From positions 410,335 to 474,334 of the forward strand of contig JAAOMT010000591.1 in the NCBI GenBank assembly GCA_016748015.1: a DNA stretch of 64,000 nt, given 5' to 3'. The position numbers and the translations under genes were made by a program. Source of the stretch: Geosiphon pyriformis uo1 (taxonomy: Eukaryota; Fungi; Glomeromycota). This document shows, one piece after another, positions 1 through 64,000 of the stretch. Numbering within the stretch: position 1 is the stretch's first letter; each line of letters starts with the position of its first letter. The notes beneath the pieces are model-generated. The model saw only the letters and a program-made list of their open reading frames with translations, searched no databases and was not told the DNA's origin.

Positions 1-124
1 CAGAACTTTTTTGAAATAGCGCTTTCAACTCTAATGTTACCCTGTTGTCCCTGATGGGAAGTTGAAATTAAACAGGTATAGTTTTGAAAATCTGGAAAAG
101 TACCCTAAATTTACAAAATAAAAC

Positions 125-867
125 TTAGATTTGGTCGAGTTGTCTCAAAGTTTCCTCAAGTTCCGCTTTAGACTGCTGATATTGTTCCAGAAGCTTTTCA
201 TATTTTTCTTCCGATTGAGCACGTTCTCCATCAAGCTGGTGCACTTTTCTTTCAAAATGCTCTGCTTTGACATCGGTTTGGCGGAGTCTTGTATCATTAA
301 AATTGATTAATCGGTTATTAAAATTTTGATTATGTCAAAGTAATTCAAAAATTCAAAAATTAGATTTAGATACTTTTCAGTAGTTTCCCTCAAGTTTTTT
401 TCGGTACTATCCAACTCACTCTCAAGCAAGGCAATCTTTCGCTGGAGACCCTCGATGTTACTCTTAGAGGATTCCTCCTCCTCTTGCAAATGTTTTGAAT
501 CGGCTAGTTTTTTTTCGGCACGGTCGACCTGTGCTTCCAAAAGAATTAACTTATTTTGGAGAGAGAGGATTTCTTGGTCTTTGCTGGCAGATTCTTGCTT
601 CTCTTTCTTTAGTGCGGCTTCCGCATCTTCTGCACGCTGACTAGCGGCATCAGCTTCGGCACGTAAAGCGGTAAGTCTCTAGAAAAGTGAAAAATAAGGG
701 CGCTCGTGCTAAATAACCTTATCTGCAATTACAGAAATGACCAAGCAGATTATAAAAGTTTGCCCCCTTCAAACATGGCCAAACTTGAGTTTTAATGCAA
801 CCACTCCGTCTCAAAAGAAATGCTAGCATTAATTCAAAAGAAGACACACCTCCTTGAACCTTTCCAT
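125..867 (-). CDS. TPM1: Tropomyosin (fungal Tpm/Cdc8 type), 3 exons: 867-850, 678-374, 287-125
   Basis: Spliced translation MERFKE|RLTALRAEADAASQRAEDAE...NLRETTEK|LRQTDVKAEHFERKV...LDQI*. GT-AG junctions keep the frame; continuous coiled coil typical of fungal tropomyosin. Confidence 0.95.
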
Positions 868-1087
868 CGGAAGCTATAGGTTTCAAAACAAACGTTGATT
901 AAGAGGAGGTTAGGAAAGAAGTAAGCGTTTGCTGATGCTACAATAGACAACTCATATCTGTCTCAGCTATATCCCAAAGCGTAGTACAAAGTGGATAAAC
1001 ACGATTTGCAGATTTTCAATCTGCATTGATTAAATTTCCAGCGTCCAAGACATTTGTATAATTGAAAAAACGAATCCATCAAATTGG

Positions 1088-2350
1088 TCATTCTTTATTC
1101 ACCCAAATCCATGAAGTACCACATCCTGCACCAATTTTACCAACTCGAAAAGGTTCCTTTGTAACAGAATCGACTATATTTTTTGGGATCAAAACATCGT
1201 ATCCATCTTCTGTTGCACAATTACCATGTTCATTCCAACCCCAAGCCAGACATTGACCGAATGACGTTCTTATTAAAGAGTGTTCAGAGCCAGAAACTAC
1301 ATTGATGACTTGAATATCAGGTTTGAATGGTATTATTTTGGGAAGATAACAAAGAAGAATTGGTTTTTCAATCCAATAATCATCATTTTTTTCCGGTAGA
1401 ATTCCTAATTGCCCATGATCATTTCTGCCCCAAATAGCAATTTTTTTTGATTTAAGCAATATTATGGTGTGATGCCAACCGCAAGATATTTCCTCGGCAT
1501 TTTCGCCCAACATTACAACCCTCTTTGGGATTGCCCTAGAAGGAATGTCTAAAGGAGAAGCATAACCAAGTTGCCCGTATTTATTCTGTCCAAATGTATA
1601 AACTTGACCTTGTTTTGTAAGAACAGCAGTGTGATACTGACCACATCCCACATCAACGATTATTTCATGGCTATATGGGAGCTGAATCTGAACCGGATAA
1701 AAATAATTGGTTTTATTGATATTTGTTTTTCCGATTGGATTCTGGGCTGGAATTCCTCTCATTTCATCGTCATATTCATTCAAGCTCAATTGACCATATC
1801 GATTATTACCCCACCCATAACACTTTCCATCAACAGTTAGTGCAATAGAATATCGCAATCCACAAGCGACTTTTTGCACATTAGAAATTCCTTCAATCTT
1901 CATAATTTTCCCTTCAGTTGAAAGAAGAGAGTGTCCCAACCCCAATTCACCAAAAGACCCTTTGCCAAAAACATAAAGTTCTCCTCTTTGTGTGGTCACA
2001 AGAGTGTGAGACCAACCACAAGCGACACTACGGAAACGCGTACAATTTGAATCTTTTGTGTTAGGTTCAGAAAGTTGAACTTTATGGAAAATATTATAAT
2101 GAGTTGAACTGCTTTTCAAACCGCATTGCCCGTACACGTTTTGTCCACTCATCCATAATTCTTCGTCACATGTAATAACTGCCGAATGATTGCCTCCACC
2201 ACTCATCACCAGCGGTGGCCTACTCAAATTGGGAGAAGTTTTTGAAGAAAATAAACAGATACGTGGGGTACGTGAATCTTCTTCACTTCCAATTCCTAGT
2301 TGCCCTTGCCCATTTGAGCCAAATGCATAAAGGCCCCCTTCAAGCGACAT
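1088..2350 (-). CDS. ATS1: RCC1-repeat beta-propeller protein, ATS1/Kti13-like, single exon
   Basis: Repeated GxNxxGQLG and ACGxxHT motifs. N-terminus LYAFGSNGQGQLG and C-terminus GAGCGTSWI resemble Ats1. First ATG is at 2350 (the ORF track starts at an upstream GTG). Confidence 0.75.
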   Translation of the reverse strand: MSLEGGLYAFGSNGQGQLGIGSEEDSRTPRICLFSSKTSPNLSRPPLVMSGGGNHSAVITCDEELWMSGQNVYGQCGLKSSSTHYNIFHKVQLSEPNTKDSNCTRFRSVACGWSHTLVTTQRGELYVFGKGSFGELGLGHSLLSTEGKIMKIEGISNVQKVACGLRYSIALTVDGKCYGWGNNRYGQLSLNEYDDEMRGIPAQNPIGKTNINKTNYFYPVQIQLPYSHEIIVDVGCGQYHTAVLTKQGQVYTFGQNKYGQLGYASPLDIPSRAIPKRVVMLGENAEEISCGWHHTIILLKSKKIAIWGRNDHGQLGILPEKNDDYWIEKPILLCYLPKIIPFKPDIQVINVVSGSEHSLIRTSFGQCLAWGWNEHGNCATEDGYDVLIPKNIVDSVTKEPFRVGKIGAGCGTSWIWVNKE

Positions 2351-5300
2351 AATATCTTTCACGAATCAGCTTAGAAGATATGATTATAAGTTATTATAAC
2401 ATTTTACCAGCTTCACTTTCTAGGTTTACAAATTGCCATTGAAATAATCCAGGTTCATTTTGTGAATTGAATTTGGTCAAAAATAGATAATCTTAAATTT
2501 CAGTGATTGAATATTCAATTATTTAATTGTATCATTAAAAATCTTAAAATTCGATTCCTTAAAAATGTTTTTTTTTATTTATTTATTATTAAGTATAAAA
2601 ATTTCTTTTTGATAACAATTGCTAATAACTATAACAAAATTGGTTAAAATATCAGATTAAAGCAAAAAATTTAAAAATAAATTTATAAATATAATAATAA
2701 TTAAAACAAGTAATATTTGTTAAATATAATGTTTAATTAAAATTTATAAAATTAAAAAATTAACACATATAATATTATATATTTCAAATTTAATTGGCTT
2801 AAATGGCTAATTATGTATGACAAATACATAAACTGTATTTGTTATAAAATATATATATATTGTATATTGCGTTTAAAGCAGTAAAAAATTAAATAATTTT
2901 TTTGAAATACTTAAAAAAAAAATTATTAATGTTTTTAAACCATATTAACTATCTTAAATTTTGATTTTTTAAAAATAAGACTTTGGTTTTTTTGATGTTT
3001 TACTAATTTTCCATTATTAATATTAATTATAATGCTTAATTTTATTTTAATTATAAACAATAATTTGTTTTAAATAATAATAATAATAACATATTTGCCA
3101 AATTTAATTTAATATTGTTAATATAATAAATTTGATTGGTTTTAAAATTTAAACAAGTTATATTTTAATATGCAATTTTATTTAATTATAAAAATTGGGT
3201 TAATAAAATAAAAACTAAAGCATTTTTTTTTGTTTTTTAAAAACACTATTGGTTTTAAAAGCAATTAAAAAATAATTATTAATTATTAAAATTTTTTAAA
3301 TAAATGCTTTTTTTAATATTTAATATTATCATAAAAATTAAAATAATTTATATTAAGATTATAATTTAGTTTTTATATGATTTTATTAATATAAAATTGG
3401 TTATTAAAAATTATTTTAAGTTTTTTTGTATTTTAAATTTTTTTAACTATTGTTATTAATATTAAACTTGTTAAATTTTTATTATTATTTTTACATTATA
3501 AATTTGGTTTTGTTTTTTTTTTTAGTTTTTATAATGTTTTTTGGAATATTTTACTAATAATATTAAAATACTTTTGAAATTTTTAGTAAAATTATTGATA
3601 TTAAAGTTTATTAATTTGTAATAATATATTATTGTTTATTTTAAAATTATTCTTGTTTGTTAATTAATTTAAAAATAGTTAAAAGTAATACATATAACAA
3701 ATTAATAATTTAACAGTTATAAAAAGTAATTTAATATTATAATAGCTTAATAAAAAAAGAAAATATCTTTTAAAATTAATTTTATTAAAAATTATTAACT
3801 TATTAGAAGAATAAAAAATAATATTAAACTTTATAAATTATAATTAAATAATATAAATTAAACCAAATACAGTTAAAAACAATTTATGCTATACAAATAA
3901 AAAACCATAAATAAAAATATTAATATTAATATTAATATTTAATAAGCTTTAATATTTCTGTTTTTTATAAAAAAAGCTTTTTACAAGTAAACTGCTTAAA
4001 AAAAACTAGCAAAAAAATTTTAGATATTGTAAAAACTTTTAAAATTAATAAAAATTTTTAAAAACTAATATTTTATAATAAATACTAAAAGTTATATTGT
4101 TTTAAATTATTTATTATAATATTTAAATTTATTGTTATATTTAATATAAAAAAATACTAATAATTAAATTAGTTTGATAATTATTGATTATATTATTATT
4201 AAATAATTAATCTAAAAAAAGTATTAATGTTTTAATAAATAACTTTATAATATTGTATTTTTATAGTCATATTTATTTAAATAAAATATTTAATAAGTTA
4301 TTTTTTTATGTTTCGGTTTTTTTATTGTATAATTAAATTAATACTTAATAATTTGTTATTAAGAATTTGATATATTAAAATAAAATTAATTATACTATTT
4401 TTTTAATAATTATATAATAATTATATAATTTTTTTTGGTTAAATTAAGAATTGTATTATCAACTATTTTTATTTTTTTGGTATAAAATAAAATTAAGTAT
4501 TATATTAATATATATTAATATAAAAGATAAATAATTTATTTAAATCAAATTATTTAAAAAGTAGTTTAATAATAAGTTTTTTAAGATTTTAAAAACTTTT
4601 TTGCTAATAAGTATATTAATAATAATTGATATTTTTTTAAAAAATAATAAAATAAAAAAACAATTTTGGAAAGATTTTGGAAAAATTTCTTATAATAAAT
4701 AATTAAATTAAAAAAAATATAACTATATTTATTATTTGCTTAATTAATTAAATTTTTTTGATTTTGGCTAAATTAAAAATACTATTTTTTATAATAAAAT
4801 ATCTAAATAATTAAATAAAATTAATTTTGAGATTTATTTTGAAATTTGTATTTCTTAAAAGAATAAAAAAATTTTATAAATATTTATTAATTCAAAAAAC
4901 ATAACTGTAAATTTATATGTATTATATTAAATAATAAAAGTAGTTTATAACGATTTTTAAAATCTATTTATACTTATTAAAATTTAGTAATTAAAAGAAA
5001 AATATCATTTTTAAATTTGTTTAAACTATTTTCAATTATTAAAAAAAGATATAAACTTTTTTAATAATAGTAATTAATTCATAATAATTAATATAAAAAT
5101 ATAAAATTTATTTTTAAAAATTATTATTATTAAAAAAGTTAATTTATTCTTGGTTTTTTAAATAAACTCTAATTTTTTTTGATTTTTTTTTTGATTAATT
5201 TATTATTATAATAATAAAACCAATATATTTTTAAATAAATAAAATCTTTTTTTTTATGGTTTTAATAAAATATTTAATTAGATTTTTTTATGTATTAATA

Positions 5301-8300
5301 AAATATAATTCTATTATTAATTATAATATAAAATTTAAAATTTTCAAAATAATTGTAATTTATATATTTTTTATAGTATTTTAAAAACTAAATTAAATTA
5401 AATTTATACAAAAAAACTTATTCAAAAAAAATATTTGTGTAAAGTTATAGTTAAAATATTATTAAAAAAATAAATTGGTTTATTTATAAAACAATATTAT
5501 TAATTTATTAATAATTTTATTATTTACAAAAAAATTTAATAATATATTAAATATATTATTTTTAAGCAAAAAATTTAATTCATATTTTATTTTAAGATTT
5601 ATTATTTTTTTATATAAATTACTAATTATATAATTAAATAGATTAATATTTTGGTTAATTACAAGAATTTTATTATTAAACTCGATTTTTAAAAAAGTAA
5701 AAACACCAATTAACTTAATAATTAAAGTAATTAAAACATTAATAGATTTAACAACAAACTTAATTAATAAAATTAATTCAAATTTTAAGAAAATTAACTT
5801 AAAATTAATTAAAAAATTTATAATAGCAATAATAACAAAAACAGCCAAAAAAACAACAACAAAAAAAGCAATAAAACAAAAACTTAACATAGAATTTGGT
5901 ATTAATAAAACAAAATTTAAAAACTTTAAAATTATTTGTAAACTTAAAAAAATTTTATAATTAATAGCCAAATAATTTAAACTCTAATACTTAAAACATT
6001 GCTAATAGTCAAAGTTTTTTTATTAAATACAATACTTTTTTAAAATACTAGTTTTTATAATTATAGCTTTCAAATTATTACAAATACCAAAATAATAATA
6101 ATATATTGTAGTTACTAAACAAAATTAAAAAATAAAAAATAAAACAAATATAATTACTAATTTAAAAAACCAAATTATTAATTTCAAAAGCAATACAGCC
6201 AAAAAAAAATTAATCAATTTGGTTTTAAACATATTATAAAAAAAATTTTTTTTTAATTTGTAAAAAGATAATTTTTATGTTGTTTTTATTATTAAATTAA
6301 TTAACAAACAAAAACGGCTATAATTACACCAAAAAATTTAAAATACATAATAACATATTATAAATACTAAAAAATTTTAAAACAATTTAAATAACTTTAT
6401 TAAAAACATTAAAAACTATTTTAATATTAGCAACAAACATATTTTAAAACATATTATACAGAATAATAATAACAAAAAAAATGTAAATTCAGAAATCATC
6501 ATAAATTTAATAATTTTAAAAATAAAAAAAATAAAATCAACAAGTTTAATTTATAATTTTTTAAAAAGTAATAGCAATATATTTTTTTTATATATAATAA
6601 TTTTTGTTTAAATTTTAATATTTAATAAATATATAAATAAAGAATATATATACAAAAATTTAATATTTAGTATGTCTTTTTTTTATATTAATACAATCTT
6701 AAATTTGATTTTATATATTAGTAATACAGTTAAAAATAGTCTTATTAAACAAATTATTCTGTTTTTTTTTCGATTATTGTAATAAAAATTATCTAAAAAA
6801 TATTTTTTTTTGTGTATTATTATTATTTTAACGTTTTTTTAATATTTTGTTTAAGAATAATTCAAATATTCTTAATTAAATTAAGATTTAAACTATATAA
6901 TAACTAAGATAAAATGTAATTTGGCAATTGTATCTTAAAATCTGTGTAAATGGTTTTTAAAGTATGTTTTAAATTATTATCATATTTGAAAATTCAATAT
7001 TATTATCTATATATACTAATTGTATTATAATATAAATTTTTATTAAAAATTTTATAATAAAAATATTAGTTTATATTTTCTATAAAAATATATATTTCAA
7101 TTTTTCTATATACACAAATGTTTTTTATATATAAAGTTAAATAAATGTTTTACTATTAATATAATAGATTTATTTAAATAAAATTAAGCCAATATTTCGA
7201 AATATTTATAAAATTATTTTATTTAAAAATACTATTTTTGCACTAATTATTATTAAAATATTTTTAAGTTCATATTAATTGGTTTTGTTTAACTTGTATA
7301 GTATATAAAAATATATATTTTGATAAAACAACTATATAATTAAGCCTAAAAAGTTTATTATAAATAGTCTATTTACTTATTTTAATCTTAAGATATGTTT
7401 TTGTAAGTTATGTCTTAATTTTAATTGTTGTAGTAAAATGATTTTAATTTACAATTTTTTTAATTTGGTAACACATTTTTAGTAAAGTTTTTTGTGAATG
7501 ATTTGAATAATAAATTACTCGAATTTGACTATTTTAATAATATTGTCTTATATATTATTTACAAAAGCAAAGAAAAATATTAGTTTTTCGAAATATTTTA
7601 ATTAAAGTTTAATAATTTTATTGTTAAAATCTCTTAATAACTTTATAATTAAATTTTACAGAAATATTTTTTATTATAAAAAATAAAATATGTTATTGAT
7701 TAAAACAATTTTGTTTTAAAAAATAAAAACAATAGTATTAAATATATATACATATAAATTATAACTTAAAATATCTTAACAATAGCTAATTAAATAATAA
7801 TAAAAATTATATACTGCAAAAATTACTTTACTATTGTTTTTCAAAAGTACTGTAAAAAACAATATTTTTTTATCTTTTTTTAAACCATTAATTTTATTAC
7901 TAGAAAAATTTAATCTTGAAGTAACTGTACTATATTTTATTAGACAGAAAAATTTTTTAAAAAAAAAATAATATAACATATATATATGGCTTAAAAAAGT
8001 AGAAAAAATTGTTCAAGTAAATAATTAAAACATACAAAAAACAATCTAAGCACTACTTTTTTTTTGAAAAAAATTATTAGTATTAGAGTTTAAAAAAAAC
8101 CTATTGGTTTTATTTAATTTAAAAACTTAATTTTAAAATATTTTATTAATTCAAATACTATAATACAATTCTAAATAATATTATTAAGTAAAGCATAAAT
8201 AAAATAGTTACCTAATATTTTAATTTAACCGAATTTATTATTAAATTAAAGTTATAAAAATAAAATATTATACTAATGTTTAGATTTTAAATCAATTTAT

Positions 8301-9879
8301 TAGAAAATTAAAAAACAGTATTCTAAAAAAAATATGCTTTATTTATCTTAATTTGTTAATAAAAGCTATTATATTTTCTAGAACTTTTAAATCAACTAAA
8401 AAAAATTAATTATAGCCAAATAATTAACATAATAATAAAACAAAATAAAAATATTAGAAAAAAAATAGTTTAATTAAAAAAACAACTCTTTAAAAAAATA
8501 AAAAGTTATTTTATCTTATATTTAAAAAGAAACAATATATACTAAACATCATAAAAATACAATTAAAGATTTAATGACAACCAATAAAATTAATTAATAT
8601 AACAAAAATATAAAATGAAAATATATGTTTGCTATTATTATAAATATGTAAAATATTTAATTAGCCAATTTTAAGCCAGATAATATTATTAATTATTATT
8701 ATAAAAGATAATAGTTTTACAACTATTTTTTCTTTTAAGTTAAAAAAATAAAACTATTTTTAATAGAGCAGTATTAGACAAAAAATATTTAATTACTGCT
8801 ATATATATAGAAATAATAGTAAACAATATCTTAATTAAATTTATTTTAAATAATAAATATACTAAAAGCATTATAATATTTTAATTAATAAACCAATTAA
8901 GTTTTATAGTTAATTATATCACAATATCTTAAATTATAATAGTTAATAAAAGTATTAAACTATTTTATAATAAAATTAATTTGTTTTTTTTTAAATTAAA
9001 TAATATAATAATAATTACAAAAGTATTAATAATAAATATTATACAATATTAAATATTAATAAGCAATAATTAATTGATAAAAGCAAATATTATTTTAAAT
9101 TAAACTATTCAAAAAAATTTTATTAATTATAATAATTATTATACAGCTATTTGTAACTGTTTTCAAAAATTTAACAATATTTAAAAATTTACTTTTAAAT
9201 ACAAAAAAACTCAGTATTGTTAGCAATTAAAACTTATTAATTCTTATAAATTAATAATAATAAAACAAAACTATTAATTATATTAACTTAAATAAGCAAA
9301 AAAAAATTGAATAGAGCTAAATAACCAATTAAAAAAATAATTAACAATCCAGACCAAAGCTAGAATACTCAATATACTATAAAAACGTTTATTTATAATA
9401 ATATATAATACATTAAATAAAAATTCCAGAAGTTTAATTTACTATTATTATAACTATTACATTAAAAAAAAATTATTTAAAAAAACATGATAAATAGAAT
9501 TAACAAAAATAAAAACAATATTTTACTTAAATTAACATTTATCTTTACAAAAATTGGCTTATTTTATGCTAAAATCAATATTATAAAAAGTATTAATACA
9601 AAAAAAACCTTAAAATTTAAAATTTAACAATACTAAAATTAATTAATAAGTTAATAAAACTTATTTAATAAACTTAAGTTAAAAAATTTGTACCCTATAC
9701 TAACTTAGAACAAAAAATTAATATTTGATACTTTGATAATAAGCACTTAAAAATAAGATTTAAAAGAACTTATTTAACTAATATTAAATTTAATTTATAA
9801 TATCCAAAAAATTAATTCATAATATTATTATTTAGAAGTATTATTAAAATTAATTTAAAAATAATAATTGAAATTTTAC

Positions 9880-10150
9880 CAAAAATAATAGTTTAAATAA
9901 TATTATAATCAAGCTTTGCAAAAAAAAGAAATAAATGTTTAAAGAAAAATAATTAACTTTAAATATACAAAAAATTTAATGGTTTTATTACAAAACAATT
10001 TAGAAAAACTATATATTATTAAACCTAAAAAAAAAATTACACAAACAATTTTTTTACTATTAATAAAAATTACAAAATTCATATTAATAAAAAATCAAAA
10101 AAAATAATATAAATAATAATAAAAACTTTATAGTTTTGGATCAATAAAAA
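9880..10150 (+). pseudogene. Fossil dUTPase of an eroded gypsy pol
   Basis: aagctttgcaaaaaaaagaaataaatg...ttattacaaaacaatttagaaaaactatatattatt...aaattacacaaacaattttt...agttttggatcaa aligns with dUTPase DNA at ~46780-47025 (LQNDSEK..EKIAQAIFLPL..FGST). Confidence 0.7.
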
Positions 10151-10222
10151 AAAAATTAAAACAAATTTAATTAAAACAACAAAAAAAATATTAATTAATT
10201 AAAATTAAACAGCTTATTATGC

Positions 10223-13200
10223 TATTACAGATAAGGTTAATGAGACATTGTAGTAATATTTAGTGTTCTAAATTTAGATAATAAAAGCTTAAAAGTCTCT
10301 ATTTTAAATACTTAAAATAAGTTGTTTAATATTAGTCTTTGAAAGTTTTTTGCTAATTTTACTCATAAAGTTCTTTAGTTATAAGCACAAAAAAGTATTC
10401 AGCTATTTATAGTTTAAGTGTGTAAGCTATTTTTTTCAAGCTAGTTGAGTATAGTCACTAAAATCTAATAATGTCTTTTTACTCTTTTGGTAAGTTAACA
10501 AAATAATGTTAATATCTAATTCTAAAAAGAGCTTCCTTTTTTTACCAGACTATTACAAAGTCTATTTTTAGATAGTTAATTTTGCAATGTTGTCATTCCA
10601 CAAAAAAAAAAAAAGAAATAAAAGAAATTAGTATTGTTAATTACTGTAATCAAGAGCAATTGGTTTAAGTTGTTATTTGTTCAAGACATTTTATGCTAAG
10701 AACATCTGGCCAAGAACAAAAGTAAAAGAATAAATAATTTGGTTTAAATATAAGATTCAGAAATTATAAATAAATGATTTTTGGTTTTAATAATTTCTTT
10801 ATTTAAGATAATGTAAATATATAAATAAGATAGATCTAATAGATATAAGTAAAAAATATATTTTTTATCTGATTATTTTTTGTTGTTCTTTTTTTACTGT
10901 TAAATTTACTTATTTTTATATATATTTTTAGTTTTACAAACTTGTTTTTTGATTGTTTGTTATTATTAGTTATTGTTTGTTATTTCTGTTGTTGCTTTGT
11001 TTTTTTATACTGTAACTAATTATTTTATATTATAGTTAATTATTTTGTGTTATTTTGTATTATTACATTTTTTTATGTTATTATGTTTTTTAATCACGTT
11101 TTTTTAATATCTTTTGAATTTGTTTTTTCTACTTAGGTAATATTATCTTTTTTTTTAGAATTGAGCTTTTGCAAAATTATATATATTTGCAAAAATTGTT
11201 TTTTAGTATAGTGTTCAATTATTGTATTAAGTATTGCTTTTTGTAGATCTTTAAACTGTGTATTAGTTATTTGTTTTATACTGTTAACTATAATAGTTTT
11301 TAGTATATTATCTAACAGTATAGCTGAACAGTATTTAAAGACTGTATACAATTAGTAGTTGCTTTATAGTGTAATGTTAAGTTGTTTTTTTTTATGAATT
11401 CTTTTACTTATTTGATAACTTCTTTGTTGAAGATTTGTCTGTTGAGATTTTTATATAGTGTCTTTAATTTTAGTTGTCCACCAATTTTAAAAAACCAGTA
11501 GACTAGTAAAAGTTTTTTTTTCTATTCTCTAATATTTTTTGGTGTCTATTCTTTTATGTTAAGTAGTTTAATTTTCTAAAAAAAACCTTGTTGGATTTTT
11601 TTTTATATTAGAGACCACATATCTTTTTTTTTAAATTATTTATAGGAATAAAAACACTTAATTTAGTTGAACTTTTGCCCATTGTTACCAGACAAAATTA
11701 GAGATATTATTTAGCATGAAATTATCTTTATAATTCCTATCATTAATTAGCATATATTATTATTCAAATTATCACTTATTACATTAGCAAAATGTCCAAA
11801 ATTATCATTTAATTAATAACCCAATTTGCACATAACATAAATGTAACCTAATTACAATGATCAATCATGCAATACCCCGAACTATGTAACATTCAAAAAG
11901 TTTGCTGAAATTTGTAGAAATTTGCCAAAATAATTAATAGTTTACTGAAATATCTAATAGTTTGCAGAAATAACTTGTAGTTTGCCAAAATATATCTTTA
12001 GTTCAGCGAAATTGTAGAAAAGAGCAAAGTTCAAGTTCATAAAATAGTGTTATGACAAGTTGTATAAAAAAAAAGCTTCTCTCTTCGAGAAAATGTATCT
12101 TACTTTAGATTTATCACTTAGAACTATTCCTACACACACAAAAAGAAATAAATATCAAATAATTCAAAAAACCAAATTTTTTAAATATTACACTTGGAAA
12201 ATCTCCAAAACCCAACTAACATTTCGAAATTAATTAGCTACCAATTTCAGTAAACTGTTAGTGACTTCAGGCCTGGATAGAAAACACTTCTCTTGATAAA
12301 ATTCTATTTCTTTTACATTTCTTTTATTTTTTTTTTCTTTTCTTATTACAATCATTAAGGTAGTCTACAGACAAGATTCCTGTAGAAGAGTTGACTTTCA
12401 CAGTAAAGTAACTACACATTTTTAGTAAGCTTCCAGACGAGCAATTCCTGGGAAAGAGTTGACATTTACTACAACGTAACTACACAAGTAACTGGCATGG
12501 AATTGGCTATTCCACTTATAAACCCAGCAGTTCAAATTATAGGAGATAATTTGAAGATAAATTCAGTTATCGGAGGTTCAAACACTTCCTATAGTTGTGA
12601 ATTAACAGCATTACAATGAACATACAAGAGCTAAGAAGAGACCAAAAACCTCTGATAATACCATTCTTTTTTTGCATAAATTTCTGTATCATATTTTTTT
12701 ATTATTAATTGTAATTTCTATTGGTATTGTGAATTGTTGAATGGTTTTAAATAATTGTTTTAAAAGTTTTAAAATTTGATTTAAAAAGTCTATGTTGAAA
12801 GTTCTATTGTCTTTTTTTTTGCTGTTTTGGTTTTTATATATACTTAAATTTGTGATTTAATTTATTATTAATAAACTATATTTTAATAACAATAATTGGT
12901 TTTAGATCTTGTGATATATTTTTTGGTCTGATTAATATAATTTGTATTTCTAGTTAAGATACAAATAATGATGACTCTTGATTGATATGATAAATTTTTA
13001 GTCGATTTTTATGCACTATTTTTTTTAAAATTTTGTTCTCTGATTATAATTTGTATACTTTATTGCCTAAAACTTTGTGTATATAAAATGATTCATCTCA
13101 TTTTGGATCAAATTTTCAATTTTATTGTTTTTTAGCTTTAGTATGATGTAATAATACTCTGTTTTTAATCTTAAATTTAGCTAGTTGGTTGGATAAGCAA

Positions 13201-13460
13201 TTATTATGTATCTTTTTTTGTTATTTCTGAGTATTATTAATATTGTTAGCTGTTATTCTATAATTGTTTTCTAATGTTTCTATTAGTTGGTATGTTTTTT
13301 GATATAAAGTAGCTTCAAAATTCTCTTTAGTAATTAATTTTGTTGAAAAAGAAGATATTTTTTATTCAATAAGTAGAATGGCTTATCTTTTATAAACTAG
13401 TTCAAATAGTATAAACTGATTAGTATTTTGCTTTAGTATTTAATATACAAATAATACAGA
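10223..13460 (-). mobile_element. Eroded 3' half of a family-A-like gypsy element: integrase C-terminus (~13460-12900), ORF3 (~12800-11133, split by a solo LTR), 3' LTR (11142-10223)
   Basis: Decayed KKQWSGKFDPKWD coding DNA near 13100. ORF3 motifs EITINNKKI, YWFFKIGGQL and LYTVFKYC. Eroded PPT followed by TATTACC (=TGTTACC) at 11142; LTR end tattacag at 10223. Confidence 0.7.
11683..12660 (+). mobile_element. Solo LTR of family B with 4-bp TSD CCAT
   Basis: Starts TGTTACCAG and ends cctctgataata (eroded cctccggtaaca). Homologous along its length to the LTR at 61871-62823. CCAT on both sides (11679-11682, 12661-12664). Confidence 0.9.
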
Positions 13461-13479
13461 AGGTATGAATAAAAAAACA

Positions 13480-15065
13480 ATAAAATAAAAAATATAATTA
13501 TAAATAAAATAGACTATTTTATATATATAGACTTTTAAAAAATAAATATATAAGTTAAAACTAAATAATAAAGTTTTAAAAAAAGTTATACATAATAATA
13601 AACCAATTTTAAATTTTTAATTTCACAAATTAGTATATAATTTTTTTTAATTAATTCAAAAAATAATTCTTAAAACTTAAAATTTTTATATTTTTTTAGA
13701 AAAATAAAAAAAATTATTAAAATTATTTCTTAACTTATTTATAATAATTATTAAAAATTAAATTAATTATATTTAAAAAAATTTATTATAACTTTAATAA
13801 TAAATTTACAAAATTATTACTTTTATAAAAGAAACACAAAAAATTATTTTGAAATTTACTTATTAAAAATTTTAAAACAAGCTTTAAAAAAAACTTATTA
13901 TTTATTTGTATTAATATTTCTCCAATATTACAATTTAATAAAAACTTTAATTGTATTTTAATAAACAAAACAATAAATATACACTAATTTATAAATATTT
14001 TATATAAAAAAAGCATTTTATAAAAAAAACTGGAATTTAAAACAACAAATTTTATTTTAAAAGTTATTTAAAAGCAAATACATAACAAATTCAAAATAAT
14101 AATTAGATTAACATTTATTACAAAATTAAAGTTACTTAAAGACTTTATAATCTATTTTATATTTGTAAAAATATTTTATAAAATTTAGTTTTATAATTTT
14201 TAAAGATTTAATATATTAAAAAGCTTATAAAATTAAAATTTTAACAATTTTTAAACCAAATTGTTTTAATAATCTTAGATAATTATTTAGAATTACAGAT
14301 AATATTTGGATTTTAATAAAATTTAGTTTTAAAAAAAAGATTATATTATTAATAAAAATTTTAAATTATTTATTATTACAAAATTATTCTTATAATTTTT
14401 AACATATATTATTATTTTAATTTATTATTTATTATTTTATTAAATTATTAAATATTATTATTTAATTAATAATTTAATTTGTACAATATACAAATATAAC
14501 TAATTGTAATAATAAAATTATGTAATACTTTAAACTATATAATATTCAAAAATTTGCCAAAATATTTAAAAATTTAATAAAAAATTTAATAGTTTATTAA
14601 AATAATTAATGATTTATAAAAATAATTTGTAATTTGCCAAAATATATTTTTAATTTACCAAAATATTAACAAAAAAAAGTGCTAAATTATAAAATAATAT
14701 TACAATAAATTGTATAAAAAAAAGCTTTTTTTTTAAAAAAAAAAAATTTTTAAAATTTTAATTTAGAATAACCAATTAATTACTGCAAATTAATTCAAAT
14801 AAATTTATGTTTTGAAAACCAATAAATTTTTTTATAATTATTATTGTTTAAAACTCAAAATTTTAATTAATATTTTAAAATTAATTAATTACCAATTTTA
14901 ATAATTACTTAATTAATTTTAAATTTAAATTAAAAACATTTTTTTATTTTTTATATTTAAGTAGCTTATAATTAAGACATTTTGTAAAAATATTGATTTT
15001 TATAGCAAAATAACTATATATTATTAAAAAGTTTACAAACAAGAATTTTTGTAAAAAAGTTGAAT
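13480..15065 (+). mobile_element. Highly eroded family-B 3' end: ORF3 remnant, PPT and LTR starting ~14344
   Basis: 14311-14360 atttggattttaataaaatttagttttaaaaaaaagattatattatt is the eroded form of gcttggactttgatggagctcagtcttgaggaggagattatgttacc (reverse complement of ~62815-62860). Downstream sequence aligns with LTR B. Confidence 0.8.
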
Positions 15066-17899
15066 TAGTTTTAATAATTATGTTAAAGAAAATAAAATAA
15101 ATTGTTTTTAAAATCTAATTTTAAATTAATAAAATCATATAAAAATTAAAACACAGTTTTAATGTAATATAATTTTTGTAATAATATTAAATACTAAAAT
15201 AAAAAACTATTTATTCAAAAAAATTTAATAAATAATTTTTTTTTTAAATATTATTAAAACCAATAATGTTTTTTAAAAATAAAAAAAAGTATTCTAGTTT
15301 TTATCTTATTAATTTAATTATTATAATTAAATATTTTATTTTTAAAACTGGTAATAATTAATTAAAATTTATATTAAACAATATAATTAAATATTAATTC
15401 AAGTTAAATTTAACCAATATATCATTGTTATTAATCTTTAAAACAAAAAAAAACTTAATATTTTAAAAACAAAAATAACAAAAAAAAAATTAATAGCAGT
15501 TTAATAACCAGTTTGTAATTAAAAACTCTGAAACTCTTTACATAATAATAATTATATTAAGACTATTTTTAACATGTTACTTTGAAAAAACTTTTACTTA
15601 AAACTAAAAATAGTGTTTTTTTTAACAACTAAAAGCTGCTTAGTTTTATTATTGTTTTAATAGTGGTCAAAAAATTGTAAAAGAATTGTTTTTTTTTGCT
15701 TTTTTATAATTTTTATAAATTCAATAATCATATTCAAACTTGAAAAACTGTGCCCCAACCACAATATGCTTTAATAACTCGCTACACTGCTCTGACGATT
15801 GTTTAATTTTAATAGATACACCCAAGGCTTTCAGAGCTTCCATGCACCTCTTGAACCCCAAAATAAACTTTGAAATCATAAAGACTACATTGGTCAAGAT
15901 GTTAACTTATAATGCATGGAAATGCTATTGTTTTTAGAAGAATAGTGGAATACCGAATTCTCTAACTTTTTATTTCAGAAAGAGCAACAAAAAAAGCTTT
16001 AGCTTTTATACCAGCAAACAGCAAACATATGAAGACAGCTCCTTCATTTCACTAGAATCAATTCTCTTTTCAGCCCAGTTCTCAAAACGTTTCGCACTTT
16101 TTTTCGGTGGATGTGACTCCAGCCAGCCAGCCAGCATGATCAATTATTTTAGACGACGAGAAATCCTTGGTTTGAGAGTTTGTGCTTTCTTCAAGTTGCC
16201 TGCATAGTTACTGAGATTTTCTGTCATCAGCCCAGCGGAATTCTCAGTTTTGCCAATGTGCTCGTAGTTGCTAATATACTACCGAGAAGGTTAGGATTCT
16301 TTAATATGCGCATACATAATGCACGTATGTTATTACCCTTAAATTCCAGAATAGTTACAATGATTGGTGACTCCAAAAGTTTTTATCATGGCTATGTACA
16401 AAGGATTGTACTTGACATATGATATTATAATCACCAGCGACGAAGCCGGCTCCATAGTGGTGGGGTTGATGATGTCTCATATACAAAAACCTACGGGCGT
16501 GATCCCTTATGTATTGTGTGAAATAGATCTCCCCACATTTCGACGACTCCTAACTTGGTGCCCCTAGCACAAACACCCCTTCCACTTTTTGTCCTAACGA
16601 ACGATCCGCCAGTTTCGGGCGTCGGGACAAAATCCGTTAAGCAGCGGGCACGAATGCACCTCCCACTGTTGAAGACGGTAATACTTCATTTGTTACAACA
16701 TACATTATGTAAACAGGTAGCTATAAACAGCACATACGGATAATACTCGGGATTCGCCAATTAGATTCATGATGAAATGGAGAAGCAATGACCCAAAGGT
16801 CGATTCCTGGACACTATGCAACAACGGATGAGTGACCTCCTTGCTCTTGGGAAATACCCATAGAGCTGCTGGTGGCTTTTATCACCACGAAAACAAGTCA
16901 TCTGTTTTATCGACAGGTGAGTAGAGATCCCCGTATCACGTGGGAAGTTCCTTATTTTCTTCTCTAAACGATAAATATCTTCGCATGACCAAGTTTCCTG
17001 GCTTCATCTATCAGCGACGTTCAATTCGGCTCGGTCCTGGAAATTTCGGGCTTTTGGAACATCGTTCAATCCTGCTGTGAAATCGACTAGCACTTGATGT
17101 TTGATAAATTCTTGTCGCAATTTTCCCGTGTAAGTTAAGAAACATAATGATTTCCACTCAAAGGTGTCACTTGAGCGAAATAATCCACCGCATCGAGTCT
17201 TGTGTCATGGATGTTGTTTCCTGCAAACATGAACAGATTGGACGCTTTATTCAAACCATAGCAAAAGTTGAGAGTGTGAAAAAATCAAAATACAGGAAAT
17301 GGAGGAAACGGAGCATATTCTTACAAGCAAGAACGGAAACCAGGCAAATGAAGTGCGAAAAACGTCAAATAAAGGCAACAGGGACGAGCGAAGCAAATGG
17401 GGTGGTCGACGAAAGGAGCAAAAAACAGAATTACGTGCGTGTGTTGACCACACCGCATGATCACTTTGTCTGGTTTTGTTGTATGTCCCATAAATACAGG
17501 TTGTTCACTATTAGACTAATTTAAAACTTTGATTTCCTTGAATCCGTTAATGATTAAACTACATTGGAACTTTGACGTATACCGTAAATACCAAAATATT
17601 ATAAAATACAATTTTCTTGATCTTTTTCGCAATGGAGTGCAAGTTGAACCGATTTGTAAAATTTCCCAAACAAAAATATTATGTCTTGGTGCTTTTGAAC
17701 TGTATGAACATCGACGTTATCCCTGAGATACAACATTACAGAATGAATATATGGATTTGCACTTAATAGAGAAAAATGGCAAACGTAATAAAAACTTACT
17801 ATATTTTCCGTGCGCGCGTATTTTTTCCTCCATCCTTGAGCTACAAGATGTACTCTCTCTGTGTAATTTAACATATTTAATATGTTTATTTCTATAACT

Positions 17900-20350
17900 T
17901 CGTCTTATTAACTACGATTAGCCTTGAAAATGGTTTGCTTACCTTCATAATCACCCAAATTTATGCCTCTTTTTTTTAGAGGTGATTTCGTTTCTTCCGA
18001 TTGCTGAAAATGATCAAAAACCGATTAATGAACCTAGAAATTGTGATAAGAGGCGAGGCCCTAACAACATACCTCTCGATCTTCCTTGTCCAAATCCTGG
18101 ATTTCCTTGGGTGTTCTTTCGGCAAGTTTAGGCTTCATTTAGGGTTGTTTAAGAAATGTGATTATCTTCACATCTTTTCTGATAGACGAGAAATTGTTAA
18201 AGTAACTCACCGTTATGTTTTCTTTGTCTGCATCTCTATTTTTTTTGAATCCGGATTTCCATTTCGAAAAATTTATAGTGCTTTTAGAAGTTATTGTTGG
18301 CTTGAATAATTTATGACGTGCGTCAGTTTCTCTTTGCCTGGACTAAAAGAGAAAACTTCAACAAAACTCACCTCTTGAATTTTTCCTTTATCTAAAACGC
18401 GCAATTTCTTGATAAATCGTTTTTCATTAAAATCCTCGTTTTTTGTTTGACTCATTTCATGCGTCTGTTCTATCGCTTGTTCGCATGGAAAATTGGTCGA
18501 TTCTAAACTCTCTAAACAAAGTGGCACTGTCTCCGGGGCATCAGACGTGATGCTTTGGTCTGTCTTCTGAGTTTGGGTGAGAACACTTTCTTCCGTTATT
18601 ACTTTGGGAGATGTTTTAGGAGCAAAAAATTTTGATATGGTTTCTGAGTTCTCAGGTGATGGACCTTTATTCGAGGCAAAACTGGTGCGTAGCGGAAGCC
18701 GTTTATCTTGATAGTTCGTCTTTAATCGTTCAAGAAAAAAAAATTCCAATGAGATTTTGGGCGATTCCAATCATAAAGCTCCATAGTACAAAATTACCTT
18801 GCTCTTGATCGAAAATAACCTTTGATTTTCGCATTTTATCGGTTTTTTCGTTATCGGATCGAGTTCCCCAAGTGCAATACCTTGAGCAACATTTGGACTA
18901 ATATCACTGAAAATAATGGTTGATCGTGTTTAAGGTTATCAATAGCAAATTTCGTATAGCGTGAGTAGATTCGAATTCAAGATTAAAATCCGATTTGAAA
19001 GGATACGCTCCAATGAAATCAAGTTTCTCAAAATCTAATTGCTCGGGTACGGGGTTGAAGGTAACCACACGTTGAGTAGTTAAATCAAAGACCTTTTGAT
19101 GTAGGAAGGTCAATTCTGCACGAATAAAGTTCTCTTCATAGTCTGAAGGAACGTGATATTTATCATGCAATTGCAAAAATTTTATCACCTGAATCGATTC
19201 AAAATTTCAGATTTAATTATTATAACTCAATAATTAAAGAAAACGGCATGAAAAAAAACGCCCCACCTTCTCTGCGGTGCGATATTTTTTTATAAATTGA
19301 TAAGCCTTTTTAATGCCAATTCCATGAATAGATCGTAGATAATCACAACCAGACAATATTGCCATCTGACGAAAATTTCTATCCGTCCAACCGACCATAG
19401 AAAATTCATGGGAGGCACCAAAATTATCTCGACTTATTTCCTCTCCATTACCATATTGATCCATCTTGAAAATGACCTTTTTTTGCAACAAATAAGTAAG
19501 ATTATCAGATTGATTCAAAGAATTAGATTGAAAAAGTTACAATTACGTTCTGACAGCCAAAAACCAATAGATCAGAATCTTCGGTGATAACAGCGGCAAC
19601 CATATGGTTTTTTTCAAGGTAGGCTAATTGCGCATCAGCTTCATACGGAGCAACGACGTATTGAACTTGCTCAGCCTTTAAAGCCTAATTTAACGTGATT
19701 AGAATTTTCCAATTAAGGAATTCGAAAGGAAAAATATAACTGAAGTTAAACATCCTCTTACCAAAATTAATTGATAAACCATCTCTGAAGTGACCTCAAT
19801 GGCTTTTGAGAAACAGTCACGGGCCTTATCTTTCAATCCTTTTTTCAAAAATTCCATCCCTTGACGATAATGTTCTGCACGTTGCCTTGTTATTTAGAAA
19901 AGTTTAAAAACTCGGATAGGTTTTTCATAGATTATTGATCGGAATGCACAATCTAACACATACGCCTTTCGCTCTTCTTTAGTACGAGCCTTAGCCGGCA
20001 AATTTCCACCATCGAACACAATTAAAGGGCAAACATTGTAGAATTTGAGCATACGAACACGGTGCATGAAAAAGTCAATATATCTTTATTGGTGATAAAT
20101 ACAGACATAGGGATTTATTATTGATTGTAAAAATTCAAAGTTTTATTCACTCTATTAAAGCTTGAATATGGAAAAAGAACCAAACACACCTTTTTGTTGG
20201 CTGGTTGGTAGCTAGCTCCAAGGCACAAGAATGAGCACCTTTGTGAAGCCAGCAATGCCCGTCAACCCCAACAGTGCACCATGCATATTTTTCTATAGAT
20301 ATTTCTTGTTTTATTGGTTTCAGAATTTGAAGAAGACCTTGAACACCCAT
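17900..20350 (-). CDS. EXO1: Exonuclease 1 (XPG/Rad2 family), multi-exon; 3' end approximate
   Basis: [30 protein letters not shown]|[77 protein letters not shown]. Confidence 0.95.
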
Positions 20351-20498
20351 GGTAAGATTGTTGAAGCGTCGAGAAGGACAAAAATAGCAAAAATCTTAAA
20401 CGCCTAACATTTTATCTATGTTTGATCTTATTAAGATTTTCTATCCCTATTTGCTATCAACTCTTAAAACCTATTTTACCGTTAGAGAATAGGTCACG

Positions 20499-20539
20499 GC
20501 GCGTCTTTAAAGGAAATGATAAATGTTGAAAAGACGCGT
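20499..20539. promoter_or_regulatory. MCB-like boxes upstream of EXO1 (GCGCGT 20499, ACGCGT 20534)
   Basis: Sequence match 150-190 bp upstream of the ATG. ACGCGT is the fungal MBF G1/S element. Confidence 0.5.
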
Positions 20540-21009
20540 TATTTTTATGATCACTGAATCGGCAATACGGCAGCCACGCCGAACTAAATGCTATACCGAA
20601 TCTGCAATTTTTGATCATGCATGCATAGACAATCAACGCATATTAAAAATAGCCATCAAGATGACTCGGAGCATTTTGACCTCCTATTTTCCCGGCAGTG
20701 AATCCTAAAAGTCTCATCATTCAATGAGTTTTAAAAAATAGTATTCACAGGAAATTTTTGATTTTTTCATTAAGTTTTACGAATACTACAAAATGCATTA
20801 CCCTTTGATTTTGAACTAATTTTACAAACGATCAAGATTTTTTATACCCTTCTATTCACATAAAGAAAGAAAAGCAATAAATAAATAACCAGTTGTAATT
20901 ACCCAGAAAAAATGATTCAAAATTTTTTTTGACAATTCTTACTGTTGGTCAAGTAGGAGTAAATCGTTCATGCTTCAAAATATAGCACTAATAGAAAATT
21001 TTAACATGA

Positions 21010-22282
21010 TTATTGCCTTACAGGGTCCCCATTAGATCTCGTATTATCGGCTTTATAAGGAACAATCACCAGTTCACCACGATGTCGAGCAATTTCAGTA
21101 GACATACTTGACACAGGAGGATCTTCAAGACGTGTCAAACCTGTGTCAATCACAGATCCGTGATTGTTGTCCCCTCTTCGTTGTGTACCATTTACATTGT
21201 TTTTTTTTGTCGGTGGTGACTCAAATTCAAACTGCCGATTATGAATTTCGATTTCATGATGATGATTATGATTAAAAGAATTAAAGTTCTTTTTTGTCGA
21301 TACAAACAAATCTCCCACTCGATTTGAGGTATCATCCAACGGATCAGAATTTTCAACCAAGGATAAAAATCTCGCCAATGTTGATGCTCCTGCTTTTAAA
21401 GGAGGAAGTGGAGGTGTAGAAGGCTTTGGTAAAAGTCGTGATTCCAACGTGTTAGATAATCCAGAAGTTCCATTTGTAAATAGTGGAGGTTTTGAATTTT
21501 GTGATGGATGATTTTCGGTCTTCTGGGTTCCATGATTTCCGGGTATATTGTTTTCGGAAAAAAATGAAATCTGACATGCAGCATAGCCCCCAGAAGTTAG
21601 AAGTTTTTCAAGTTGATTTTCCATTTTTGCCAATTCTTCAAGGAGTTTCTTATAATGCTGCAGCGCCTCTAAAGTTATGATATACTTATCTTCTGGCAAT
21701 GCTATGAATTGTTGTTGGAGAATATACTTCTGCAATTATTATATTCGTGATTGGGATGATGAATAGAAGAAAATAGAAGGGTTTCAAGAAAACCAGGAGC
21801 CCTTCGCACAAAGTAAAGAATTGCAACAATCAAAAAGTAATCTATTACCATTGTTAAGAGGTCACGAGCTGCTTTATCACTATTTTTCGACACCAAATAG
21901 TAAAAAGGAACAAGCTTATTGATTTTTGCGTAAAAAGGGGTCAACTGTTCCATTGCTGAAGGATAACGCTTTTTTTGTTCTTCCGAGAGCCCACTTTCAA
22001 TTAACCGAATTTTGACTATTAAACGAGTGAATAACAATTCTTTCTTAATAAAGTTTGAATCGGTTCAAAGTTCACATGCAGGTTTAGTAAGCAATATAGC
22101 AAACCTCCAGCACTTCGAACCTCTTGGTCAATTTGTATCACTCTTTGTTGAGCTTGTTGATGTTGGGCTGCGCTGATAACTAATACCGAGGGAAAGGGTT
22201 GAGGAAGTATTGTAAAAGAAGTCGATTCTACTGATAGTTTAGCAGAAAACACTGGGGTTTTCGGCGTGTGAAAATTAGACAT
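21010..22282 (-). CDS. Spliced gene with a Med15_fungi (Gal11)-like helical domain and a low-complexity C-terminus
   Basis: LSEEQKKRYPSAMEQLTPFYAKINKLVPFYYLVSKNSDKAARDLLTM|KYILQQQFIALPEDKYIITLEALQHYKKLLEE resembles the fungal Med15 domain pattern (recalled, not searched). Confidence 0.5.
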
Positions 22283-22759
22283 TTGTGAAATTATTGGAGC
22301 CAAAACTCTTAATGAAAGATTACAGATTGCACGTTTTTTGAACTGTCAGAGTAAAGAATTTCGAAGTTGTGAAGATGTTGTGTTTGTTGACATTTGGATT
22401 TTAGGTGAACTATCAGTGCATTATCAGTGATCATGCGATAAATTGGTGTAAGATCCAATGATCAAAAATAGTTAGCCCAGCGTATCTTTAAAAATGAATT
22501 AGCTGGATTAGCGTTAGAAACTTTACGGGTAATAGGAGCCTTGATAAGAGGATAAACCTGCCAGATAAGAAGACGGGGAAATTGAGACTTTCCTCGCAGG
22601 ATATTTTTTCACTCGTCTTAGCAGATCCACGTTTTCCCACGTGCAGAAATTAGAGACAAACATATAATGGGAATTAATTTTCGTTTTTAATCAATAAACT
22701 TCTTTTCACTTGAAACAGAAACAATTTTTCATGAATTTTTTTAAAAGAAACCTGGATAC

Positions 22760-23380
22760 ATAATTTTATTGAATTCTAAAAAAAACAAAAACCAAAAGGA
22801 TAAATTAAATTCATTTAATTTGGAATTTTATATGCAATATTATTTGTCAAACTTAATTTAAAAGCTGACTTTAATAATAATAATAAAAGAATGACTTTTA
22901 TTATTTGTATTATTTTTTACACTGGTTTTTAATTAATTATTTTTTAATTGCTTAAGTGAGCGTAGTTCTTTTACTATCTACTTTTATAGTACATGTAACT
23001 AGCCACCTTATTTTATATATTTTATTTTAATAATAAAAATGAATTTTAATTATTAATAATATAAATTTTTAATTTTAACATCACAAAAGTATTATTATTA
23101 TTATTATTATTATTAGTATGATTTGGTCCTAAAAAGTTGATACAACATATTAACAAAATAAAACTTTTTTTTATAATTAAATTTATTTATTATAACTTGT
23201 TTTTTACATAATAATTATACTTAAAACTGCTTAAAATATTCATTGTTTTTAAAATAATAAAAAGTAAAAAAAGCCATATCATTTTGTTTCAAATTATTTT
23301 AAAATGAAAAAATCATATTTAAACATATTAATAAACATTATAAAAATAAATTTTATAATCAATTAATACTTTGTTATAAT
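22760..23380. repeat. Small AT-eroded repeat remnant with a (TAT)n tract
   Basis: Same composition signature as the large AT blocks. Confidence 0.5.
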
Positions 23381-23633
23381 GAATTATATTGGTTCATCTC
23401 ATCATTCATGTGACACAGTGTACTATAGCCTAAAATGATTGGTTACAGGCAAAACGCGTCTCGAATTTTCGGCCTCACAATTTGACTCCATCATAATCTA
23501 TCAACCAATAAGCGACGGATTGTGGAAGGAGTCACCAGTCAGGTGACACAAAAATCCCATAAGCAGACATATCCGGGGCTTTTTGACTCCTTCACTCTCT
23601 TTATTTTCCTTCTTACTAAAAGCACAGATAACT

Positions 23634-24474
23634 ATGTTTGACGACCGCGTTCTTCATTATAACCAACAATACCATTATTTCGAATCAGAACAACCTGTAT
23701 CTAATCCTATTTTCGAGGGAGGCTGTTTTCTTTTCGTTGTATTAGGCATGATTTACGTGTTGTATGCTTATTTTATCCAACCACGCGGGTCTCCTCTGGT
23801 AAGTAAAACCTTATTTAATATATTTCTGATGCAAAGAATTCATAACTGTCGTGTTTTTTTCAGTATATCTAACAAACACATAATCAAAATTTACTCTGGT
23901 TAGGATACGAATCACGTAACAGGAACCGAGCCTTGGGCTCGTAACTACATTTATCCGAATCACTGGCGTGCAGGAACGATAACTGGGGTTTCGGAAAAGG
24001 TTGGAACACAATAATTATTCTGATTATCTTTATTTCCCGTCCATTCGGGTTTTTTGTCTCGTTCTTATTAATTTATGATATGATTATTATATACCCAAAA
24101 ATCTGATTTCGTGAATTGCAAATCCTCTTACAATAAACCTACTTTAGACAAGTCTTAGACAACATAAACTAACACCGCACCCCACCGCACCGGCTACTCC
24201 AATATTCTCATGCACCATAATCACTTATATTATTATCTATTGGGTTATACTGATCTGCCTATCATGGGTTTGGGGATTGCTATTTATGCCACCTCCAACA
24301 CCAACAGCTACTACGACAGTTGTAATTTTACCAACATCAACCACTACCTACTCACCTGCTAAGGCTGTGACAAAATCTTTCATTAGACCACAGTACGGTA
24401 CTGGAATTGGGTGGTTAACTCCTACGACTACTTATTCTCGGATACCTCCTGAAAAGCTTCCAGTTTTTTATTGA
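23634..24474 (+). CDS. Orphan ~195-aa protein with two TM helices and a Thr/Pro-rich C-terminus; exons 23634-23798, 23904-23999, 24148-24474
   Basis: Two phase-0 GT-AG introns join three open exons. TM segments GCFLFVVLGMIYVLYAYFI and IITYIIIYWVILICLSWVWGLLF. Confidence 0.65.
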
Positions 24475-24980
24475 AATAATAATTGTCGGTTTAAGGGAAA
24501 AATATCGAGAAATTCCCGCGATTTGGAAATTTATGTCTCAATAAAATCCTTAATTAAAATAATAGATAATACATCATATTTGTGAATTTCTATCGGGGGC
24601 CGTATTAACAAATAATGTACTTATGTAACAAACCTGGATTTCGAATGAGATAGTAAAGCAAATTAGCCCACCAAATTGCGTTTTGTTCTTCAAGGCTAGT
24701 CACCATCAGTTTTCAAATACTAGGTTGCTCGCTGGGAATGTTATTGCAAATGTGGTAATTAAAATCCTAAAGGAAAAGAGTTTGAGCGGTATCAAGACCA
24801 AATTTTGAACAGCTTAAAGGATCTGTGTGATAAATTGATATATTAATGAAATTATCACTTTCATACCAAACTTTATTGCATCCAAAATTGAGCACATTTT
24901 TATTCGAAAAATTTATTGCTACATCCAAAGTACATCTTATTATCCTTAAAGTAAAATAAAAAGTTTGATCGACAAGGAAT

Positions 24981-26850
24981 CTAAAATTTATAAAATATTC
25001 CTTGCTGGACGAACTCGAACCGGTCAATACCAGTCGAGCCGTTTAGGAGCAAGGAAGGAATTGAACTCAGCTCGCAACAGCCAGGAAGATCAGCGAATTC
25101 GGGTGCAAGCAATGTGTAAAAGAATGTATGTTGAGGGCGGGGAAAATGCTCCTCAGGGATTTGTTGAAGGGGCTGATGGCACCCTTTTATTTTGGTAGGA
25201 AGAATAGTAAAGCGGACCTGCTTTGCTGTTAATTCACAGGCGGGAACGAGTGGTGCAAGCAGTACCTCTTGTGGAGATACATAATTCAGTTGGGAAGGCT
25301 GATTGAGGGTGATGGGTGGCATCAAGGGAGAGGTAGACGGAGAAAAAGGTGATGAAGGAGCTTTGATCACGGGAACGGGAAGTGATGGTGTGGTGTTGAC
25401 AATAGTAGCCGGAATTGAAGGAGTGACAATAGTTGGATTTGGTACCGGCATGCAAAGTGAGAATTGAGTTGATGCTGCCGGGACCGGAATTGAGGATTCA
25501 ATCGTTGATTTATTTAACACCAACGAATCGGACTCCAAGATACCTCTTGATTTCTTGGCTGCCCTCCGCTCTTTCAGACAGCTAACCTCCATCACCGCTT
25601 GTTGCTCTTCAGCGATAGTCCAGAGGCATCCTTTTCCAGGATGATCATCAGGGCGAGGCAATTTCACAAACGCCTTGTTTAATGATAGGTTATGTCGGAT
25701 TGAATTCTAATTGCATATTTCAAGAATTTTGATTTATTAGTGGCTTTTTTCTAAAATAATATATCATACCAAAAAAGACGTAAATTTTAATCAATCATGT
25801 GTCTCATTCAAATTGGCTAAATGAATTACTAAAAACACTCCTCACCATCCACCCAGTACCGGATTTGATTTCCCGGGTATAAAATGGGTATGTTGAAGAG
25901 ATCCAGCTATAGATCTCGTTCAGCGTGAGCATCTTGTTTGAAACATTTAAGATCGCTTGCGCGATCAGACTAGCGTAGGAGTAAGGTGGCTTTTGGCTAG
26001 GATCCTGAATTTCATTAAATCTGACGAGATTATCTTCAAACCCTTCAGGACGGACACGTTTTCTGGAGGATTGTACATTAGAATTTGTGGGGTTTTCAGA
26101 TCGTACACGTTTTTTAGATGATTGTGGATTGGAACCTGTAGGCAGACGATTGCTCACTTCAGGCAAAATCTGAACTAAATTTGATGAAATAATCGGGGTT
26201 TCTTGAACAGATGCTCTCATCTGAAAATATTAAAATTTATTATCAAACTACTTTCATTTTTTATGTCAACAATTTCACGAAGATCTTAATAAGCGAGTAC
26301 AAACCTTCCCCTTTTCTCTTTGGCGTTGTAAATTTTGTTCCATTATATCGACTTTTTGTTCGTATACAGGGAGCGACCGCTCGGTATGAAAGTCTAGCAG
26401 TTGCAAGATCGAACGGGACTGCTCTTTGGCAACGTTTGGCACGTCTACACCTTCGCTAACCGATAGCTGTTCAGTATGAAGGTCTGTCAGTTGGAATTTG
26501 GGACGTGACTCCTCGTTAACAGCTTTTGGAAGTTGTGTATAGTCATTAGCCAAAAGGGTCCGCTCAGTATGGACATCTGGGAACTGCGAATGCACTACTT
26601 GCTTGACTAAATTCTGGGAAGAGTGAAAAAAGGAAGCAGGCTGGATAGGCGATGGTGTTTTAAGAACGACGAGAGGTTGAATAGAAGAGGCTTCGTCTTC
26701 TATTTGGGAAAAGTCGACGAAGTCTTCGATGTTGAAACCCATATTCACAATTTCGCTCATTGTAAAATCAGAAGTCGAGCCTTTGTCTTTCAATTTGAAA
26801 AAGTCAACAAAATCTTCATAAGTTAAAGCCATGTTTGCAACCTCCGACAT
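24981..26850 (-). CDS. Forkhead (winged-helix) transcription factor, 3 exons
   Basis: [15 protein letters not shown]...[17 protein letters not shown]...GWM|[31 protein letters not shown]. No FHA domain seen. Confidence 0.93.
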
Positions 26851-27028
26851 AATAAAAATAGTGGTAAAGAATTTAAAAGCCTAAGAAGATTGAAAAGTTC
26901 AACGGAACTAGTAATGCCTCAAGAGCAGCGGTAATTGGAGTCAAGTTAGTCAAGAGAGAAAGCAGAGAGCTATTATGAAAGATTGATTCGATTACACGCC
27001 TTTCCATTTCAGTCTTTTTTCCCCAAAG

Positions 27029-27046
27029 ACGCGTCAATTCACGCGT
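27029..27046. promoter_or_regulatory. Tandem MCB boxes (ACGCGT x2) upstream of the forkhead gene
   Basis: ACGCGT at 27029 and 27041, ~180 bp upstream of the ATG. Confidence 0.55.
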
Positions 27047-27630
27047 CGCATTTGATCAATTGAGATTCTCCTCTAATTTTCGCCACCATCCGCAGTTTTA
27101 AATACGCACTCAATTTCCATCTTGAGCGCGTTTTATGATCTGTAGAGAGTTACTCTATCGAAGAAGTCAAAACCTTTGCCATTCAATTTTCCAAAACATG
27201 CATTAATTTCAAAGTTTTTATCTGATCAGCACCTTCCAATCTCGTTTTTACCAAATAATGCGTCTAGTGACAAATAAGCATCACCTTTATTATCACGCCA
27301 GTTACAATCCCTTTGAGTAACCATCTTTAATGGGTAAGCGTCATAATTTTGGCTCCCAACTTGAACATTACTTAGGAGGATTCGACACACGCAACAACTT
27401 GCCAAAGACAAAGACGGCCTCTTTCCTTATTACGGGCTGTAACTGTCTGACTTATTGGTACCCTGTCCCACTAAGCTTATACTTTGAATCACCCATATGA
27501 GGTGATATAGTGTTTAAAAGAATCGGTGACCAAGTTACAGAATTTGTAATTTCTATTATTAGGAAAGAAAATCTAAAGTAAATAGCATCTATAATTTTCA
27601 GAGATTATCAGCCCTTCGGTCAAAACCTAT

Positions 27631-30166
27631 TCAATTCTTAAAGCGTTTGGCCAATGTTGTATCGGGAATTGCTTTCAACTGATCTTCAATTCGCCCATTT
27701 TCTTTTTCTTCCAATAACTCCTCACTTCCTCGAAAACCAGGTACCTCTACAGTAATTGAGTTCATATCATCCAATGTAATTTCTTCACAATCCTCCAGGG
27801 AAACACCGGATTCATAGGTAAAGCACGCAAAATTCGTTGTCTATATTATAAAGCAAAAATCGCGTTACAGATGTCCTATTTAAATCAAAGAGACTTGTAA
27901 TTTGTTTAATTGATTACCTCTTCGAGTGGTATCATGGGATGATGCCAGACCCCAGGATTGTAATTAATACCTTGAGTCCGAGAGGCGACGAAGGCTCTTA
28001 GTGTACTCAGATTTGGTTTATCGTCTTGATTGAATACAAAAAAATGAAAAAAGAAACTTTGGTACAAATGAACACAGAAATTTATATATTACCATTACCA
28101 TTTCCATTCAAACAAACGATCACCAAATATCCTCTAAAATTTTCCTCACCCATCGGAATAAATGATTGAGAAGAATATGGGTGCCGTTCCAATAATTTAA
28201 CTTCAATTGGCAATTTAGTCGCGGGTCTGCAGCGGAAAATTGACAAATTGGGTTCAGCCCGTGCAAGTAATCTTCCTTCCTTGTCTGTAGAGATGTTTTG
28301 ACGGAAATTGATCAGACGAGCCACATGATTGAATTTGCGGGCAGTTCCTTGATTTGCTGGAGTCACTTTAATTCCATTAGTAATTGAGACACTGTTTGGG
28401 GAATAAAGGTTAGCCTCAATGAAGGATGATATTATTTGACCATAGGCGGCATAGGCATGATTTGTCAATGGCTCAGCGATCAATTTATAAAGCGAGATAT
28501 CGGAAACAGGCAGTTGATTGGTAAAAGGAATGCTGATGAATGACGCTGGCTCAGTTTTTAAATGCTCTAATAATTCACGCCGACCAAAAACGCGAAGTCG
28601 CTTAACGCCACCATCTAAAGTAATTTGATATTGGGTTGATTTAGTAGGAGCTTCTTTACTTCTTTCAAAACGGAACTTCTCTTTTTGCGTCTTAAACCTA
28701 AAATATTAAGTCGGAGCCTAACCTGGAAAAATGGTCATTCGTACATGAGTGAACTTCGTTAAAGGGGATTTTAATGTGAATACGTGCTGTTTATGTGCCT
28801 CAAGTTTTGATTTACTGAGAATTAGATCCCATTCTATGTTGTCATCTGGGATTTCCTGTATGAGTTGTTTTTGAATAGATCAGTTTCTTGAGAATTATTT
28901 TGGAAATCTCCAAGTTTTTAGGCGATTAGCATTACCGCTTCAGAGAAACATCCATCTAATGTAACGGTTTGTGGAAAATTTCCTTTGAAATGTGCGGTAT
29001 CAATTTCCGCAGTTTCTAGATAGCCAGGATGTCCAAGTTTTATAATCACCCAATCACTATGATTCGATTCTCTCGACCTTTTAGTTTCCCAACCATCCCC
29101 CATGTCTTTACCACGTCCAGGTAATAAAAGATTATCTTTGACCCCATAATGCTGATCGCTGCAAGCGACGGCACGTCCTTCGTTACCAACGTAAGCCAAG
29201 TCAACCCGTGCTGTAAAATCTGCGGGCCAAATAGCTCTTACTCTCCCGTATACCCGTAATCTAGCCTATGAAAATCAATTCAGTGAACACATCTGCAGAT
29301 TCAATTTAACTTGATAAATCTCAGTAAAATATTTGACATCAACATACCACACCCCCGTCAGGGTAAATGTATAAGCGGACATGGGTGTAAGTAAGCCCTG
29401 CTGCCTCGATTTCGAAAAAGTGTCGCGAACTGGGGTTGAGATTTACTTTGGGCAAAATTTCGCACCACTGCCAAAAAATTTATTAAAATGGTTTAATTCG
29501 AGAAGAACCCCAGTTCTGTTTAATTTCAATACCTTTGTAGAATCCTCTGCTAAAGGATCAACATCAGGCGAGTAGCAAGCCTCAAATGACGCAGCGGGAG
29601 CATGATTGCCGTTAAAATGGGCGGTGTCAATATCGAGCCCGACAATTTCCCCAGCGAATCCTAACTTGATGATCACCCTGGTATTATGAAATCAACAGAA
29701 TTCTCAATTAGTGGAATTCCCACGCTACCATAAAAGGTGATAGTACAAAGTTCTTACCAATCAAAAAACGGGTTATGTCGTCGGGTTTCCCAGCCGTCCA
29801 TCCACGAACCATTCTCTAAAAGGGGCCAACCTTTTTAGAGACTGTATAACCACAGCAATAATTTGAACTTGTACCTGTATAGAGTCCAAGTTTTCGCACA
29901 GGCTTCTCAGGTTTAAGTAAATTTTCTGCTTCAGCAAAGAATTCATCACTGCAAGAATATATTTTCGCGCCAAGTGATGAACTTGCGAGATCTAAGGGAA
30001 TCAGATTTTACGCGTCATGGTGGTGGTTTCTATTTTAGTTCCTTTGCTTCATGATTTTAATTCCTTTGCTTCATGCTTTCGTTTACCTACCAACATATCT
30101 CTTAACAAGTTTTTCTTCAGCTTCATCTTTATTGATTTGGTAATATTTGAGGTTAGATGTAGGCAT
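27631..30166 (-). CDS. DAL2: Allantoicase fused to ureidoglycolate lyase (Dal2-Dal3 fusion), multi-exon
   Basis: Two allantoicase repeats ([42 protein letters not shown]). One exon then reads [12 protein letters not shown]...IAEPLT...ANQGTA...[15 protein letters not shown], followed by [14 protein letters not shown]. Stop at 27631. Confidence 0.92.
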
Positions 30167-31879
30167 GGCAGAAAAAGTCAGTTTAAAGAATAGCTAGATA
30201 TTTAAGAGACTATTGCAGCAAAGAAGATTGGGGATTTATTGAAAGGTAATCTAATTCCAATATGGATCTGTTAAGAAGGCCCTTTGTCTTTCATAATTTA
30301 CGTATGCGGTTTCCAATTTGGCTGCCATTTGAACTGTTCTTTTTAAAGAATTCAAATCTCTCCGTCTAGCGGATCAGTCATCAAAAGCTTATCAATTGGA
30401 TCAAAATAAATAAATTCTTTAAAGTTTCAAAAGTCTCTTTTTTTAAACGCAATCAGTTAATGACATATATTCAAGCAACTTGGAGATGTGCAGTGGGTAT
30501 TTGTTGACAGACAAACAAAAACGTTTTGTGTATCAGCTAGTTTACCTCGTGTCGCGCGTGACTGAAAACAAGGTTCACCTTCCTAAATGAAGACATTATC
30601 ACCACGCCACCTCCGCTACCAAAAAAGGTTATGTCTATGCTCACATAAAAAGAGGATAGTCAGCCTTAAAACGACGAGACTCAACGCCCAATTGGTCTCA
30701 AAGATTGTGTTACCCATCTGCAAGGACGATGAGCAGAAGAGAGTGCCAGAACAAACAAAAAGCACAAGACAGTGGTATCACGCAACAAGCGAAAATGTTC
30801 AGGAGAAACTCTCCCTCGGAAGCAGTTATAGAAACGATGGATGGGCTTGGCGAGATTTTTCTTTAATCCTGTAGTGAAGTGGAACAAAGGTGTTGTGTTG
30901 CTTTAGAGAAGCAAAATGGCAATACGGAAAAGAAATAACTGAAGCCTATGACGATTCAAAAAAAAAACGTCTTTTGGTGTTGTTTCGGTTTTCTTGGGCG
31001 ACCGACAGTTTGGTGGAAATATCGCCCATTTCGGCAAGCTATTTAGATTCGGCTCCTGCTAATATCATTGCTGAAGTCATTAATCAGGCGCTGTGCTAGA
31101 AATCGTCATTTTGGAATTGTTTATGTTACGTATTCCAATGCATGCCTATGCAAATCGACGAGGTAAAAATGTCAGTTTTTTGGAAAATTCTAAACTACAT
31201 TTTTTAATTTAAGCTTTTTTTTTTAAATAAGGATAAACTTGTGATATGGCAGAAATAATAAGTGGGTCTGTACGCAAAACAATACATCTTATGGCGAACC
31301 TACATATTCTATATTGATCCTGCCATTTGCACACCCTTTCCTCTTAAAGGCAGCTCTGATGACATTTGTTTGTGCAAGTACATGGATGGCTTCATTTTAC
31401 AAAAAGTCTCTACTTCAAAGTGTAATAAACGCACGACTTGGGAAAAAATCTCGCACATAAAACGATGAAATCTAGAGAAAAAAAATTGTGTTCTTCACCC
31501 CGAGTTTGACGTAATCGCCATCCGGTATCAGATAAGACAAATTATGAAAATGCTCTTGTGGGCACATTACCGTTTCACCAACGACTGACCCCAAGGCCGA
31601 GGAGTGTTGTCATCCAAAATGAGATCACCAAGAATCGTAACATAAAAACCATTGGAGGGTCCCGAAGTATAAAACTGCCGAAATTGTGGGGCTTTGATGT
31701 AGAGATGAAAATGGCGCTCCTGAGGGTTATGCAATCCCTACCTACTATTGATGTAATATAATTCATTCGGCTATTCATTAATTTCCAAAAAAATTCCTCA
31801 AAGTATTTAAAATTAGGGTCCTTCTACCGATAATATATTTACACTATGATAATATTTACATTTTAACCTCTAATAAATT

Positions 31880-34351
31880 TCAAGGTATTCGACTCTTGAA
31901 AATCATATATCGCTCAATATTTTTCAGCGAAACATTAGGCATAGATTGTCCAGCAAAGTTATCTTTGGGATCGCTTAACAAGTCCCGCTAAAAATTTTGA
32001 TGGAGGTAAGGTTAAAATAATACCATATTACTGTGTAATCATTAGATTTCTTCTCTCACCCTTTGAGCTTTTTCAGCTGCAATTCGGTCATCAATGCAAT
32101 GATCTGAGACTTGCTCACGACTTAGTATTCTGGAATTTCGGTAATGACTAAATCTCAATAACTTTATCCCAATCACCACTTTGAAAAATAAAATACTACA
32201 AAAATGGATCAAGATCAGGCATTAATATGTGACTTCAATCTCACAATATATATTCCTGAAAAACCTTACATGAAAAATAAAATAACGCCATAAACTAGCC
32301 AAGCCCGATATGACCATGATGCAATATTAGCAATTGGGTCATGATTGAGATCTTCATCCATATCGTTGTCTATACTCCAGTCCCTTATCATGGAGATAGT
32401 TTGAGTCACGAAAAGAATCATCTATACAAAGAAACGTATTGAATTTACTCCGCACTCTAAAAACCCAAAATTCGAGCAATAAGATTTAGAGTCCATTTTA
32501 CCAAACATGCCAGCGGTAGCGGGGCAAATCCAATTCGCCGTGGAACATCAGGAGATCGATCAACAACATTCTATTGATTAAAAGCGTAATTAGAGATTTG
32601 TTATATAATTTAAGTAAAATTTCCAAATGTATATTTACCCGCCCAGAAACTTTTCCAGCAATAAGATCCCGGCAAAGAACATCGACAAATTTATCATAAA
32701 CACTTGGTCGAATCTGGTTAAACTTAGTAATAAAGGCATGTTTTAGCCAATCAACAAGAGATTCAGAAGCCATAACTATAAAAACGGGTGTCAATAAAGT
32801 TTCCAATATTGTCATTTTCGGAAACAGAGGAAAAAAGGATGTAGGCAAAATCGACGATGGAGAGGGCGGTGACCCAGACAGTTCAATTAAATTTCGGACG
32901 GTTATAATTGTCAAGAAAAGTGCAAGTTGAAACCTTTCAACAATATCTAAAATAGAGGAAATAAATCAAAAACCCTTATAGCACATTATCAAGTAATCAA
33001 TTTGTATAAGGCTCGGTACCTGCACAACTCAGCTGAAATAAGTTTTCTTTTTCAAATTTTTTGAAAACAGAGCCTTTTATTTCAATAAATTGATTCGAGA
33101 GCAATAGAGTGAGCAAGGCGTTTGAATATGAATTGATGGCAACGTTTAAGGTAACAACTTGATATGACATTATCATGGTATGTGCAACTATTGTTGTAAA
33201 ATGAAAATTTGAGTTAAATATTAATAAAGTTGATGTTTGCTTATAAAACTTCAATAATAAAAGGATACGAATATAGAGAAAAGCTAAGCCAAAAAACATG
33301 AGCAATCGCATCTGCTTTATCGGATGTCCATCATATATTAATCCACCCAAAGTTGATTTGCAAAATAGTGAATCCATAATGTCGCAACCGAAAGAACAGC
33401 ATAAACGATCAAGAATCTTAAAGGGTTAGAATAAATTAGATCATTAAAGAATTTAAAATGCTTAGCGGAGGGAAGCAGAATAATGTAAAGACCGAGTAAA
33501 TACCTCAAGAACATTAAAAATAACATACAACTTTATGACAGCTTGTCCACGAATTGAATGGTACATTTGGGATGCGTCAATTCGCTGGAGAAATATACAG
33601 ACTAACAAGACAAGCAAGCCCTTTAACAAATCACACTGCTGCGATAAACTTAGCCTGAAATATTGAGAAATTAATAAAAAAGGGAACCTTATGAAAATAA
33701 TCTTGATTTCTTATATTATGATTAGCTACCTTTTCTTGCTCTCATCTTTCAGCTTCAAAAAGTGCAATATAATCGAGTATATTGCATGAAGAAACCTCAA
33801 AGGAAGAAAGGTAAAGGTATATAGAAAAGAATCAAGACATAAAAAGAAACCAAAAGACACGAGCTATAAATTTAGGAAAAGGTTAACACGCAATCGGGGA
33901 GGAGCTCCAAATCAGGTCGATTATCTCTTGCCTTTTCTATTGCCAACGGTATCGTTAAGAAGTTGATGACACGTTCGGTGGTAATCCCTTCGGAAGGCTC
34001 AGAGTCCGGGGCAGTAAGTTCATCTTTCAAGTATTGCCAAAAACTAAAATTAGGTTTGGAAGTTGATTCATTCCGTACAGAAGCCACAGTCGATAAGCCC
34101 CCTTTTTGCTCTTCAGAAGAGATTAAAGTAGGAATTGGTTTTTCTATGTATGAGTCAAAATCGAGATAAGGAAACTGATTTACATCACTTTTTGGCTTGG
34201 TTTCTGTTTCTTTTGCAGGTATAAGAGAAGGGGACGGTATAGGTGTGAGCGGAGATGCTACGCAACCAGAATCAGTGGTAAATGTAGGATCTTTGTGTGG
34301 AGGAGGAGTAATTGATCCATCAACGATATGAGCTATTTCGGAAGGTTGCAT
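31880..34351 (-). CDS. EMP65: TAPT1/Emp65 (DUF747) ER membrane protein, multi-exon
   Basis: ERVINFLTIPLAIEK, FLCLDSFLYTFTFLPLR, TLNVAINSYSNALLTLLLSNQFIEIKGSVFKKFEKENLFQLSCA, SESLVDWLKHAFITKFN, C-terminal RYMIFKSRIP*. Confidence 0.92.
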
Positions 34352-34559
34352 AGCGAAAACGGCAAAATTGTAAGGAGAATGGGGTAAATAAACTTTTTTT
34401 TGAATCAGGTACAGTGATTGATCCGGATGACGTTTGACAAATAATTTTATGCTTCTATGACGCAAAATTCGCTAATGTTTACAAAAAGAATTGTTAGGTT
34501 TTTGAGTTCCAATCACGAATGTAGAATTTTGACATGATATTTGTCTTAAAGTCAAATCA

Positions 34560-36887
34560 TATTAAATTTTGCAAGATTTTTTTATTTTTTCTGCAATTAT
34601 CATAATTACTGCGATTAATTAATAATTCTTATTATATTATTTTTGTTTTCGATTTTTAATAATATAATTGTTTAAAAAATAATAATAAATTATACTTAAT
34701 AATAAAAAACATTTTGACAAAAAAGCCAAATATTTAAATATATAATAATAATTATTATTTTTTAAGTTAATAAACCAGTAATAAAAATATTAAAAAAATA
34801 TATTATGTAATTTAACAATTTATAATAATTTAAATAATGCAATATTAAAATAGTTTTTATTTAAAAATTATGTATTTATATTAAAAAATAGTTGTAAACA
34901 AAATATAAAAAATTTATTAACTGTTTTATTAACAATATTTTTATTAAATTATTATTTAGCAAAAATAAAAAACATATTTATTAATTAAAAATTAAAAAAC
35001 TTTGTTTTTTTTTGTATTTTTATAATTTCATTTTAAATAAAAAGTAAAAAAGAAACAATTTTTTTCTATTGTTTTTAATAGTTTTAATGCTTTAAAAAAT
35101 TTACAAATCTTTTTTTAAACCAGTTTTTTTAAGTTAAAAAACATTATTTGGCTTTAAATAAGAGATTTTTTTTTATTTAAGTTTTTTTTAATTAACTAAT
35201 TAATTTTTATTATCACAAAAAATTCTAAAAAGCACAAAAAAAAAGTTGTCTTTTTTATAAAAAATCAGTAGTAAATCTATTTTTTTTTAATAATTCTTTT
35301 TATTATTGTTTAAAATAATTATAAAAAACTTTTTTCTTGAAAGCACTATTTTTAATCTCTCTAAACTATTTGAAAAAATAGTTTTTTGGTGTTTTTTAAA
35401 ATTATATTTTTAATTTAAAATCTATTTTTATTTATTTATTAGTATTTTTACTAGTTTTATTACAATGGTACTAATTATAATACTTGATTTTAATTTAATT
35501 ATAAAAAACAATTTTTATTCTATTTAATATATTAACTTTTAATTAATATTTGCTAATTTTAAAACAAAACATGTTATGTTTTTATATATAATTTTAACTA
35601 ATTAATTTATTAAAATACTTAATTTTAAAAATTAAACTAATAAAATAAAAACTATTAAGTTAAATTAGCTTATATTAAAACTATATTTTAATTTTTACAT
35701 AAAATTGAATATTAAAAACAATATTAAATTTTTAATATAAAATTTGCTTTTTAGGTTTTTTAAATGCTATTACCAAAATTAAATTTGTTAAAAAAAAATT
35801 ATAAAATTATAAAATTATAAAATCTTTTATAATATTTGTTTTTGCTTTAATTATTATAATTTTATATAATTTAAGTTTTTAAAGCTATTAAAATTATTTT
35901 TGCTTATTAATTAATATTAATATTTAAAAATAATATAAAATATAATATAAAATATATTATTATCTATTATAATATGTTTAAGATTAAATTAATTGTTTTT
36001 TTTTTGGTTATACAGTTTTTAAAATCAATAAATTGGTTTTTTAAATTAAAAATTAGACTTGTTTATTTTTTGTTTTTTTAATAATTGTTATTAAAATATG
36101 TTATTGTTATTTTTAAATCCAAAAAACTTTAAATAATATTATTCTAAAAACTGATATGTTATAAAAAAATTATGATTAATAAAAACTTTTGAATATTAAT
36201 ATTGTTATAAATATTTAATTTCTGATTATAAATTTATTTTTTTGGTTTTTTAAAATTTTATTTAAGCAATTTATTAATTTAAAATTTTAATTTTTTTTGG
36301 TTTTATATTCAATAATATTTAATAATATAATAATTATAAAAATTAAATTTTTAAAATTTTAATTACTTAAGTTTTTTAATTAATTAAATTAGTTGTTTAA
36401 TTTACAAATATATTAATCAATTTAATTATATTTTTATTAATAATAATAAATTTAATTTTATAATTAAGACTTAAATTAATTTTAAAAAAAAGCAAATTGG
36501 TAATATTATTAGATTAATAACCAATATATATTAACTTTACAAAAAAATATATAAAAATAATATTAATTTTAATTAATTTAATAATAATAATAATAATAAT
36601 AATAATATAATAATATATAATTTTTTTTGTAAGTAAAAATCTTTTGATAAATTAATAATATTTTAAAATTTTTATTAAAAATAACAAAAAAATAAGCTGT
36701 TTGCAATTAAATAAGTTTATTAAAAACATTAATTATCATATTAACAAAATAAAAATATAGTATTTGTTTTTTATGTCTAATTTAAAATAATTTAAATTGG
36801 TTTAAATAATTAATTATATATTGTTTTTAATATAATTTATATATAATATTAGTATTATATAAATTAATTAATAATTAAACAATATAT
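34560..36887. mobile_element. AT-eroded TE fossil, family not determined
   Basis: Composition only; includes an (AAT)n tract near 36580. Confidence 0.6.
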
Positions 36888-37588
36888 TGTTATGGTTAAA
36901 ACTTATATTTCTTATTAATTATCACATGTATTAGCCACTGATATTATATAAATTAGCCACTCTATTTTTAGTAAGTGATCATTGACCTGATCATTGACCT
37001 GATTATTGACCTAATTATTGACCTAGTCATTGATCTGATCATTGACTACTTTTAATAGCTATATAAGCGATGAATTTCTTAACTGTAAAAAAGCATGAAG
37101 AAATAAAGAAATCAAGAAAATCAAATAAATAAAAATAACAACTTTTATCTCAATTCTTCTCTTATCGCTAATTTCCCTTTCCCTACTTTTAAGTATCTGA
37201 ACATCTTAAAAGATAAAAGATTATTTGTTGGTTATTCTTTACCCTTTTCCTGAAATGTGTAATTGCAACATTTGAAGATTATTGAATAAAATGTAACTAA
37301 AAAGCACATCTGATACTTAATATTGAATTCTAAGAGTGCTGATGTGAAGCATAGAATTATACCAAGTGTGATCATTTGTTGACAGTACAGACTATTTCTC
37401 TACCTTCAGATTCCCCAGTTATCTTTGAAAAGTATAGTGACTGAAATATTTTATGAAACTAATCTTGCACATTGAATTCATACTTATTCAATTCGCTCTT
37501 TAAAGTTGAATTCCCTTTGATTCCTTTCATCACTCTACAATCCTGTTCTCTCTTGCTATCTGTTAGCTTGTTACTCCAATCCGTAACA
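36888..37588 (+). mobile_element. 5' LTR of gypsy family C
   Basis: TGTTATGG...CCGTAACA termini, followed by a PBS. Confidence 0.85.
36976..37047 (+). repeat. ~6 x 12-bp tandem repeat (TGATCATTGACC) in the U3 of LTR C
   Basis: Seen directly, just upstream of a TATA-like ctatataag. Confidence 0.85.
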
Positions 37589-37594
37589 TAAAAG

Positions 37595-37611
37595 TGGTGC
37601 TTTCTGTGAGG
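37595..37611 (+). other. Primer-binding site of family C (TGGTGCTTTCTGTGAGG)
   Basis: TGG-initiated, 6 nt after the LTR end; complementary to a tRNA 3' end. Confidence 0.8.
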
Positions 37612-37639
37612 TTGTCAAAATCCACTTTGTTTTTTATTG

Positions 37640-40600
37640 TATGGGTGATTATTTATACCTGCCACAACAATCAGAAAAACACTTTAAAGCACACAACAAA
37701 AATGATCTAGACTTTATTGAACTTAATCTTTTGCCTTCCTACTTGATTTGCTTTCCCATTAAAAAACAATCCAGCAGATAATTCCAAGACTTTTAGAACT
37801 GGTTCCTAAATGAGCATTCAGCTGAAACCTACACAACTTATACAACCTATTACTTTGACCAAGCTTATTTTGAAAATGACTTTGAAGAAAAAAACAACAG
37901 TATCAATCAGCTCTTATATTCTACAATCTTTGAACAACAGCCCCCTGATCTTGAATATCTGAATCATCAAATCCACATTTGGATTGCTGCTCATTAATCA
38001 ACAAAAACTTCTCTTGAAACAGAAGAAAAAAGCTATCAAATCACTTCTGTTTTTGATTTCTTTTCAAGTGAATCAGAACACTCTACACAAACAATTACAC
38101 CTAAACCAATGGCTCAAGACCCTCTGCAACAAAACATTTGGATTGCCCTCCAAGGTATACAGACTGCTTTAGGGTAAAGAAACAACACCCTATTACTATT
38201 ATTCAGAGGTAATACCCAAGATCCAATTGAATGGTTGAATGATTTTAAAAGAGCTGCCACAGCAAACTAATATGATAATGAATACAAGTTCCAAATCGTT
38301 GGTGGCTACCTCCAAGGCTCTTCTGCTACTTGGTTCTCACAAGAAACCAATGCCAATGCTCAGCAAAGAATTATTAGATGGGCACTGGCAAATGCTGGAG
38401 AAGACAACACCTCTTTTACTACCCAGTTTAAAACTAGAACTCCCATCTTAATCTCAAAATGGCATATGAAATTAGAAAGAAGAACTCAAGGCCCTGGTAA
38501 GGTTGTAACAGAATATGCCAAAACAATAAGAAAACTCATTAAATGAGTAGATTCTGGAAGAAATTGAACAGAAGAGCAGAAAATACATTTCTTTACAAAA
38601 GAACTGAGAACTGATCTACCATATGCTCTTTGGCCTCTCCTGGCCTTGAAAGATAATTCCACAATAGACATGGTCATTGAACTTGCTCAGAAAATAGAAA
38701 ATAATCAAAGGATGCACCTAAAATTCACACTTCCAGTTTTTGCTCCTGTTTCTGTTATGGCTCCTGCTCCCCAAATGGCTGCTACTTCTTTTGCTGTCCA
38801 AACTCAAGACCCAAATGAACAGTTAATAGATAGACTTACTGTTAATCTTGCCTGGCTATTAGAACCATTGGCCCAAGCAATTAGAGAGAATCAACAACCT
38901 TAAAGACCCAGATTTGAACCCCATTTCAGTTAGCCCCAACAACCACCATATCAAAGACAGCAAAATCATGGCCCACCTGTGTGCTATTATTGTGGACTAA
39001 CTGGACACTTCTTAAGAGACTGCAACAATCCTCTATTGCTCCTTCCAGTTTCTAAAAACAATGACAATTAAAACAACAGAACCATTAACAATAATGTTTC
39101 CAACCAAAGAACCAATCATGCCAACATCAATTACTTTGAAGAGGATCTCCTAGTTGAAGCCACTGTTTATCAGCCTTTAAACTGGTAGGTGCACCTCCAA
39201 AGAGTGAAAGTGCAAGCCAACCAGAAGAAAACCCCTTTTATGCTTTTAATCTAACTGATAATAATCATGATATGGATGAACTAGCAATCAACACCTCTGA
39301 ACCAACCAGAAAAAAGAAGAAAGCCAAGATTGATTTTGTTTTGGACCTAAACAAAGCATCCAAATCATCTGCTAATAACAATGAGCCACCAAAAGCTAAG
39401 GTTTTTAAAAATTCACCAAAGTTAGAACCCCCAGAAATTGTACAAAAATCTGGACCCTATTTTGTTGTTAAAGATCTCATGGAAACCCCAGCACACATTA
39501 TATTTGGCCAACTGATGGCCCATCCACAGTTCAGAAAAGACCTTCACAAATTATTAATACCAAAAAAGAAGACACCAAAGACCAATAAACACCTATGTCA
39601 AGCTGGATTCACTGACAACAGTAATGTTACCTCTTTTATTTGTAAAGCTCAAGTGGCTGGTTATTTCATTAATCTGATCCTGGACAGTAGATCATCTGTT
39701 AGTGTCATTGCCAAACACTTTTTAGAAACAATTGGCAGAAAGATTGATGAACCATTCACAAGACCAATGACCAATGTACATGGTAACAAAAAGAAAAGCC
39801 TGGGCATAGCCAAAGCTATTCCTGTCTACATTAATGGTATCAGCATTAAAACTAATATGGAAGTATCTGAAGTAAAAGAGTACACCATAATTGTTGGCAA
39901 TAAGTGGCTTAAGAAAGCTAAAGTGCTACTTGACTATGAGCTTTGTGAACTAACCATTAGATGTGATGAAAAGCCCATTGTGGTTAAGTGCCATCATTGG
40001 ACAACCCTTCCAGTACCCAAGCAAAACCAGGAAAAAAAACAATCAGATGAATCAGATGATGATGAGAGTGATGATAAAGATCAAAAAGAAACTGCTGAAC
40101 TTGCCTATACCATTTTCACCAGCAATGGCAAGCCACTGGACAATGTTAAAGCTGACAAAAAAGAAATTATGATAAATGGCAAGCTGATCTGCTGGCCCTA
40201 TTATGACATCTTCAGAAGAACCTTTGACAGAAAACCTGACAAGAAAAAAAAATACAGTTATTAATAACATGGTCTTTGTGCATGGTGCTGGTGTAATAAA
40301 CCTTTGTATTCACCAAATAATAAATACAAATCCTGCCTGATTTATTACAAAGATTGGAAACCAATTAGCTTGATACCTCGAGAAGAACTTAAAGAAGTAC
40401 AAAAGTTCTTTGAAAATAAACCACCTGAAATCCAATCATTAGTTGTAGAACAAAGAAAATCTTCCCTTAAAGAAAAAAAAATGGTGTTACAGATGATTAT
40501 TTGGGGTTTCAAATCAAATAACAAATCCATAACTTGGTGCTCAATATCTTGACAATGCTGGTAATATTGGTACATTGGTTGTATTTGAAAATTTTAGAGT

Positions 40601-41710
40601 TGAGTCCTTTGTATAATGGACAAAGATTCAATAATAATAGTTGGTTGGTGAGTTGTGTTCCCAATTTCTGTCTTCAGCTTGGTGGCCAGTTTATTCTGGC
40701 AGTTGTGCCCTTCTGATAAGCTATCCATTAATATATATATAATTTTACTCTTATTTCTGGGTTTTTTACCAGGCTATCTGTGACATCAATTACTTAGTGC
40801 TTTAATTCTTAATTAGTTAATATACAACAGTAAAAATCAAAGAAATAAAGAAATAAATAAAAATAAAGAAATAAGCCAAGGCAATATGCACGTTAGTATC
40901 TCGTCAATAGCCATGATTAAGAGCTATTGTTCTAGTGTGGTTAAGTATCAATTACTATTAACATAANNNNNNNNNNNNNNNNNNNNCCCAATTTCTGTCT
41001 TCAGCTTGGTGGCCAGTTTATTCTGGCAGTTGTGCCCTTCTGATAAGCTATCCATTAATATATATATAATTTTACTCTTATTTCTGGGTTTTTTACCAGG
41101 CTATCTGTGACATCAATTACTTAGTGCTTTAATTCTTAATTAGTTAATATACAACAGTAAAAATCAAAGAAATAAAGAAATAAATAAAAATAAAGAAATA
41201 AGCCAAGGCAATATGCACGTTAGTATCTCGTCAATAGCCATGATTAAGAGCTATTGTTCTAGTGTGGTTAAGTATCAATTACTATTAACATAAAGTGTTG
41301 ATAATGGAGAGTAGATTTGGATAGTAAATGATTTATTTATTTAATATTTGTAAATAAAAGATTTCTAAGTAAAAGATTCTTATCTTTCTACTTCTAATGC
41401 TATCACTATATATACATAATTAAAGTTCTATAAGATTGCTCACATTCCCAAGTAATGTGCTATGATTTTTTGAGCAATGTGTTATGATTTCTATTATTGC
41501 TCTACATTGCTGAGCAATGTGCTCACGTGCTACATACTATTCACTCATTGGTCTACTATTCTCCCTATATTTGTTTTTTTTTTTATAAGTAACAGTGGAC
41601 ATTAAAAATCTGTTGGCTAGAAATAACTCAGTCATCTCAAAAGAAGATAATACTCTTGGACGAACTCATGTGATACAACATACTATTACCACCAAAGAAA
41701 CTTGCCTTAT
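37640..41710 (+). pseudogene. Family C gag-protease-Cys-rich segment-RT N-terminus, interrupted at 40485 and 41711; no dUTPase
   Basis: Zinc knuckle CYYCGLTGHFLRDC (~38982), protease LDSRSSVSVI, GLCAWCWCNKP. Resumes at 41595 as VDIKNLLARN..LGRTHVIQHTI (RT start). Confidence 0.85.
40485..41594 (-). mobile_element. Solo LTR of a family-A variant (A'), TSD ATGG/GTGG; includes an artefactual duplication at the gap
   Basis: TGTTACAG at 40485 and agtaaca at 41594. R/U5 part homologous to 42050-42578. Confidence 0.85.
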
Positions 41711-42578
41711 TGTTACTCATAGAAATATAGGAATTATATTAGCATAATTATTAGCCAATCAGAAGTAAGCATAGTAAATATGGAATTCCAGGATTCCTCT
41801 TAGGAATTGCAGGATTCCAGGAATTTCAGGATTTCTGACAAGAAATTGCAGAATTCCAGAATTTCAGGATTTCTCTCAAAGGAATCGCAGGATTCCAAAA
41901 ATTCCAGGATTCCTGTCATAAAGAATTGAGGAATTGAGGAATCTCAATTATGTATATATAGCAGTAGTATTAGAAACAGAAAAGACAGAATTGATACTAC
42001 AGAATCCTTAGCTTAGAAACACAATCATCAAATAAATAATTATTTCATATCTCAACCCACTCTCTACTATCAACATGAAGTGTTGATAGTAATTGATACT
42101 TAACTATGCTGGGACAATAGCTCTTGATCATGGCTATTGACGGGATATTAATCTGCAAATTGTTTTGGCTTATTTCTTTTCTTTATTTATTTTTCTTTTA
42201 TTTTTTTTTCTTTATTTTATGTTTATTTGTTGTTGTATACTAATTGATTAAAAAGATTAAGCACTGAGTTATTGATATCAAGGATAGCCTAGTAAAAGAC
42301 CCAGAAATAAGGGTAGAATTTTATATATTATCAGATAGCTTACCAGAAGAGCACGACTGCCAGACTAAATCCGGCCACCATGCTGAGAAAAAAATTGGGA
42401 AAACTCTTGGGAAAATACATTTACTATTAACACTATTGAATCTCTATCCGTTATACAAAGAACTCCATCAAAACCTTAAGATACAACACCTTCAGATTAT
42501 TATCAACTGCTATTAGCTTTGAGCACCAAGTTATGGGTTTGTGAGTTAATTCAACAATAGAAATAATCACCTGTAACA
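41711..42578 (+). mobile_element. 5' LTR of gypsy family A, with GGAATTCCA/CAGGATTC-type repeats at 41782-41945
   Basis: TGTTACTC...CTGTAACA termini, followed by a PBS. Confidence 0.9.
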
Positions 42579-42580
42579 TT

Positions 42581-42597
42581 TGGTGCTCGCTGTGAGG
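42581..42597 (+). other. Primer-binding site of family A (TGGTGCTCGCTGTGAGG)
   Basis: 2 nt after the LTR end. Confidence 0.85.
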
Positions 42598-42640
42598 TAT
42601 AATCCTACAGAGAACCAGCACTGACAACACCAAACCAAAA

Positions 42641-45600
42641 GTGGCAGAATCAAAAACTATAGGAGCAAACCATTTAGGATTCGCAAAATCCTTATTTCAA
42701 CACTATTGTCAATACTTGGGATTAAACCACAATCATATATCCGCCAAATCAGCCTTCAATTTCTACGTCAATGAAAAGATTTCTTCTTTATTAGGAACAC
42801 CAGTGAATACTAAATCAGCAAGAAAAACTTTCTATAAGGAATTAATTCAAAACACCAACTTACCAACAAACCATAATTTTGCATCCATCATCATTGAGAT
42901 CAACAAAGAAATTGAACATCACACTCAACAAAAATATCCAATTACATACGCTAATAAAGACAAGGAAAAATTACAAACACCAGCAGTAACACCCAGAAAA
43001 ATACAGCCACCTGCTTGGAAGAAAAACAGAGTTGAATCCCCAAGCAACCCATCCTACCACTATACACCTGGAAATGCCATTAACATATCATCAACAGACG
43101 TGTTCACATCAATTATGACATCAGCATTTGGACGATTCCCATTCCAAAGTAAACAAAAGAAAACAAAATTGTTAGAACTATATGGTAAGTACTTTGAGAG
43201 ATTTAATTCGCAATCATCAACCCCATCAGGACTTCGATCACCACTGCCTCCACCAGATTTTAGAATCTCTGATCTATGGGAAACAGCGGAATCAGAAAAA
43301 GAGGAAGAAGAATCAGAGGATCAAAAATTCACTTACCAACACCTAATCACTGAAAACCTGGAAGTTGAAACCCCGAACCTTCAAACTCAGCAACAGTTAG
43401 AAAATCCGGAAATCGAAACTCCGAATATTCGAACACCACCAAATCAAAGAAATCAAGAACCCAAATTAATTAATCAGTAAAACTTATCTCCAGTAATTGT
43501 CATCAATCAACTGCTGATTAATCCCATAGCCGAATCCATACAGCAGCCACTTCAGCTACTATCCTAACAGCCAGGACAACAACAACTGCTTCAACAGCCA
43601 CCACAACCACCTAACTTAGATTCAATGGCCTATGTACCAATCACAAAACTCGACAACTTTACTGGTGAAGAAGATAACACTCAAATATGGCTGAACGATG
43701 TAGAAAAAGCCATTGCAGCCAATGAATAGAATGACACTCAAGCAATGCAAGCCATTCTCTACTTTCTCAAGAATACCACCAATTCATGGTATTAGAGCCT
43801 GGTTAATAAACCACAAAATTTCAATGCCTTCAAAGTGGAATTTCTAAGATACTTCAGCAACAATAACAGCATTAATCGCCTAGTTAATGCATTCACCACC
43901 ATAAAACAAGGAGAAACTGAAGCAGTCACCACTTACCTGGGATGTTTCCATCAAAACCTATGCCAAATTCAAGCAATTGATGCCAATTATTTCACAGCAC
44001 CACAGATACTCAATCAGTTTATCCGTGGCTTGCACAGCAGCATCTTGCAACATGTATGGCCATTGCATCCAGGTACCCTTCAAGACGCAGTTACACATGC
44101 CAGAGATTTCGGATCTGCCGAGTCAAAGGCTAACCATGCCCAAGCCATTAATCTAGTAATGAATGGATCATCTGAATTGGATTCCAAATTGGAGAAGTTC
44201 AGTGAATCAATTAATAAGAGATTGGAAGGATACTTAGCTGACAATTACGCCATTTATCAGCCTCCACAATAATGCAATAATCAAGGAAACTTTAATTGTG
44301 CCCAAAATCAACCACGCCCATCTTCATCAACCAATCAACAGTGGCAACAGGAAACGTGTATCTGCCACTATTGTGGTAAACAAGGACATATCCAAATTGA
44401 CTGTTGCCAGCATCTAAATAACCAATGATCAGGAAATCAATATCGAAACCCCAATTGCCAGTTCCAAACTCCGAATCATTATCCAAATCAGAGTCAAGAC
44501 CAATATTGAAATAATTATCTGCCCATGACGCAGCAACCAATCTATCACCCACCAGTATATTAACCTCCGATTTATTAGCCGCAGCCACAAGTAATATATC
44601 AACCGCCGCCCCAAATCATCTATCAACTTTAACCAATTCAAACACCAACCCAGAACCCAGCTCAATTGACATTAGGCAATCCTCGATCCAGAGTCACTCA
44701 AAACTGGAGATTGGCGATGATTGTTCACCAACCGATCCCCAATTTACTAAACTTACCATTAGGATTACACACCCAAAATTTGGATACCAGTCGCGTCCAA
44801 AACCCAAATTCTCAACATTATTTAAGTCTCCTAGTTACCCCAGAAAACGCCACATCCAACAACACAGGTTCCAATCAGCACATACCTACCAACACCATTC
44901 TACCAGCAACTATCTCTAGCGACAAATCCCTAGCCACCATCTTTCCTTTCAAACTCGAAGAAAACACCCCAATACTATTATTCAGTAGAGCCACTCTCGA
45001 AGAGAAACCCATAACAGCAATGTACATAGATGTCAGAGTTGATGGTCATCTTATCAAATTCATCCTAGATAGTGGATCAGCTGGCAGCATAATCACTAGA
45101 CAACTCATGGATCAATTAGGTCGCTGAGTTGATCAAGCTGCCAGCACCAGAATCATCACAGCCGATGGAGCGACCAAAACTCCAATCGGCGAAATTGATG
45201 ATTTCTCTTTTGAAGTCAATAGCATTGTGACTCCCATTAAAGTTCTAGTAATGGAAGCCACTTAATACCAAGCTCTCGTTGGTAATGACTGGCTATCCAA
45301 AGCCAATACAACATTAGACTGGAACACCCAGGAACTCCAGCTAATGTATCAGGGCCAACACATATATGTCCCAGCCATGTGTGGCCATTTCAAAACTCCT
45401 CCAAGAAAGAAACTATTGATCGAGCTAGAGAAGGAGAAAGAAAAGCCTACCTGAGAAGCCTACCAAGTATCATGAGCTGATGAAAAACACAACAAACTGT
45501 CGCTAATACTCTTCTGGGATGACAACAACAAGAAAAAAGAGAAACAAAAGGAAGAACTTACCTGAGAAACCAATGACCTGACATGGACTGACAATGACAA

Positions 45601-48600
45601 GAGCGAACTGACTTCAAATTGGAAATGGGAAGAAGACAAAGAAAATAAAGGGAAGGGAAAAAAAAAAGAGACCACTCAAATCACCACCACTTATAACACC
45701 TACACTACACCACAATGATCTATCTATCGTCAACCCAAACTTATATACATTGATTGTGGCAAAAAATTGTCGTCAATGAGTGCATGCTGTGAGGATAATG
45801 AGAAATATTCAATGGCAACTAGGTTCTATTGCCACCCATGTGTTCTTGAACGCTTTAGAAGACCAAAACGAGTAGGGAAATGGGACAATCAGCCATGCTT
45901 AGCTTGTGGAAAGACTCTCTTAGACAAAGGAATGTGGCATGACATTCCTGGACATAGAAGAATATGCAACATATCATGTCAATACACAATTCTAATAAGT
46001 GACTGGGTAAGGAAAGGAATCCCAATAGAAGCAGTCTAGAGAAGAGCCGTACAGCGACTGGACAGTTGCCCACATGATGATGACAAAATTTGGCAAATGG
46101 CACTTGCAAAAATCAAAGGGGTGATGTCAGAAGAGATAAAAACGATCAAAGACAACACCCCAGAATCTTTAGAGCTTAACTGGGATACAGAACCCATCAT
46201 AAACCTCCTGGATCTAGAACAATTCTACGAACACTATCAAAAATTAGCACCCACAAGGGAAGAACAAGAACAATGGTTAGAACAGTTGAATACTTGACTA
46301 TATCAACACTGCCTAATTTCCTGTGACTTCCAGTATTGCAATGAGTGTAACCTCATTTACAATCCACCACCACGTATGATCTACACGATCCCAGAAAAAG
46401 AAGAACCAATCAGCAGCTGCGCATCAAAATTAGAATTGCCGATCAATCGCGATTCAAACTCCGACAATGACGATGACAACAACGGTTCAAGCTCCATTCA
46501 AAATGGCAATGACAATGACAATGATTTTAACTCAAATACAAACTCCGATTTAAACTATGAACAATATATTGTATTACCAGATCTCTCCAAGGAACAAGAG
46601 TTGAAATGATATAGTGACAATGGGGAAGGTATTATGCCAGAACGTGCACATGATACTGATATAGGGTTTGATCTAAGATATTCAGGAAAAAATGCCATCA
46701 AATTGGAACCACATTCATGCACCTGCATTGATCTGAAAATAGCACTAGAAATTCCGGCAACAATCATGGTTCAATTAGCATCTAGGAATAATTTAGCAAA
46801 AAGAGGGATTAATATAAAAGGAGGAATAATTGATGTGGGATATGTAGGAAATATTATTGCTATGCTACAAAATGACTCAGAAAAGGCCTATGTAATAGAA
46901 CTCAATGAAAAGATAGCACAGGCAATATTCCTGCCTCTGGTTAGAATAGTACAGTTAGTATCAATAGAAAAGAGGGAGAAATTAGGAATAACAGCAAGAG
47001 GAATACAGAGATTCGGATCCACAGGTAGAATAGATGTACCAATTAACATGACAGAGGAAAAAATTGTTGACCAAGGAGAAATTATCTCAACTGGTCAAGC
47101 TATTTCTATTCCACTATATAGCCAGTACATGTTAGCAATAGAAAGAAAGGAAAAGGAGCAAGAACAGATGTTTGAAGTGGAAGCAACCCTTTGTGAATTG
47201 GGAGAGATTGGGTTGATCAATCTCCACATACCAGCCAAAAGCTATAGCAGCATAAAAATTCCCATCTACAATAATACTGGCAATGTCATCAGCATACCAG
47301 AAAGAACCACCATTGGATATTTAACCACAGAAATAGAAGACCAACCACCAAATCCCATTCCAGACTTTCCACAACTTTGTGGATATGTTGACATCACATC
47401 ACAAACAATCTATGGACAAGACAAATGTTATTTGCTCCAACCAGAACAATTGGAACAAATGAACATGGGAAACTTAGATCCACTCCAATGTATGCAGCTC
47501 AAGATGTTACTCAACAATTTCAATGACATTTTTGCCAGCAAAAATGAATTTGGCCGAACTGACATCATCCAGCATCAGATCAAGACTGGAGATGCAATGC
47601 CAATCAAACAAAGAGCATACAGAGTGCCGCCAGCCAGCCACAAGATTATTCATCAAGAGATAAACAGAATGCTTGACAACGGGCTAATTCAACTATCAAT
47701 GAGTCTATGGTCGTCACCAGTGGTACTCGTCCATAAGAAAAATGGAAAAATCCAGTTTTGTGTAGACTACAGAAAACTCAATAGTGTAACTCGTGGAGAC
47801 AGTTATCCAACTTCACAAATACAGGAATTATTCGATGCTTTCGGTGGGAACAAATGGTTCTCCACATTAGATTTGGACAGTGGTTACTGGCAAGTAGCCA
47901 TGAATCCAGCTGACAAAGAGAAGACGGCATTTACTACTAGAGAAGAGAATTTCGAATTTGAAGTAATACCATTCGGCTTAACCAATGCCCCAGCGACTTT
48001 CCAACAGCTAATGGAAATTGTTTATATGGGTTTATTGTGGAAATCAGTAGTTGTATACTTGGACAACACCAATGTATTCTTAAAGACATTTGATGATCAT
48101 CTTCATCATCTTCAACAAGTGTTTGAAAGACTAAGAAGAGCAGGACTGAAGCTAAATGCAACAAAGTGCTTCTTTGGCAAGACGAAACTCAAATTCTTGG
48201 GACACATAGTCAGCAAAGACAGTATCAAAATGGATCCAGAGAAAATAGAGATAGTAAAGAACTTTCCAGTACTGACCAATATAACAGAACTGAAATCATT
48301 CTTGGAATTTGCCAGCTACTATCATTGTTTTATCAAGAACTTTTCTAAGATAGCGCAGCCACTCAATCAACTACAAAACAAAAATGTGAAATATGAATGG
48401 ACAGAAAGTCAACAAGAAGCTTTTGATATTCTGAGGAAAAAGCTCATTCAAGCTCCAGTGCTGATCTATCCAGATTACAGCAAACCATTCATCATCACCA
48501 CTGATGCATCCGGCCAAGCATTGGGAGCAGTATTATCTCAGAGAGAACTGGACAGCAGAGAACATCCAATAGCATATGCCAGCAGAGGTTTAACACCAGC

Positions 48601-50804
48601 CAAAAAGAACTATGGAACACCGGAACAAGAACACTTGGCAATATACTGGGCCATCATAAAATAGAAAAAATACTTGAGCCAGAAGTTTGAAGTATACACA
48701 GATCACAAGGAATTAACATCATTCCAAAAACAAAAATTTGGAGATGGAAGACAGTCAAGATAGAAAATGGCATTTGCACCATACAATTATATTATACATT
48801 ACAAAAAGAGAAAAAACAATGGAAATGCTGATGGTTTATCGCGAATAAAACAAATCTAAGAATATTTCAACCCAAAAATATAATAAAACCAGAACAATAC
48901 CAACAGAAAAATACAACAAAAGATGAACATACAAAAATATCAACAATTACAACATTATCTAAATACTCAACAGTTCAAGAAGAATTTATCTCATACGGAA
49001 CGAAGGAGTATCAAACAACAATCAAAATATTTTATCACTCACCAAAATATACTTTATCAGAAAAATAGAAGAGATTCAGATCAACCAACCAGAGTAATTA
49101 CAGAGCCAGAAAAAGAGACAATATTATTCAACATGCACTCAAATCCAACAGCAGGACATTTTCACAAAGAAGCAACCATAGAAAGAACTAGAAAAAGATA
49201 CTATTGGCCATCAATGTACCCAGATATCATTCAATATGTTCAAAATTGTGATGCTTGTCAGTGAAAAGGAGGAACAAGACCCAGTGAACCATTAAGACCA
49301 ATCAAAGTGGAACAACCATTTGACCATATGGAAATTGATTTAGTTGGACCATTAACAATTACCAGCAGAGGAAACAGATACATAGCAGTAGCTATGAACT
49401 ATTTCACTAAATGACCAGAGGCAAAAGCAATTCAAAGAGTGGATGCAGAATCCATTGCCGAATTCATTCATCAGGAGTTAATTTGTTGACATGGATGTCC
49501 AAAAGAATTATTATCAGACCAAGAAACTTATTTTGTGAACAGAACATTAACTGAATTGAGCCAAAGATTTGGAATCAAAAGACCATTATTATCATCATAC
49601 CATCCACAAACCAATGGATTGGTAGAAAGATTTAACAGAATGTTGTGTGAAGCAATAGCCAAGCTCAGCCAAGAAAACCAGAACGATTGGGATTTGTTTA
49701 TACCTTCAGTACTATTTGTTTATTGGACAACGAAACAAGATACTACACAAGCAACACCATTTGAATTAGTATACGGGAGAATAGCAACGTTACCAGTAGA
49801 AAGAGAAATTAATACATATCCAGCTGAACCAATAACAGAGGAAAATTTTCAAGAAACATTGCTGAGAAGAACATATGACTTAATAGAAACATTGGAAAAC
49901 AAATGAAAAAGAGCAGCTGATAATATCCAAAAGTCACAAGAAACACAGAAAGAAAGACATGATAGTCAACTACCAGACAAACCAGTTGAATTCAAGATCG
50001 GAGACAAAGTATTACTACATTATACCAAAGTGAAAAAACAATGGAGTGGAAAATTTGACCCCAAATGGGATAGACCATTTCACATAGAAGAAATTCTAGG
50101 AAATGGAGCTTACAAATTAAGATTGGATANNNNNNNNNNNNNNNNNNNNNNNNNNNNNNNNNNNNNNNNNNNNNNNNNNNNNNNNNNNNNNNNNNNNNNN
50201 NNNNNNNNNNNNNNNNNNNNNNNNNNNNNNNNNNNNNNNNNNNNNNNNNNNNNNNNNNNNNNNNNNNNNNNNNNGGAGAATAGCAACATTACCAGGAGAG
50301 AGAGAAATTAATACATATCCAGCTGAACCAATAACAGAGGAAAATTTTCAAGAAACATTGCTGAGAAGAACATATGACTTAATAGAAACATTGGAAAACA
50401 AATGAAAAAGAGCAGCTGATAATATCCAAAAGTCACAAGAAACACAGAAAGAAAGACATGATAGTCAACTACCAGACAAACCAGTTGAATTCAAGATCGG
50501 AGACAAAGTATTACTACATTATACCAAAGTGAAAAAACAATGGAGTGGAAAATTTGACCCCAAATGGGATAGACCATTTCACATAGAAGAAATTCTAGGA
50601 AATGGAGCTTACAAATTAAGATTGGATAACAAAATTTTAACCAAAGCAGCACATGGAGATCGACTGAAACCATATCACAACATCATACTACCATCTACCA
50701 GTAATATTTCACAATTAAGAGTACAGAGAATACTAGTCCAACTAAATAAGATTTCACAAGATCTGGAACCAATTATTATTATCGACAACAACACGTTAAA
50801 TTGA
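42641..50804 (+). pseudogene. Family A gypsy polyprotein: N-terminal extension-gag-CCHC-protease-Cys-rich-dUTPase-RT-RNaseH-integrase, broken by nonsense codons
   Basis: All ORF fragments from 42641 to 50030 share one frame. CHYCGKQGHIQIDC, LDSGSAGSII, RT (FCVDYRKLN, LDLDSGYWQV, PFGLTNAPATFQ, YLDN), RNaseH TTDAS, integrase GHF/YYWP/CDAC and YHPQTNGLVERFN. Confidence 0.95.
46634..47030 (+). CDS. dut: dUTPase domain within family A pol
   Basis: All five motifs in order: GFDL, ASRNNL (normally SRSSL), GGIIDVGYVG, KIAQAI, RGIQRFGSTG. Confidence 0.93.
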
Positions 50805-50858
50805 TCCATCAAAAGAATATATAAAGACATGGTAGATACAACAGGAAATATCAGAAAA

Positions 50859-51183
50859 ATGGAAATTACAGACAACATTCACTTACTAGCACAACAACTC
50901 TTTCAATTAATCCAACACCAGAAAATGGAGATTACAATCAATCAACAAACTATTCAATATCAAGATACTAGAAAGACATTGCAACCCAGAACACAGAAGA
51001 AAACTGAAAATACAGTAGACTAAATCATTGTGAAAGTAAAATTAGCAATAAAAGAATCGACAAAAAAGTCACTATATCAAGAGTTGACTAAAGAAACTTG
51101 GAATTGGTGGATACAACAATTTCCACAAAACTATTGTTATTTTTACTTGGGACAACACGTAAATATCCAGAATCTATATATGA
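50859..51183 (+). pseudogene. Family A accessory ORF3 (N-terminal part), cut by an LTR B insertion
   Basis: MEITDNIHLLAQQLFQLIQHQKMEITINQQTIQY...YCYFYLGQHV aligns with family B ORF3. Confidence 0.7.
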
Positions 51184-53629
51184 TGTTACCAGTAGAATTT
51201 TAGCTATTAATTAGCATGAAAATTACCCTTATAATTCATATAATTTATTAGTATATTAATATCATTTCAAATTATCATTTATTATTTAATCAATTATCAC
51301 ATATTACAATTCAATTAAAATAATCTAATTAGTATAACAGAAAGTAGAATGATCAAATTACACAATACTCTGAACTTTATAACATTCAAAAATTCGCCAA
51401 AATTTACAGAAATTCGCCGAAATTATGAATAGTTCACCCAAATTAATGAATAGTTCAGCGAAATAACTTGTAGTTCATCAAAATGTATCTTTAGTTTGCT
51501 GAAATTTGAGCAAAAAGAAAAAGTGCAAGTTCATAGACTAGTACTACAACAAGTTGTATAAAAGAAGAGCTTTTCTCTTCTGGAAAATATATCTTACTTT
51601 AGATTTATCTCTTAAAACTGTTTCTATACACACAAAAAGAAATAAATATCAAATAATTCGAAAAACCAAATTCTTTAATTATTGTACTTGGAAAAACCCC
51701 CAAAAACCCAACTAACATTNNNNNNNNNNNNNNNNNNNNNNNNNNNNNNNNNNNNNNNNNNNNNNNNNNNNNNNNNNNNNNNNNNNNNNNNNNNNNNNNN
51801 NNNNNNNNNNNNNNNNNNNNNNNNNNNNNNNNNNNNNNNNNNNNNNNNNNNNNNNNNNNNNNNNNNNNNNNNNNNNNNNNNNNNNNNNNNNNNNNNNNNN
51901 NNNNNNNNNNNNNNNNNNNNNNNNNNNNNNNNNNNNNNNNNNNACCTGAACAGTGAAACACTTGCTACCTACTTTCAAGAACTTAATTTTAATATTATTA
52001 AGCATTGTGAAGAAAAATACCCAGTACAGTCTAAATACTTTTTTGACTTTGAATCAGAGACAAAAACAAGCAATAAAGGCAAACAAAGATTGAAACAATA
52101 CTCAAGAACCACTTCAAACACTCCAACACTACAAAAGACAACTGCCAAACACTTGCAAACACCTGAACAAGGAACCAGTGTCAAATTACCGCTTTCTATT
52201 ACACCATTTCCAATTTCACTTGTTCAACCACAAACACCAAGTTCACCACTTAGCCATTTCTCCAGACCAGAAGATTTTCAGTCACCTAAAAATCCTACTC
52301 AACAGCAGAAACCAATATCAACAAGTGCCAATATCATTGATTACTTACAAGAAAACAAAAGTAATCACTCAGAAAGCTTGGAAAGTAAAGAAACTGAATC
52401 AAAACCAGAAGAAATTACAGAAAATGAGGAAGAAATGGCAACTGCTTACATTGCAAAAATCCCAGAATTCACTGGTGAAGACAATGATACCAGTCCTCAA
52501 GAATGGCTTGACAAAGTTCAAAAAGCAGGAGACGCAAATGGTTGGATTGCAGCAAGAATGCTCAAAGCAATTCCCTACTTTCTCCAAGGAACAGCAGGAG
52601 AATAGTTTGAAAATTTAGAAGAACCATTCGAAAACTGACAAGCATTCAAAGATGCTTTTCTACAACAATTCACCGACAACAATACCTCTATCACTCTCAG
52701 AAACTGCTTTTGCAATATCAAACAAGAAACATCTGAATCTGTTATGACCTATCTTGGAAGATTTAACAAACTTCTCAGACGAATCTGACAATTGAAAACC
52801 AATAACTACTATTCTGATGCTCAAATCTTAGATCAGTTTATAGCAAGATTAAAAGACAAATTGATTAAGAAAGTCCGTCCACATGCTCCAACAGATTTAG
52901 CAACTGCTATTAGACATGCAAAGAGCTATGAAATGGCAATGAAAGAAGCAAATCACACCAAGCTTGTAAACCTTGCAATTGGAGAAACCAGCTCAGCAGC
53001 TGAAGAAAAGATAGACCAACTCGCAAAGAAAGTTAAAAGCTATTTTAAAAACCAACAACAACAGCAGCAACAACCACAAAAATATTAATCACCACAATGA
53101 TGCAACCAAAACAATTTTGGATTAACATCCAACAACCAATCTCAAAATTGTCATTATTGTGGAATTCCAGGACACTGGAAATGAGATTGTGGGAAATTGC
53201 AAAGAGACCAACAAAACAGAAGTAATCAACATTACTCTTCACCACAACAATCCTATTACCAATTTCCACCACCAACCTATTATTCACCAAGATCACAAAA
53301 TCAAAACTACTATCCACCAGCTCCACAATCAATGCAGCAACAATATCAGCAATCTTTACCAATTCAGCCATATCAGACACTACCCACTCAACAATATCAA
53401 GTACCAACAAGAAGATTGGTTCAACATAACCAATTCACACACCAAAATCAATTGCAGAATAACCACAACAGAATCAATCCAAATAGCCAGTTGGTTCCCC
53501 GAAATTCAGGCCAGCAAAGACCCAATCACTATCACACTCAACCCAGTTATCTTACAATACCAGAGAAATCGGATTTTCAACAAACTGCACTTTCTGAAGA
53601 TGAAGTTACAGTGCTAAGATTAAACCCAT
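51184..53629 (+). mobile_element. Family B element (+): 5' LTR from 51184 (runs into a gap) and gag, cut at 53630 by a second B insertion
   Basis: TGTTACCAG start; gag IPEFTGEDNDTSPQEWLDKVQKAGDANGW, CHYCGIPGHW. Confidence 0.88.
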
Positions 53630-56600
53630 TGTTACCGGAGGTTTTTGGTCTCTTTTCTTAAATGTTGGTAATGTTAATTTGCTGTGAATTCACGTTTTCA
53701 GGAAGTAGTTGAACCTCCAATAACTGAATTTATCTTCAAATTATCTTCTATAATTTGAACTGCTGGGCTTATAAGTGGAATGGCCAATTCCTTGCCAGTT
53801 ACTTTATGTAGTTACGTTGTAGTAAACGTCAACTCTTTCCCAGGAATTGCTCGTCTGGAAGCTCACTAAAAATGTGTAGTTACTTTGCTGTGAAAGTCAA
53901 CTCTTCTACAGGAATCTCGTCTGTAGGCTATCCTAATAATTGTAATAAAAAAAATAAAAAAAAATAAAAAAAATGTAAAAGAAATAGAATTTTGTCAAGA
54001 GAAACGTTTTCTATCCAGGCCTGGAGTCACTAACAGTTTACTGAAATTGGTAGCTAATCAATTTCGAANNNNNNNNNNNNNNNNNNNNNNNNNNNNNNNN
54101 NNNNNNNNNNNNNNNNNNNNNNNNNNNNNNNNNNNNNNNNNNNNNNNNNNNNNNNNNNNNNNNNNNNNNNNNNNNNNNNNNNNNNNNNNNNNNNNNNNNN
54201 NNNNNNNNNNNNNNNNNNNNNNNNNNNNNNNNNNNNNNNNNNNNNNNNNNNNNNNNNNNNNNNNNNNNNNNNNNNNNNNNNNNNNNNNNNNNNNNNNNNN
54301 NNNNNNNNNNNNNNNNNNNNNNNNNNNNNNNNNNNNNNNNNNNNNNNNNNNNNNNNNNNNNNNNNNNNNNNNNNNNNNNNNNNNNNNNNNNNNNNNNNNN
54401 NNNNNNNNNNNNNNNNNNNNNNNNNNNNNNNNNNNNNNNNNNNNNNNNNNNNNNNNNNNNNNNNNNNNNNNNNNNNNNNNNNNNNNNNNNNNNNNNNNNN
54501 NNNNNNNNNNNNNNNNNNNNNNNNNNNNNNNNNNNNNNNNNNNNNNNNNNNNNNNNNNNNNNNNNNNNNNNNNNNNNNNNNNNNNNNNNNNNNNNNNNNN
54601 NNNNNNNNNNNNNNNNNNNNNNNNNNNNNNNNNNNNNNNNNNNNNNNNNNNNNNNNNNNNNNNNNNNNNNNNNNNNNNNNNNNNNNNNNNNNNNNNNNNN
54701 NNNNNNNNNNNNNNNNNNNNNNNNNNNNNNNNNNNNNNNNNNNNNNNNNNNNNNNNNNNNNNNNNNNNNNNNNNNNNNNNNNNNNNNNNNNNNNNNNNNN
54801 NNNNNNNNNNNNTTCAAGGCTAACATTAATTTTTGGGATATTTGTTGAATATTTCGGGGAATAATCATGATAAAATTGACTAATTATGAAAAGAGAAAAT
54901 AAAGAAAATTATTTTTGGATATGGGGTTTTTATTTGTTTTTGGGTTTGAGTGTTTTGTAATTATTTACTATTTTTGTCTTTGTGTTTTTAGTAGAGAATT
55001 ATTGTAAAATTTAAGTGTTCAAGTTTGGTTGTTGTTCTATTATAATTATTGGTTCTAAATTTCAGGAAATATCTTCAGGATTAATTAAAGGAGAATGTAT
55101 ACCAATTTGTGGAATTAATGGTTCAGGATTGTTTCTGGAATGATAGTATTTCAGTCTGTCTCCATGTGCAACTTTTGCTAATATTTTGTTATCAAGTCTT
55201 AACTTATATGATCCATTGTCTAGAATTTCATGAATATAAAATAGTCCATCCCATTTGTTTTCAAATTTCCCACTCCATTGTTTTTCAGCCTTAGTTCTGT
55301 GTAAGAGAACTTTATTTCCAACTTTAAATTCGTTGGTAATAGATGGTAATTTGTTGTCATATCTTTCTTTTTGTTAAGCTTGGGAATGTTCAATATAAGC
55401 TGCTGCTATTTTTCTTTTTCCTTCCAGTGTACTAAGAAGAGTGTAGGCTCTTCTTTGGAATGTCTCTTGAAAGTTTTTTTCATTGATTGGTTGCACTGGG
55501 TATATTTCCACTGTGAAATTAATTGGTAATGTTGCTGTTTTTCCATAAGTAAGATCAAATGGTGTGTGTTTCGTAGTATCTTGTTTTAGTGTTCTGTATG
55601 CTAGTAACACTGATGGAATAAAGATATCTCATTCCTGTTCAAAGTTTGTTGAGACTTTGGCTAAAGATTCACACAATGTTCTGTTAAAATGTTTTACAAG
55701 TCCATTTGTTTGAGGGTGATAAGGTAATGATAGAGGTCTTTTGACATTGAACTGTTTACAAATTTCTTGTATCAAGTTGTTCACAAAATGTGTTTCTTGA
55801 TCAGATAAGAGTTCAATTGGACATCCATGTCTACAGATAATGTCTTCATAGATGAATTTTGCTACTGATTTTGCATCTGCTTTTTGGATGGCTCTAGCTT
55901 CAGGCCATTTGGTAAGATAATCCACTGCAACTGCAATATAATAATTTCCTTGGGTTGTGATAGGTAATGGTCTGATTAAATCAATTCCAACTCTGTCAAA
56001 AGGTTGTCCAACTTTGATTGGATTTAAAGGTTCTGTGGGGTGAGTTCCTTCTCTTCTTTGGCAGTTATCACAAGATTCTACATATTGTCGAATGTTTTTT
56101 TACATGTAAGGCCAAAAATAATGTTCAAGGGTTCTTTGAATTGTTCCTTCTTTTCCCAAGTGTGCTGAAGACAGATCTGTGTGCATGTTGTATAAAATTG
56201 TTTCTTTTTCATTCTCTTGTACTAATCTGAATGGCTGGTTTGGTTTTCTGTGATTTTTATAATAAATTTTGTTCTGGTGTATAAAATATTGTTTTGATTG
56301 GTGTTGTAAGTGGTGTTTTTTACTGGGAGACCAGTTTTCTGGCATGATAAGGGTTTCCAAATAATTTTTAAGATTGCTGTAGTTTCTGGATCTATTTTTG
56401 TTTGGTTATTTTGTTGGTAAGTTGGTAAGTTGTGGTGGAATTGTTGTTGGTACTAATCTTGTCTCATTCTTGAGAGGCTATCAACATTGGTATGTAGTTT
56501 TCCTGGTTTGTGGTGTACAATATATCTGTAGTCTACTAGGAAGTCATTCCATCAAGACTGTTTGGCACTTTGTTCAGTTTTCTTTTTATTGAGCCATTTG

Positions 56601-59600
56601 AAGCCAATGTTGTCCATTATTATGTCAAATTCTTTTCCATTTTTCAGATATTGTTGAAAATGTTTAAGAGCCCAAATAACTGCAGCAGCTTCTAATTCAG
56701 TTGAGCCATATTTGAGTTCTGTTGGCTTGAGTGTTCTGCTGGCATAGGCAATAACTTGTTCTTGGCCATTTTCATTTAATTGTGATAAGATAGCACCAAA
56801 TGCTATGTGTGAGGCATCAGTGGCTAATTGGAATCGTTTGTTGAAGTCTGGATAAGCAAGAACTGGGGCTGTTGTCAATTTTGTTTTGAGAATTTCAAAA
56901 GCTTTNNNNNNNNNNNNNNNNNNNNATAACTGCAGCAGCTTCTAATTCAGTTGAGCCATATTTGAGTTCTGTTGGCTTGAGTGTTCTGCTGGCATAGGCA
57001 ATAACTTGTTCTTGGCCATTTTCATTTAATTGTGATAAGATAGCACCAAATGCTATGTGTGAGGCATCAGTGGCTAATTGGAATCGTTTGTTGAAGTCTG
57101 GATAAGCAAGAACTGGGGCTGTTGTCAATTTTGTTTTGAGAATTTCAAAAGCTTTTTGTTGTTTTTCAGTCCATTTGTATGGTACATTTTTGTTGGTAAG
57201 ATAATTGAGTGGTTTGGCAATTTCTGAGAATCCTTTTATAAATTTTCAATAGTAAGAGGCTAATCCCACAAATCCTCTTAGTTCTGTAGTATTTCTGGGA
57301 GTTTGAAAGTTTTTGACAGCATTGATTGTTTCTGGATTTGGTTTGATTCCATCTTTACTAACTATGTGTCCAAGAAAGATTAAACTTGTTTTTCCAAAGT
57401 GACATTTCTCAATATTTAACTTTAATTCTGCTTTCCATAATCGTTAAAAAACTTCTTGCAGGTAAATGAAATAGGCTTCAAAGCTTGGTGAGTATACATC
57501 AGTATCATCAAGATAAACAACTACTGATTGCCACAAGAGCCCTTCATAGACAACATCCATAAGTTGCTGAAATGTTGCTGGTGCATTGCAGAGTCCAAAA
57601 GGCATAACATTAAACTCATAATTTCTTCCTTAAGTGGTGAATGCTGTTTTGGGTCCATTTCGACTTGCCAGTATCCACTTTCCAGGTCTAAAGTTGAAAA
57701 GAACTTGGCTTTTCCTAGAGCATCTAGCATGTCATCAATTCTTGGAAGAAGGTAGGCATCTCCAATTGTAACACTATTCAGTTGTCTATAATCAACACAG
57801 AATCTAATTTTTCCGTTTTTCTTTTTAACCAAAACTATTGATGAGGCCCAAGGACTTCTTGATGGTTGAATCAATCCGTTATTGAGCATTCTTTGGACTT
57901 CTTTTCTGATAAATTGGTGGCTGGCAGGTGGCACTTGATAAGCTTGTTGATGTTTTGGTAGAGCATCTCCTGTATGGATCTAATGTTGAACAATGTCTGT
58001 TTTTCCTAAGTTATTGTTGTCTTTTGCAAATATATCTGCAAATTCAGCTATCAATTGTTTTAATTGTCTTTGTTGTTGAGGTTCTAAGGGACCCATATTG
58101 ATTCGAGAGAGTTTTTCTTCCAACAAGTGGTAGTTTTCAGTAGTGGGAATGATATTTGGATTTGGGAGTAGAGTGTGCTTTACAATTTCGATGAAATTAG
58201 AGACAATCTGAGGGTTTTCATCTTGAAAGATATTGCTGTGTATGATTTTAATTTTTAATTTGTTTAATAAAACAATAGGATAATTATTGGGGTTGTAGAA
58301 TGTAACTCGAAATTTTTTCATTCTTTTGGGAATATAAACGTTTGGAATTGATATTTCATGTTTCAAACAGATTTGTTCATTGAATTCAAAGATTTGTTGG
58401 GTAGTGGTGGGTTTTGAGCAAGTGTAAATTTCGTGATGTTTTCTAAAAGGTGAAATGGTAATTGGCTGAGGAAGTTGAAGAATCTGGTGAGATTCATTTT
58501 GTGTATTAAGAACTATGTTTACTGAAACTGTAAATCGTCCAGTTGAACCAAAACTTTGAATTCCTCTTTCACTCTTTCCCAATTGTTCTCTGCTGTTTAC
58601 TGATTGTAAACTCGAAATGTTGATTAAGGGTAAGTAAATTGCTTGAGCAATTTTTTCAGCATGTTCAATTTTGAATGGTTTGTCTGTCTCATTCTGTAAC
58701 ATGATGGTAATGTCTCCAGTGTATCCTGCATCTATAACTCCTCTTCTAATATTGATTCTTTTGCTTGCCAATGATGATCTGGAGGCAATTTGAATCATTG
58801 CTCCTGCTGGAATTTCAAGAGCAATTTTAAGATTGATTTTTGTCAAAAACTTTGGNNNNNNNNNNNNNNNNNNNNNNNNNNNNNNNNNNNNNNNNNNNNN
58901 NNNNNNNNNNNNNNNNNNNNNNNNNNNNNNNNNNNNNNNNNNNNNNNNNNNNNNNNNNNNNNNNNNNNNNNNNNNNNNNNNNNNNNNNNNNNNNNNNNNN
59001 NNNNNNNNNNNNNNNNNNNNNNNNNNNNNNNNNNNNNNNNNNNNNNNNNNNNNNNNNNNNNNNNNNNNNNNNNNNNNNNNNNNNNNNNNNNNNNNNNNNN
59101 NNNNNNNNNNNNNNNNNNNNNNNNNNNNNNNNNNNNNNNNNNNNNNNNNNNNNNNNNNNNNNNNNNNNNNNNNNNNNNNNNNNNNNNNNNNNNNNNNNNN
59201 NNNNNNNNNNNNNNNNNNNNNNNNNNNNNNNNNNNNNNNNNNNNNNNNNNNNNNNNNNNNNNNNNNNNNNNNNNNNNNNNNNNNNNNNNNNNNNNNNNNN
59301 NNNNNNNNNNNNNNNNNNNNNNNNNNNNNNNNNNNNNNNNNNNNNNNNNNNNNNNNNNNNNNNNNNNNNNNNNNNNNNNNNNNNNNNNNNNNNNNNNNNN
59401 NNNNNNNNNNNNNNNNNNNNNNNNNNNNNNNNNNNNNNNNNNNNNNNNNNNNNNNNNNNNNNNNNNNNNNNNNNNNNNNNNNNNNNNNNNNNNNNNNNNN
59501 NNNNNNNNNNNNNNNNNNNNNNNNNNNNNNNNNNNNNNNNNNNNNNNNNNNNNNNNNNNNNNNNNNNNNNNNNNNNNNNNNNNNNNNNNNNNNNNNNNNN

Positions 59601-62600
59601 NNNNNNNNNNNNNNNNNNNNNNNNNNNNNNNNNNNNNNNNNNNNNNNNNNNNNNNNNNNNNNNNNNNNNNNNNNNNNNNNNNNNNNNNNNNNNNNNNNNN
59701 NNNNNNNNNNNNNNNNNNNNNNNNNNNNNNNNNNNACTGCTGCATTACTAAGCAGAAATGGTGATTCATTTGCCTCAAATTCAAATGGAAATATATCTGA
59801 CAGATTAGCATTTTGGGCAATTTGAGCTGAGGGAATGGTGTGGTTGAAAGAGTTTGATCTTGGTGCTGCAATTTCATCTTCAGAAAGTGCAGTTTGTTGA
59901 AAATCCGATTCCTCTGGTATTGTAAGATAACTGGGTTGAGTGTGATAGTGATTGGGTCTTTGCTGGCCCAAATTTCGGAAAACCAACTGGTTATTTGAAT
60001 TGATTCTGTTGTGGTTATTCTGCAATTGATTTTGGGGTGTGAATTGGTTATGTTGAACCAATCTTCTTGCTGGTACTTGATATTGTTGAGTGGGTGGTGT
60101 CTGATATGGCTGAATTGGTAAAGGTTGCTGATATTGTTGCTGCATTAATTGTGGAGCTGGTGGATAGTAACTGTTTTGATTTTGTGGTCTTGGTGAATAA
60201 TAAGTTGGTGGTGGAGATTGGTAATAGGATTGTTGTGGTGAAGAGTAATGTTGATTACTTCTGTTTTGTTGGTCTCTTTGCAATTTCCCACAATCTCATT
60301 TCCAGTGTCCTGGAATTCCACAATAATGACAATTTTGAGATTGGTTGTTGGATGTTAATCCAAAATTGTTTTGGTTGCATCATTGTGGTGATTAATATTT
60401 TTGTGGTTGTTGCTGCTGTTGTTGTTGGTTTTTAAAATAGCTTTTAACTTTCTTTGCGAGTTGGTCTATCTTTTCTTCAGCTGCTGAGCTGGTTTCTCCA
60501 ATTGCAAGGTTTACAAGCTTGGTGTGATTTGCTTCTTTCATTGCCATTTCATAGCTCTTTGCATGTCTAATAGCAGTTGCTAAATCTGTTGGAGCATGTG
60601 GACGGACTTTCTTAATCAATTTGTCTTTTAATCTTGCTATAAACTGATCTAAGATTTGAGCATCAGAATAGTAGTTATTGGTTTTCAATTGTCAGATTCG
60701 TCTGAGAAGTTTGTTAAATCTTCCAAGATAGGTCATAACAGATTCAGATGTTTCTTGTTTGATATTGCGAAAGTGGTTTCTGAGAGTGATAGAGGTATTG
60801 TTGTCAGTAAATTGTTGTAGAAAAGCATCTTTGAATGCTTGCCAGTTTTTAAATGGTTCTTCTAAATTTTTAAACCATTCTCCTGCTGTTCCTTGGAAAA
60901 AGTAGGGAATTGCTTTGAGCATTCTTGCTGCAATTCAACTATTTGTATCTCCTGCTTTTTGAACTTTGTTAAGCCATTCTTGGGGACTGGTATCATTGTC
61001 TTCACCAGTAAATTCTGGGATTTTTGCAATGTAAGCAGTTGCCATTTCTTCCTCATTTTCTGTAATTTCTTCTGGTTTTGATTCAGTTTCTTTACTTTCC
61101 AAGCTTTCTGAGTGATTACTTTCGTTTTCCTGTAAGTAATCAATAATATTGGCACTTGTTGATATTGGTTCCTGCTGTTGAATAGGATTTCTAGGTGACT
61201 GAAAATCTTCTGGTCTGGAGAAACGGCTAAGTGGTAAACTTGGTGTTTGTGGTTGAACAAGTGAAATTGGAAATGGTGTAATAGAAAGTGGNNNNNNNNN
61301 NNNNNNNNNNNNNNNNNNNNNNNNNNNNNNNNNNNNNNNNNNNNNNNNNNNNNNNNNNNNNNNNNNNNNNNNNNNNNNNNNNNNNNNNNNNNNNNNNNNN
61401 NNNNNNNNNNNNNNNNNNNNNNNNNNNNNNNNNNNNNNNNNNNNNNNNNNNNNNNNNNNNNNNNNNNNNNNNNNNNNNNNNNNNNNNNNNNNNNNNNNNN
61501 NNNNNNNNNNNNNNNNNNNNNNNNNNNNNNNNNNNNNNNNNNNNNNNNNNNNNNNNNNNNNNNNNNNNNNNNNNNNNNNNNNNNNNNNNNNNNNNNNNNN
61601 NNNNNNNNNNNNNNNNNNNNNNNNNNNNNNNNNNNNNNNNNNNNNNNNNNNNNNNNNNNNNNNNNNNNNNNNNNNNNNNNNNNNNNNNNNNNNNNNNNNN
61701 NNNNNNNNNNNNNNNNNNNNNNNNNNNNNNNNNNNNNNNNNNNNNNNNNNNNNNNNNNNNNNNNNNNNNNNNNNNNNNNNNNNNNNNNNNNNCTCTAGAG
61801 TTGCTGTGTCTGGTGTGGTTGCCACTTTGAATTTGTTGTTGTTGTGTTATTTCCATGGGAGAGCACCAAATGTTACCGGAGGTTTTTGGTCTCTTTTCTT
61901 AAATGTTGGTAATGTTGATTTGCTGTGAATTCACGTTTTCAGAAAGTAGTTGAACCTCCAATAACTGAATTTATCTTCAAATTATCTCTTATAATTTGAA
62001 CTGCTGGGCTTATAAGTGGAATGGCCAATTTCTTGCCAGTTACTTTATGTAGTTATATTGTAGTAAACATCAACTCTTTCCCAGGAATTGCTTGTCTGGA
62101 AGCTCACTAAAAATGTGTAGTTACTTTGCTGTGAAAGTCAACTCTTCTACAGGAATTTCATCTGTAGGCTATCCTAATGATTGTAATAAAAAAAATAAAA
62201 AAAAATAAAAAAAATGTAAAAGAAATAGAATTTTTTCAAGAGAAACGTTTTCTATCCAGGCCTGGAGTCACTAACAGTTTACTGAAATTGGTAGCTAATC
62301 AATTTCGAAATGTTAGTTGGGTTTTTGGGGGTTTTTCCAAGTACAATAATTAAAGAATTTGGTTTTTTCGAATTATTTGATATTTATTTCTTTTTGTGTG
62401 TATAGGAATGGTTTTAATAGATAAATCTAAAGTAAGATACATTTTCCAGAAGAGAAAAGTTCTTCTTTTATATAACTTGTTGTAGTACTAGTTTATAAAC
62501 TTGCATTTTTTCTCTTTGCCCAAATTCCAGCAAACTAAAGATACATTTTGATGAACTACAAGTTATTTTGCTGAACTATTCATAATTTCGGCGAATTTCT

Positions 62601-62823
62601 GTAAATTTCGGCGAATTTTTGAATGTTACAAAGTTCAGAGTATTGTGTAATTTGATCATCTTACTTTTTGTTATACTAATTAGATTATTTTAATTGAATC
62701 GTGATATGTGATAATTAATTAAATAATAAATGATAATTTGAAATGATATTAATATACTAATGAATTATAGGAATTATAAGGGTAGTTTTATGCTAATTAA
62801 TAGCTAAAATTCTACTGGTAACA
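53630..62823 (-). mobile_element. Near full-length family B gypsy (-): LTR 62823-61871, PBS, gag, dUTPase (~58854-58530), RT, RNaseH, integrase (~56400-55050), ORF3 (from 54868), 3' LTR ending at 53630
   Basis: ASRSSLA..GVIDAGYTG..KIAQAI..RGIQSFGSTG; RFCVDYRQLN; LATDAS; DYLTKWPEA..YHPQTNGLV. Two homologous LTRs; several N gaps. Confidence 0.92.
61853..61868 (-). other. Primer-binding site of family B (TGGTGCTCTCCCATGG)
   Basis: 2 nt after the LTR end ggtaaca on the minus strand. Confidence 0.8.
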
Positions 62824-63806
62824 TAATCTCCTCCTCAAGACTGAGCTCCATCAAAGTCCAAGCACTATCTGTAATATTTAGATAGTGATCTAAAATGATT
62901 GAAGTAATCTGGTCTGAAAATTGTTGAAATTTCAGTTCTGTGAGTTTGCCAATGTATTGAACTTTCATTGATTGCAGTATTGGATTTTGTAGAACATTTT
63001 CACAAGTATTAAACAAATCATAGAGTCTAAAAGCTGCTCTAAGTTTATAGCGAGTGTTTGTTGGTCCAGCTGCTGTTTTGAATTCATTGTAGATTTGTTT
63101 TTGTATAACTTCAGGAGTAAGATTTGTTGCTTCAAGTTCCAGTTTTCGTTCATAAAGTGTTTTTCCAATTTGAAAGTATNNNNNNNNNNNNNNNNNNNNT
63201 AATCTGGTCTGAAAATTGTTGAAATTTCAGTTCTGTGAGTTTGCCAATGTATTGAACTTTCATTGATTGCAGTATTGGATTTTGTAGAACATTTTCACAA
63301 GTATTAAACAAATCATAGAGTCTAAAAGCTGCTCTAAGTTTATAGCGAGTGTTTGTTGGTCCAGCTGCTGTTTTGAATTCATTGTAGATTTGTTTTTGTA
63401 TAACTTCAGGAGTAAGATTTGTTGCTTCAAGTTCCAGTTTTCGTTCATAAAGTGTTTTTCCAATTTGAAAGTATCTATAGATAGAAGTGTGTTCATTGTT
63501 CTGTTCATTAAGAAGTAGTAGTAGTTTTTGTTGCATTGTAGCATTTGGTGGAATGTCAATTGGGGCAATTAGCAGATTTTCTTCTAGTGCCTGCTTCAAA
63601 AGTCTTGGTAATTTATTCTCAAAGTGCCTTCTTGTTTTTCTTCTATAGGGGTGATAGTTCTGTAAATAATTTGCTACTGGGGCTGTGGTTTTTTTCTGAA
63701 TGTATTTAATTTGACTTCTATTAATCGTTATAGATAAGTCAGGGAGTGTTTTCAAGGCTAACATTAATTTTTGGGATATTTGTTGAATATTTCGGGGAAT
63801 AATCAT
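62804..63806 (-). CDS. Family B accessory ORF3 (~235 aa after removing the gap duplication), function unknown, stop codon inside the LTR
   Basis: ATG-initiated open frame MIIPRNIQQ...YRYFQIGKTL...RLYDLFNTC...LSLEEEIMLPVEF*, downstream of the integrase end (EPIIII). Confidence 0.8.
62827..62836 (-). other. Polypurine tract GAGGAGGAGA, 3 nt before the LTR
   Basis: ...cttGAGGAGGAGAtta|TGTTACCAG on the minus strand. Confidence 0.8.
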
Positions 63807-64000
63807 GATAAAATTGACTAATTATGAAAAGAGAAAATAAAGAAAATTATTTTTGGATATGGGGTTTTTATTTGTTTTTGGGTTTGAGTGTTTTGTAATT
63901 ATTTACTATTTTTGTCTTTGTGTTTTTAGTAGAGAATTATTGTAAAATTTAAGTGTTCAAGTTTGGTTGTTGTTCTATTATAATTATTGGTTCTAAATTT

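Follow-up and report, generated by a model that had tools for sequence, protein, structure and literature searches.

Retrotransposon copies of Geosiphon pyriformis lose cytosines on both strands, fastest at CpG and TpC, a likely outcome of CG and non-CG methylation

On balance, our results favour a reading in which integrated retrotransposon copies of Geosiphon pyriformis (Glomeromycotina) gain C>T changes on both strands down to about 10% GC while genes are spared, likely through CG and non-CG methylation followed by deamination. The DNA analysed is a stretch of 64 kb, referred to here as the window. Cytosines are lost by far the fastest at CpG, next at TpC, and more slowly at CpC, ApC and GpC. 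Outside CpG the 3' base makes no difference, a T at +2 gives a weaker boost, and the context is identical in young and end-stage copies. The substrate elements have the Ty3/gypsy order of gag, protease, RT, RNase H and integrase, with the Pfam domains Ty3_capsid, Asp_protease, RVT_1, RT_RNaseH and rve, and their LTRs have TG..CA ends, a polypurine tract and a 4-bp target-site duplication. The process is best read as a gradual, repeat-confined C>T mutation, probably the result of CG plus DIM-2-type non-CG methylation.

The first-pass annotation had arranged four LTR copies as a three-stage erosion series, and the four copies are real and colinear. They are a young full LTR at 61871-62823 on the minus strand (28.0% GC), which is our main reference copy, the 5' half of a young LTR at 51184-51719 (+), a solo LTR at 11683-12660 (+) and a heavily eroded 3' LTR at 14344-15158 (+), the end of which is approximate (~15150). 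Self-BLAST of the window, done on N-free segments, adds a fifth, the 3' half of a young LTR at 53629-54068 (-); the remainder of each half copy lies inside an N gap. The reference copy has a polypurine tract upstream and, downstream, a motif resembling a primer-binding site, an identity that is putative; the 64-kb window contains no tRNA genes to compare with it.

The 14344 copy is nearly all A/T, as had been claimed (9% GC, 0 CpG, about 75% of C and G turned into T and A), and both erosion examples quoted are present in the sequence. Its match to the 11683 copy scores 226, whereas 200 local shuffles never exceed 45 and 34 other windows from AT blocks never exceed 40; the final quarter of the LTR lies beyond the alignment. 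Under symmetric scoring the change relative to the 11683 copy is directional, with C>T at 73/114 C and G>A at 53/94 G vs T>C at 10/263 and A>G at 7/322. The loss of C is 0.74 on the plus strand and 0.75 on the minus strand. The internal 3' sequence of this old element (13468-14343, +), which matches 62824-63980 colinearly in reverse complement, is also eroded and terminates in an eroded polypurine tract. Sampled words of 11683-15300 are present at 68% in one sequencing run, possibly the assembly's own sample, and the eroded copy rests on the assembly and those words. We judge an artefact unlikely, because the changes occur on both strands, are graded and are found in independent gene models too.

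The series does not hold as it was drawn, since its middle member is not an intermediate stage. The 11683 copy has the GC content of the young copy (28.2% vs 28.0%) and its differences over 937 columns are balanced (C>T 26 vs T>C 30, G>A 20 vs A>G 19); it is therefore an un-eroded member of a sister subfamily. This solo Ty3/gypsy LTR is flanked by a perfect 4-bp target-site duplication (CCAT, 11679-11682 and 12661-12664) and shows some private decay, its terminal CA being broken. The true intermediate is the half-eroded integrase/3' region that adjoins it at 12704-13473 (-), which belongs to another family, is homologous to 49693-50942 and has about 20% GC.

Young copies change in the same direction. 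Across the young copy pairs, 82 transitions stand against 4 transversions. The two young gag-region copies at 52189-53625 (+) and 59852-61291 (-) are 96.5% identical, with 47 transitions and one transversion, and among 30 polarised LTR changes 22 are GC>AT and 8 are AT>GC. Contigs aligned on 59740-64000 show C>T at 192 places, G>A at 224, A>G at 118, T>C at 55 and transversions at 101. A genome-wide amino-acid test covered 196 annotated Geosiphon copies in two element sets: 77 copies compared with the dUTPase-RT-RNase H ORF of a Ty3/gypsy element (46610-48664, +), and a replicate of 119 copies compared with an ORF with an aspartyl-protease match in another LTR element (39158-40264, +). The protein rows are annotated open-frame copies, from which end-stage copies, stops and CpG sites (0 CpG sites) are absent; 16 metagenome loci at 33-65% identity were left out. 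Per possible change, the non-CpG C>T type reaches 12.2% and 11.9% in the two sets, T>C 0.81% and 0.21%, and transversions 0.26% and 0.15%. The C>T type accounts for 1376/1711 (80%) and 2173/2375 (92%) of unambiguous single-step replacements, and the terminal branches of the tree carry 711 C>T-type changes vs 51 T>C and 47 transversions.

It had also been claimed that non-CpG cytosines are lost, and this is borne out: CpG makes up only 16 of the 463 scored C sites, and the removal of every CpG would bring the LTR from 28% to just 26-27% GC. Ordinary CpG decay depletes CpG in repeats and not in genes, as we find here (CpG o/e 0.11-0.29 in intact elements vs 0.94 in genes), and it leaves most of the C loss unexplained. 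In the young pairs 57 of the 82 transitions are outside CpG. CpG is changed at 25/61 sites there, and non-CpG cytosines at 32/259 for TC, 11/142 for CC, 9/230 for AC and 5/140 for GC (YC vs RC odds ratio 3.05, p 2.7e-4); by 3' base the counts are CA 22/343, CC 17/154 and CT 18/274. The old 14344 copy shows the same order, with losses of 0.84 at TC, 0.75 at CC, 0.69 at GC and 0.66 at AC (p 0.005) and no effect of the 3' base (p 0.38). In the protein test TC changes at 16.3% and 19.6% vs 7-12% in other contexts (p 5e-7, 3e-15), an excess that persists in a strict subset (p 6e-9), and the +1 base has no significant effect (p 0.15). A 5' bias cannot be seen in the most stringent three-way LTR subset (TC 23/27, AC 32/40), and the effect of T at +2 is not significant in the young DNA pairs alone (p 0.15).

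Simulation with rates taken from the young pairs or from the proteins reproduces the end-stage dinucleotides with an error of 0.13-0.28. Flat, CpG plus flat, CpA-RIP and UV models were rejected (error 1.2-3.4), the CpA-RIP model being the worst fit of those simulated. CpG decay plus a flat AT bias, the alternative to hypermutation that had been put forward at the outset, thus fails (2.15 vs 0.15). Geosiphon forms bladders at the soil surface, and UV damage at dipyrimidines with poor repair in heterochromatin would give a 5' pyrimidine bias such as we see. This explanation is already largely refuted by the contexts and we give it hardly any weight: cytosines between purines are heavily lost in the old copy (ACA 39/60, GCA 18/27), the dipyrimidine model has an error of 2.8, and there is a single CC>TT among the 82 transitions.

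By composition, the erosion signature is confined to repeats and host DNA lacks it. The host gene block at 15800-34400, our control, has 36.6% GC, a CpG o/e of 0.94, a TpC o/e of 1.06 and four-fold sites at 33% GC; the signature is absent from host-gene composition, a comparison that is compositional only. Two end-stage blocks stand apart from it. The block at 2550-10230 has about 11% GC, a TpC o/e of 0.55 and a GpC o/e of 2.7, and contains gag, protease and dUTPase relics at 8001-10228. The block at 34650-36900 has 10% GC, a TpC o/e of 0.51 and zero CpG, and has a diverged inverted segment in common with 5986-6400. A 530-bp island in gene-rich DNA (22850-23380; TpC 0.53, GpC 2.33) falls to 14% GC with sharp edges of less than 200 bp. 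No GC-intact counterpart of 2550-8000, of 34650-36900 or of the island is present within the window.

These data bear on the possibility that no repeat-specific process exists, and that a genome-wide, extremely C>T-biased spectrum takes dead transposons to equilibrium while selection or GC-biased gene conversion keeps up the GC of gene-rich DNA. The process does look gradual, and the end state of about 10% GC lies close to where the measured rates would equilibrate; the transition rates in transposons imply an equilibrium near 4% GC. Against this, host non-ORF DNA and four-fold sites stay at 32-36% GC with a CpG o/e of about 0.9 and no TpC deficit, and the edges of the island would be finer than expected of conversion landscapes. 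We therefore consider a purely genome-wide bias quite improbable.

A cytosine deaminase has to be weighed because of the TpC context. APOBEC- and DddA-type deaminases act in a 5' T context, which the 5' T preference and flat 3' base in Geosiphon resemble, TpC being the context of several deaminases. A TC-preferring DNA cytosine deaminase, or a failure of uracil repair in heterochromatin, might act on unmethylated C of silenced repeats, with CpG decay as a separate effect of methylation. Loss at CpG shows no 5' preference in the young pairs (ACG 7/17, CCG 4/12, GCG 5/10, TCG 9/22), which argues that two components are present. The bias is only two- to threefold and ApC and GpC are also lost. 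APOBEC editing of retroelement cDNA leaves single copies with G>A clustered on one strand, unlike the Geosiphon copies, in which both strands are hit at similar rates within each context class and clustered bursts are lacking. A search judged by title found no literature on such deaminases in these fungi. We regard a deaminase as an unlikely source of the erosion.

RIP mutations come in bursts with a per-copy strand bias. In Geosiphon the strand split is homogeneous among copies, both in the first set (77 copies, p 0.32) and in the replicate (117 copies, p 0.75). Per-copy C>T loads are unimodal at 3-21%; they are overdispersed (p 6e-5), and their correlation with the remaining changes is positive in one family (rho +0.65) and negative in the other (rho -0.34), a mixed picture for clock-like accumulation. 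The first-pass annotation had proposed RIP-like hypermutation. What stands is that repeats of this early-diverging fungus lose C and G through C>T/G>A changes well outside CpG. Strict RIP is not supported, for there is neither a CpA or TpCpG preference nor a strand burst, and the 1.4-kb gag-region pair persists at 96.5% identity within 10 kb. Near-identical repeats are common more generally, with 11,118/29,185 contig records at 95% identity or more on 59740-64000. A true RIP-like pathway could nevertheless be homology-triggered and RID-dependent, acting weakly in each round of a cryptic sexual or parasexual stage on a lineage-specific TpC target. It would account for relic blocks at 10% GC that end abruptly beside normal genes and for the predominance of the C>T type among the replacements; RID is reported for the AMF clade (PMC8298701), and targets are described as differing by lineage, for example TpCpG in Pucciniomycotina (PMC3318451). 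Given the missing strand bias, the surviving repeats and the poor fit of the CpA model, we think such a pathway improbable. Broad-context methylation, the second option named at the outset, fits better than strict RIP.

Under the methylation reading that we prefer, transposon DNA would carry 5mC at both CG and non-CG sites, and these methylated bases would be deaminated and fixed as T. The changes would arise on double-stranded DNA after insertion and build up across many generations rather than in a single burst. Loss at CpG may stem from DNMT1/DNMT5-type methylation, loss elsewhere from an enzyme of the DIM-2 or RID class that prefers T-C-N-T flanks, and targeting may come about through heterochromatin on repeats. 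The AMF clade is reported to carry DNMT1, DNMT2, DNMT5, DIM-2 and RID, and 32.5-49.5% of cytosines in R. irregularis to be methylated (PMC8298701). DIM2 is described as methylating CG and non-CG DNA, its flanking preference being left open (PMC11315935). In Zymoseptoria, mitotic C>T mutation of repeats is reported to be driven by Dim2 (PMC8016269). As a counterpoint, the Dim2 mutation-accumulation experiment described there gave CpA, not TpC.

We found no literature report of such erosion in Glomeromycotina. RIP signatures are described as missing from arbuscular mycorrhizal fungi and related lineages (PMC8647823, PMC7082362), and Rhizophagus irregularis, Gigaspora margarita and Jimgerdemannia are scored 'no_rip' in PMC12543289. 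Geosiphon shows an outcome on the scale of RIP in a context that CpA-based indices miss, the standard RIP indices being near neutral (TpA/ApT 1.07-1.09, substrate index 0.83-0.92); negative RIP surveys may therefore be method-bound. More tentatively, we suggest that Glomeromycotina possess a repeat-directed C>T mutator of their own, with a T-C-N-T target, that erodes transposons to 10% GC, escapes standard RIP indices and represents a mutagenic defence (RID/DIM-2-class or deaminase) predating the split between Mucoromycota and Dikarya. A methylome or an enzyme assay can be directly predicted to show the T-C-N-T context, and if the process is RID-dependent and tied to meiosis, it would bear on cryptic sex in the clade. 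In practice, LTR-based insertion dates will be inflated, and many transposon copies annotated as genes are corrupted.

Among known systems, Neurospora-type RIP (RID/DIM-2) is described as leaving sharply bounded AT-rich relics, with C:G>T:A changes in both strands and genes spared (PMC12543289). In Geosiphon, too, C:G>T:A transitions on both strands dominate repeat divergence, but a CpA/TpG preference, per-copy strand bursts and a depletion of long near-identical repeats are all lacking. The TpCpG hypermutation of Pucciniomycotina is alike in that a 5' T increases the C>T rate in repeats; a 3' G is reported to be required there and partial matches not to be elevated (PMC3318451), whereas in Geosiphon the 5' T acts at non-CpG sites and TpCpG does not stand far above VpCpG and TpCpH. 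The Dim2 mitotic mutation of Zymoseptoria tritici is similar in being dominated by C>T, as in Geosiphon repeats (82/86 young differences are transitions), transposon-confined, possibly cumulative and independent of a sexual cycle (PMC8016269). More than 98% of C>T is reported at CpA there, with CpG spared, whereas in Geosiphon CpG changes fastest, the 3' base has no further influence and a 5' T raises the rate; the enzyme has been shown in that ascomycete (PMC8016269), and in Geosiphon it is a candidate. Rhizophagus TEs are reported to carry CG methylation (PMC8647823), and 5mC on LTR elements in the phylum lies partly outside CG; these sources describe the methylation itself, and neither an erosion to 10% GC nor mutation in a TpC context (PMC11258239, PMC8647823). 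The CG and CHH methylation of Phycomyces transposons (PMC11258239) would provide a plausible substrate for the process in the same phylum, Mucoromycota.

Host genes (1-2450 and 15800-34400, 35-40% GC) are interspersed along the window with GC-intact Ty3/gypsy elements (37000-64000, with Pfam gag, protease, dUTPase, RT, RNase H and integrase domains) and blocks of 9-14% GC (2550-10230, 13450-15700 and 34650-36900, plus an island at 22850-23380). LTR elements are reported to make up 41.2% of the Geosiphon genome (PMC11952901). An RCC1-domain ORF (1088-2365, -) has 100% identity to an NCBI protein named Geosiphon pyriformis, the next matches being Ambispora at 48-50%. In the annotated 626 aa protein P0001 (128-2350, -) the RCC1 gene is joined to a tropomyosin-like gene downstream, which is probably a gene-model error because relatives are ~400 aa long. 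A gene with a forkhead domain and an extended low-complexity tail (24981-26880, -) adjoins an allantoicase/ureidoglycolate-lyase-like gene (~28000-29300). Exact or near-exact duplications beside N gaps (40660-41293, 49776-50628, 56676-57155, 62905-63474, and 54813-55062 versus 63751-64000) are probably scaffolding artefacts and were excluded from the mutation data. Short tandem arrays of 12-bp and 39-bp units lie within LTR-like ends of other families (36976-37046 and 41782-41914).

The first-pass annotation had described three stages of erosion of one LTR: young, intermediate at 11683-12660 (+) and nearly all A/T at 14344-15158 (+). The copies and both quoted sequence examples are present, and the 14344 copy is genuinely homologous: its match scores 226, whereas 200 shuffles reach no more than 45 and 34 other AT-rich windows no more than 40. 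This copy represents the 3' LTR of an old element, and the internal part of that element (13468-14343) can be aligned to 62824-63980. The 11683 copy, however, is not half-eroded: its GC content is 28.2% versus 28.0% in the young copy, and the changes between them are balanced (C>T 26, T>C 30, G>A 20, A>G 19). This solo LTR belongs to a sister subfamily and is flanked by an exact CCAT target duplication; the old copy has some indels in common with it and is no nearer to it at transversion-diagnostic sites (12 versus 15). The real middle stage lies next to it, at 12704-13473, in a segment of another family; this segment has ~20% GC, with changes at 28 of 68 C and at 42 of 76 G. On the + strand CCAT abuts two independent insertions of the LTR family (11679-11682 with 12661-12664, and 53625-53628), and a target preference is possible. 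The LTR at 61871-62823 (-) is preceded by a polypurine tract and followed by a primer-binding-like motif and gag; given this arrangement, it may be common to two tandem elements or be a recombination product.

In the cleanest block of the old element (344 columns) C>T affects 43 of 62 sites and G>A 38 of 51, against 5 of 99 for T>C, 7 of 132 for A>G and 16 transversions; symmetric and asymmetric alignment scoring gave the same picture. The share of C lost is equal on the two strands (0.74 and 0.75). The 3' base is nearly without effect (CA 0.72, CC 0.69, CT 0.78, CG 0.86; p 0.38), while the 5' base matters (TC 0.84, CC 0.75, GC 0.69, AC 0.66; p 0.005). Three further eroded segments have the same context pattern (p 0.004), their strands differing somewhat (0.61 versus 0.74). 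At sites with three-base agreement of both intact LTRs, a small subset near saturation, the 5' bias is not seen (TC 23/27, AC 32/40). A saturation-free comparison comes from young pairs of LTR copies (61871-62823, -; 51184-51719, +; 53629-54068, -) and gag regions (52189-53625, +; 59852-61291, -), with 82 transitions and 4 transversions over ~2.4 kb. With contexts read from the C/G-bearing copy, so that direction is assumed, CpG is changed at 25/61 and non-CpG sites at 32/259 (TC), 11/142 (CC), 9/230 (AC) and 5/140 (GC). Polarised with the 11683 outgroup, the young LTR changes are 22 GC>AT, 8 AT>GC and 5 unresolved.

The same bias is seen genome-wide in two protein sets: the dUTPase-RT-RNase H ORF at 46610-48664 (+), with 77 of 120 matches used (Geosiphon-annotated; the other 43, from other or unnamed sources, were dropped), and the aspartyl-protease ORF at 39158-40264 (+), with 119 of 120 (the window's own was dropped). 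We counted majority-residue replacements explicable by just one base change of the window codon, in 259/312 and 286/338 columns. Per copy and site, non-CpG C>T-type changes reach 12.2% and 11.9%; the reverse T>C stands at 0.81% and 0.21%, and transversions at 0.26% and 0.15% per possible change. Copies share ancestry and their counts are not independent; p-values were computed on sites. TC changes at 16.3% and 19.6%, versus 6.9-11.5% for AC, GC and CC (p 5e-7 and 3e-15), and the bias persists at sites whose 5' base is set by the amino acid and where a hidden decayed CpG is impossible (pooled p 6e-9). Over 366 pooled sites the rate rises with a T at -1 (p 6e-20) and with one at +2 (p 3e-8), and the base at +1 does not raise it (p 0.15); in all the DNA sets the +2 effect points the same way, non-significantly in the young pairs taken by themselves (p 0.15). 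A TC deaminase or a failure of repair is a doubtful source of this preference. In the first set radical replacements (D>N, S>L, E>K) equal or exceed V>I, A>T and T>I in frequency, and selection therefore does not explain the excess. Its tree is star-shaped (10.3 of terminal against 2.1 of internal length), and the terminal branches hold 711 changes of C>T type, 51 T>C and 47 transversions. At least 196 Geosiphon "hypothetical proteins" are decaying retrotransposon copies, inflating the gene count; the highly amplified family of the first set carries an in-frame dUTPase (PF00692) upstream of RT.

By composition, the process appears repeat-specific. A general C>T bias that selection or gene conversion offsets in genes is unlikely: transposon transition rates imply an equilibrium near 4% GC, and the host block has 33% GC at four-fold sites, 32-36% in non-ORF DNA, and CpG and TpC observed/expected ratios of 0.94 and 1.06. 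At block edges GC falls from ~40% to 15% across 150-250 bp.

Young and dead copies fit one process. We simulated decay of intact elements to 10.8% GC, each model in one run for the young-pair-rate series. Young-pair rates reproduce the AT-block dinucleotides (TpC 0.48 versus 0.54 observed, GpC 2.4 versus 2.74; error 0.15), and a hand-set TC-only model is also adequate (0.24). CpG decay plus a flat AT bias, which the first-pass annotation had named as an alternative, does not fit (2.15), nor does a context-free model (2.0). A UV-like model fails too (2.8), and UV is very improbable. A CpA-RIP model also fails (3.4). The earlier RIP-like reading is supported in part, as to strong repeat-associated C>T beyond CpG but not as to context, and weak true RIP seems a poor candidate. 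Protein-derived rates give errors of 0.13-0.28 in three runs, versus 1.2-1.7 and 2.7-3.0 for competing models. CpC is under-predicted (1.0-1.2 versus 1.44 observed). In the AT blocks (2700-10000, 13480-15600 and 34800-37000) the remaining G/C is concentrated in ACCA and GCCA (54 and 19, versus 271 and 133 in intact elements), whose persistence accompanies the CpC shortfall of a 5'-only model; TCCA (11), TCCT (0), GCCT (1) and CCCA (1) are nearly lost. The C>T load per transversion, calculated from counts, is ~30-fold in the old block and young pairs alike. Among protein copies the strand split is uniform (p 0.32 and 0.75) and loads are unimodal (3-21%) and mildly overdispersed; their correlation with other changes, positive for one set (+0.65) and negative for the other (-0.34), argues against a simple clock.

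From these data and the literature on other fungi, we lean slightly towards a reading in which silenced repeats would gather methylation-linked C>T cumulatively, the CpG component coming from CG methylation and the TpC component from a candidate non-CG enzyme of the DIM-2/RID class. Arbuscular mycorrhizal fungi (AMF) are reported to retain all five 5mC methyltransferase types, with 5mC at 32.5-49.5% in R. irregularis (PMC8298701); a 2026 review describes RID as restricted to Ascomycota (PMC13297926), which conflicts with that report. CG and CHH methylation is described on Phycomyces LTR elements (PMC11258239), and in repeats Dim2 by itself is reportedly sufficient for mitotic C>T mutation (PMC8016269).

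Dallaire et al. report no RIP signatures detected in Gigaspora or Mucoromycotina (PMC8647823; also PMC7082362). Badet and Croll describe such signatures as nearly confined to ascomycetes and assign no_rip to R. irregularis, G. margarita and Jimgerdemannia (PMC12543289); Geosiphon and Ambispora are absent from their species table. For Zoophthora an index-based RIP signal outside Dikarya is reported, with caveats (PMC11105155). Our literature search, mostly at listing level and outside the Geosiphon genome paper, returned no account of erosion of this kind in Geosiphon, nor of the TpC context. The Geosiphon C>T process is real, strong, genome-wide and repeat-associated, and its context is previously undescribed, in a lineage considered to have no RIP. 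Although this context did not fit in tests against TpCpG hypermutation, RIP or Dim2-type repeat mutation, the erosion resembles RIP in its end state and Dim2-type mutation in the way it works.

Follow-up and report, generated by a model that had tools for sequence, protein, structure and literature searches.

A dUTPase lodged in Pol between the protease (PR) and the reverse transcriptase (RT) has been described in PosPlaTy3-5 of the fungus Postia placenta, and the same account refers to earlier reports of the domain in Phanerochaete elements and in Tmt1 of Tuber melanosporum (PMC2864245). The same interval holds a dUTPase in three bdelloid rotifer lineages, Juno, Vesta and TelKA, in a study that used HHpred and calls the domain rare in retrotransposons (PMC5408684), and a 'dUTPase-like' domain in the planarian element Burro (PMC6431247). 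For the PNMA-ancestor metavirus, a 'dUTPase' or 'dUTPase-like' domain has been reported (PMC11011659 and its preprint). Lentiviral and betaretroviral dUTPases are homotrimeric five-motif enzymes in a retroelement polyprotein and in this resemble the first of the two domains described below, and the herpesvirus monomeric dUTPase carries its motifs in rearranged order (PMC4531489). In the herpesvirus dUTPase-related proteins HCMV UL82/pp71 and MHV68 ORF10, the fold was kept while the activity was lost and the protein was reused for protein contacts (PMC10868460).

The locus studied here lies in a window of 64,000 nucleotides from Geosiphon pyriformis, the window being the whole stretch of DNA that was analysed, and comprises a dUTPase and a second segment behind it in the Pol of a Ty3/Gypsy element (element A; Table 1). 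An earlier note on this DNA had stated that a previous cataloguing of the architecture for these families would speak against its observation. This applies in part: no paper was found on the Geosiphon families, but the order PR-dUTPase-RT had been recorded in Gypsy elements from other fungi, from rotifers and from planarians, and the captured dUTPase of element A is real but ordinary. The new part is the second segment (47048-47350). We consider it probable that the Pol of element A holds a true dUTPase followed by an old, non-enzymatic module of dUTPase fold, which is homologous to a spacer in other Gypsy Pols and is not a decayed copy of its neighbor.

In the accessible part of the fungal account, no second, motif-less domain of dUTPase fold is mentioned, unlike in element A, and the PosPlaTy3 elements were described in a survey devoted to elements with a chromodomain (PMC2864245), whereas no chromodomain was found behind the family B integrase in the window. 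The rotifer, planarian and PNMA-ancestor accounts, in their available parts, do not state whether the motifs are intact, whereas the motifs of element A were scored; the 'dUTPase' of these reports may be the same pseudo-domain seen piecemeal. A tandem pseudo-domain, present in element A, is not described for the lentiviral and betaretroviral enzymes in the consulted part of PMC4531489. The herpesvirus dUTPase-related structures 8qdo and 7byf were among the top structural matches of our models of the second segment and of a spacer (P0340), but the herpesvirus proteins are large, stand-alone and built of several domains (PMC10868460), whereas the second segment is one 100-aa domain inside Pol. 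Our search of the literature, with subscription titles (on Phanerochaete, Tuber and the Geosiphon genome) largely outside it, gave no account of a motif-less dUTPase-fold domain general to Gypsy Pol, nor of a tandem of true and pseudo-domain.

Table 1. Positions of the elements discussed, numbered along the window, with the evidence for each feature.
Feature	Position	Strand	Evidence
Retropepsin protease, element A; two in-frame stops	45005..45400	+	Pfam Asp_protease_2 / gag-asp_proteas on stop-free 5' piece
Cys-rich linker, ~400 aa, from protease to dUTPase; several stops	45401..46609	+	Translation
Trimeric-type dUTPase domain, motifs 1-5 in order	46628..47026	+	PF00692 E 1e-16; motif census of 120 copies
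Pseudo-dUTPase domain (second segment), dUTPase beta-fold predicted, catalytic motifs absent	47048..47350	+	AF2 model; Foldseek and VIA matches; motif counts
RT (YLDN, dead) and RNase H, element A	47570..48661	+	Pfam RVT_1, RT_RNaseH; translation
Integrase, element A, with stops and an N gap cutting through	48923..50129	+	Pfam Integrase_H2C2; translation, tblastn
Family B dUTPase, motifs 2-5, N-terminus inside N gap	58526..58855	-	tblastn 58% identity, E 3e-38; PF00692 E 2e-14
Pseudo-dUTPase domain of family B with the residues behind it	58163..58525	-	hhalign against the element A second-segment profile, E 4e-5; alignment
AT-eroded fossil dUTPase	9780..10150	+	tblastn E 5e-12 over 9916-10104; motif traces in translation
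Gag-protease fragment of family C, from a lineage without dUTPase; breaks off shortly before RT	38100..40460	+	Best matches P0317/P0335

Element A and its true dUTPase

Element A is a decayed Ty3/Gypsy element lying inside a nest of decayed elements of this type. Pfam, translation and tblastn gave the order protease, Cys-rich linker, dUTPase, second segment, RT, RNase H and integrase; this contains the PR-RT-RH-IN order of Ty3/Gypsy elements (Metaviridae), and the RT of element A clusters among Ty3/Gypsy-type Pols in the RT tree. The element was not assigned to the chromoviruses: the C-terminus of the family B integrase had only a weak SH3_Tf2-1 match, and element A is gapped there. Self-alignment of the nested and gapped region revealed LTR-like repeats, among which no matching 3' repeat for element A was found. 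The dUTPase lies in the frame of the protease, RT and RNase H. Nine stops interrupt this frame between the start of the protease and the dUTPase, and the RT motif reads YLDN; this copy of the element is therefore dead.

The Cys-rich linker contains several CxxC pairs, and a similar region spans residues about 325-560 of P0262, an unmutated metagenomic element with the same layout as the Geosiphon families. It is possibly a set of zinc fingers; Pfam (searched with P0262) gave no match for it and the ESM Atlas no usable one, and neither a fold nor a family was obtained. In element A, RNase H is followed by stops (window 48837-48925, + strand), after which an ATG stands at 48923; in element B, the passage from RNase H to integrase involves a change of frame (about 56300-56400, - strand). 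The integrase of both elements may be a separate ORF, and decay could equally account for the stops and the frame change.

The claim of a five-motif dUTPase, in frame from protease to RT in family A, was borne out: the domain matched PF00692 with 61 bits against a cut-off of 22, and motifs 1-5 are all recognizable. In the window copy, motif 2 reads RNN and not RSS, with the Ser lost, and Arg replaces the first Gly of motif 5. Across 120 copies of family A, the commonest residues are canonical at all five motifs; all 13 strict motif positions are intact in six copies, not including that of the window, and most of the changes are of the type expected from G-to-A or C-to-T. Judged by these motifs, the parent of element A most likely had an active dUTPase. 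The best 120 of 602 protein matches to the dUTPase region of element A all come from Geosiphon pyriformis, as do 53 of 53 matches to the second segment.

The earlier note had also listed a dUTPase in family B and in a fossil, and none in family C. tblastn recovered the first two (Table 1). A fossil protease lies upstream of the fossil dUTPase (8792-9166), and no second segment was detected downstream of it by tblastn. The fragment at 38100-40460, which we took to be family C of the note, supports the third statement indirectly. An inverted repeat truncates this copy, whose end falls about 27 aa short of the RT start of P0317/P0335; the copy leaves no room for a dUTPase, since it aligns to these dUTPase-less proteins up to that point.

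In a tree of 43 dUTPases, the 16 Gypsy enzymes gathered here grouped together (80/50) and were sister (97/93) to those of two retroviral Pols (L006:3001-3390 and L007:3001-3381), which have the layout RT-RH-dUT-IN, with the dUTPase in a position other than the PR-RT interval of element A. Identity of these two to the window and P0262 enzymes is 32-38%. The 12 dUTPases that come from tandem-layout families all fell into one clade (97/95). Compared with PDB sequences, the P0262 dUTPase scored 70 bits with FIV, about 55 with EIAV, vaccinia and chlorella virus, 51 with yeast and about 40 with human. The tree names no donor, as cellular eukaryote enzymes are absent from its 43 rows. The lentiviral link of the active enzyme, weakly sampled as it is, bears on the source of retroviral dUTPases. 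A bacterial, endosymbiont or phage donor was considered and rejected, no close one being found (best phage match about 42%, plasmid matches ≤37% among those listed, one GTDB match 30%). Within the phage, plasmid, GTDB and PDB collections covered, these comparisons give no sign that the enzyme was captured recently, be it from the host or from a phage or bacterium.

Predicted fold of the second segment

The peptides IKIPIYNNTGNVISIPERTTIGYL (A) and RVTFYNPNNYPIVL (B), which the earlier note had placed after the dUTPases and read as a second, decayed dUTPase fold, were found there and are mutually homologous (hhalign E 4e-5). A search of 1.84 billion representatives for relatives of the segment gave 119 matches, which belong to four families of Geosiphon (A, B and a further two) and to the metagenomic P0262; nine of ten proteins looked up from this search belong to Geosiphon. 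The DNA context of P0262 was sought in metagenome contigs, and none was found. The segment is in frame in all four Geosiphon families and in P0262. Searched against Pfam and PDB sequences, it matched no Pfam family and gave nothing useful.

Structure prediction, which the note had proposed for this segment, was more informative. AlphaFold2 applied to the segment alone (58 rows, no templates) gave a model of modest confidence (pLDDT 61, pTM 0.48). When the model was compared with 48,161 chains by VIA, the top 22 rows were all dUTPases, dCTP deaminases or herpesvirus dUTPase-related proteins, with Z 6.3-9.4, where values under 8 can reflect a merely common arrangement; the best was 1dun, with rmsd 2.8 over 92 aa, and the next, unrelated row had Z 5.1. 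All PDB rows listed by Foldseek were dUTPases (best E 2e-4), and viral models agreed. The PDB entry 1tul (baculovirus TLP20) came close below the dUTPase superfamily for this model (Z 5.0) and was the first row below it for the P0340 spacer model (Z 5.9). Prediction of a trimer from three copies of the segment scored 0.00, which says nothing for or against a trimer.

Motifs 1, 3, 4 and 5 were found in none of the 58 rows, and a triplet resembling motif 2 in three. Since it lacks motif 3, which binds uracil, and the arm of motif 5, the segment is predicted to be catalytically inactive. Identity between families is 21-48% for the segment versus 39-62% for the dUTPase, so the former is evolving faster than the enzyme. 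Of the original reading, the dUTPase fold stood, as a prediction, whereas the decayed copy was not supported, in view of the in-frame retention and the absence of a detectable sequence link to the neighboring domain.

Kinship with the PR-RT spacer of Gypsy Pols

Profiles of the second segment and of the adjacent dUTPase aligned with E 0.15-0.19 in hhalign, and 33/100 and 20/100 shuffles did as well. The comparison was extended to the 120 best of 6,741 RT relatives of P0262, a sample that consists of the top matches of one query and is not a census; Pfam recognizes a dUTPase in only four of these Pols. The second segment then served as the seed of an HMM, which was iterated over the 200 aa preceding RT in the 119 other Pols and retrieved 7, 60, 67, 68 and 68 of them in successive rounds, with zero matches to reversed sequences in each. 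One of the 68 was a true dUTPase (P0392) and was removed, leaving 67 spacer rows, all without a Pfam dUTPase. The profile of these 67 rows matched that of the second segment with E 6e-7, and none of 100 shuffles did as well; the match is partly circular, as the spacers had been picked with a profile seeded by the segment. A profile match between spacers and the Geosiphon dUTPase (E 3e-4) was discarded as an artefact of the P0392 row, after whose removal it fell to E 0.08, with 11/100 shuffles as good.

An HMM of the 67 spacers only, run over 34 proteins, found true dUTPases at E 1e-6 and 5e-6 and the second segment at E 8e-6, the best reversed sequence having E 1.8; the window's own segment was found weakly (E 0.06 in six frames, E 0.007). 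With the HMM of the second segment, 18/67 spacers exceeded 5 bits versus 1/18 true dUTPases. Motifs 1, 3 and 5 are absent from all 67 spacer rows, an Asn is kept in 66 of them, and the hydrophobic pattern is conserved. A Glu column is common to the second segment (52/58 rows) and the spacers (57/67), and both stand at an equal distance of 60-85 aa from RT. The spacer of P0340, a protein with no Pfam dUTPase, provided an independent check: it has a predicted fold of pLDDT 87, for which the top 22 VIA rows are of the dUTPase superfamily (Z 6.8-10.0). A domain tree was built from 10 second segments, 18 hand-picked spacers and 18 true dUTPases (94 columns; four dUTPase rows with no core found were dropped). 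In this tree the 28 motif-less domains split from the 18 true dUTPases at 100/99, with the second segments among the spacers; the branch is very long, and shared motif loss may therefore contribute to the split.

These comparisons show homology, at the level of profiles, between the second segment and a spacer lying between PR and RT in 67 of the 119 other Pols, and the segment is unlikely to have arisen by decay of a copy of its neighbor. The best reading is that it belongs to a pseudo-dUTPase domain that is widespread in Gypsy elements and has gone unannotated. The idea that the segment is peculiar to the families of the window found no support, as it groups with the spacer of elements that have no true dUTPase.

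A different origin would be a tandem duplication of the adjacent dUTPase in the fungal lineage, followed by decay, the likeness to the spacers being a convergence of independently inactivated dUTPases. The position of the segment directly behind the dUTPase and the single clade of the 12 tandem-type enzymes fit such an event, and motif loss could draw unrelated dead domains together in a tree. Nevertheless, we regard a duplication as unlikely: similarity to the neighbor was undetectable, as opposed to the match with the spacers, the Glu column and the distance to RT are common to segment and spacers, and P0315 and P0313, which belong to the RT clade of the window element, have the pseudo-domain and no dUTPase match.

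The RT tree (FastTree, 121 rows) places the homologous spacer in a wide context. One clade of 68 rows has it in 65 (support 97); the members of this clade that carry a name are animals (Cordylochernes, Acropora, Ephydatia and frogs). The window element falls together with Rhizophagus and Entrophospora Pols in a clade of 36 rows (support 83), where both domains were detected in two, the pseudo-domain alone in two, the enzyme alone in three and neither in 29; neither was detected in the other 17 rows. The pseudo-domain thus appears to be dispensable in many lineages, being undetected in 29 of the 36 rows and in three more that have the enzyme only. Its absence from most rows of the fungal-type clade and the low identity between families would suit a functionless relic, retained because deletion inside a polyprotein is slow. 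Such a relic would hardly be kept in nearly every row of a deep clade, with the Asn, the hydrophobic pattern and a confident predicted fold, and we consider this explanation distinctly improbable. Retention in the deep clade with a conserved core argues that the pseudo-domain has a job.

Trimer-mimicking herpesvirus dUTPases share their motifs between domains, and the occurrence of the EBV dUTPase and herpesvirus dUTPase-related proteins among the top structural matches, together with a tandem layout that is stable across five families, could suggest that the two domains of element A likewise form one enzyme or that the second tunes the first, but this is very improbable, given that the first domain holds all five motifs in normal order and the second adds none, that P0359, P0390, P0392 and L001 have the dUTPase and no detected second segment, and that 67 Pols have the spacer and no enzyme.

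In the ESM Atlas, the second segment adjoins unnamed eukaryotic clusters (0.95-0.96), in which Rotifera, Nematoda and Oomycota are commonest; its best look-alike is an unnamed cluster with Rotifera commonest. These neighbors are a lead that the domain is distributed more widely still. In L001 (430-860), P0359 and P0390, the true dUTPase is followed by a different, acidic, Cys/His-containing segment in the place of the pseudo-domain.

Possible history, roles and erosion

Under the reading of a true dUTPase followed by an old spacer-like module, an ancestral Gypsy element would have captured a dUTPase long ago, keeping the fold while the activity disappeared. A fungal sub-lineage would later have gained a second, active dUTPase just upstream of the pseudo-domain, and either domain would have been lost in sister lineages. 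In an active parent, the true dUTPase would likely have been made within Pol, entered the particle, trimerized and lowered dUTP where reverse transcription occurs, leaving less uracil in the cDNA. This role is modeled on retroviral dUTPases in general and, in part, on the account of them in PMC4531489.

For the pseudo-domain, by analogy with UL82 and ORF10 (PMC10868460), we favor a role in the structure or protein contacts of the Pol precursor, aiding assembly or processing next to the N-terminus of RT, although we find this role about evenly balanced between true and false. Alternatively, it could bind host or element factors, tune the neighboring enzyme or have no function.

The wider picture would be that of a large Ty3/Gypsy branch, in animals and early-diverging fungi, with an unrecognized, conserved and non-catalytic dUTPase fold between PR and RT, a counterpart of the herpesvirus dUTPase-related proteins. 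Capture of dUTPases would then be ancient and common, the Geosiphon lineage would have captured the enzyme twice, and the active enzyme may share its origin with lentiviral dUTPases; for this picture as a whole, the case for and the case against weigh about the same. With the pseudo-domain, a blank stretch of 100 aa in many Gypsy polyproteins would acquire both a fold and an origin, and the notion that few retrotransposons carry a dUTPase would have to be revised. It also suggests that some published 'dUTPase' calls made with remote-homology tools are dead domains. As a test object, the Geosiphon elements offer a live and a dead copy of one fold in a single element family, with sister families that have either, both or neither.

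The repeats of the window are strongly eroded by C-to-T and G-to-A changes, with GC down to 9% (4000-16000, 34000-38000 and the transposon nest at 38000-64000). Transitions make up 47 of the 48 differences between two family B copies (22 A/G and 25 C/T), and the observed/expected ratio of CpG is 0.02-0.32 in the elements versus 0.95 in a gene-rich stretch. This pattern points to methylation-linked change in chromosomal DNA, from which a dUTPase would not have protected the copies that were killed. A role of the dUTPase as a defense against C-to-T erosion was rejected on the same evidence of transitions and CpG depletion. At 40660-41293, 49776-50628, 56676-57155 and 62905-63474, short N gaps are bordered by duplications that are exact or nearly so, and these are likely artefacts of the assembly.

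Follow-up and report, generated by a model that had tools for sequence, protein, structure and literature searches.

Pseudo-triloops are a protein-recognition motif of RNA, known from the apical loop of HBV epsilon, which is an encapsidation signal, from the HIV-1 TAR loop and from the simian foamy virus R-U5 hairpin (PMC1636360). The IRE offers a related geometry, in which a lower stem, a single 5' bulge and a 5-bp upper stem carry a hexaloop with an N1-N5 (N14-N18) pair (PMC2896125, PMC12230718). Ahead of the PBS, the leaders of retroviruses, Ty1 and Ty3 combine several hairpins in a row with a palindrome and a helix at the U5 end, in elements with a CCHC Gag (PMC5035971, PMC4974528). Palindromes have been proposed as Ty1 dimer sites, Ty3 packaging is described as dependent on UTRs or POL (PMC4974528), and a 2016 review called the RNA structure of Ty3 uncharacterised (PMC5035971/PMC4974528). 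Retrozymes and Penelope hammerheads are further cases of a small structured RNA within the terminal repeats of a retroelement. The locus described here belongs to Geosiphon pyriformis, in whose lineage LTR elements make up about 41% of the genome (PMC11952901). Two tandem units that follow the TATA box in one of its LTRs are supported as an RNA motif that is both structured and conserved.

The window, that is, the whole stretch of 64,000 nucleotides analysed, consists of nested and decayed Ty3/Gypsy elements among fungal genes. The motif is hosted by the 3' LTR of a minus-strand element, B1, which retains remains of Gag, dUTPase, RT and integrase and carries an additional gene, ORF3, after pol. 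TG...CA LTRs, a PBS, a PPT, gag and an RT located upstream of integrase were all found, as in Ty3/Gypsy. The gag-pol region of B1 (55100..61856, minus strand) encodes Gag, dUTPase, RT and integrase, interrupted by stops and assembly gaps. Its Gag contains a CCHC zinc knuckle (CX2CX4HX4C), and 101 out of 101 Gag matches were named Geosiphon pyriformis. A dUTPase is encoded between protease and RT in both Gypsy families of the window (46610-47030 and 57983-58855).

Only part of the B1 3' LTR is visible (53630..54068, minus strand, motif included), the remainder falling in an assembly gap. A complete family B LTR of about 950 nt, bounded by TG...CA, is located at 61871..62823 on the same strand. 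It contains a single TATA match (62474), a single AATAAA (62388) and a copy of the motif (62045-62171); a PPT (62828-62836) precedes it, and the PBS TGGTGCTC (61861-61868) and an ATG (61856) follow it. The spacing from TATA to AATAAA is 86 nt in family B, 84 nt in its sister subfamily B' and 78 nt in family A. Having a single AATAAA is unremarkable, as 305 of 1000 shuffles have one at most. In this complete LTR the motif lies downstream of the TATA box, as the first-pass annotation had proposed, and 215–345 nt past the sole AATAAA. If both signals are used as we infer, R would be short and U5 about 480 nt long, and the motif would therefore lie in U5. We thus place it probably in a U5 leader, the R/U5 border being drawn from consensus signals.

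The same LTR has ORF3 and the PPT before it and the PBS and gag after it, which would fit either two tandem elements with a common LTR or repeats collapsed in the assembly. Its U3 (62560-62620) contains repeated AAATTCGCCGAAATT and TAGTTCA words whose copy number varies among LTRs, and these are likely enhancer repeats. CCAT flanks both ends of the solo LTR 11683-12659 (11679-11682 and 12660-12663) and also the LTR end at 53630 (53626-53629), while ATGA (51180-51183) precedes the LTR at 51184. Each of the three B/B' insertions lies within another Gypsy element, in two cases within an ORF3-like gene, and the similar 4-nt flanks hint at a target preference.

Both units were recovered on the minus strand exactly as first described, unit 1 at 53875-53926 and unit 2 at 53807-53860. 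Each consists of a hairpin (P1), an AAG linker, a second hairpin (P2) and an ACA tail. P1 of unit 1 (53906-53926) has 6 bp, an AC bulge, a possible GA/UC mini-stem and a 3-nt loop; in unit 2 (53838-53860) the apical loop is 2 nt longer. This insertion falls at the tip of P1 and is compatible with the AC bulge and mini-stem, a part of P1 that never covaries. P2 of unit 1 (53878-53902) comprises 4 bp, a bulged G, 5 bp and the hexaloop CACAGC, with a predicted C1-G5 pair, and P2 of unit 2 (53810-53834) carries the hexaloop UACUAC with a predicted U1-A5 pair. In predicted folds, P1 and P2 form independently in each unit. Folding stability is modest, with z-scores of -1.65 and -1.72 for the single units and -0.31 for the two jointly, and in an alternative fold within 1 kcal/mol the 3' strand of P1 of unit 2 pairs with CCCAG at 53763-53767. 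ARAGORN detected no tRNA or tmRNA genes in the window. The segments previously called invariant are indeed the same in both units, but the comparison is one of two units and a single duplication, and among genomic copies no stretch is more decayed than ACGAG (33% and 47% decay at its CpG).

Evidence for the structure comes from the way in which the two units differ, as their covariation is greater than expected by chance. The stem pairing had been reported to be kept despite the different letters, and all 15 stem pairs are in fact retained. With the 2-nt loop insertion set aside, 10 of 52 columns distinguish the units: eight form four compensatory pairs, one gives a U·G wobble and one lies in the P2 loop. 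Three of the double changes were already part of the first-pass annotation. The fourth involves hexaloop positions 1 and 5 of P2, where C-G in CACAGC of unit 1 becomes U-A in UACUAC of unit 2; such a cross-loop pair is predicted to create a pseudo-triloop, as in the IRE, HIV TAR and HBV epsilon. In simulations with the stems alone, 15 out of 15 pairs were kept together with at least three double changes at frequencies of 0.7e-4 to 8e-4. With the loop pair included, 1.5 million random-placement trials under each of three transition biases gave 2, 6 and 15 cases in which all pairs were kept and four or more double changes occurred, counts that are optimistic because the cross-loop pair was added after inspection; for three or more double changes the counts were 65, 197 and 598. 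Sliding the pairing by 1–3 columns, as a control, gave no double changes. The single U·G wobble and the RNA z-scores slightly favour the element strand. This between-unit covariation is the record of one ancient duplication event. Additionally, the commonest non-CpG variant among the copies (34% of depth) affects 53892, the first loop position of unit 1; it replaces the cross-loop C-G by U·G and so preserves the pair. For the predicted N1-N5 pair, which would leave N6 extruded, the record consists of a compensatory change (C-G to U-A) and a wobble variant.

Further copies were confirmed where they had been indicated. A second, CpG-decayed copy of both units is located at 62045..62171 (minus strand), another at 12361..12487 (plus strand) in the solo LTR 11683-12659 of subfamily B', and a heavily eroded one at 14962..15072 (plus strand) in a B'-type LTR (14344-15232) located after an eroded ORF3. 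A covariance model run over the whole window retrieved eight units in four LTRs and nothing more below E=1. Six of 255 proteins read through the motif and thus show it little changed in other genomic copies.

The covariation that might have been expected across copies was not recovered: contigs from one DNA run showed none beyond C>T/G>A decay. In a comparison of the motif with 3,278 contigs, restricted to those at least 80% alike, the 27 variable places listed at 1% or more were all C>T or G>A, with CpG sites leading, in a list that under-reports places near the motif ends (some CpG variants are omitted). Nor does it extend across families, as families A and C lack the motif. C>T/G>A change has brought old element copies (3000-16000 and 34000-37000) down to 9-20% GC, and younger copies mutate mainly at CpG, a pattern of RIP-like or methylation-driven decay. 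Between B and B', counting transversions and gaps, the motif differs at 2 of 136 columns against 67 of 383 in U3 (P = 1e-7), whereas the rest of the post-TATA block differs at 14 of 405 (P = 0.38 against the motif). It is therefore the whole post-TATA block that is conserved, and not the motif alone; the block could have become common to B and B' through recombination.

The words GATAGC and CCAGA.GAGCA are common to the family A and B leaders without significance (208 of 1000 shuffles). Among viral contigs, a loose pattern gave 120 matches, none with P1 plus P2, and two stricter patterns gave none. Pattern scans yielded three unpaired matches in prokaryote genomes and four matches in metagenomes, the two best-scoring of which overlap bacterial-type ORFs; none of the four matches the window. 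The covariance-model search of these loci took in 100 of the 127, with scores inflated by pattern preselection. We consider the matches in the three public collections to be chance ones, with no homolog seen in them outside this element family.

The units are part of a longer structured region. The post-TATA block reads as a series of predicted structures on the minus strand: a 7-bp hairpin comes first, then a palindrome and a U-tract, next the two units, and after them a hairpin, another hairpin of 10 bp and a 12-bp helix. The 12-nt palindrome TCCAGGCCTGGA (54014..54025) is a candidate dimer initiation site, with a predicted homodimer energy of -26.3 kcal/mol compared to -3.0 for the monomer. 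The U-rich tract (53945..53975) lies just upstream of unit 1. Downstream of unit 2, the segment 53763..53804 can form GGAAT/ATTCC or UGGC/GCCA hairpins and includes CCCAG. The GGAAT/ATTCC hairpin that had been noticed here does exist (53777-53791), although a competing fold lies within 1 kcal/mol. It is followed by a perfect 10-bp hairpin (53735..53759) whose copies differ solely in the loop, and by a 12-bp helix (53713-53724 with 53631-53642, spanning 53631..53724), which closes the 3' end of the LTR beside the PBS in a U5-IR-like manner with a predicted pair probability of 0.99. The post-TATA region is free of ATG over 439 nt, as are 16 of 1000 dinucleotide shuffles, whereas U3 shows no such depletion; the 62 kb copy has two ATGs, both from CpG decay, and the B' copy has two (124 of 1000 shuffles). 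An ATG occurs a few bases past the PBS, and the Gag frame is open from about that point. Judged from its sequence, this layout reads as a structured 5' leader moved into U5. The likeness to retroviral and Ty1/Ty3 leaders lies in the hairpin row, the palindrome, the end helix and the CCHC Gag, the difference being that here these elements stand upstream of the PBS, within a very long U5.

In both families a long open frame begins right after the PBS (42596-43477 and 61846 onwards), upstream of the typical Gag capsid start. These frames have no in-frame ATG at their start, and family B has a conserved out-of-frame ATG after the PBS; a non-AUG start, a frameshift or splicing is possible. In family A (42519-42590), GAGCACCAA, situated some 55 nt upstream, can fold together with the U5 end and PBS into a long hairpin that covers the PBS and is U5-IR-like or suggestive of Tf1-like self-priming. 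For family B, no perfect complement of the PBS that would allow such self-priming was found within its LTR.

The structure of the units is well supported, and their function can be proposed from sequence. Our preferred reading, to which we give a little less than an even chance, is that they are protein landing sites, forming a Gag-bound packaging or leader signal. CCHC knuckles bind unpaired G, and the zinc knuckle of the element's own Gag would be the most probable partner, acting in genome selection and packaging. Transcription would start about 30 nt after the TATA box at 62474 and 3' ends would form near the single AATAAA at 62388, in which case the units would be present once per RNA, at its 5' end. 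Each unit would offer two bulged hairpins with unpaired G residues, one of them capped by a pseudo-triloop, and the two copies may allow cooperative binding beside the palindromic dimer site. The coding region opens no more than about 15 nt from the PBS, which would leave the ~480-nt U5 or gag itself to accommodate the signals that retroviruses place in the PBS-gag interval. The CCHC knuckle of Gag, the AUG-free leader and the pairing-preserving changes between units all speak for this reading, and the protein-binding or packaging role listed among the options of the first-pass annotation gains from the covarying, predicted cross-loop pair. Against it stand the presence of Gag without the motif in families A and C, the modest folding energy and the competing fold of P1 of unit 2. 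IRE-type geometry is also common by chance (36 sites in this AT-rich window, about half with an N1-N5 pair), and it is the covarying loop pair that supplies the evidence. Compared to the known pseudo-triloops, the units have loop letters NACWNC, a 5'-side bulge, a bulged G and a pairing that is predicted; here the pseudo-triloop is coupled to a second bulged hairpin, tandem-duplicated and located in a fungal Ty3/Gypsy element.

ORF3 is a second candidate partner encoded by the element. This gene of about 235 amino acids (62807..63806, minus strand), duplicated across an assembly gap, reads through the PPT and stops inside the LTR start (62807-62836). The best 120 of 200 matches are all named Geosiphon pyriformis, and distant homologs of about 27% identity were found in ENA/JGI assemblies; by sequence comparison ORF3 appears to be a small family of this fungus and a few metagenome assemblies. 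Even homologs with no more than 27% identity (P0147 and P0149) retain the peptide EL.LEE.IMLP, which can serve as a marker for related LTRs. An ORF3-based locus search of viral contigs found nothing, and no Pfam family was assigned, the best hint being a weak one to DUF1016_N (5 of 29 members, best E = 0.015). Two predicted folds reached pLDDT values of 47.7 (first model) and 64.5 (second model), for which Foldseek gave no match at E<=0.001; a VIA fold search returned generic helical matches (best Z 5.8) that neither assign nor exclude a fold.

That the units are a response element for ORF3, in the style of TAR/Tat or RxRE/Rex, controlling elongation, export or the translation of unspliced RNA, is in our view unlikely, though it is the leading competitor of the Gag reading. 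The motif is in the LTR downstream of the TATA box, its bulge and pseudo-triloop architecture is TAR-like, and a basic patch of ORF3, YHPYRRKTR, is retained in part by distant homologs. Motif and ORF3 also co-occur in B and in B', whose ORF3 is about 65% identical to that of family B. However, family A has a distant ORF3 homolog (50832-51176, E = 2e-4) and lacks the motif, which weakens the link between the two. Besides the weak family hint and generic fold matches, the units lie at least about 270 nt from the inferred start, unlike TAR. A circuit in the style of complex retroviruses, made of ORF3 and tandem pseudo-triloop units and arisen independently outside retroviruses, is accordingly a doubtful prospect.

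Binding of a host factor, or a conformational switch, acting on translation, splicing, export or 5' poly(A) suppression in a CTE- or IRES-like way, seems rather unlikely. It would suit the long AUG-free leader and the two folds within 1 kcal/mol, as well as the U-tract followed by YAG before unit 1, which gene models P0082 and P0100 use as an acceptor, although these models are themselves predictions. The IRE matches P2 in geometry, and CACAGC differs by a single letter from SIREs motif 2 (CAGAG-H), as UACUAC does from motif 9a (UAGUA-Y). Identity with the IRE fails, which counts against a host factor: both units have a G bulge instead of C8 and C instead of G at loop position 3, no motif of SIREs 3.0 Table 2 fits, Rfam gave no IRE match, and a CAGWGH-type loop is absent.

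We regard it as quite improbable that the units act as DNA, either as inverted half-sites for a transcription factor or as hairpins of minus-strand strong-stop cDNA, or that they are a neutral duplication with stems perfected by template switching. AGTTGAC/GTAACT are inverted half-sites, the cDNA strand folds about equally well as DNA (z -2.01 and -1.44), and the copies show neutral decay alone. Template switching at short inverted repeats is an alternative source of paired changes, but it accounts poorly for an isolated cross-loop pair or for changes spread over two distinct hairpins. Compensatory changes, for their part, are not required in double-stranded sites, the cDNA has a C·A mismatch in place of the G·U pair, and the block is kept between subfamilies.

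It is very improbable that the unit is a new small self-cleaving ribozyme, splitting the RNA pool into cut mRNA and uncut genome, since cleavage within U5 would detach R from the PBS. A cut between these two would abolish the first strand transfer, and thus break reverse transcription. We retain the idea at this low level because fungal viruses use 5'-UTR ribozymes for cap-independent translation (bioRxiv 10.1101/2024.05.16.594327). Tandem small structured units in a retroelement LTR also recall retrozymes, and CAGACGA is one letter from the hammerhead CUGANGA. The hammerhead consensus has this CUGANGA core, directly followed by stem II and then GAAA. No exact core occurs on either strand, no stem II follows CAGACGA at the downstream GAAs (0-1 pairs at 6 of 6 sites) and Rfam gave no match, so the hammerhead topology fails. 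P1 and P2 are the only helices of at least 5 bp shared by the units, with no common closing helix or pseudoknot. Twister-sister-like (lantern) ribozymes have a 5 x 6 nt internal loop between two stems and cleave at CA (PMC11620745), whereas the predicted interruptions here are 1- and 2-nt bulges. In contrast to retrozymes and Penelope hammerheads, the units have no hammerhead core or three-way junction, and the host element is autonomous in design (PBS, PPT, gag-pol).

The lack of a match to known ribozymes, already stated in the first-pass annotation, was borne out and extends to Rfam families. Rfam returned no gathering-level match in the window, none for the 136-nt motif and five weak, unrelated ones for 571 nt. 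Twister, pistol, HDV-like, hatchet and hairpin ribozymes had no Rfam match at E<=10 in either the 571 nt or the 136 nt, and their core words are absent from the element strand. Likenesses to U6 ACAGAGA, the SRP Alu, MLV GACG loops and H/ACA boxes are short word matches without Rfam support. The motif is also undescribed in the literature found on Geosiphon Gypsy/LTR elements or ribozymes and on fungal LTR ribozymes, a set that takes in few subscription journals.

We would file the units as a structured signal in the leader of an LTR retroelement whose fold is so far unlisted. Their known range is narrow, comprising one species and, within it, a single element family. The map of RNA signals in Ty3/Gypsy elements is still poor, and none was found described for Geosiphon pyriformis; at 52 nt, and with compensatory evidence already contained in its sequence, the unit lends itself readily to testing. 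If ORF3 binds the units, they would represent retrovirus-like RNA control in a fungal transposon. If Gag binds them, they would constitute a defined packaging signal inside the U5 of a fungal element.

Follow-up and report, generated by a model that had tools for sequence, protein, structure and literature searches.

The reading frame that we call ORF3, located after the integrase in Ty3/Gypsy LTR retrotransposons of Geosiphon pyriformis, is a genuine third gene of a dUTPase-bearing lineage and is maintained by purifying selection. The ORF3 family is real and we have not found it described, although additional frames downstream of pol are familiar from other elements. We tentatively propose that its product binds nucleic acid and regulates the element in trans, acting most likely on the LTR of the element itself.

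In the 64-kb stretch of DNA analyzed here (the window), ORF3 of the family designated B lies on the minus strand, with the ATG at 63806 and the stop at 62804. A scaffold gap of 20 N (63180 to 63199) splits it into parts of 202 aa (63806 to 63200) and 124 aa plus the stop (63178 to 62804), which have 91 residues in common. The two flanks of the gap, 62905 to 63179 and 63200 to 63474, are identical over 275 nt each, and this duplicate is an assembly overlap. When it is collapsed, simple arithmetic gives an ORF3 of 708 nt, i.e., 235 aa and a stop; the database copies P0002, P0008, and P0022 are likewise 235 aa long, with the same start and end. Duplicated flanks were seen at four scaffold gaps (40660 to 41293, 49776 to 50574, 56676 to 57155, and 62905 to 63474), and since they represent assembly overlaps, the apparent tandem repeats at these four places are artefacts.

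The 250 nt at 63751 to 64000 are identical to 54813 to 55062, where the last codons of an integrase stand 142 nt ahead of the ATG. By identity with 55011 to 55062, the end of the integrase of the ORF3-bearing copy, including its stop, would occupy 63949 to 64000 (minus strand). A sequence-only reading of this DNA had proposed an ORF of about 235 aa after the integrase, and both its length and its place are thereby confirmed. The polypurine tract (PPT), GAGGAGGAGA-TTA, has its first base at 62836 and, together with a 3-nt spacer, spans 62824 to 62836 on the minus strand; when read in ORF3 it encodes E-E-E-I. The LTR begins at 62823, so the stop of ORF3 lies 20 nt within it, in agreement with the earlier proposal that the EEE codons are the PPT and that the frame ends some 17 to 20 nt inside U3. 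This LTR (61871 to 62823, minus strand; 953 nt, TGTTACC...GGTAACA) is at once the 3' LTR of the ORF3-bearing copy and the 5' LTR of the next element. Since it is followed by a PBS-like sequence (61851 to 61868, minus strand; beginning with TGG 2 nt after the LTR) and a gag-pol element down to 53630, the ORF3 starting at 63806 is assigned to the upstream copy of a tandem and not to the element at 53630 to 61870. The latter (minus strand) is a decayed B element with gag, dUTPase, RT, RNase H, integrase, and a 3' LTR end at 53630; a second ORF3 start is found in it at 54868, the remainder being within a gap. The tandem of two B copies may be real or an assembly join.

A second family, A, is represented on the plus strand by an element with a 5' LTR at 41711 to 42578. 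The PBS-like sequences of A (42581 to 42597) and B (61868 to 61851) have TGGTGCTC in common and then diverge. The A-family ORF3 is present as a 5' half (50829 to 51183, plus strand) with ATGs at 50829 and 50859 and one internal stop, and is cut at 51184 by a nested B-type LTR; this LTR is a later B-type insertion and not the 3' LTR of A itself. The order of Pfam domains in A is RVT_1, RT_RNaseH, Integrase_H2C2, rve, and SH3_Tf2-1, and it is alike in B and in a metagenomic element, L001. On this RT-RNase H-integrase order, all three are classified as Ty3/Gypsy LTR retrotransposons, and the hallmarks of the group (TG...CA LTRs, a PBS starting with TGG, a PPT, and CCAT flanking a solo LTR) are present. 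The C-terminal integrase frame of A (50406 to 50801) matched SH3_Tf2-1 alone and no chromodomain (Pfam, E ≤ 1). A dUTPase domain was found upstream of RT in both A (46610 to 47030, plus strand) and B (58855 to 58540, minus strand). All three diverged elements have an in-frame stop three to four codons past the motif D-x-L-S-R that ends RNase H (A, 48858 to 48925, plus strand; B, about 56455 to 56390, minus strand; L001, 2942 to 2913). It is followed by a short linker and then, in A and L001, by an in-frame ATG opening the integrase, which is decayed in B. This arrangement points to read-through of the stop or to an integrase with a start of its own, although it may also be due to decay. Two further observations concern the LTRs: a T-rich tract followed by AGGATAGCCTA, resembling a splice acceptor in U5, is common to A and B, and the palindrome CCAGGCCTGG occurs both within the B LTR (about nt 560, region 62254 to 62265) and at the extreme 3' end of the LTR of locus L002.

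Decayed, very A+T-rich retroelement fossils lie between host genes at 2600 to 16000, consistent with strong C-to-T/G-to-A decay. One of them (11202 to 12790, minus strand) is a fossil ORF3 nearest to family C (46% over 50 aa, E = 1.6e-11), with EITINNKKI near 12700 and YWFFKIGGQL and LYTVFKYCS at 11575 to 11202. The first two of these motifs, like the A-family ORF3 at 50859, had been named in the sequence-only reading and are present. Its statement that the fossil, too, continues into an LTR of its own is not borne out, as the LTR at 11683 to 12660, which splits the fossil and has CCAT on either side, is a later B-type solo insertion and not the fossil's own 3' LTR. Another ORF3 fossil, of B type and heavily mutated, lies at 13717 to 14360 (plus strand) and is followed by an LTR remnant (14383 to 14904). 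B-type LTR junctions at 11683, 51184, and 53630 are located inside other retroelements, two in ORF3 and one in gag, and two of the three are bordered by CCAT; a target preference is possible, three cases being too few to establish one.

We then asked how widely ORF3 is distributed. The best 120 of 200 database matches to the B protein were all hypothetical proteins of G. pyriformis, with 61 to 94% identity; a second search gave 334 matches at E ≤ 1, and the 120 among the matches listed were again all from G. pyriformis. Over 300 "hypothetical proteins" of this fungus are retrotransposon ORF3 copies rather than host genes. Those in which the integrase is spliced to ORF3 (e.g., P0059 and P0038) are gene-model products and were not counted as evidence of splicing. 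ORF3 may also resemble common hypothetical proteins of Rhizophagus. The unbroken 50 residues after the internal stop of the A ORF3 retrieved 29 of 31 candidate proteins, one of which is P0131 (209 aa). A search of 50% clusters gave 32 matches, among them the distant types C (P0174, from Geosiphon), D (P0175), and E (P0179 and P0180). Two insect repeat proteins, P0177 and P0178, were dismissed as chance matches. No ORF3 relatives were found in viral contigs, phages, plasmids, or, by the PPT pattern, prokaryote genomes, while a scan of metagenome contigs with this pattern yielded two loci.

Six diverged ORF3 types can be distinguished, four in G. pyriformis (B1, B2, A, and C) and two in metagenomes (D and E), with open frames of 209 to 239 codons. 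All 15 pairs among them outscored 300 of 300 shuffles (z = 11.0 to 85), so that the inter-family alignments, on which the earlier claim of homology would have fallen had they lacked significance, are significant, even though pairwise identity is only 23 to 37% (66% for B1-B2). Nine sequences align end to end with nine invariant columns. The position after the integrase is retained in the independent metagenomic element L001, which encodes P0179 between the integrase and the PPT-LTR, at a distance of 316 nt from the integrase stop. These six types and L001 bear out the proposal that ORF3 homologues occupy a like position in diverged elements.

Purifying selection on ORF3 is clear from several comparisons. 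A contig of 353 nt from run X2 differed from the C-terminal part of ORF3 at 32 positions; of the 30 listed, 23 were synonymous and 23 were at third positions, giving an omega of about 0.08 to 0.16 over four transition weightings for this one other copy. In run X1, from the same sample as X2, 35 variants with a share of 30% or more, a set to which private decay of the copy in the window contributes, were found at 63200 to 63830; 17 were synonymous and 18 were not, and 21 of the 35 were at third positions (P = 0.001). The corresponding omega was 0.29 to 0.57 (P = 3e-4 to 0.07), the departure being nonsignificant when the null allowed transitions only (P = 0.07). In the comparison of B with L001, conservation was highest at second positions (107 of 192, versus 80 of 192 third positions). 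Among 84 near-full proteins, the 41 differences fixed between B1 and B2 were more conservative than the 153 private differences (P = 0.027). The core changed slowest, differing between B1 and B2 at 18 of 105 sites, compared with 13 of 24 in the linker. Together with the homology across six types, the synonymous excess upholds the description of ORF3 as old and selected.

The overlap of ORF3 with the 3' LTR had been interpreted as a nef-like layout, and this interpretation did not stand as a family feature. In lentiviral nef, foamy-virus bel2, and MMTV sag, the PPT is within the coding sequence and the stop within U3, and a nef-like gene is one in which a sizeable and folded portion of the protein is encoded by U3. 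ORF3 shares the placement of PPT and stop with these genes; it differs from them in that U3 contributes only 20 nt (six codons; 6 to 11 residues in relatives), in the lack of a Met-Gly start, and in showing no likeness of sequence or fold. A read-through tail is present in 74 of the proteins examined (P0001 to P0194), types D and E included. However, 10 A-type proteins end in ...F-D/N-G/R/K-A-Q-Y. The B DNA gives this ending when read in another frame, in which a stop immediately precedes the PPT; judging from these proteins and the B DNA, ORF3 of family A likely terminates in that frame, immediately ahead of the PPT. Neither a folded U3-encoded part nor a family-wide overlap was thus found. 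Around the PPT, 32 of 37 nt are identical between B and L001, and all eight identical residues near it have identical codons, as against the N-terminal part, where 31 of 55 identical residues are encoded by different codons. The tails diverge past M-L-P, are unstructured and variable, and the last 25 residues reach a pLDDT of only 43 to 57 in the full model. Since the PPT/att junction is conserved at the nucleotide level and the tail is variable and of low confidence, the overlap is incidental: it results from a frame that runs on through the PPT/att motif, itself constrained as DNA, to the next stop codon. This constraint, and the fact that the window's copy spans a gap, might be taken to mean that the whole of ORF3 is neutral, a side effect of conserved RNA/DNA signals at the 3' end or of assembly. 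That view is largely refuted, and we regard it as extremely improbable, given the synonymous excess, the conservation of second over third positions, and the frames that are open in all six types.

The predicted product is a soluble protein. The top 19-residue hydropathy was 0.27 to 1.29 in five of five representatives, with no TM helix or signal, and the model is soluble and helical, as expected from the earlier reading of a non-env protein without signal peptide or TM helix. The full-length model of the B protein (pLDDT 71) comprises a weak N-terminal helix and beta-hairpin (residues 1 to 38), a disordered basic linker (39 to 63), a helical core (about 90 to 210), and the PPT/LTR-encoded tail. 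Modelled alone, the core is compact and all-helical (pLDDT 91, pTM 0.84). In the alignment and the model, helices 133 to 148 and 153 to 167 stand around a conserved G-x-T/N-N turn that is followed by Arg/Lys. The pI of the whole protein is 5.4 to 9.3 and its net charge is -3 to +6 (five of five representatives); a net positive charge is confined to the first 70 residues, and the core is about neutral (-2 to +5). The protein had been called helical and basic: the former description is right, and the latter applies to the first 70 residues only.

The linker contains an Arg/Lys patch, P-Y-x-R/K-K, in types B, D, and E. Such a patch in a disordered segment could belong to an RNA-binding factor of the Rev/CERV kind, acting in the export or stability of unspliced genomic RNA or in the translation of a multi-ORF message, and the polypyrimidine tract just ahead of the B start codon, with an AG 11 nt before the start, the several separated frames of the element, and the precedent of CERV in Cer1 (excerpts of PMC10309623) point the same way. 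We nevertheless hold this role to be unlikely, as L001 has no acceptor-like AG directly before its ATG, A has no pyrimidine tract, the linker is the least conserved part of the protein, and Pfam searches did not link its sequence to any known export factor.

Searches for known domains and folds gave few leads. Neither the two parts in the window nor P0002 matched any Pfam family, and the 25 weak Pfam families listed, of 38 in all (50 members searched), included no TRP28, DEDDy, or GDSL domain. Foldseek returned no match at E ≤ 0.001 in PDB and BFVD for the full and core models, and a wide VIA structure search with the core returned none at Z ≥ 8 (best Z = 5.7 over 59 residues). Weak matches of the helix-turn-helix (HTH) type, to SigmaF (Z = 4.4, rmsd 2.5 over 57) and TetR (Z = 4.7), stood amid unrelated helical ones. 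The best PDB match of the ORF3 profile, importin-5 (E = 0.14), was rejected as a relative, and an Atlas search gave low recognition and unspecific matches. A faint match to DUF1016_N (PF17761) was obtained with 5 of 50 members at E ≤ 5 (best E = 0.015; Pfam); on P0058 it scored 12.9 bits, below the gathering cut-off of 32.8. With hhalign, ORF3 aligned to eight DUF1016 sequences over 60 columns at a probability of 1.7%, above 100 of 100 column shuffles; YhcG alone gave nothing, and the fold matches never named the family. Another model, phrog_23683, matched 22 of the 50 members (best E = 1.4e-4) and neither the A, D, and E types nor DUF1016 proteins. Both matches fall at residues 109 to 173 or thereabouts. 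Because the two do not match each other, and because an unrelated NCBIfam model (FtsQ) scores as well on the same ORF3 proteins (E = 5e-4), they are weak leads that may be due to chance, the DUF1016_N signal being at noise level.

The same searches bear on two other roles. ORF3 might counter host methylation or RNAi at the element: copies decay fast toward A+T and carry many stops, as methylation-driven mutation would give, the ORF3 types stay open at identities down to about 25%, and LTR expansions in the host group are very large (41.2% of the G. pyriformis genome, according to excerpts of PMC11952901). Such an anti-silencing function is nonetheless distinctly unlikely in view of the purifying, not visibly positive, selection on the core and the Pfam and VIA searches, which found no catalytic or reader domain. 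Equally doubtful is a helper of the particle or pre-integration complex that would serve in nuclear entry, target choice, or movement along coenocytic hyphae as a non-membrane stand-in for env. ORF3 does stand where env would be expected, no chromodomain was matched in the integrase, and the three B-type LTR junctions lie within other retroelements, two of them in ORF3; against this, the protein is devoid of a TM helix or signal, Foldseek and VIA found no capsid or movement protein of similar structure, and three insertions are insufficient to show targeting.

A trans-regulator of the LTR is the role we prefer, because ORF3 is a small, soluble, two-part protein with a conserved turn and basic residues between helices, because it is faintly like a nuclease-linked helical domain, and because family-specific repeats precede the TATA-like box of the LTR. 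In A, the array consists of 3.4 near-palindromic units of 39 nt, GGAATTCC/AGGATTCC (41782 to 41914), ahead of a TATA-like stretch; in B, short imperfect repeats (10 nt, 3.5 units; 62584 to 62618) lie upstream of a box at LTR nt 350. ORF3 would bind the arrays in its own promoter and boost transcription, with the HTH-like pair of helices contacting DNA and the basic linker providing nuclear import or additional binding; its expression would require a subgenomic RNA, spliced or internally started, or reinitiation. The neutral charge of the core, the lack of a match to an HTH fold, and the level of the B repeats, whose score was reached by 29 of 30 shuffles, weaken this proposal. The best repeat of the L002 LTR has an AT-rich unit and is distant from the TATA box, and enhancer repeats are common in LTRs without self-encoded factors. 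An extended version, which we consider improbable, would make ORF3 a self-encoded, sequence-specific trans-activator or anti-silencer of unsolved fold, possibly kin to DUF1016_N, co-evolving with the family-specific U3 arrays; a Tas/Tat-like circuit, the dUTPase, and the separately opened integrase frame would then define "complex" retroelements and help explain the LTR explosion in Archaeosporales. ORF3 is small and soluble, with a well-modelled core and hundreds of gene models in one genome, and since each family has a distinct LTR, whether it is a self-encoded regulator of transcription or silencing is directly testable by pairing each ORF3 with its own LTR and with that of another family.

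Few of the accessory genes found in LTR retrotransposons have been characterized, and those of fungi have barely been studied. Our literature search, with a scope outside GyDB, Repbase, supplements, and the Geosiphon genome paper, brought up no account of the ORF3 protein family. As far as the excerpts go, a sense ORF between pol and the 3' LTR is known from plant Retand/Tat/Athila Ty3/Gypsy elements (PMC11963269), several ORF3 types from bdelloid rotifer elements (PMC5408684), and an "add. ORF" is drawn in fungal gypsy elements (PMC2864245). Like these, our ORF3 follows the integrase, occurs in most copies of its lineage, and has a role that is unknown or regulatory. It differs in having no TRP28, DEDDy, GDSL, or env-like domain and no Pfam, PHROG, NCBIfam, or PDB family match, and its host is likely a glomeromycotan fungus. 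The N-terminal domain of DUF1016_N/YhcG proteins is helical, of unknown fold, and joined to a PD-(D/E)XK nuclease (excerpts of PMC1189080); ORF3 resembles it in the in-register motif Y-x-x-I-G ... G-x-x ... L/R-x-x-x-x-Y-x-x-F over about 60 residues, and differs in scoring far under the family cut-off and in lacking the nuclease domain. With CERV of Caenorhabditis elegans Cer1, ORF3 has in common that it is a non-env accessory protein of an LTR retrotransposon, the regulatory role being that of CERV in the excerpts of PMC10309623; no likeness between the two proteins was detected. PosPlaTy3-5 elements of fungi have a dUTPase between PR and RT, with Tmt1 cited alongside in the excerpts of PMC2864245. 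A, B, and L001 differ from PosPlaTy3-5 in their ORF3 and in the in-frame stop between RNase H and integrase, and A and B have no chromodomain match; A and B share with it the dUTPase upstream of RT.
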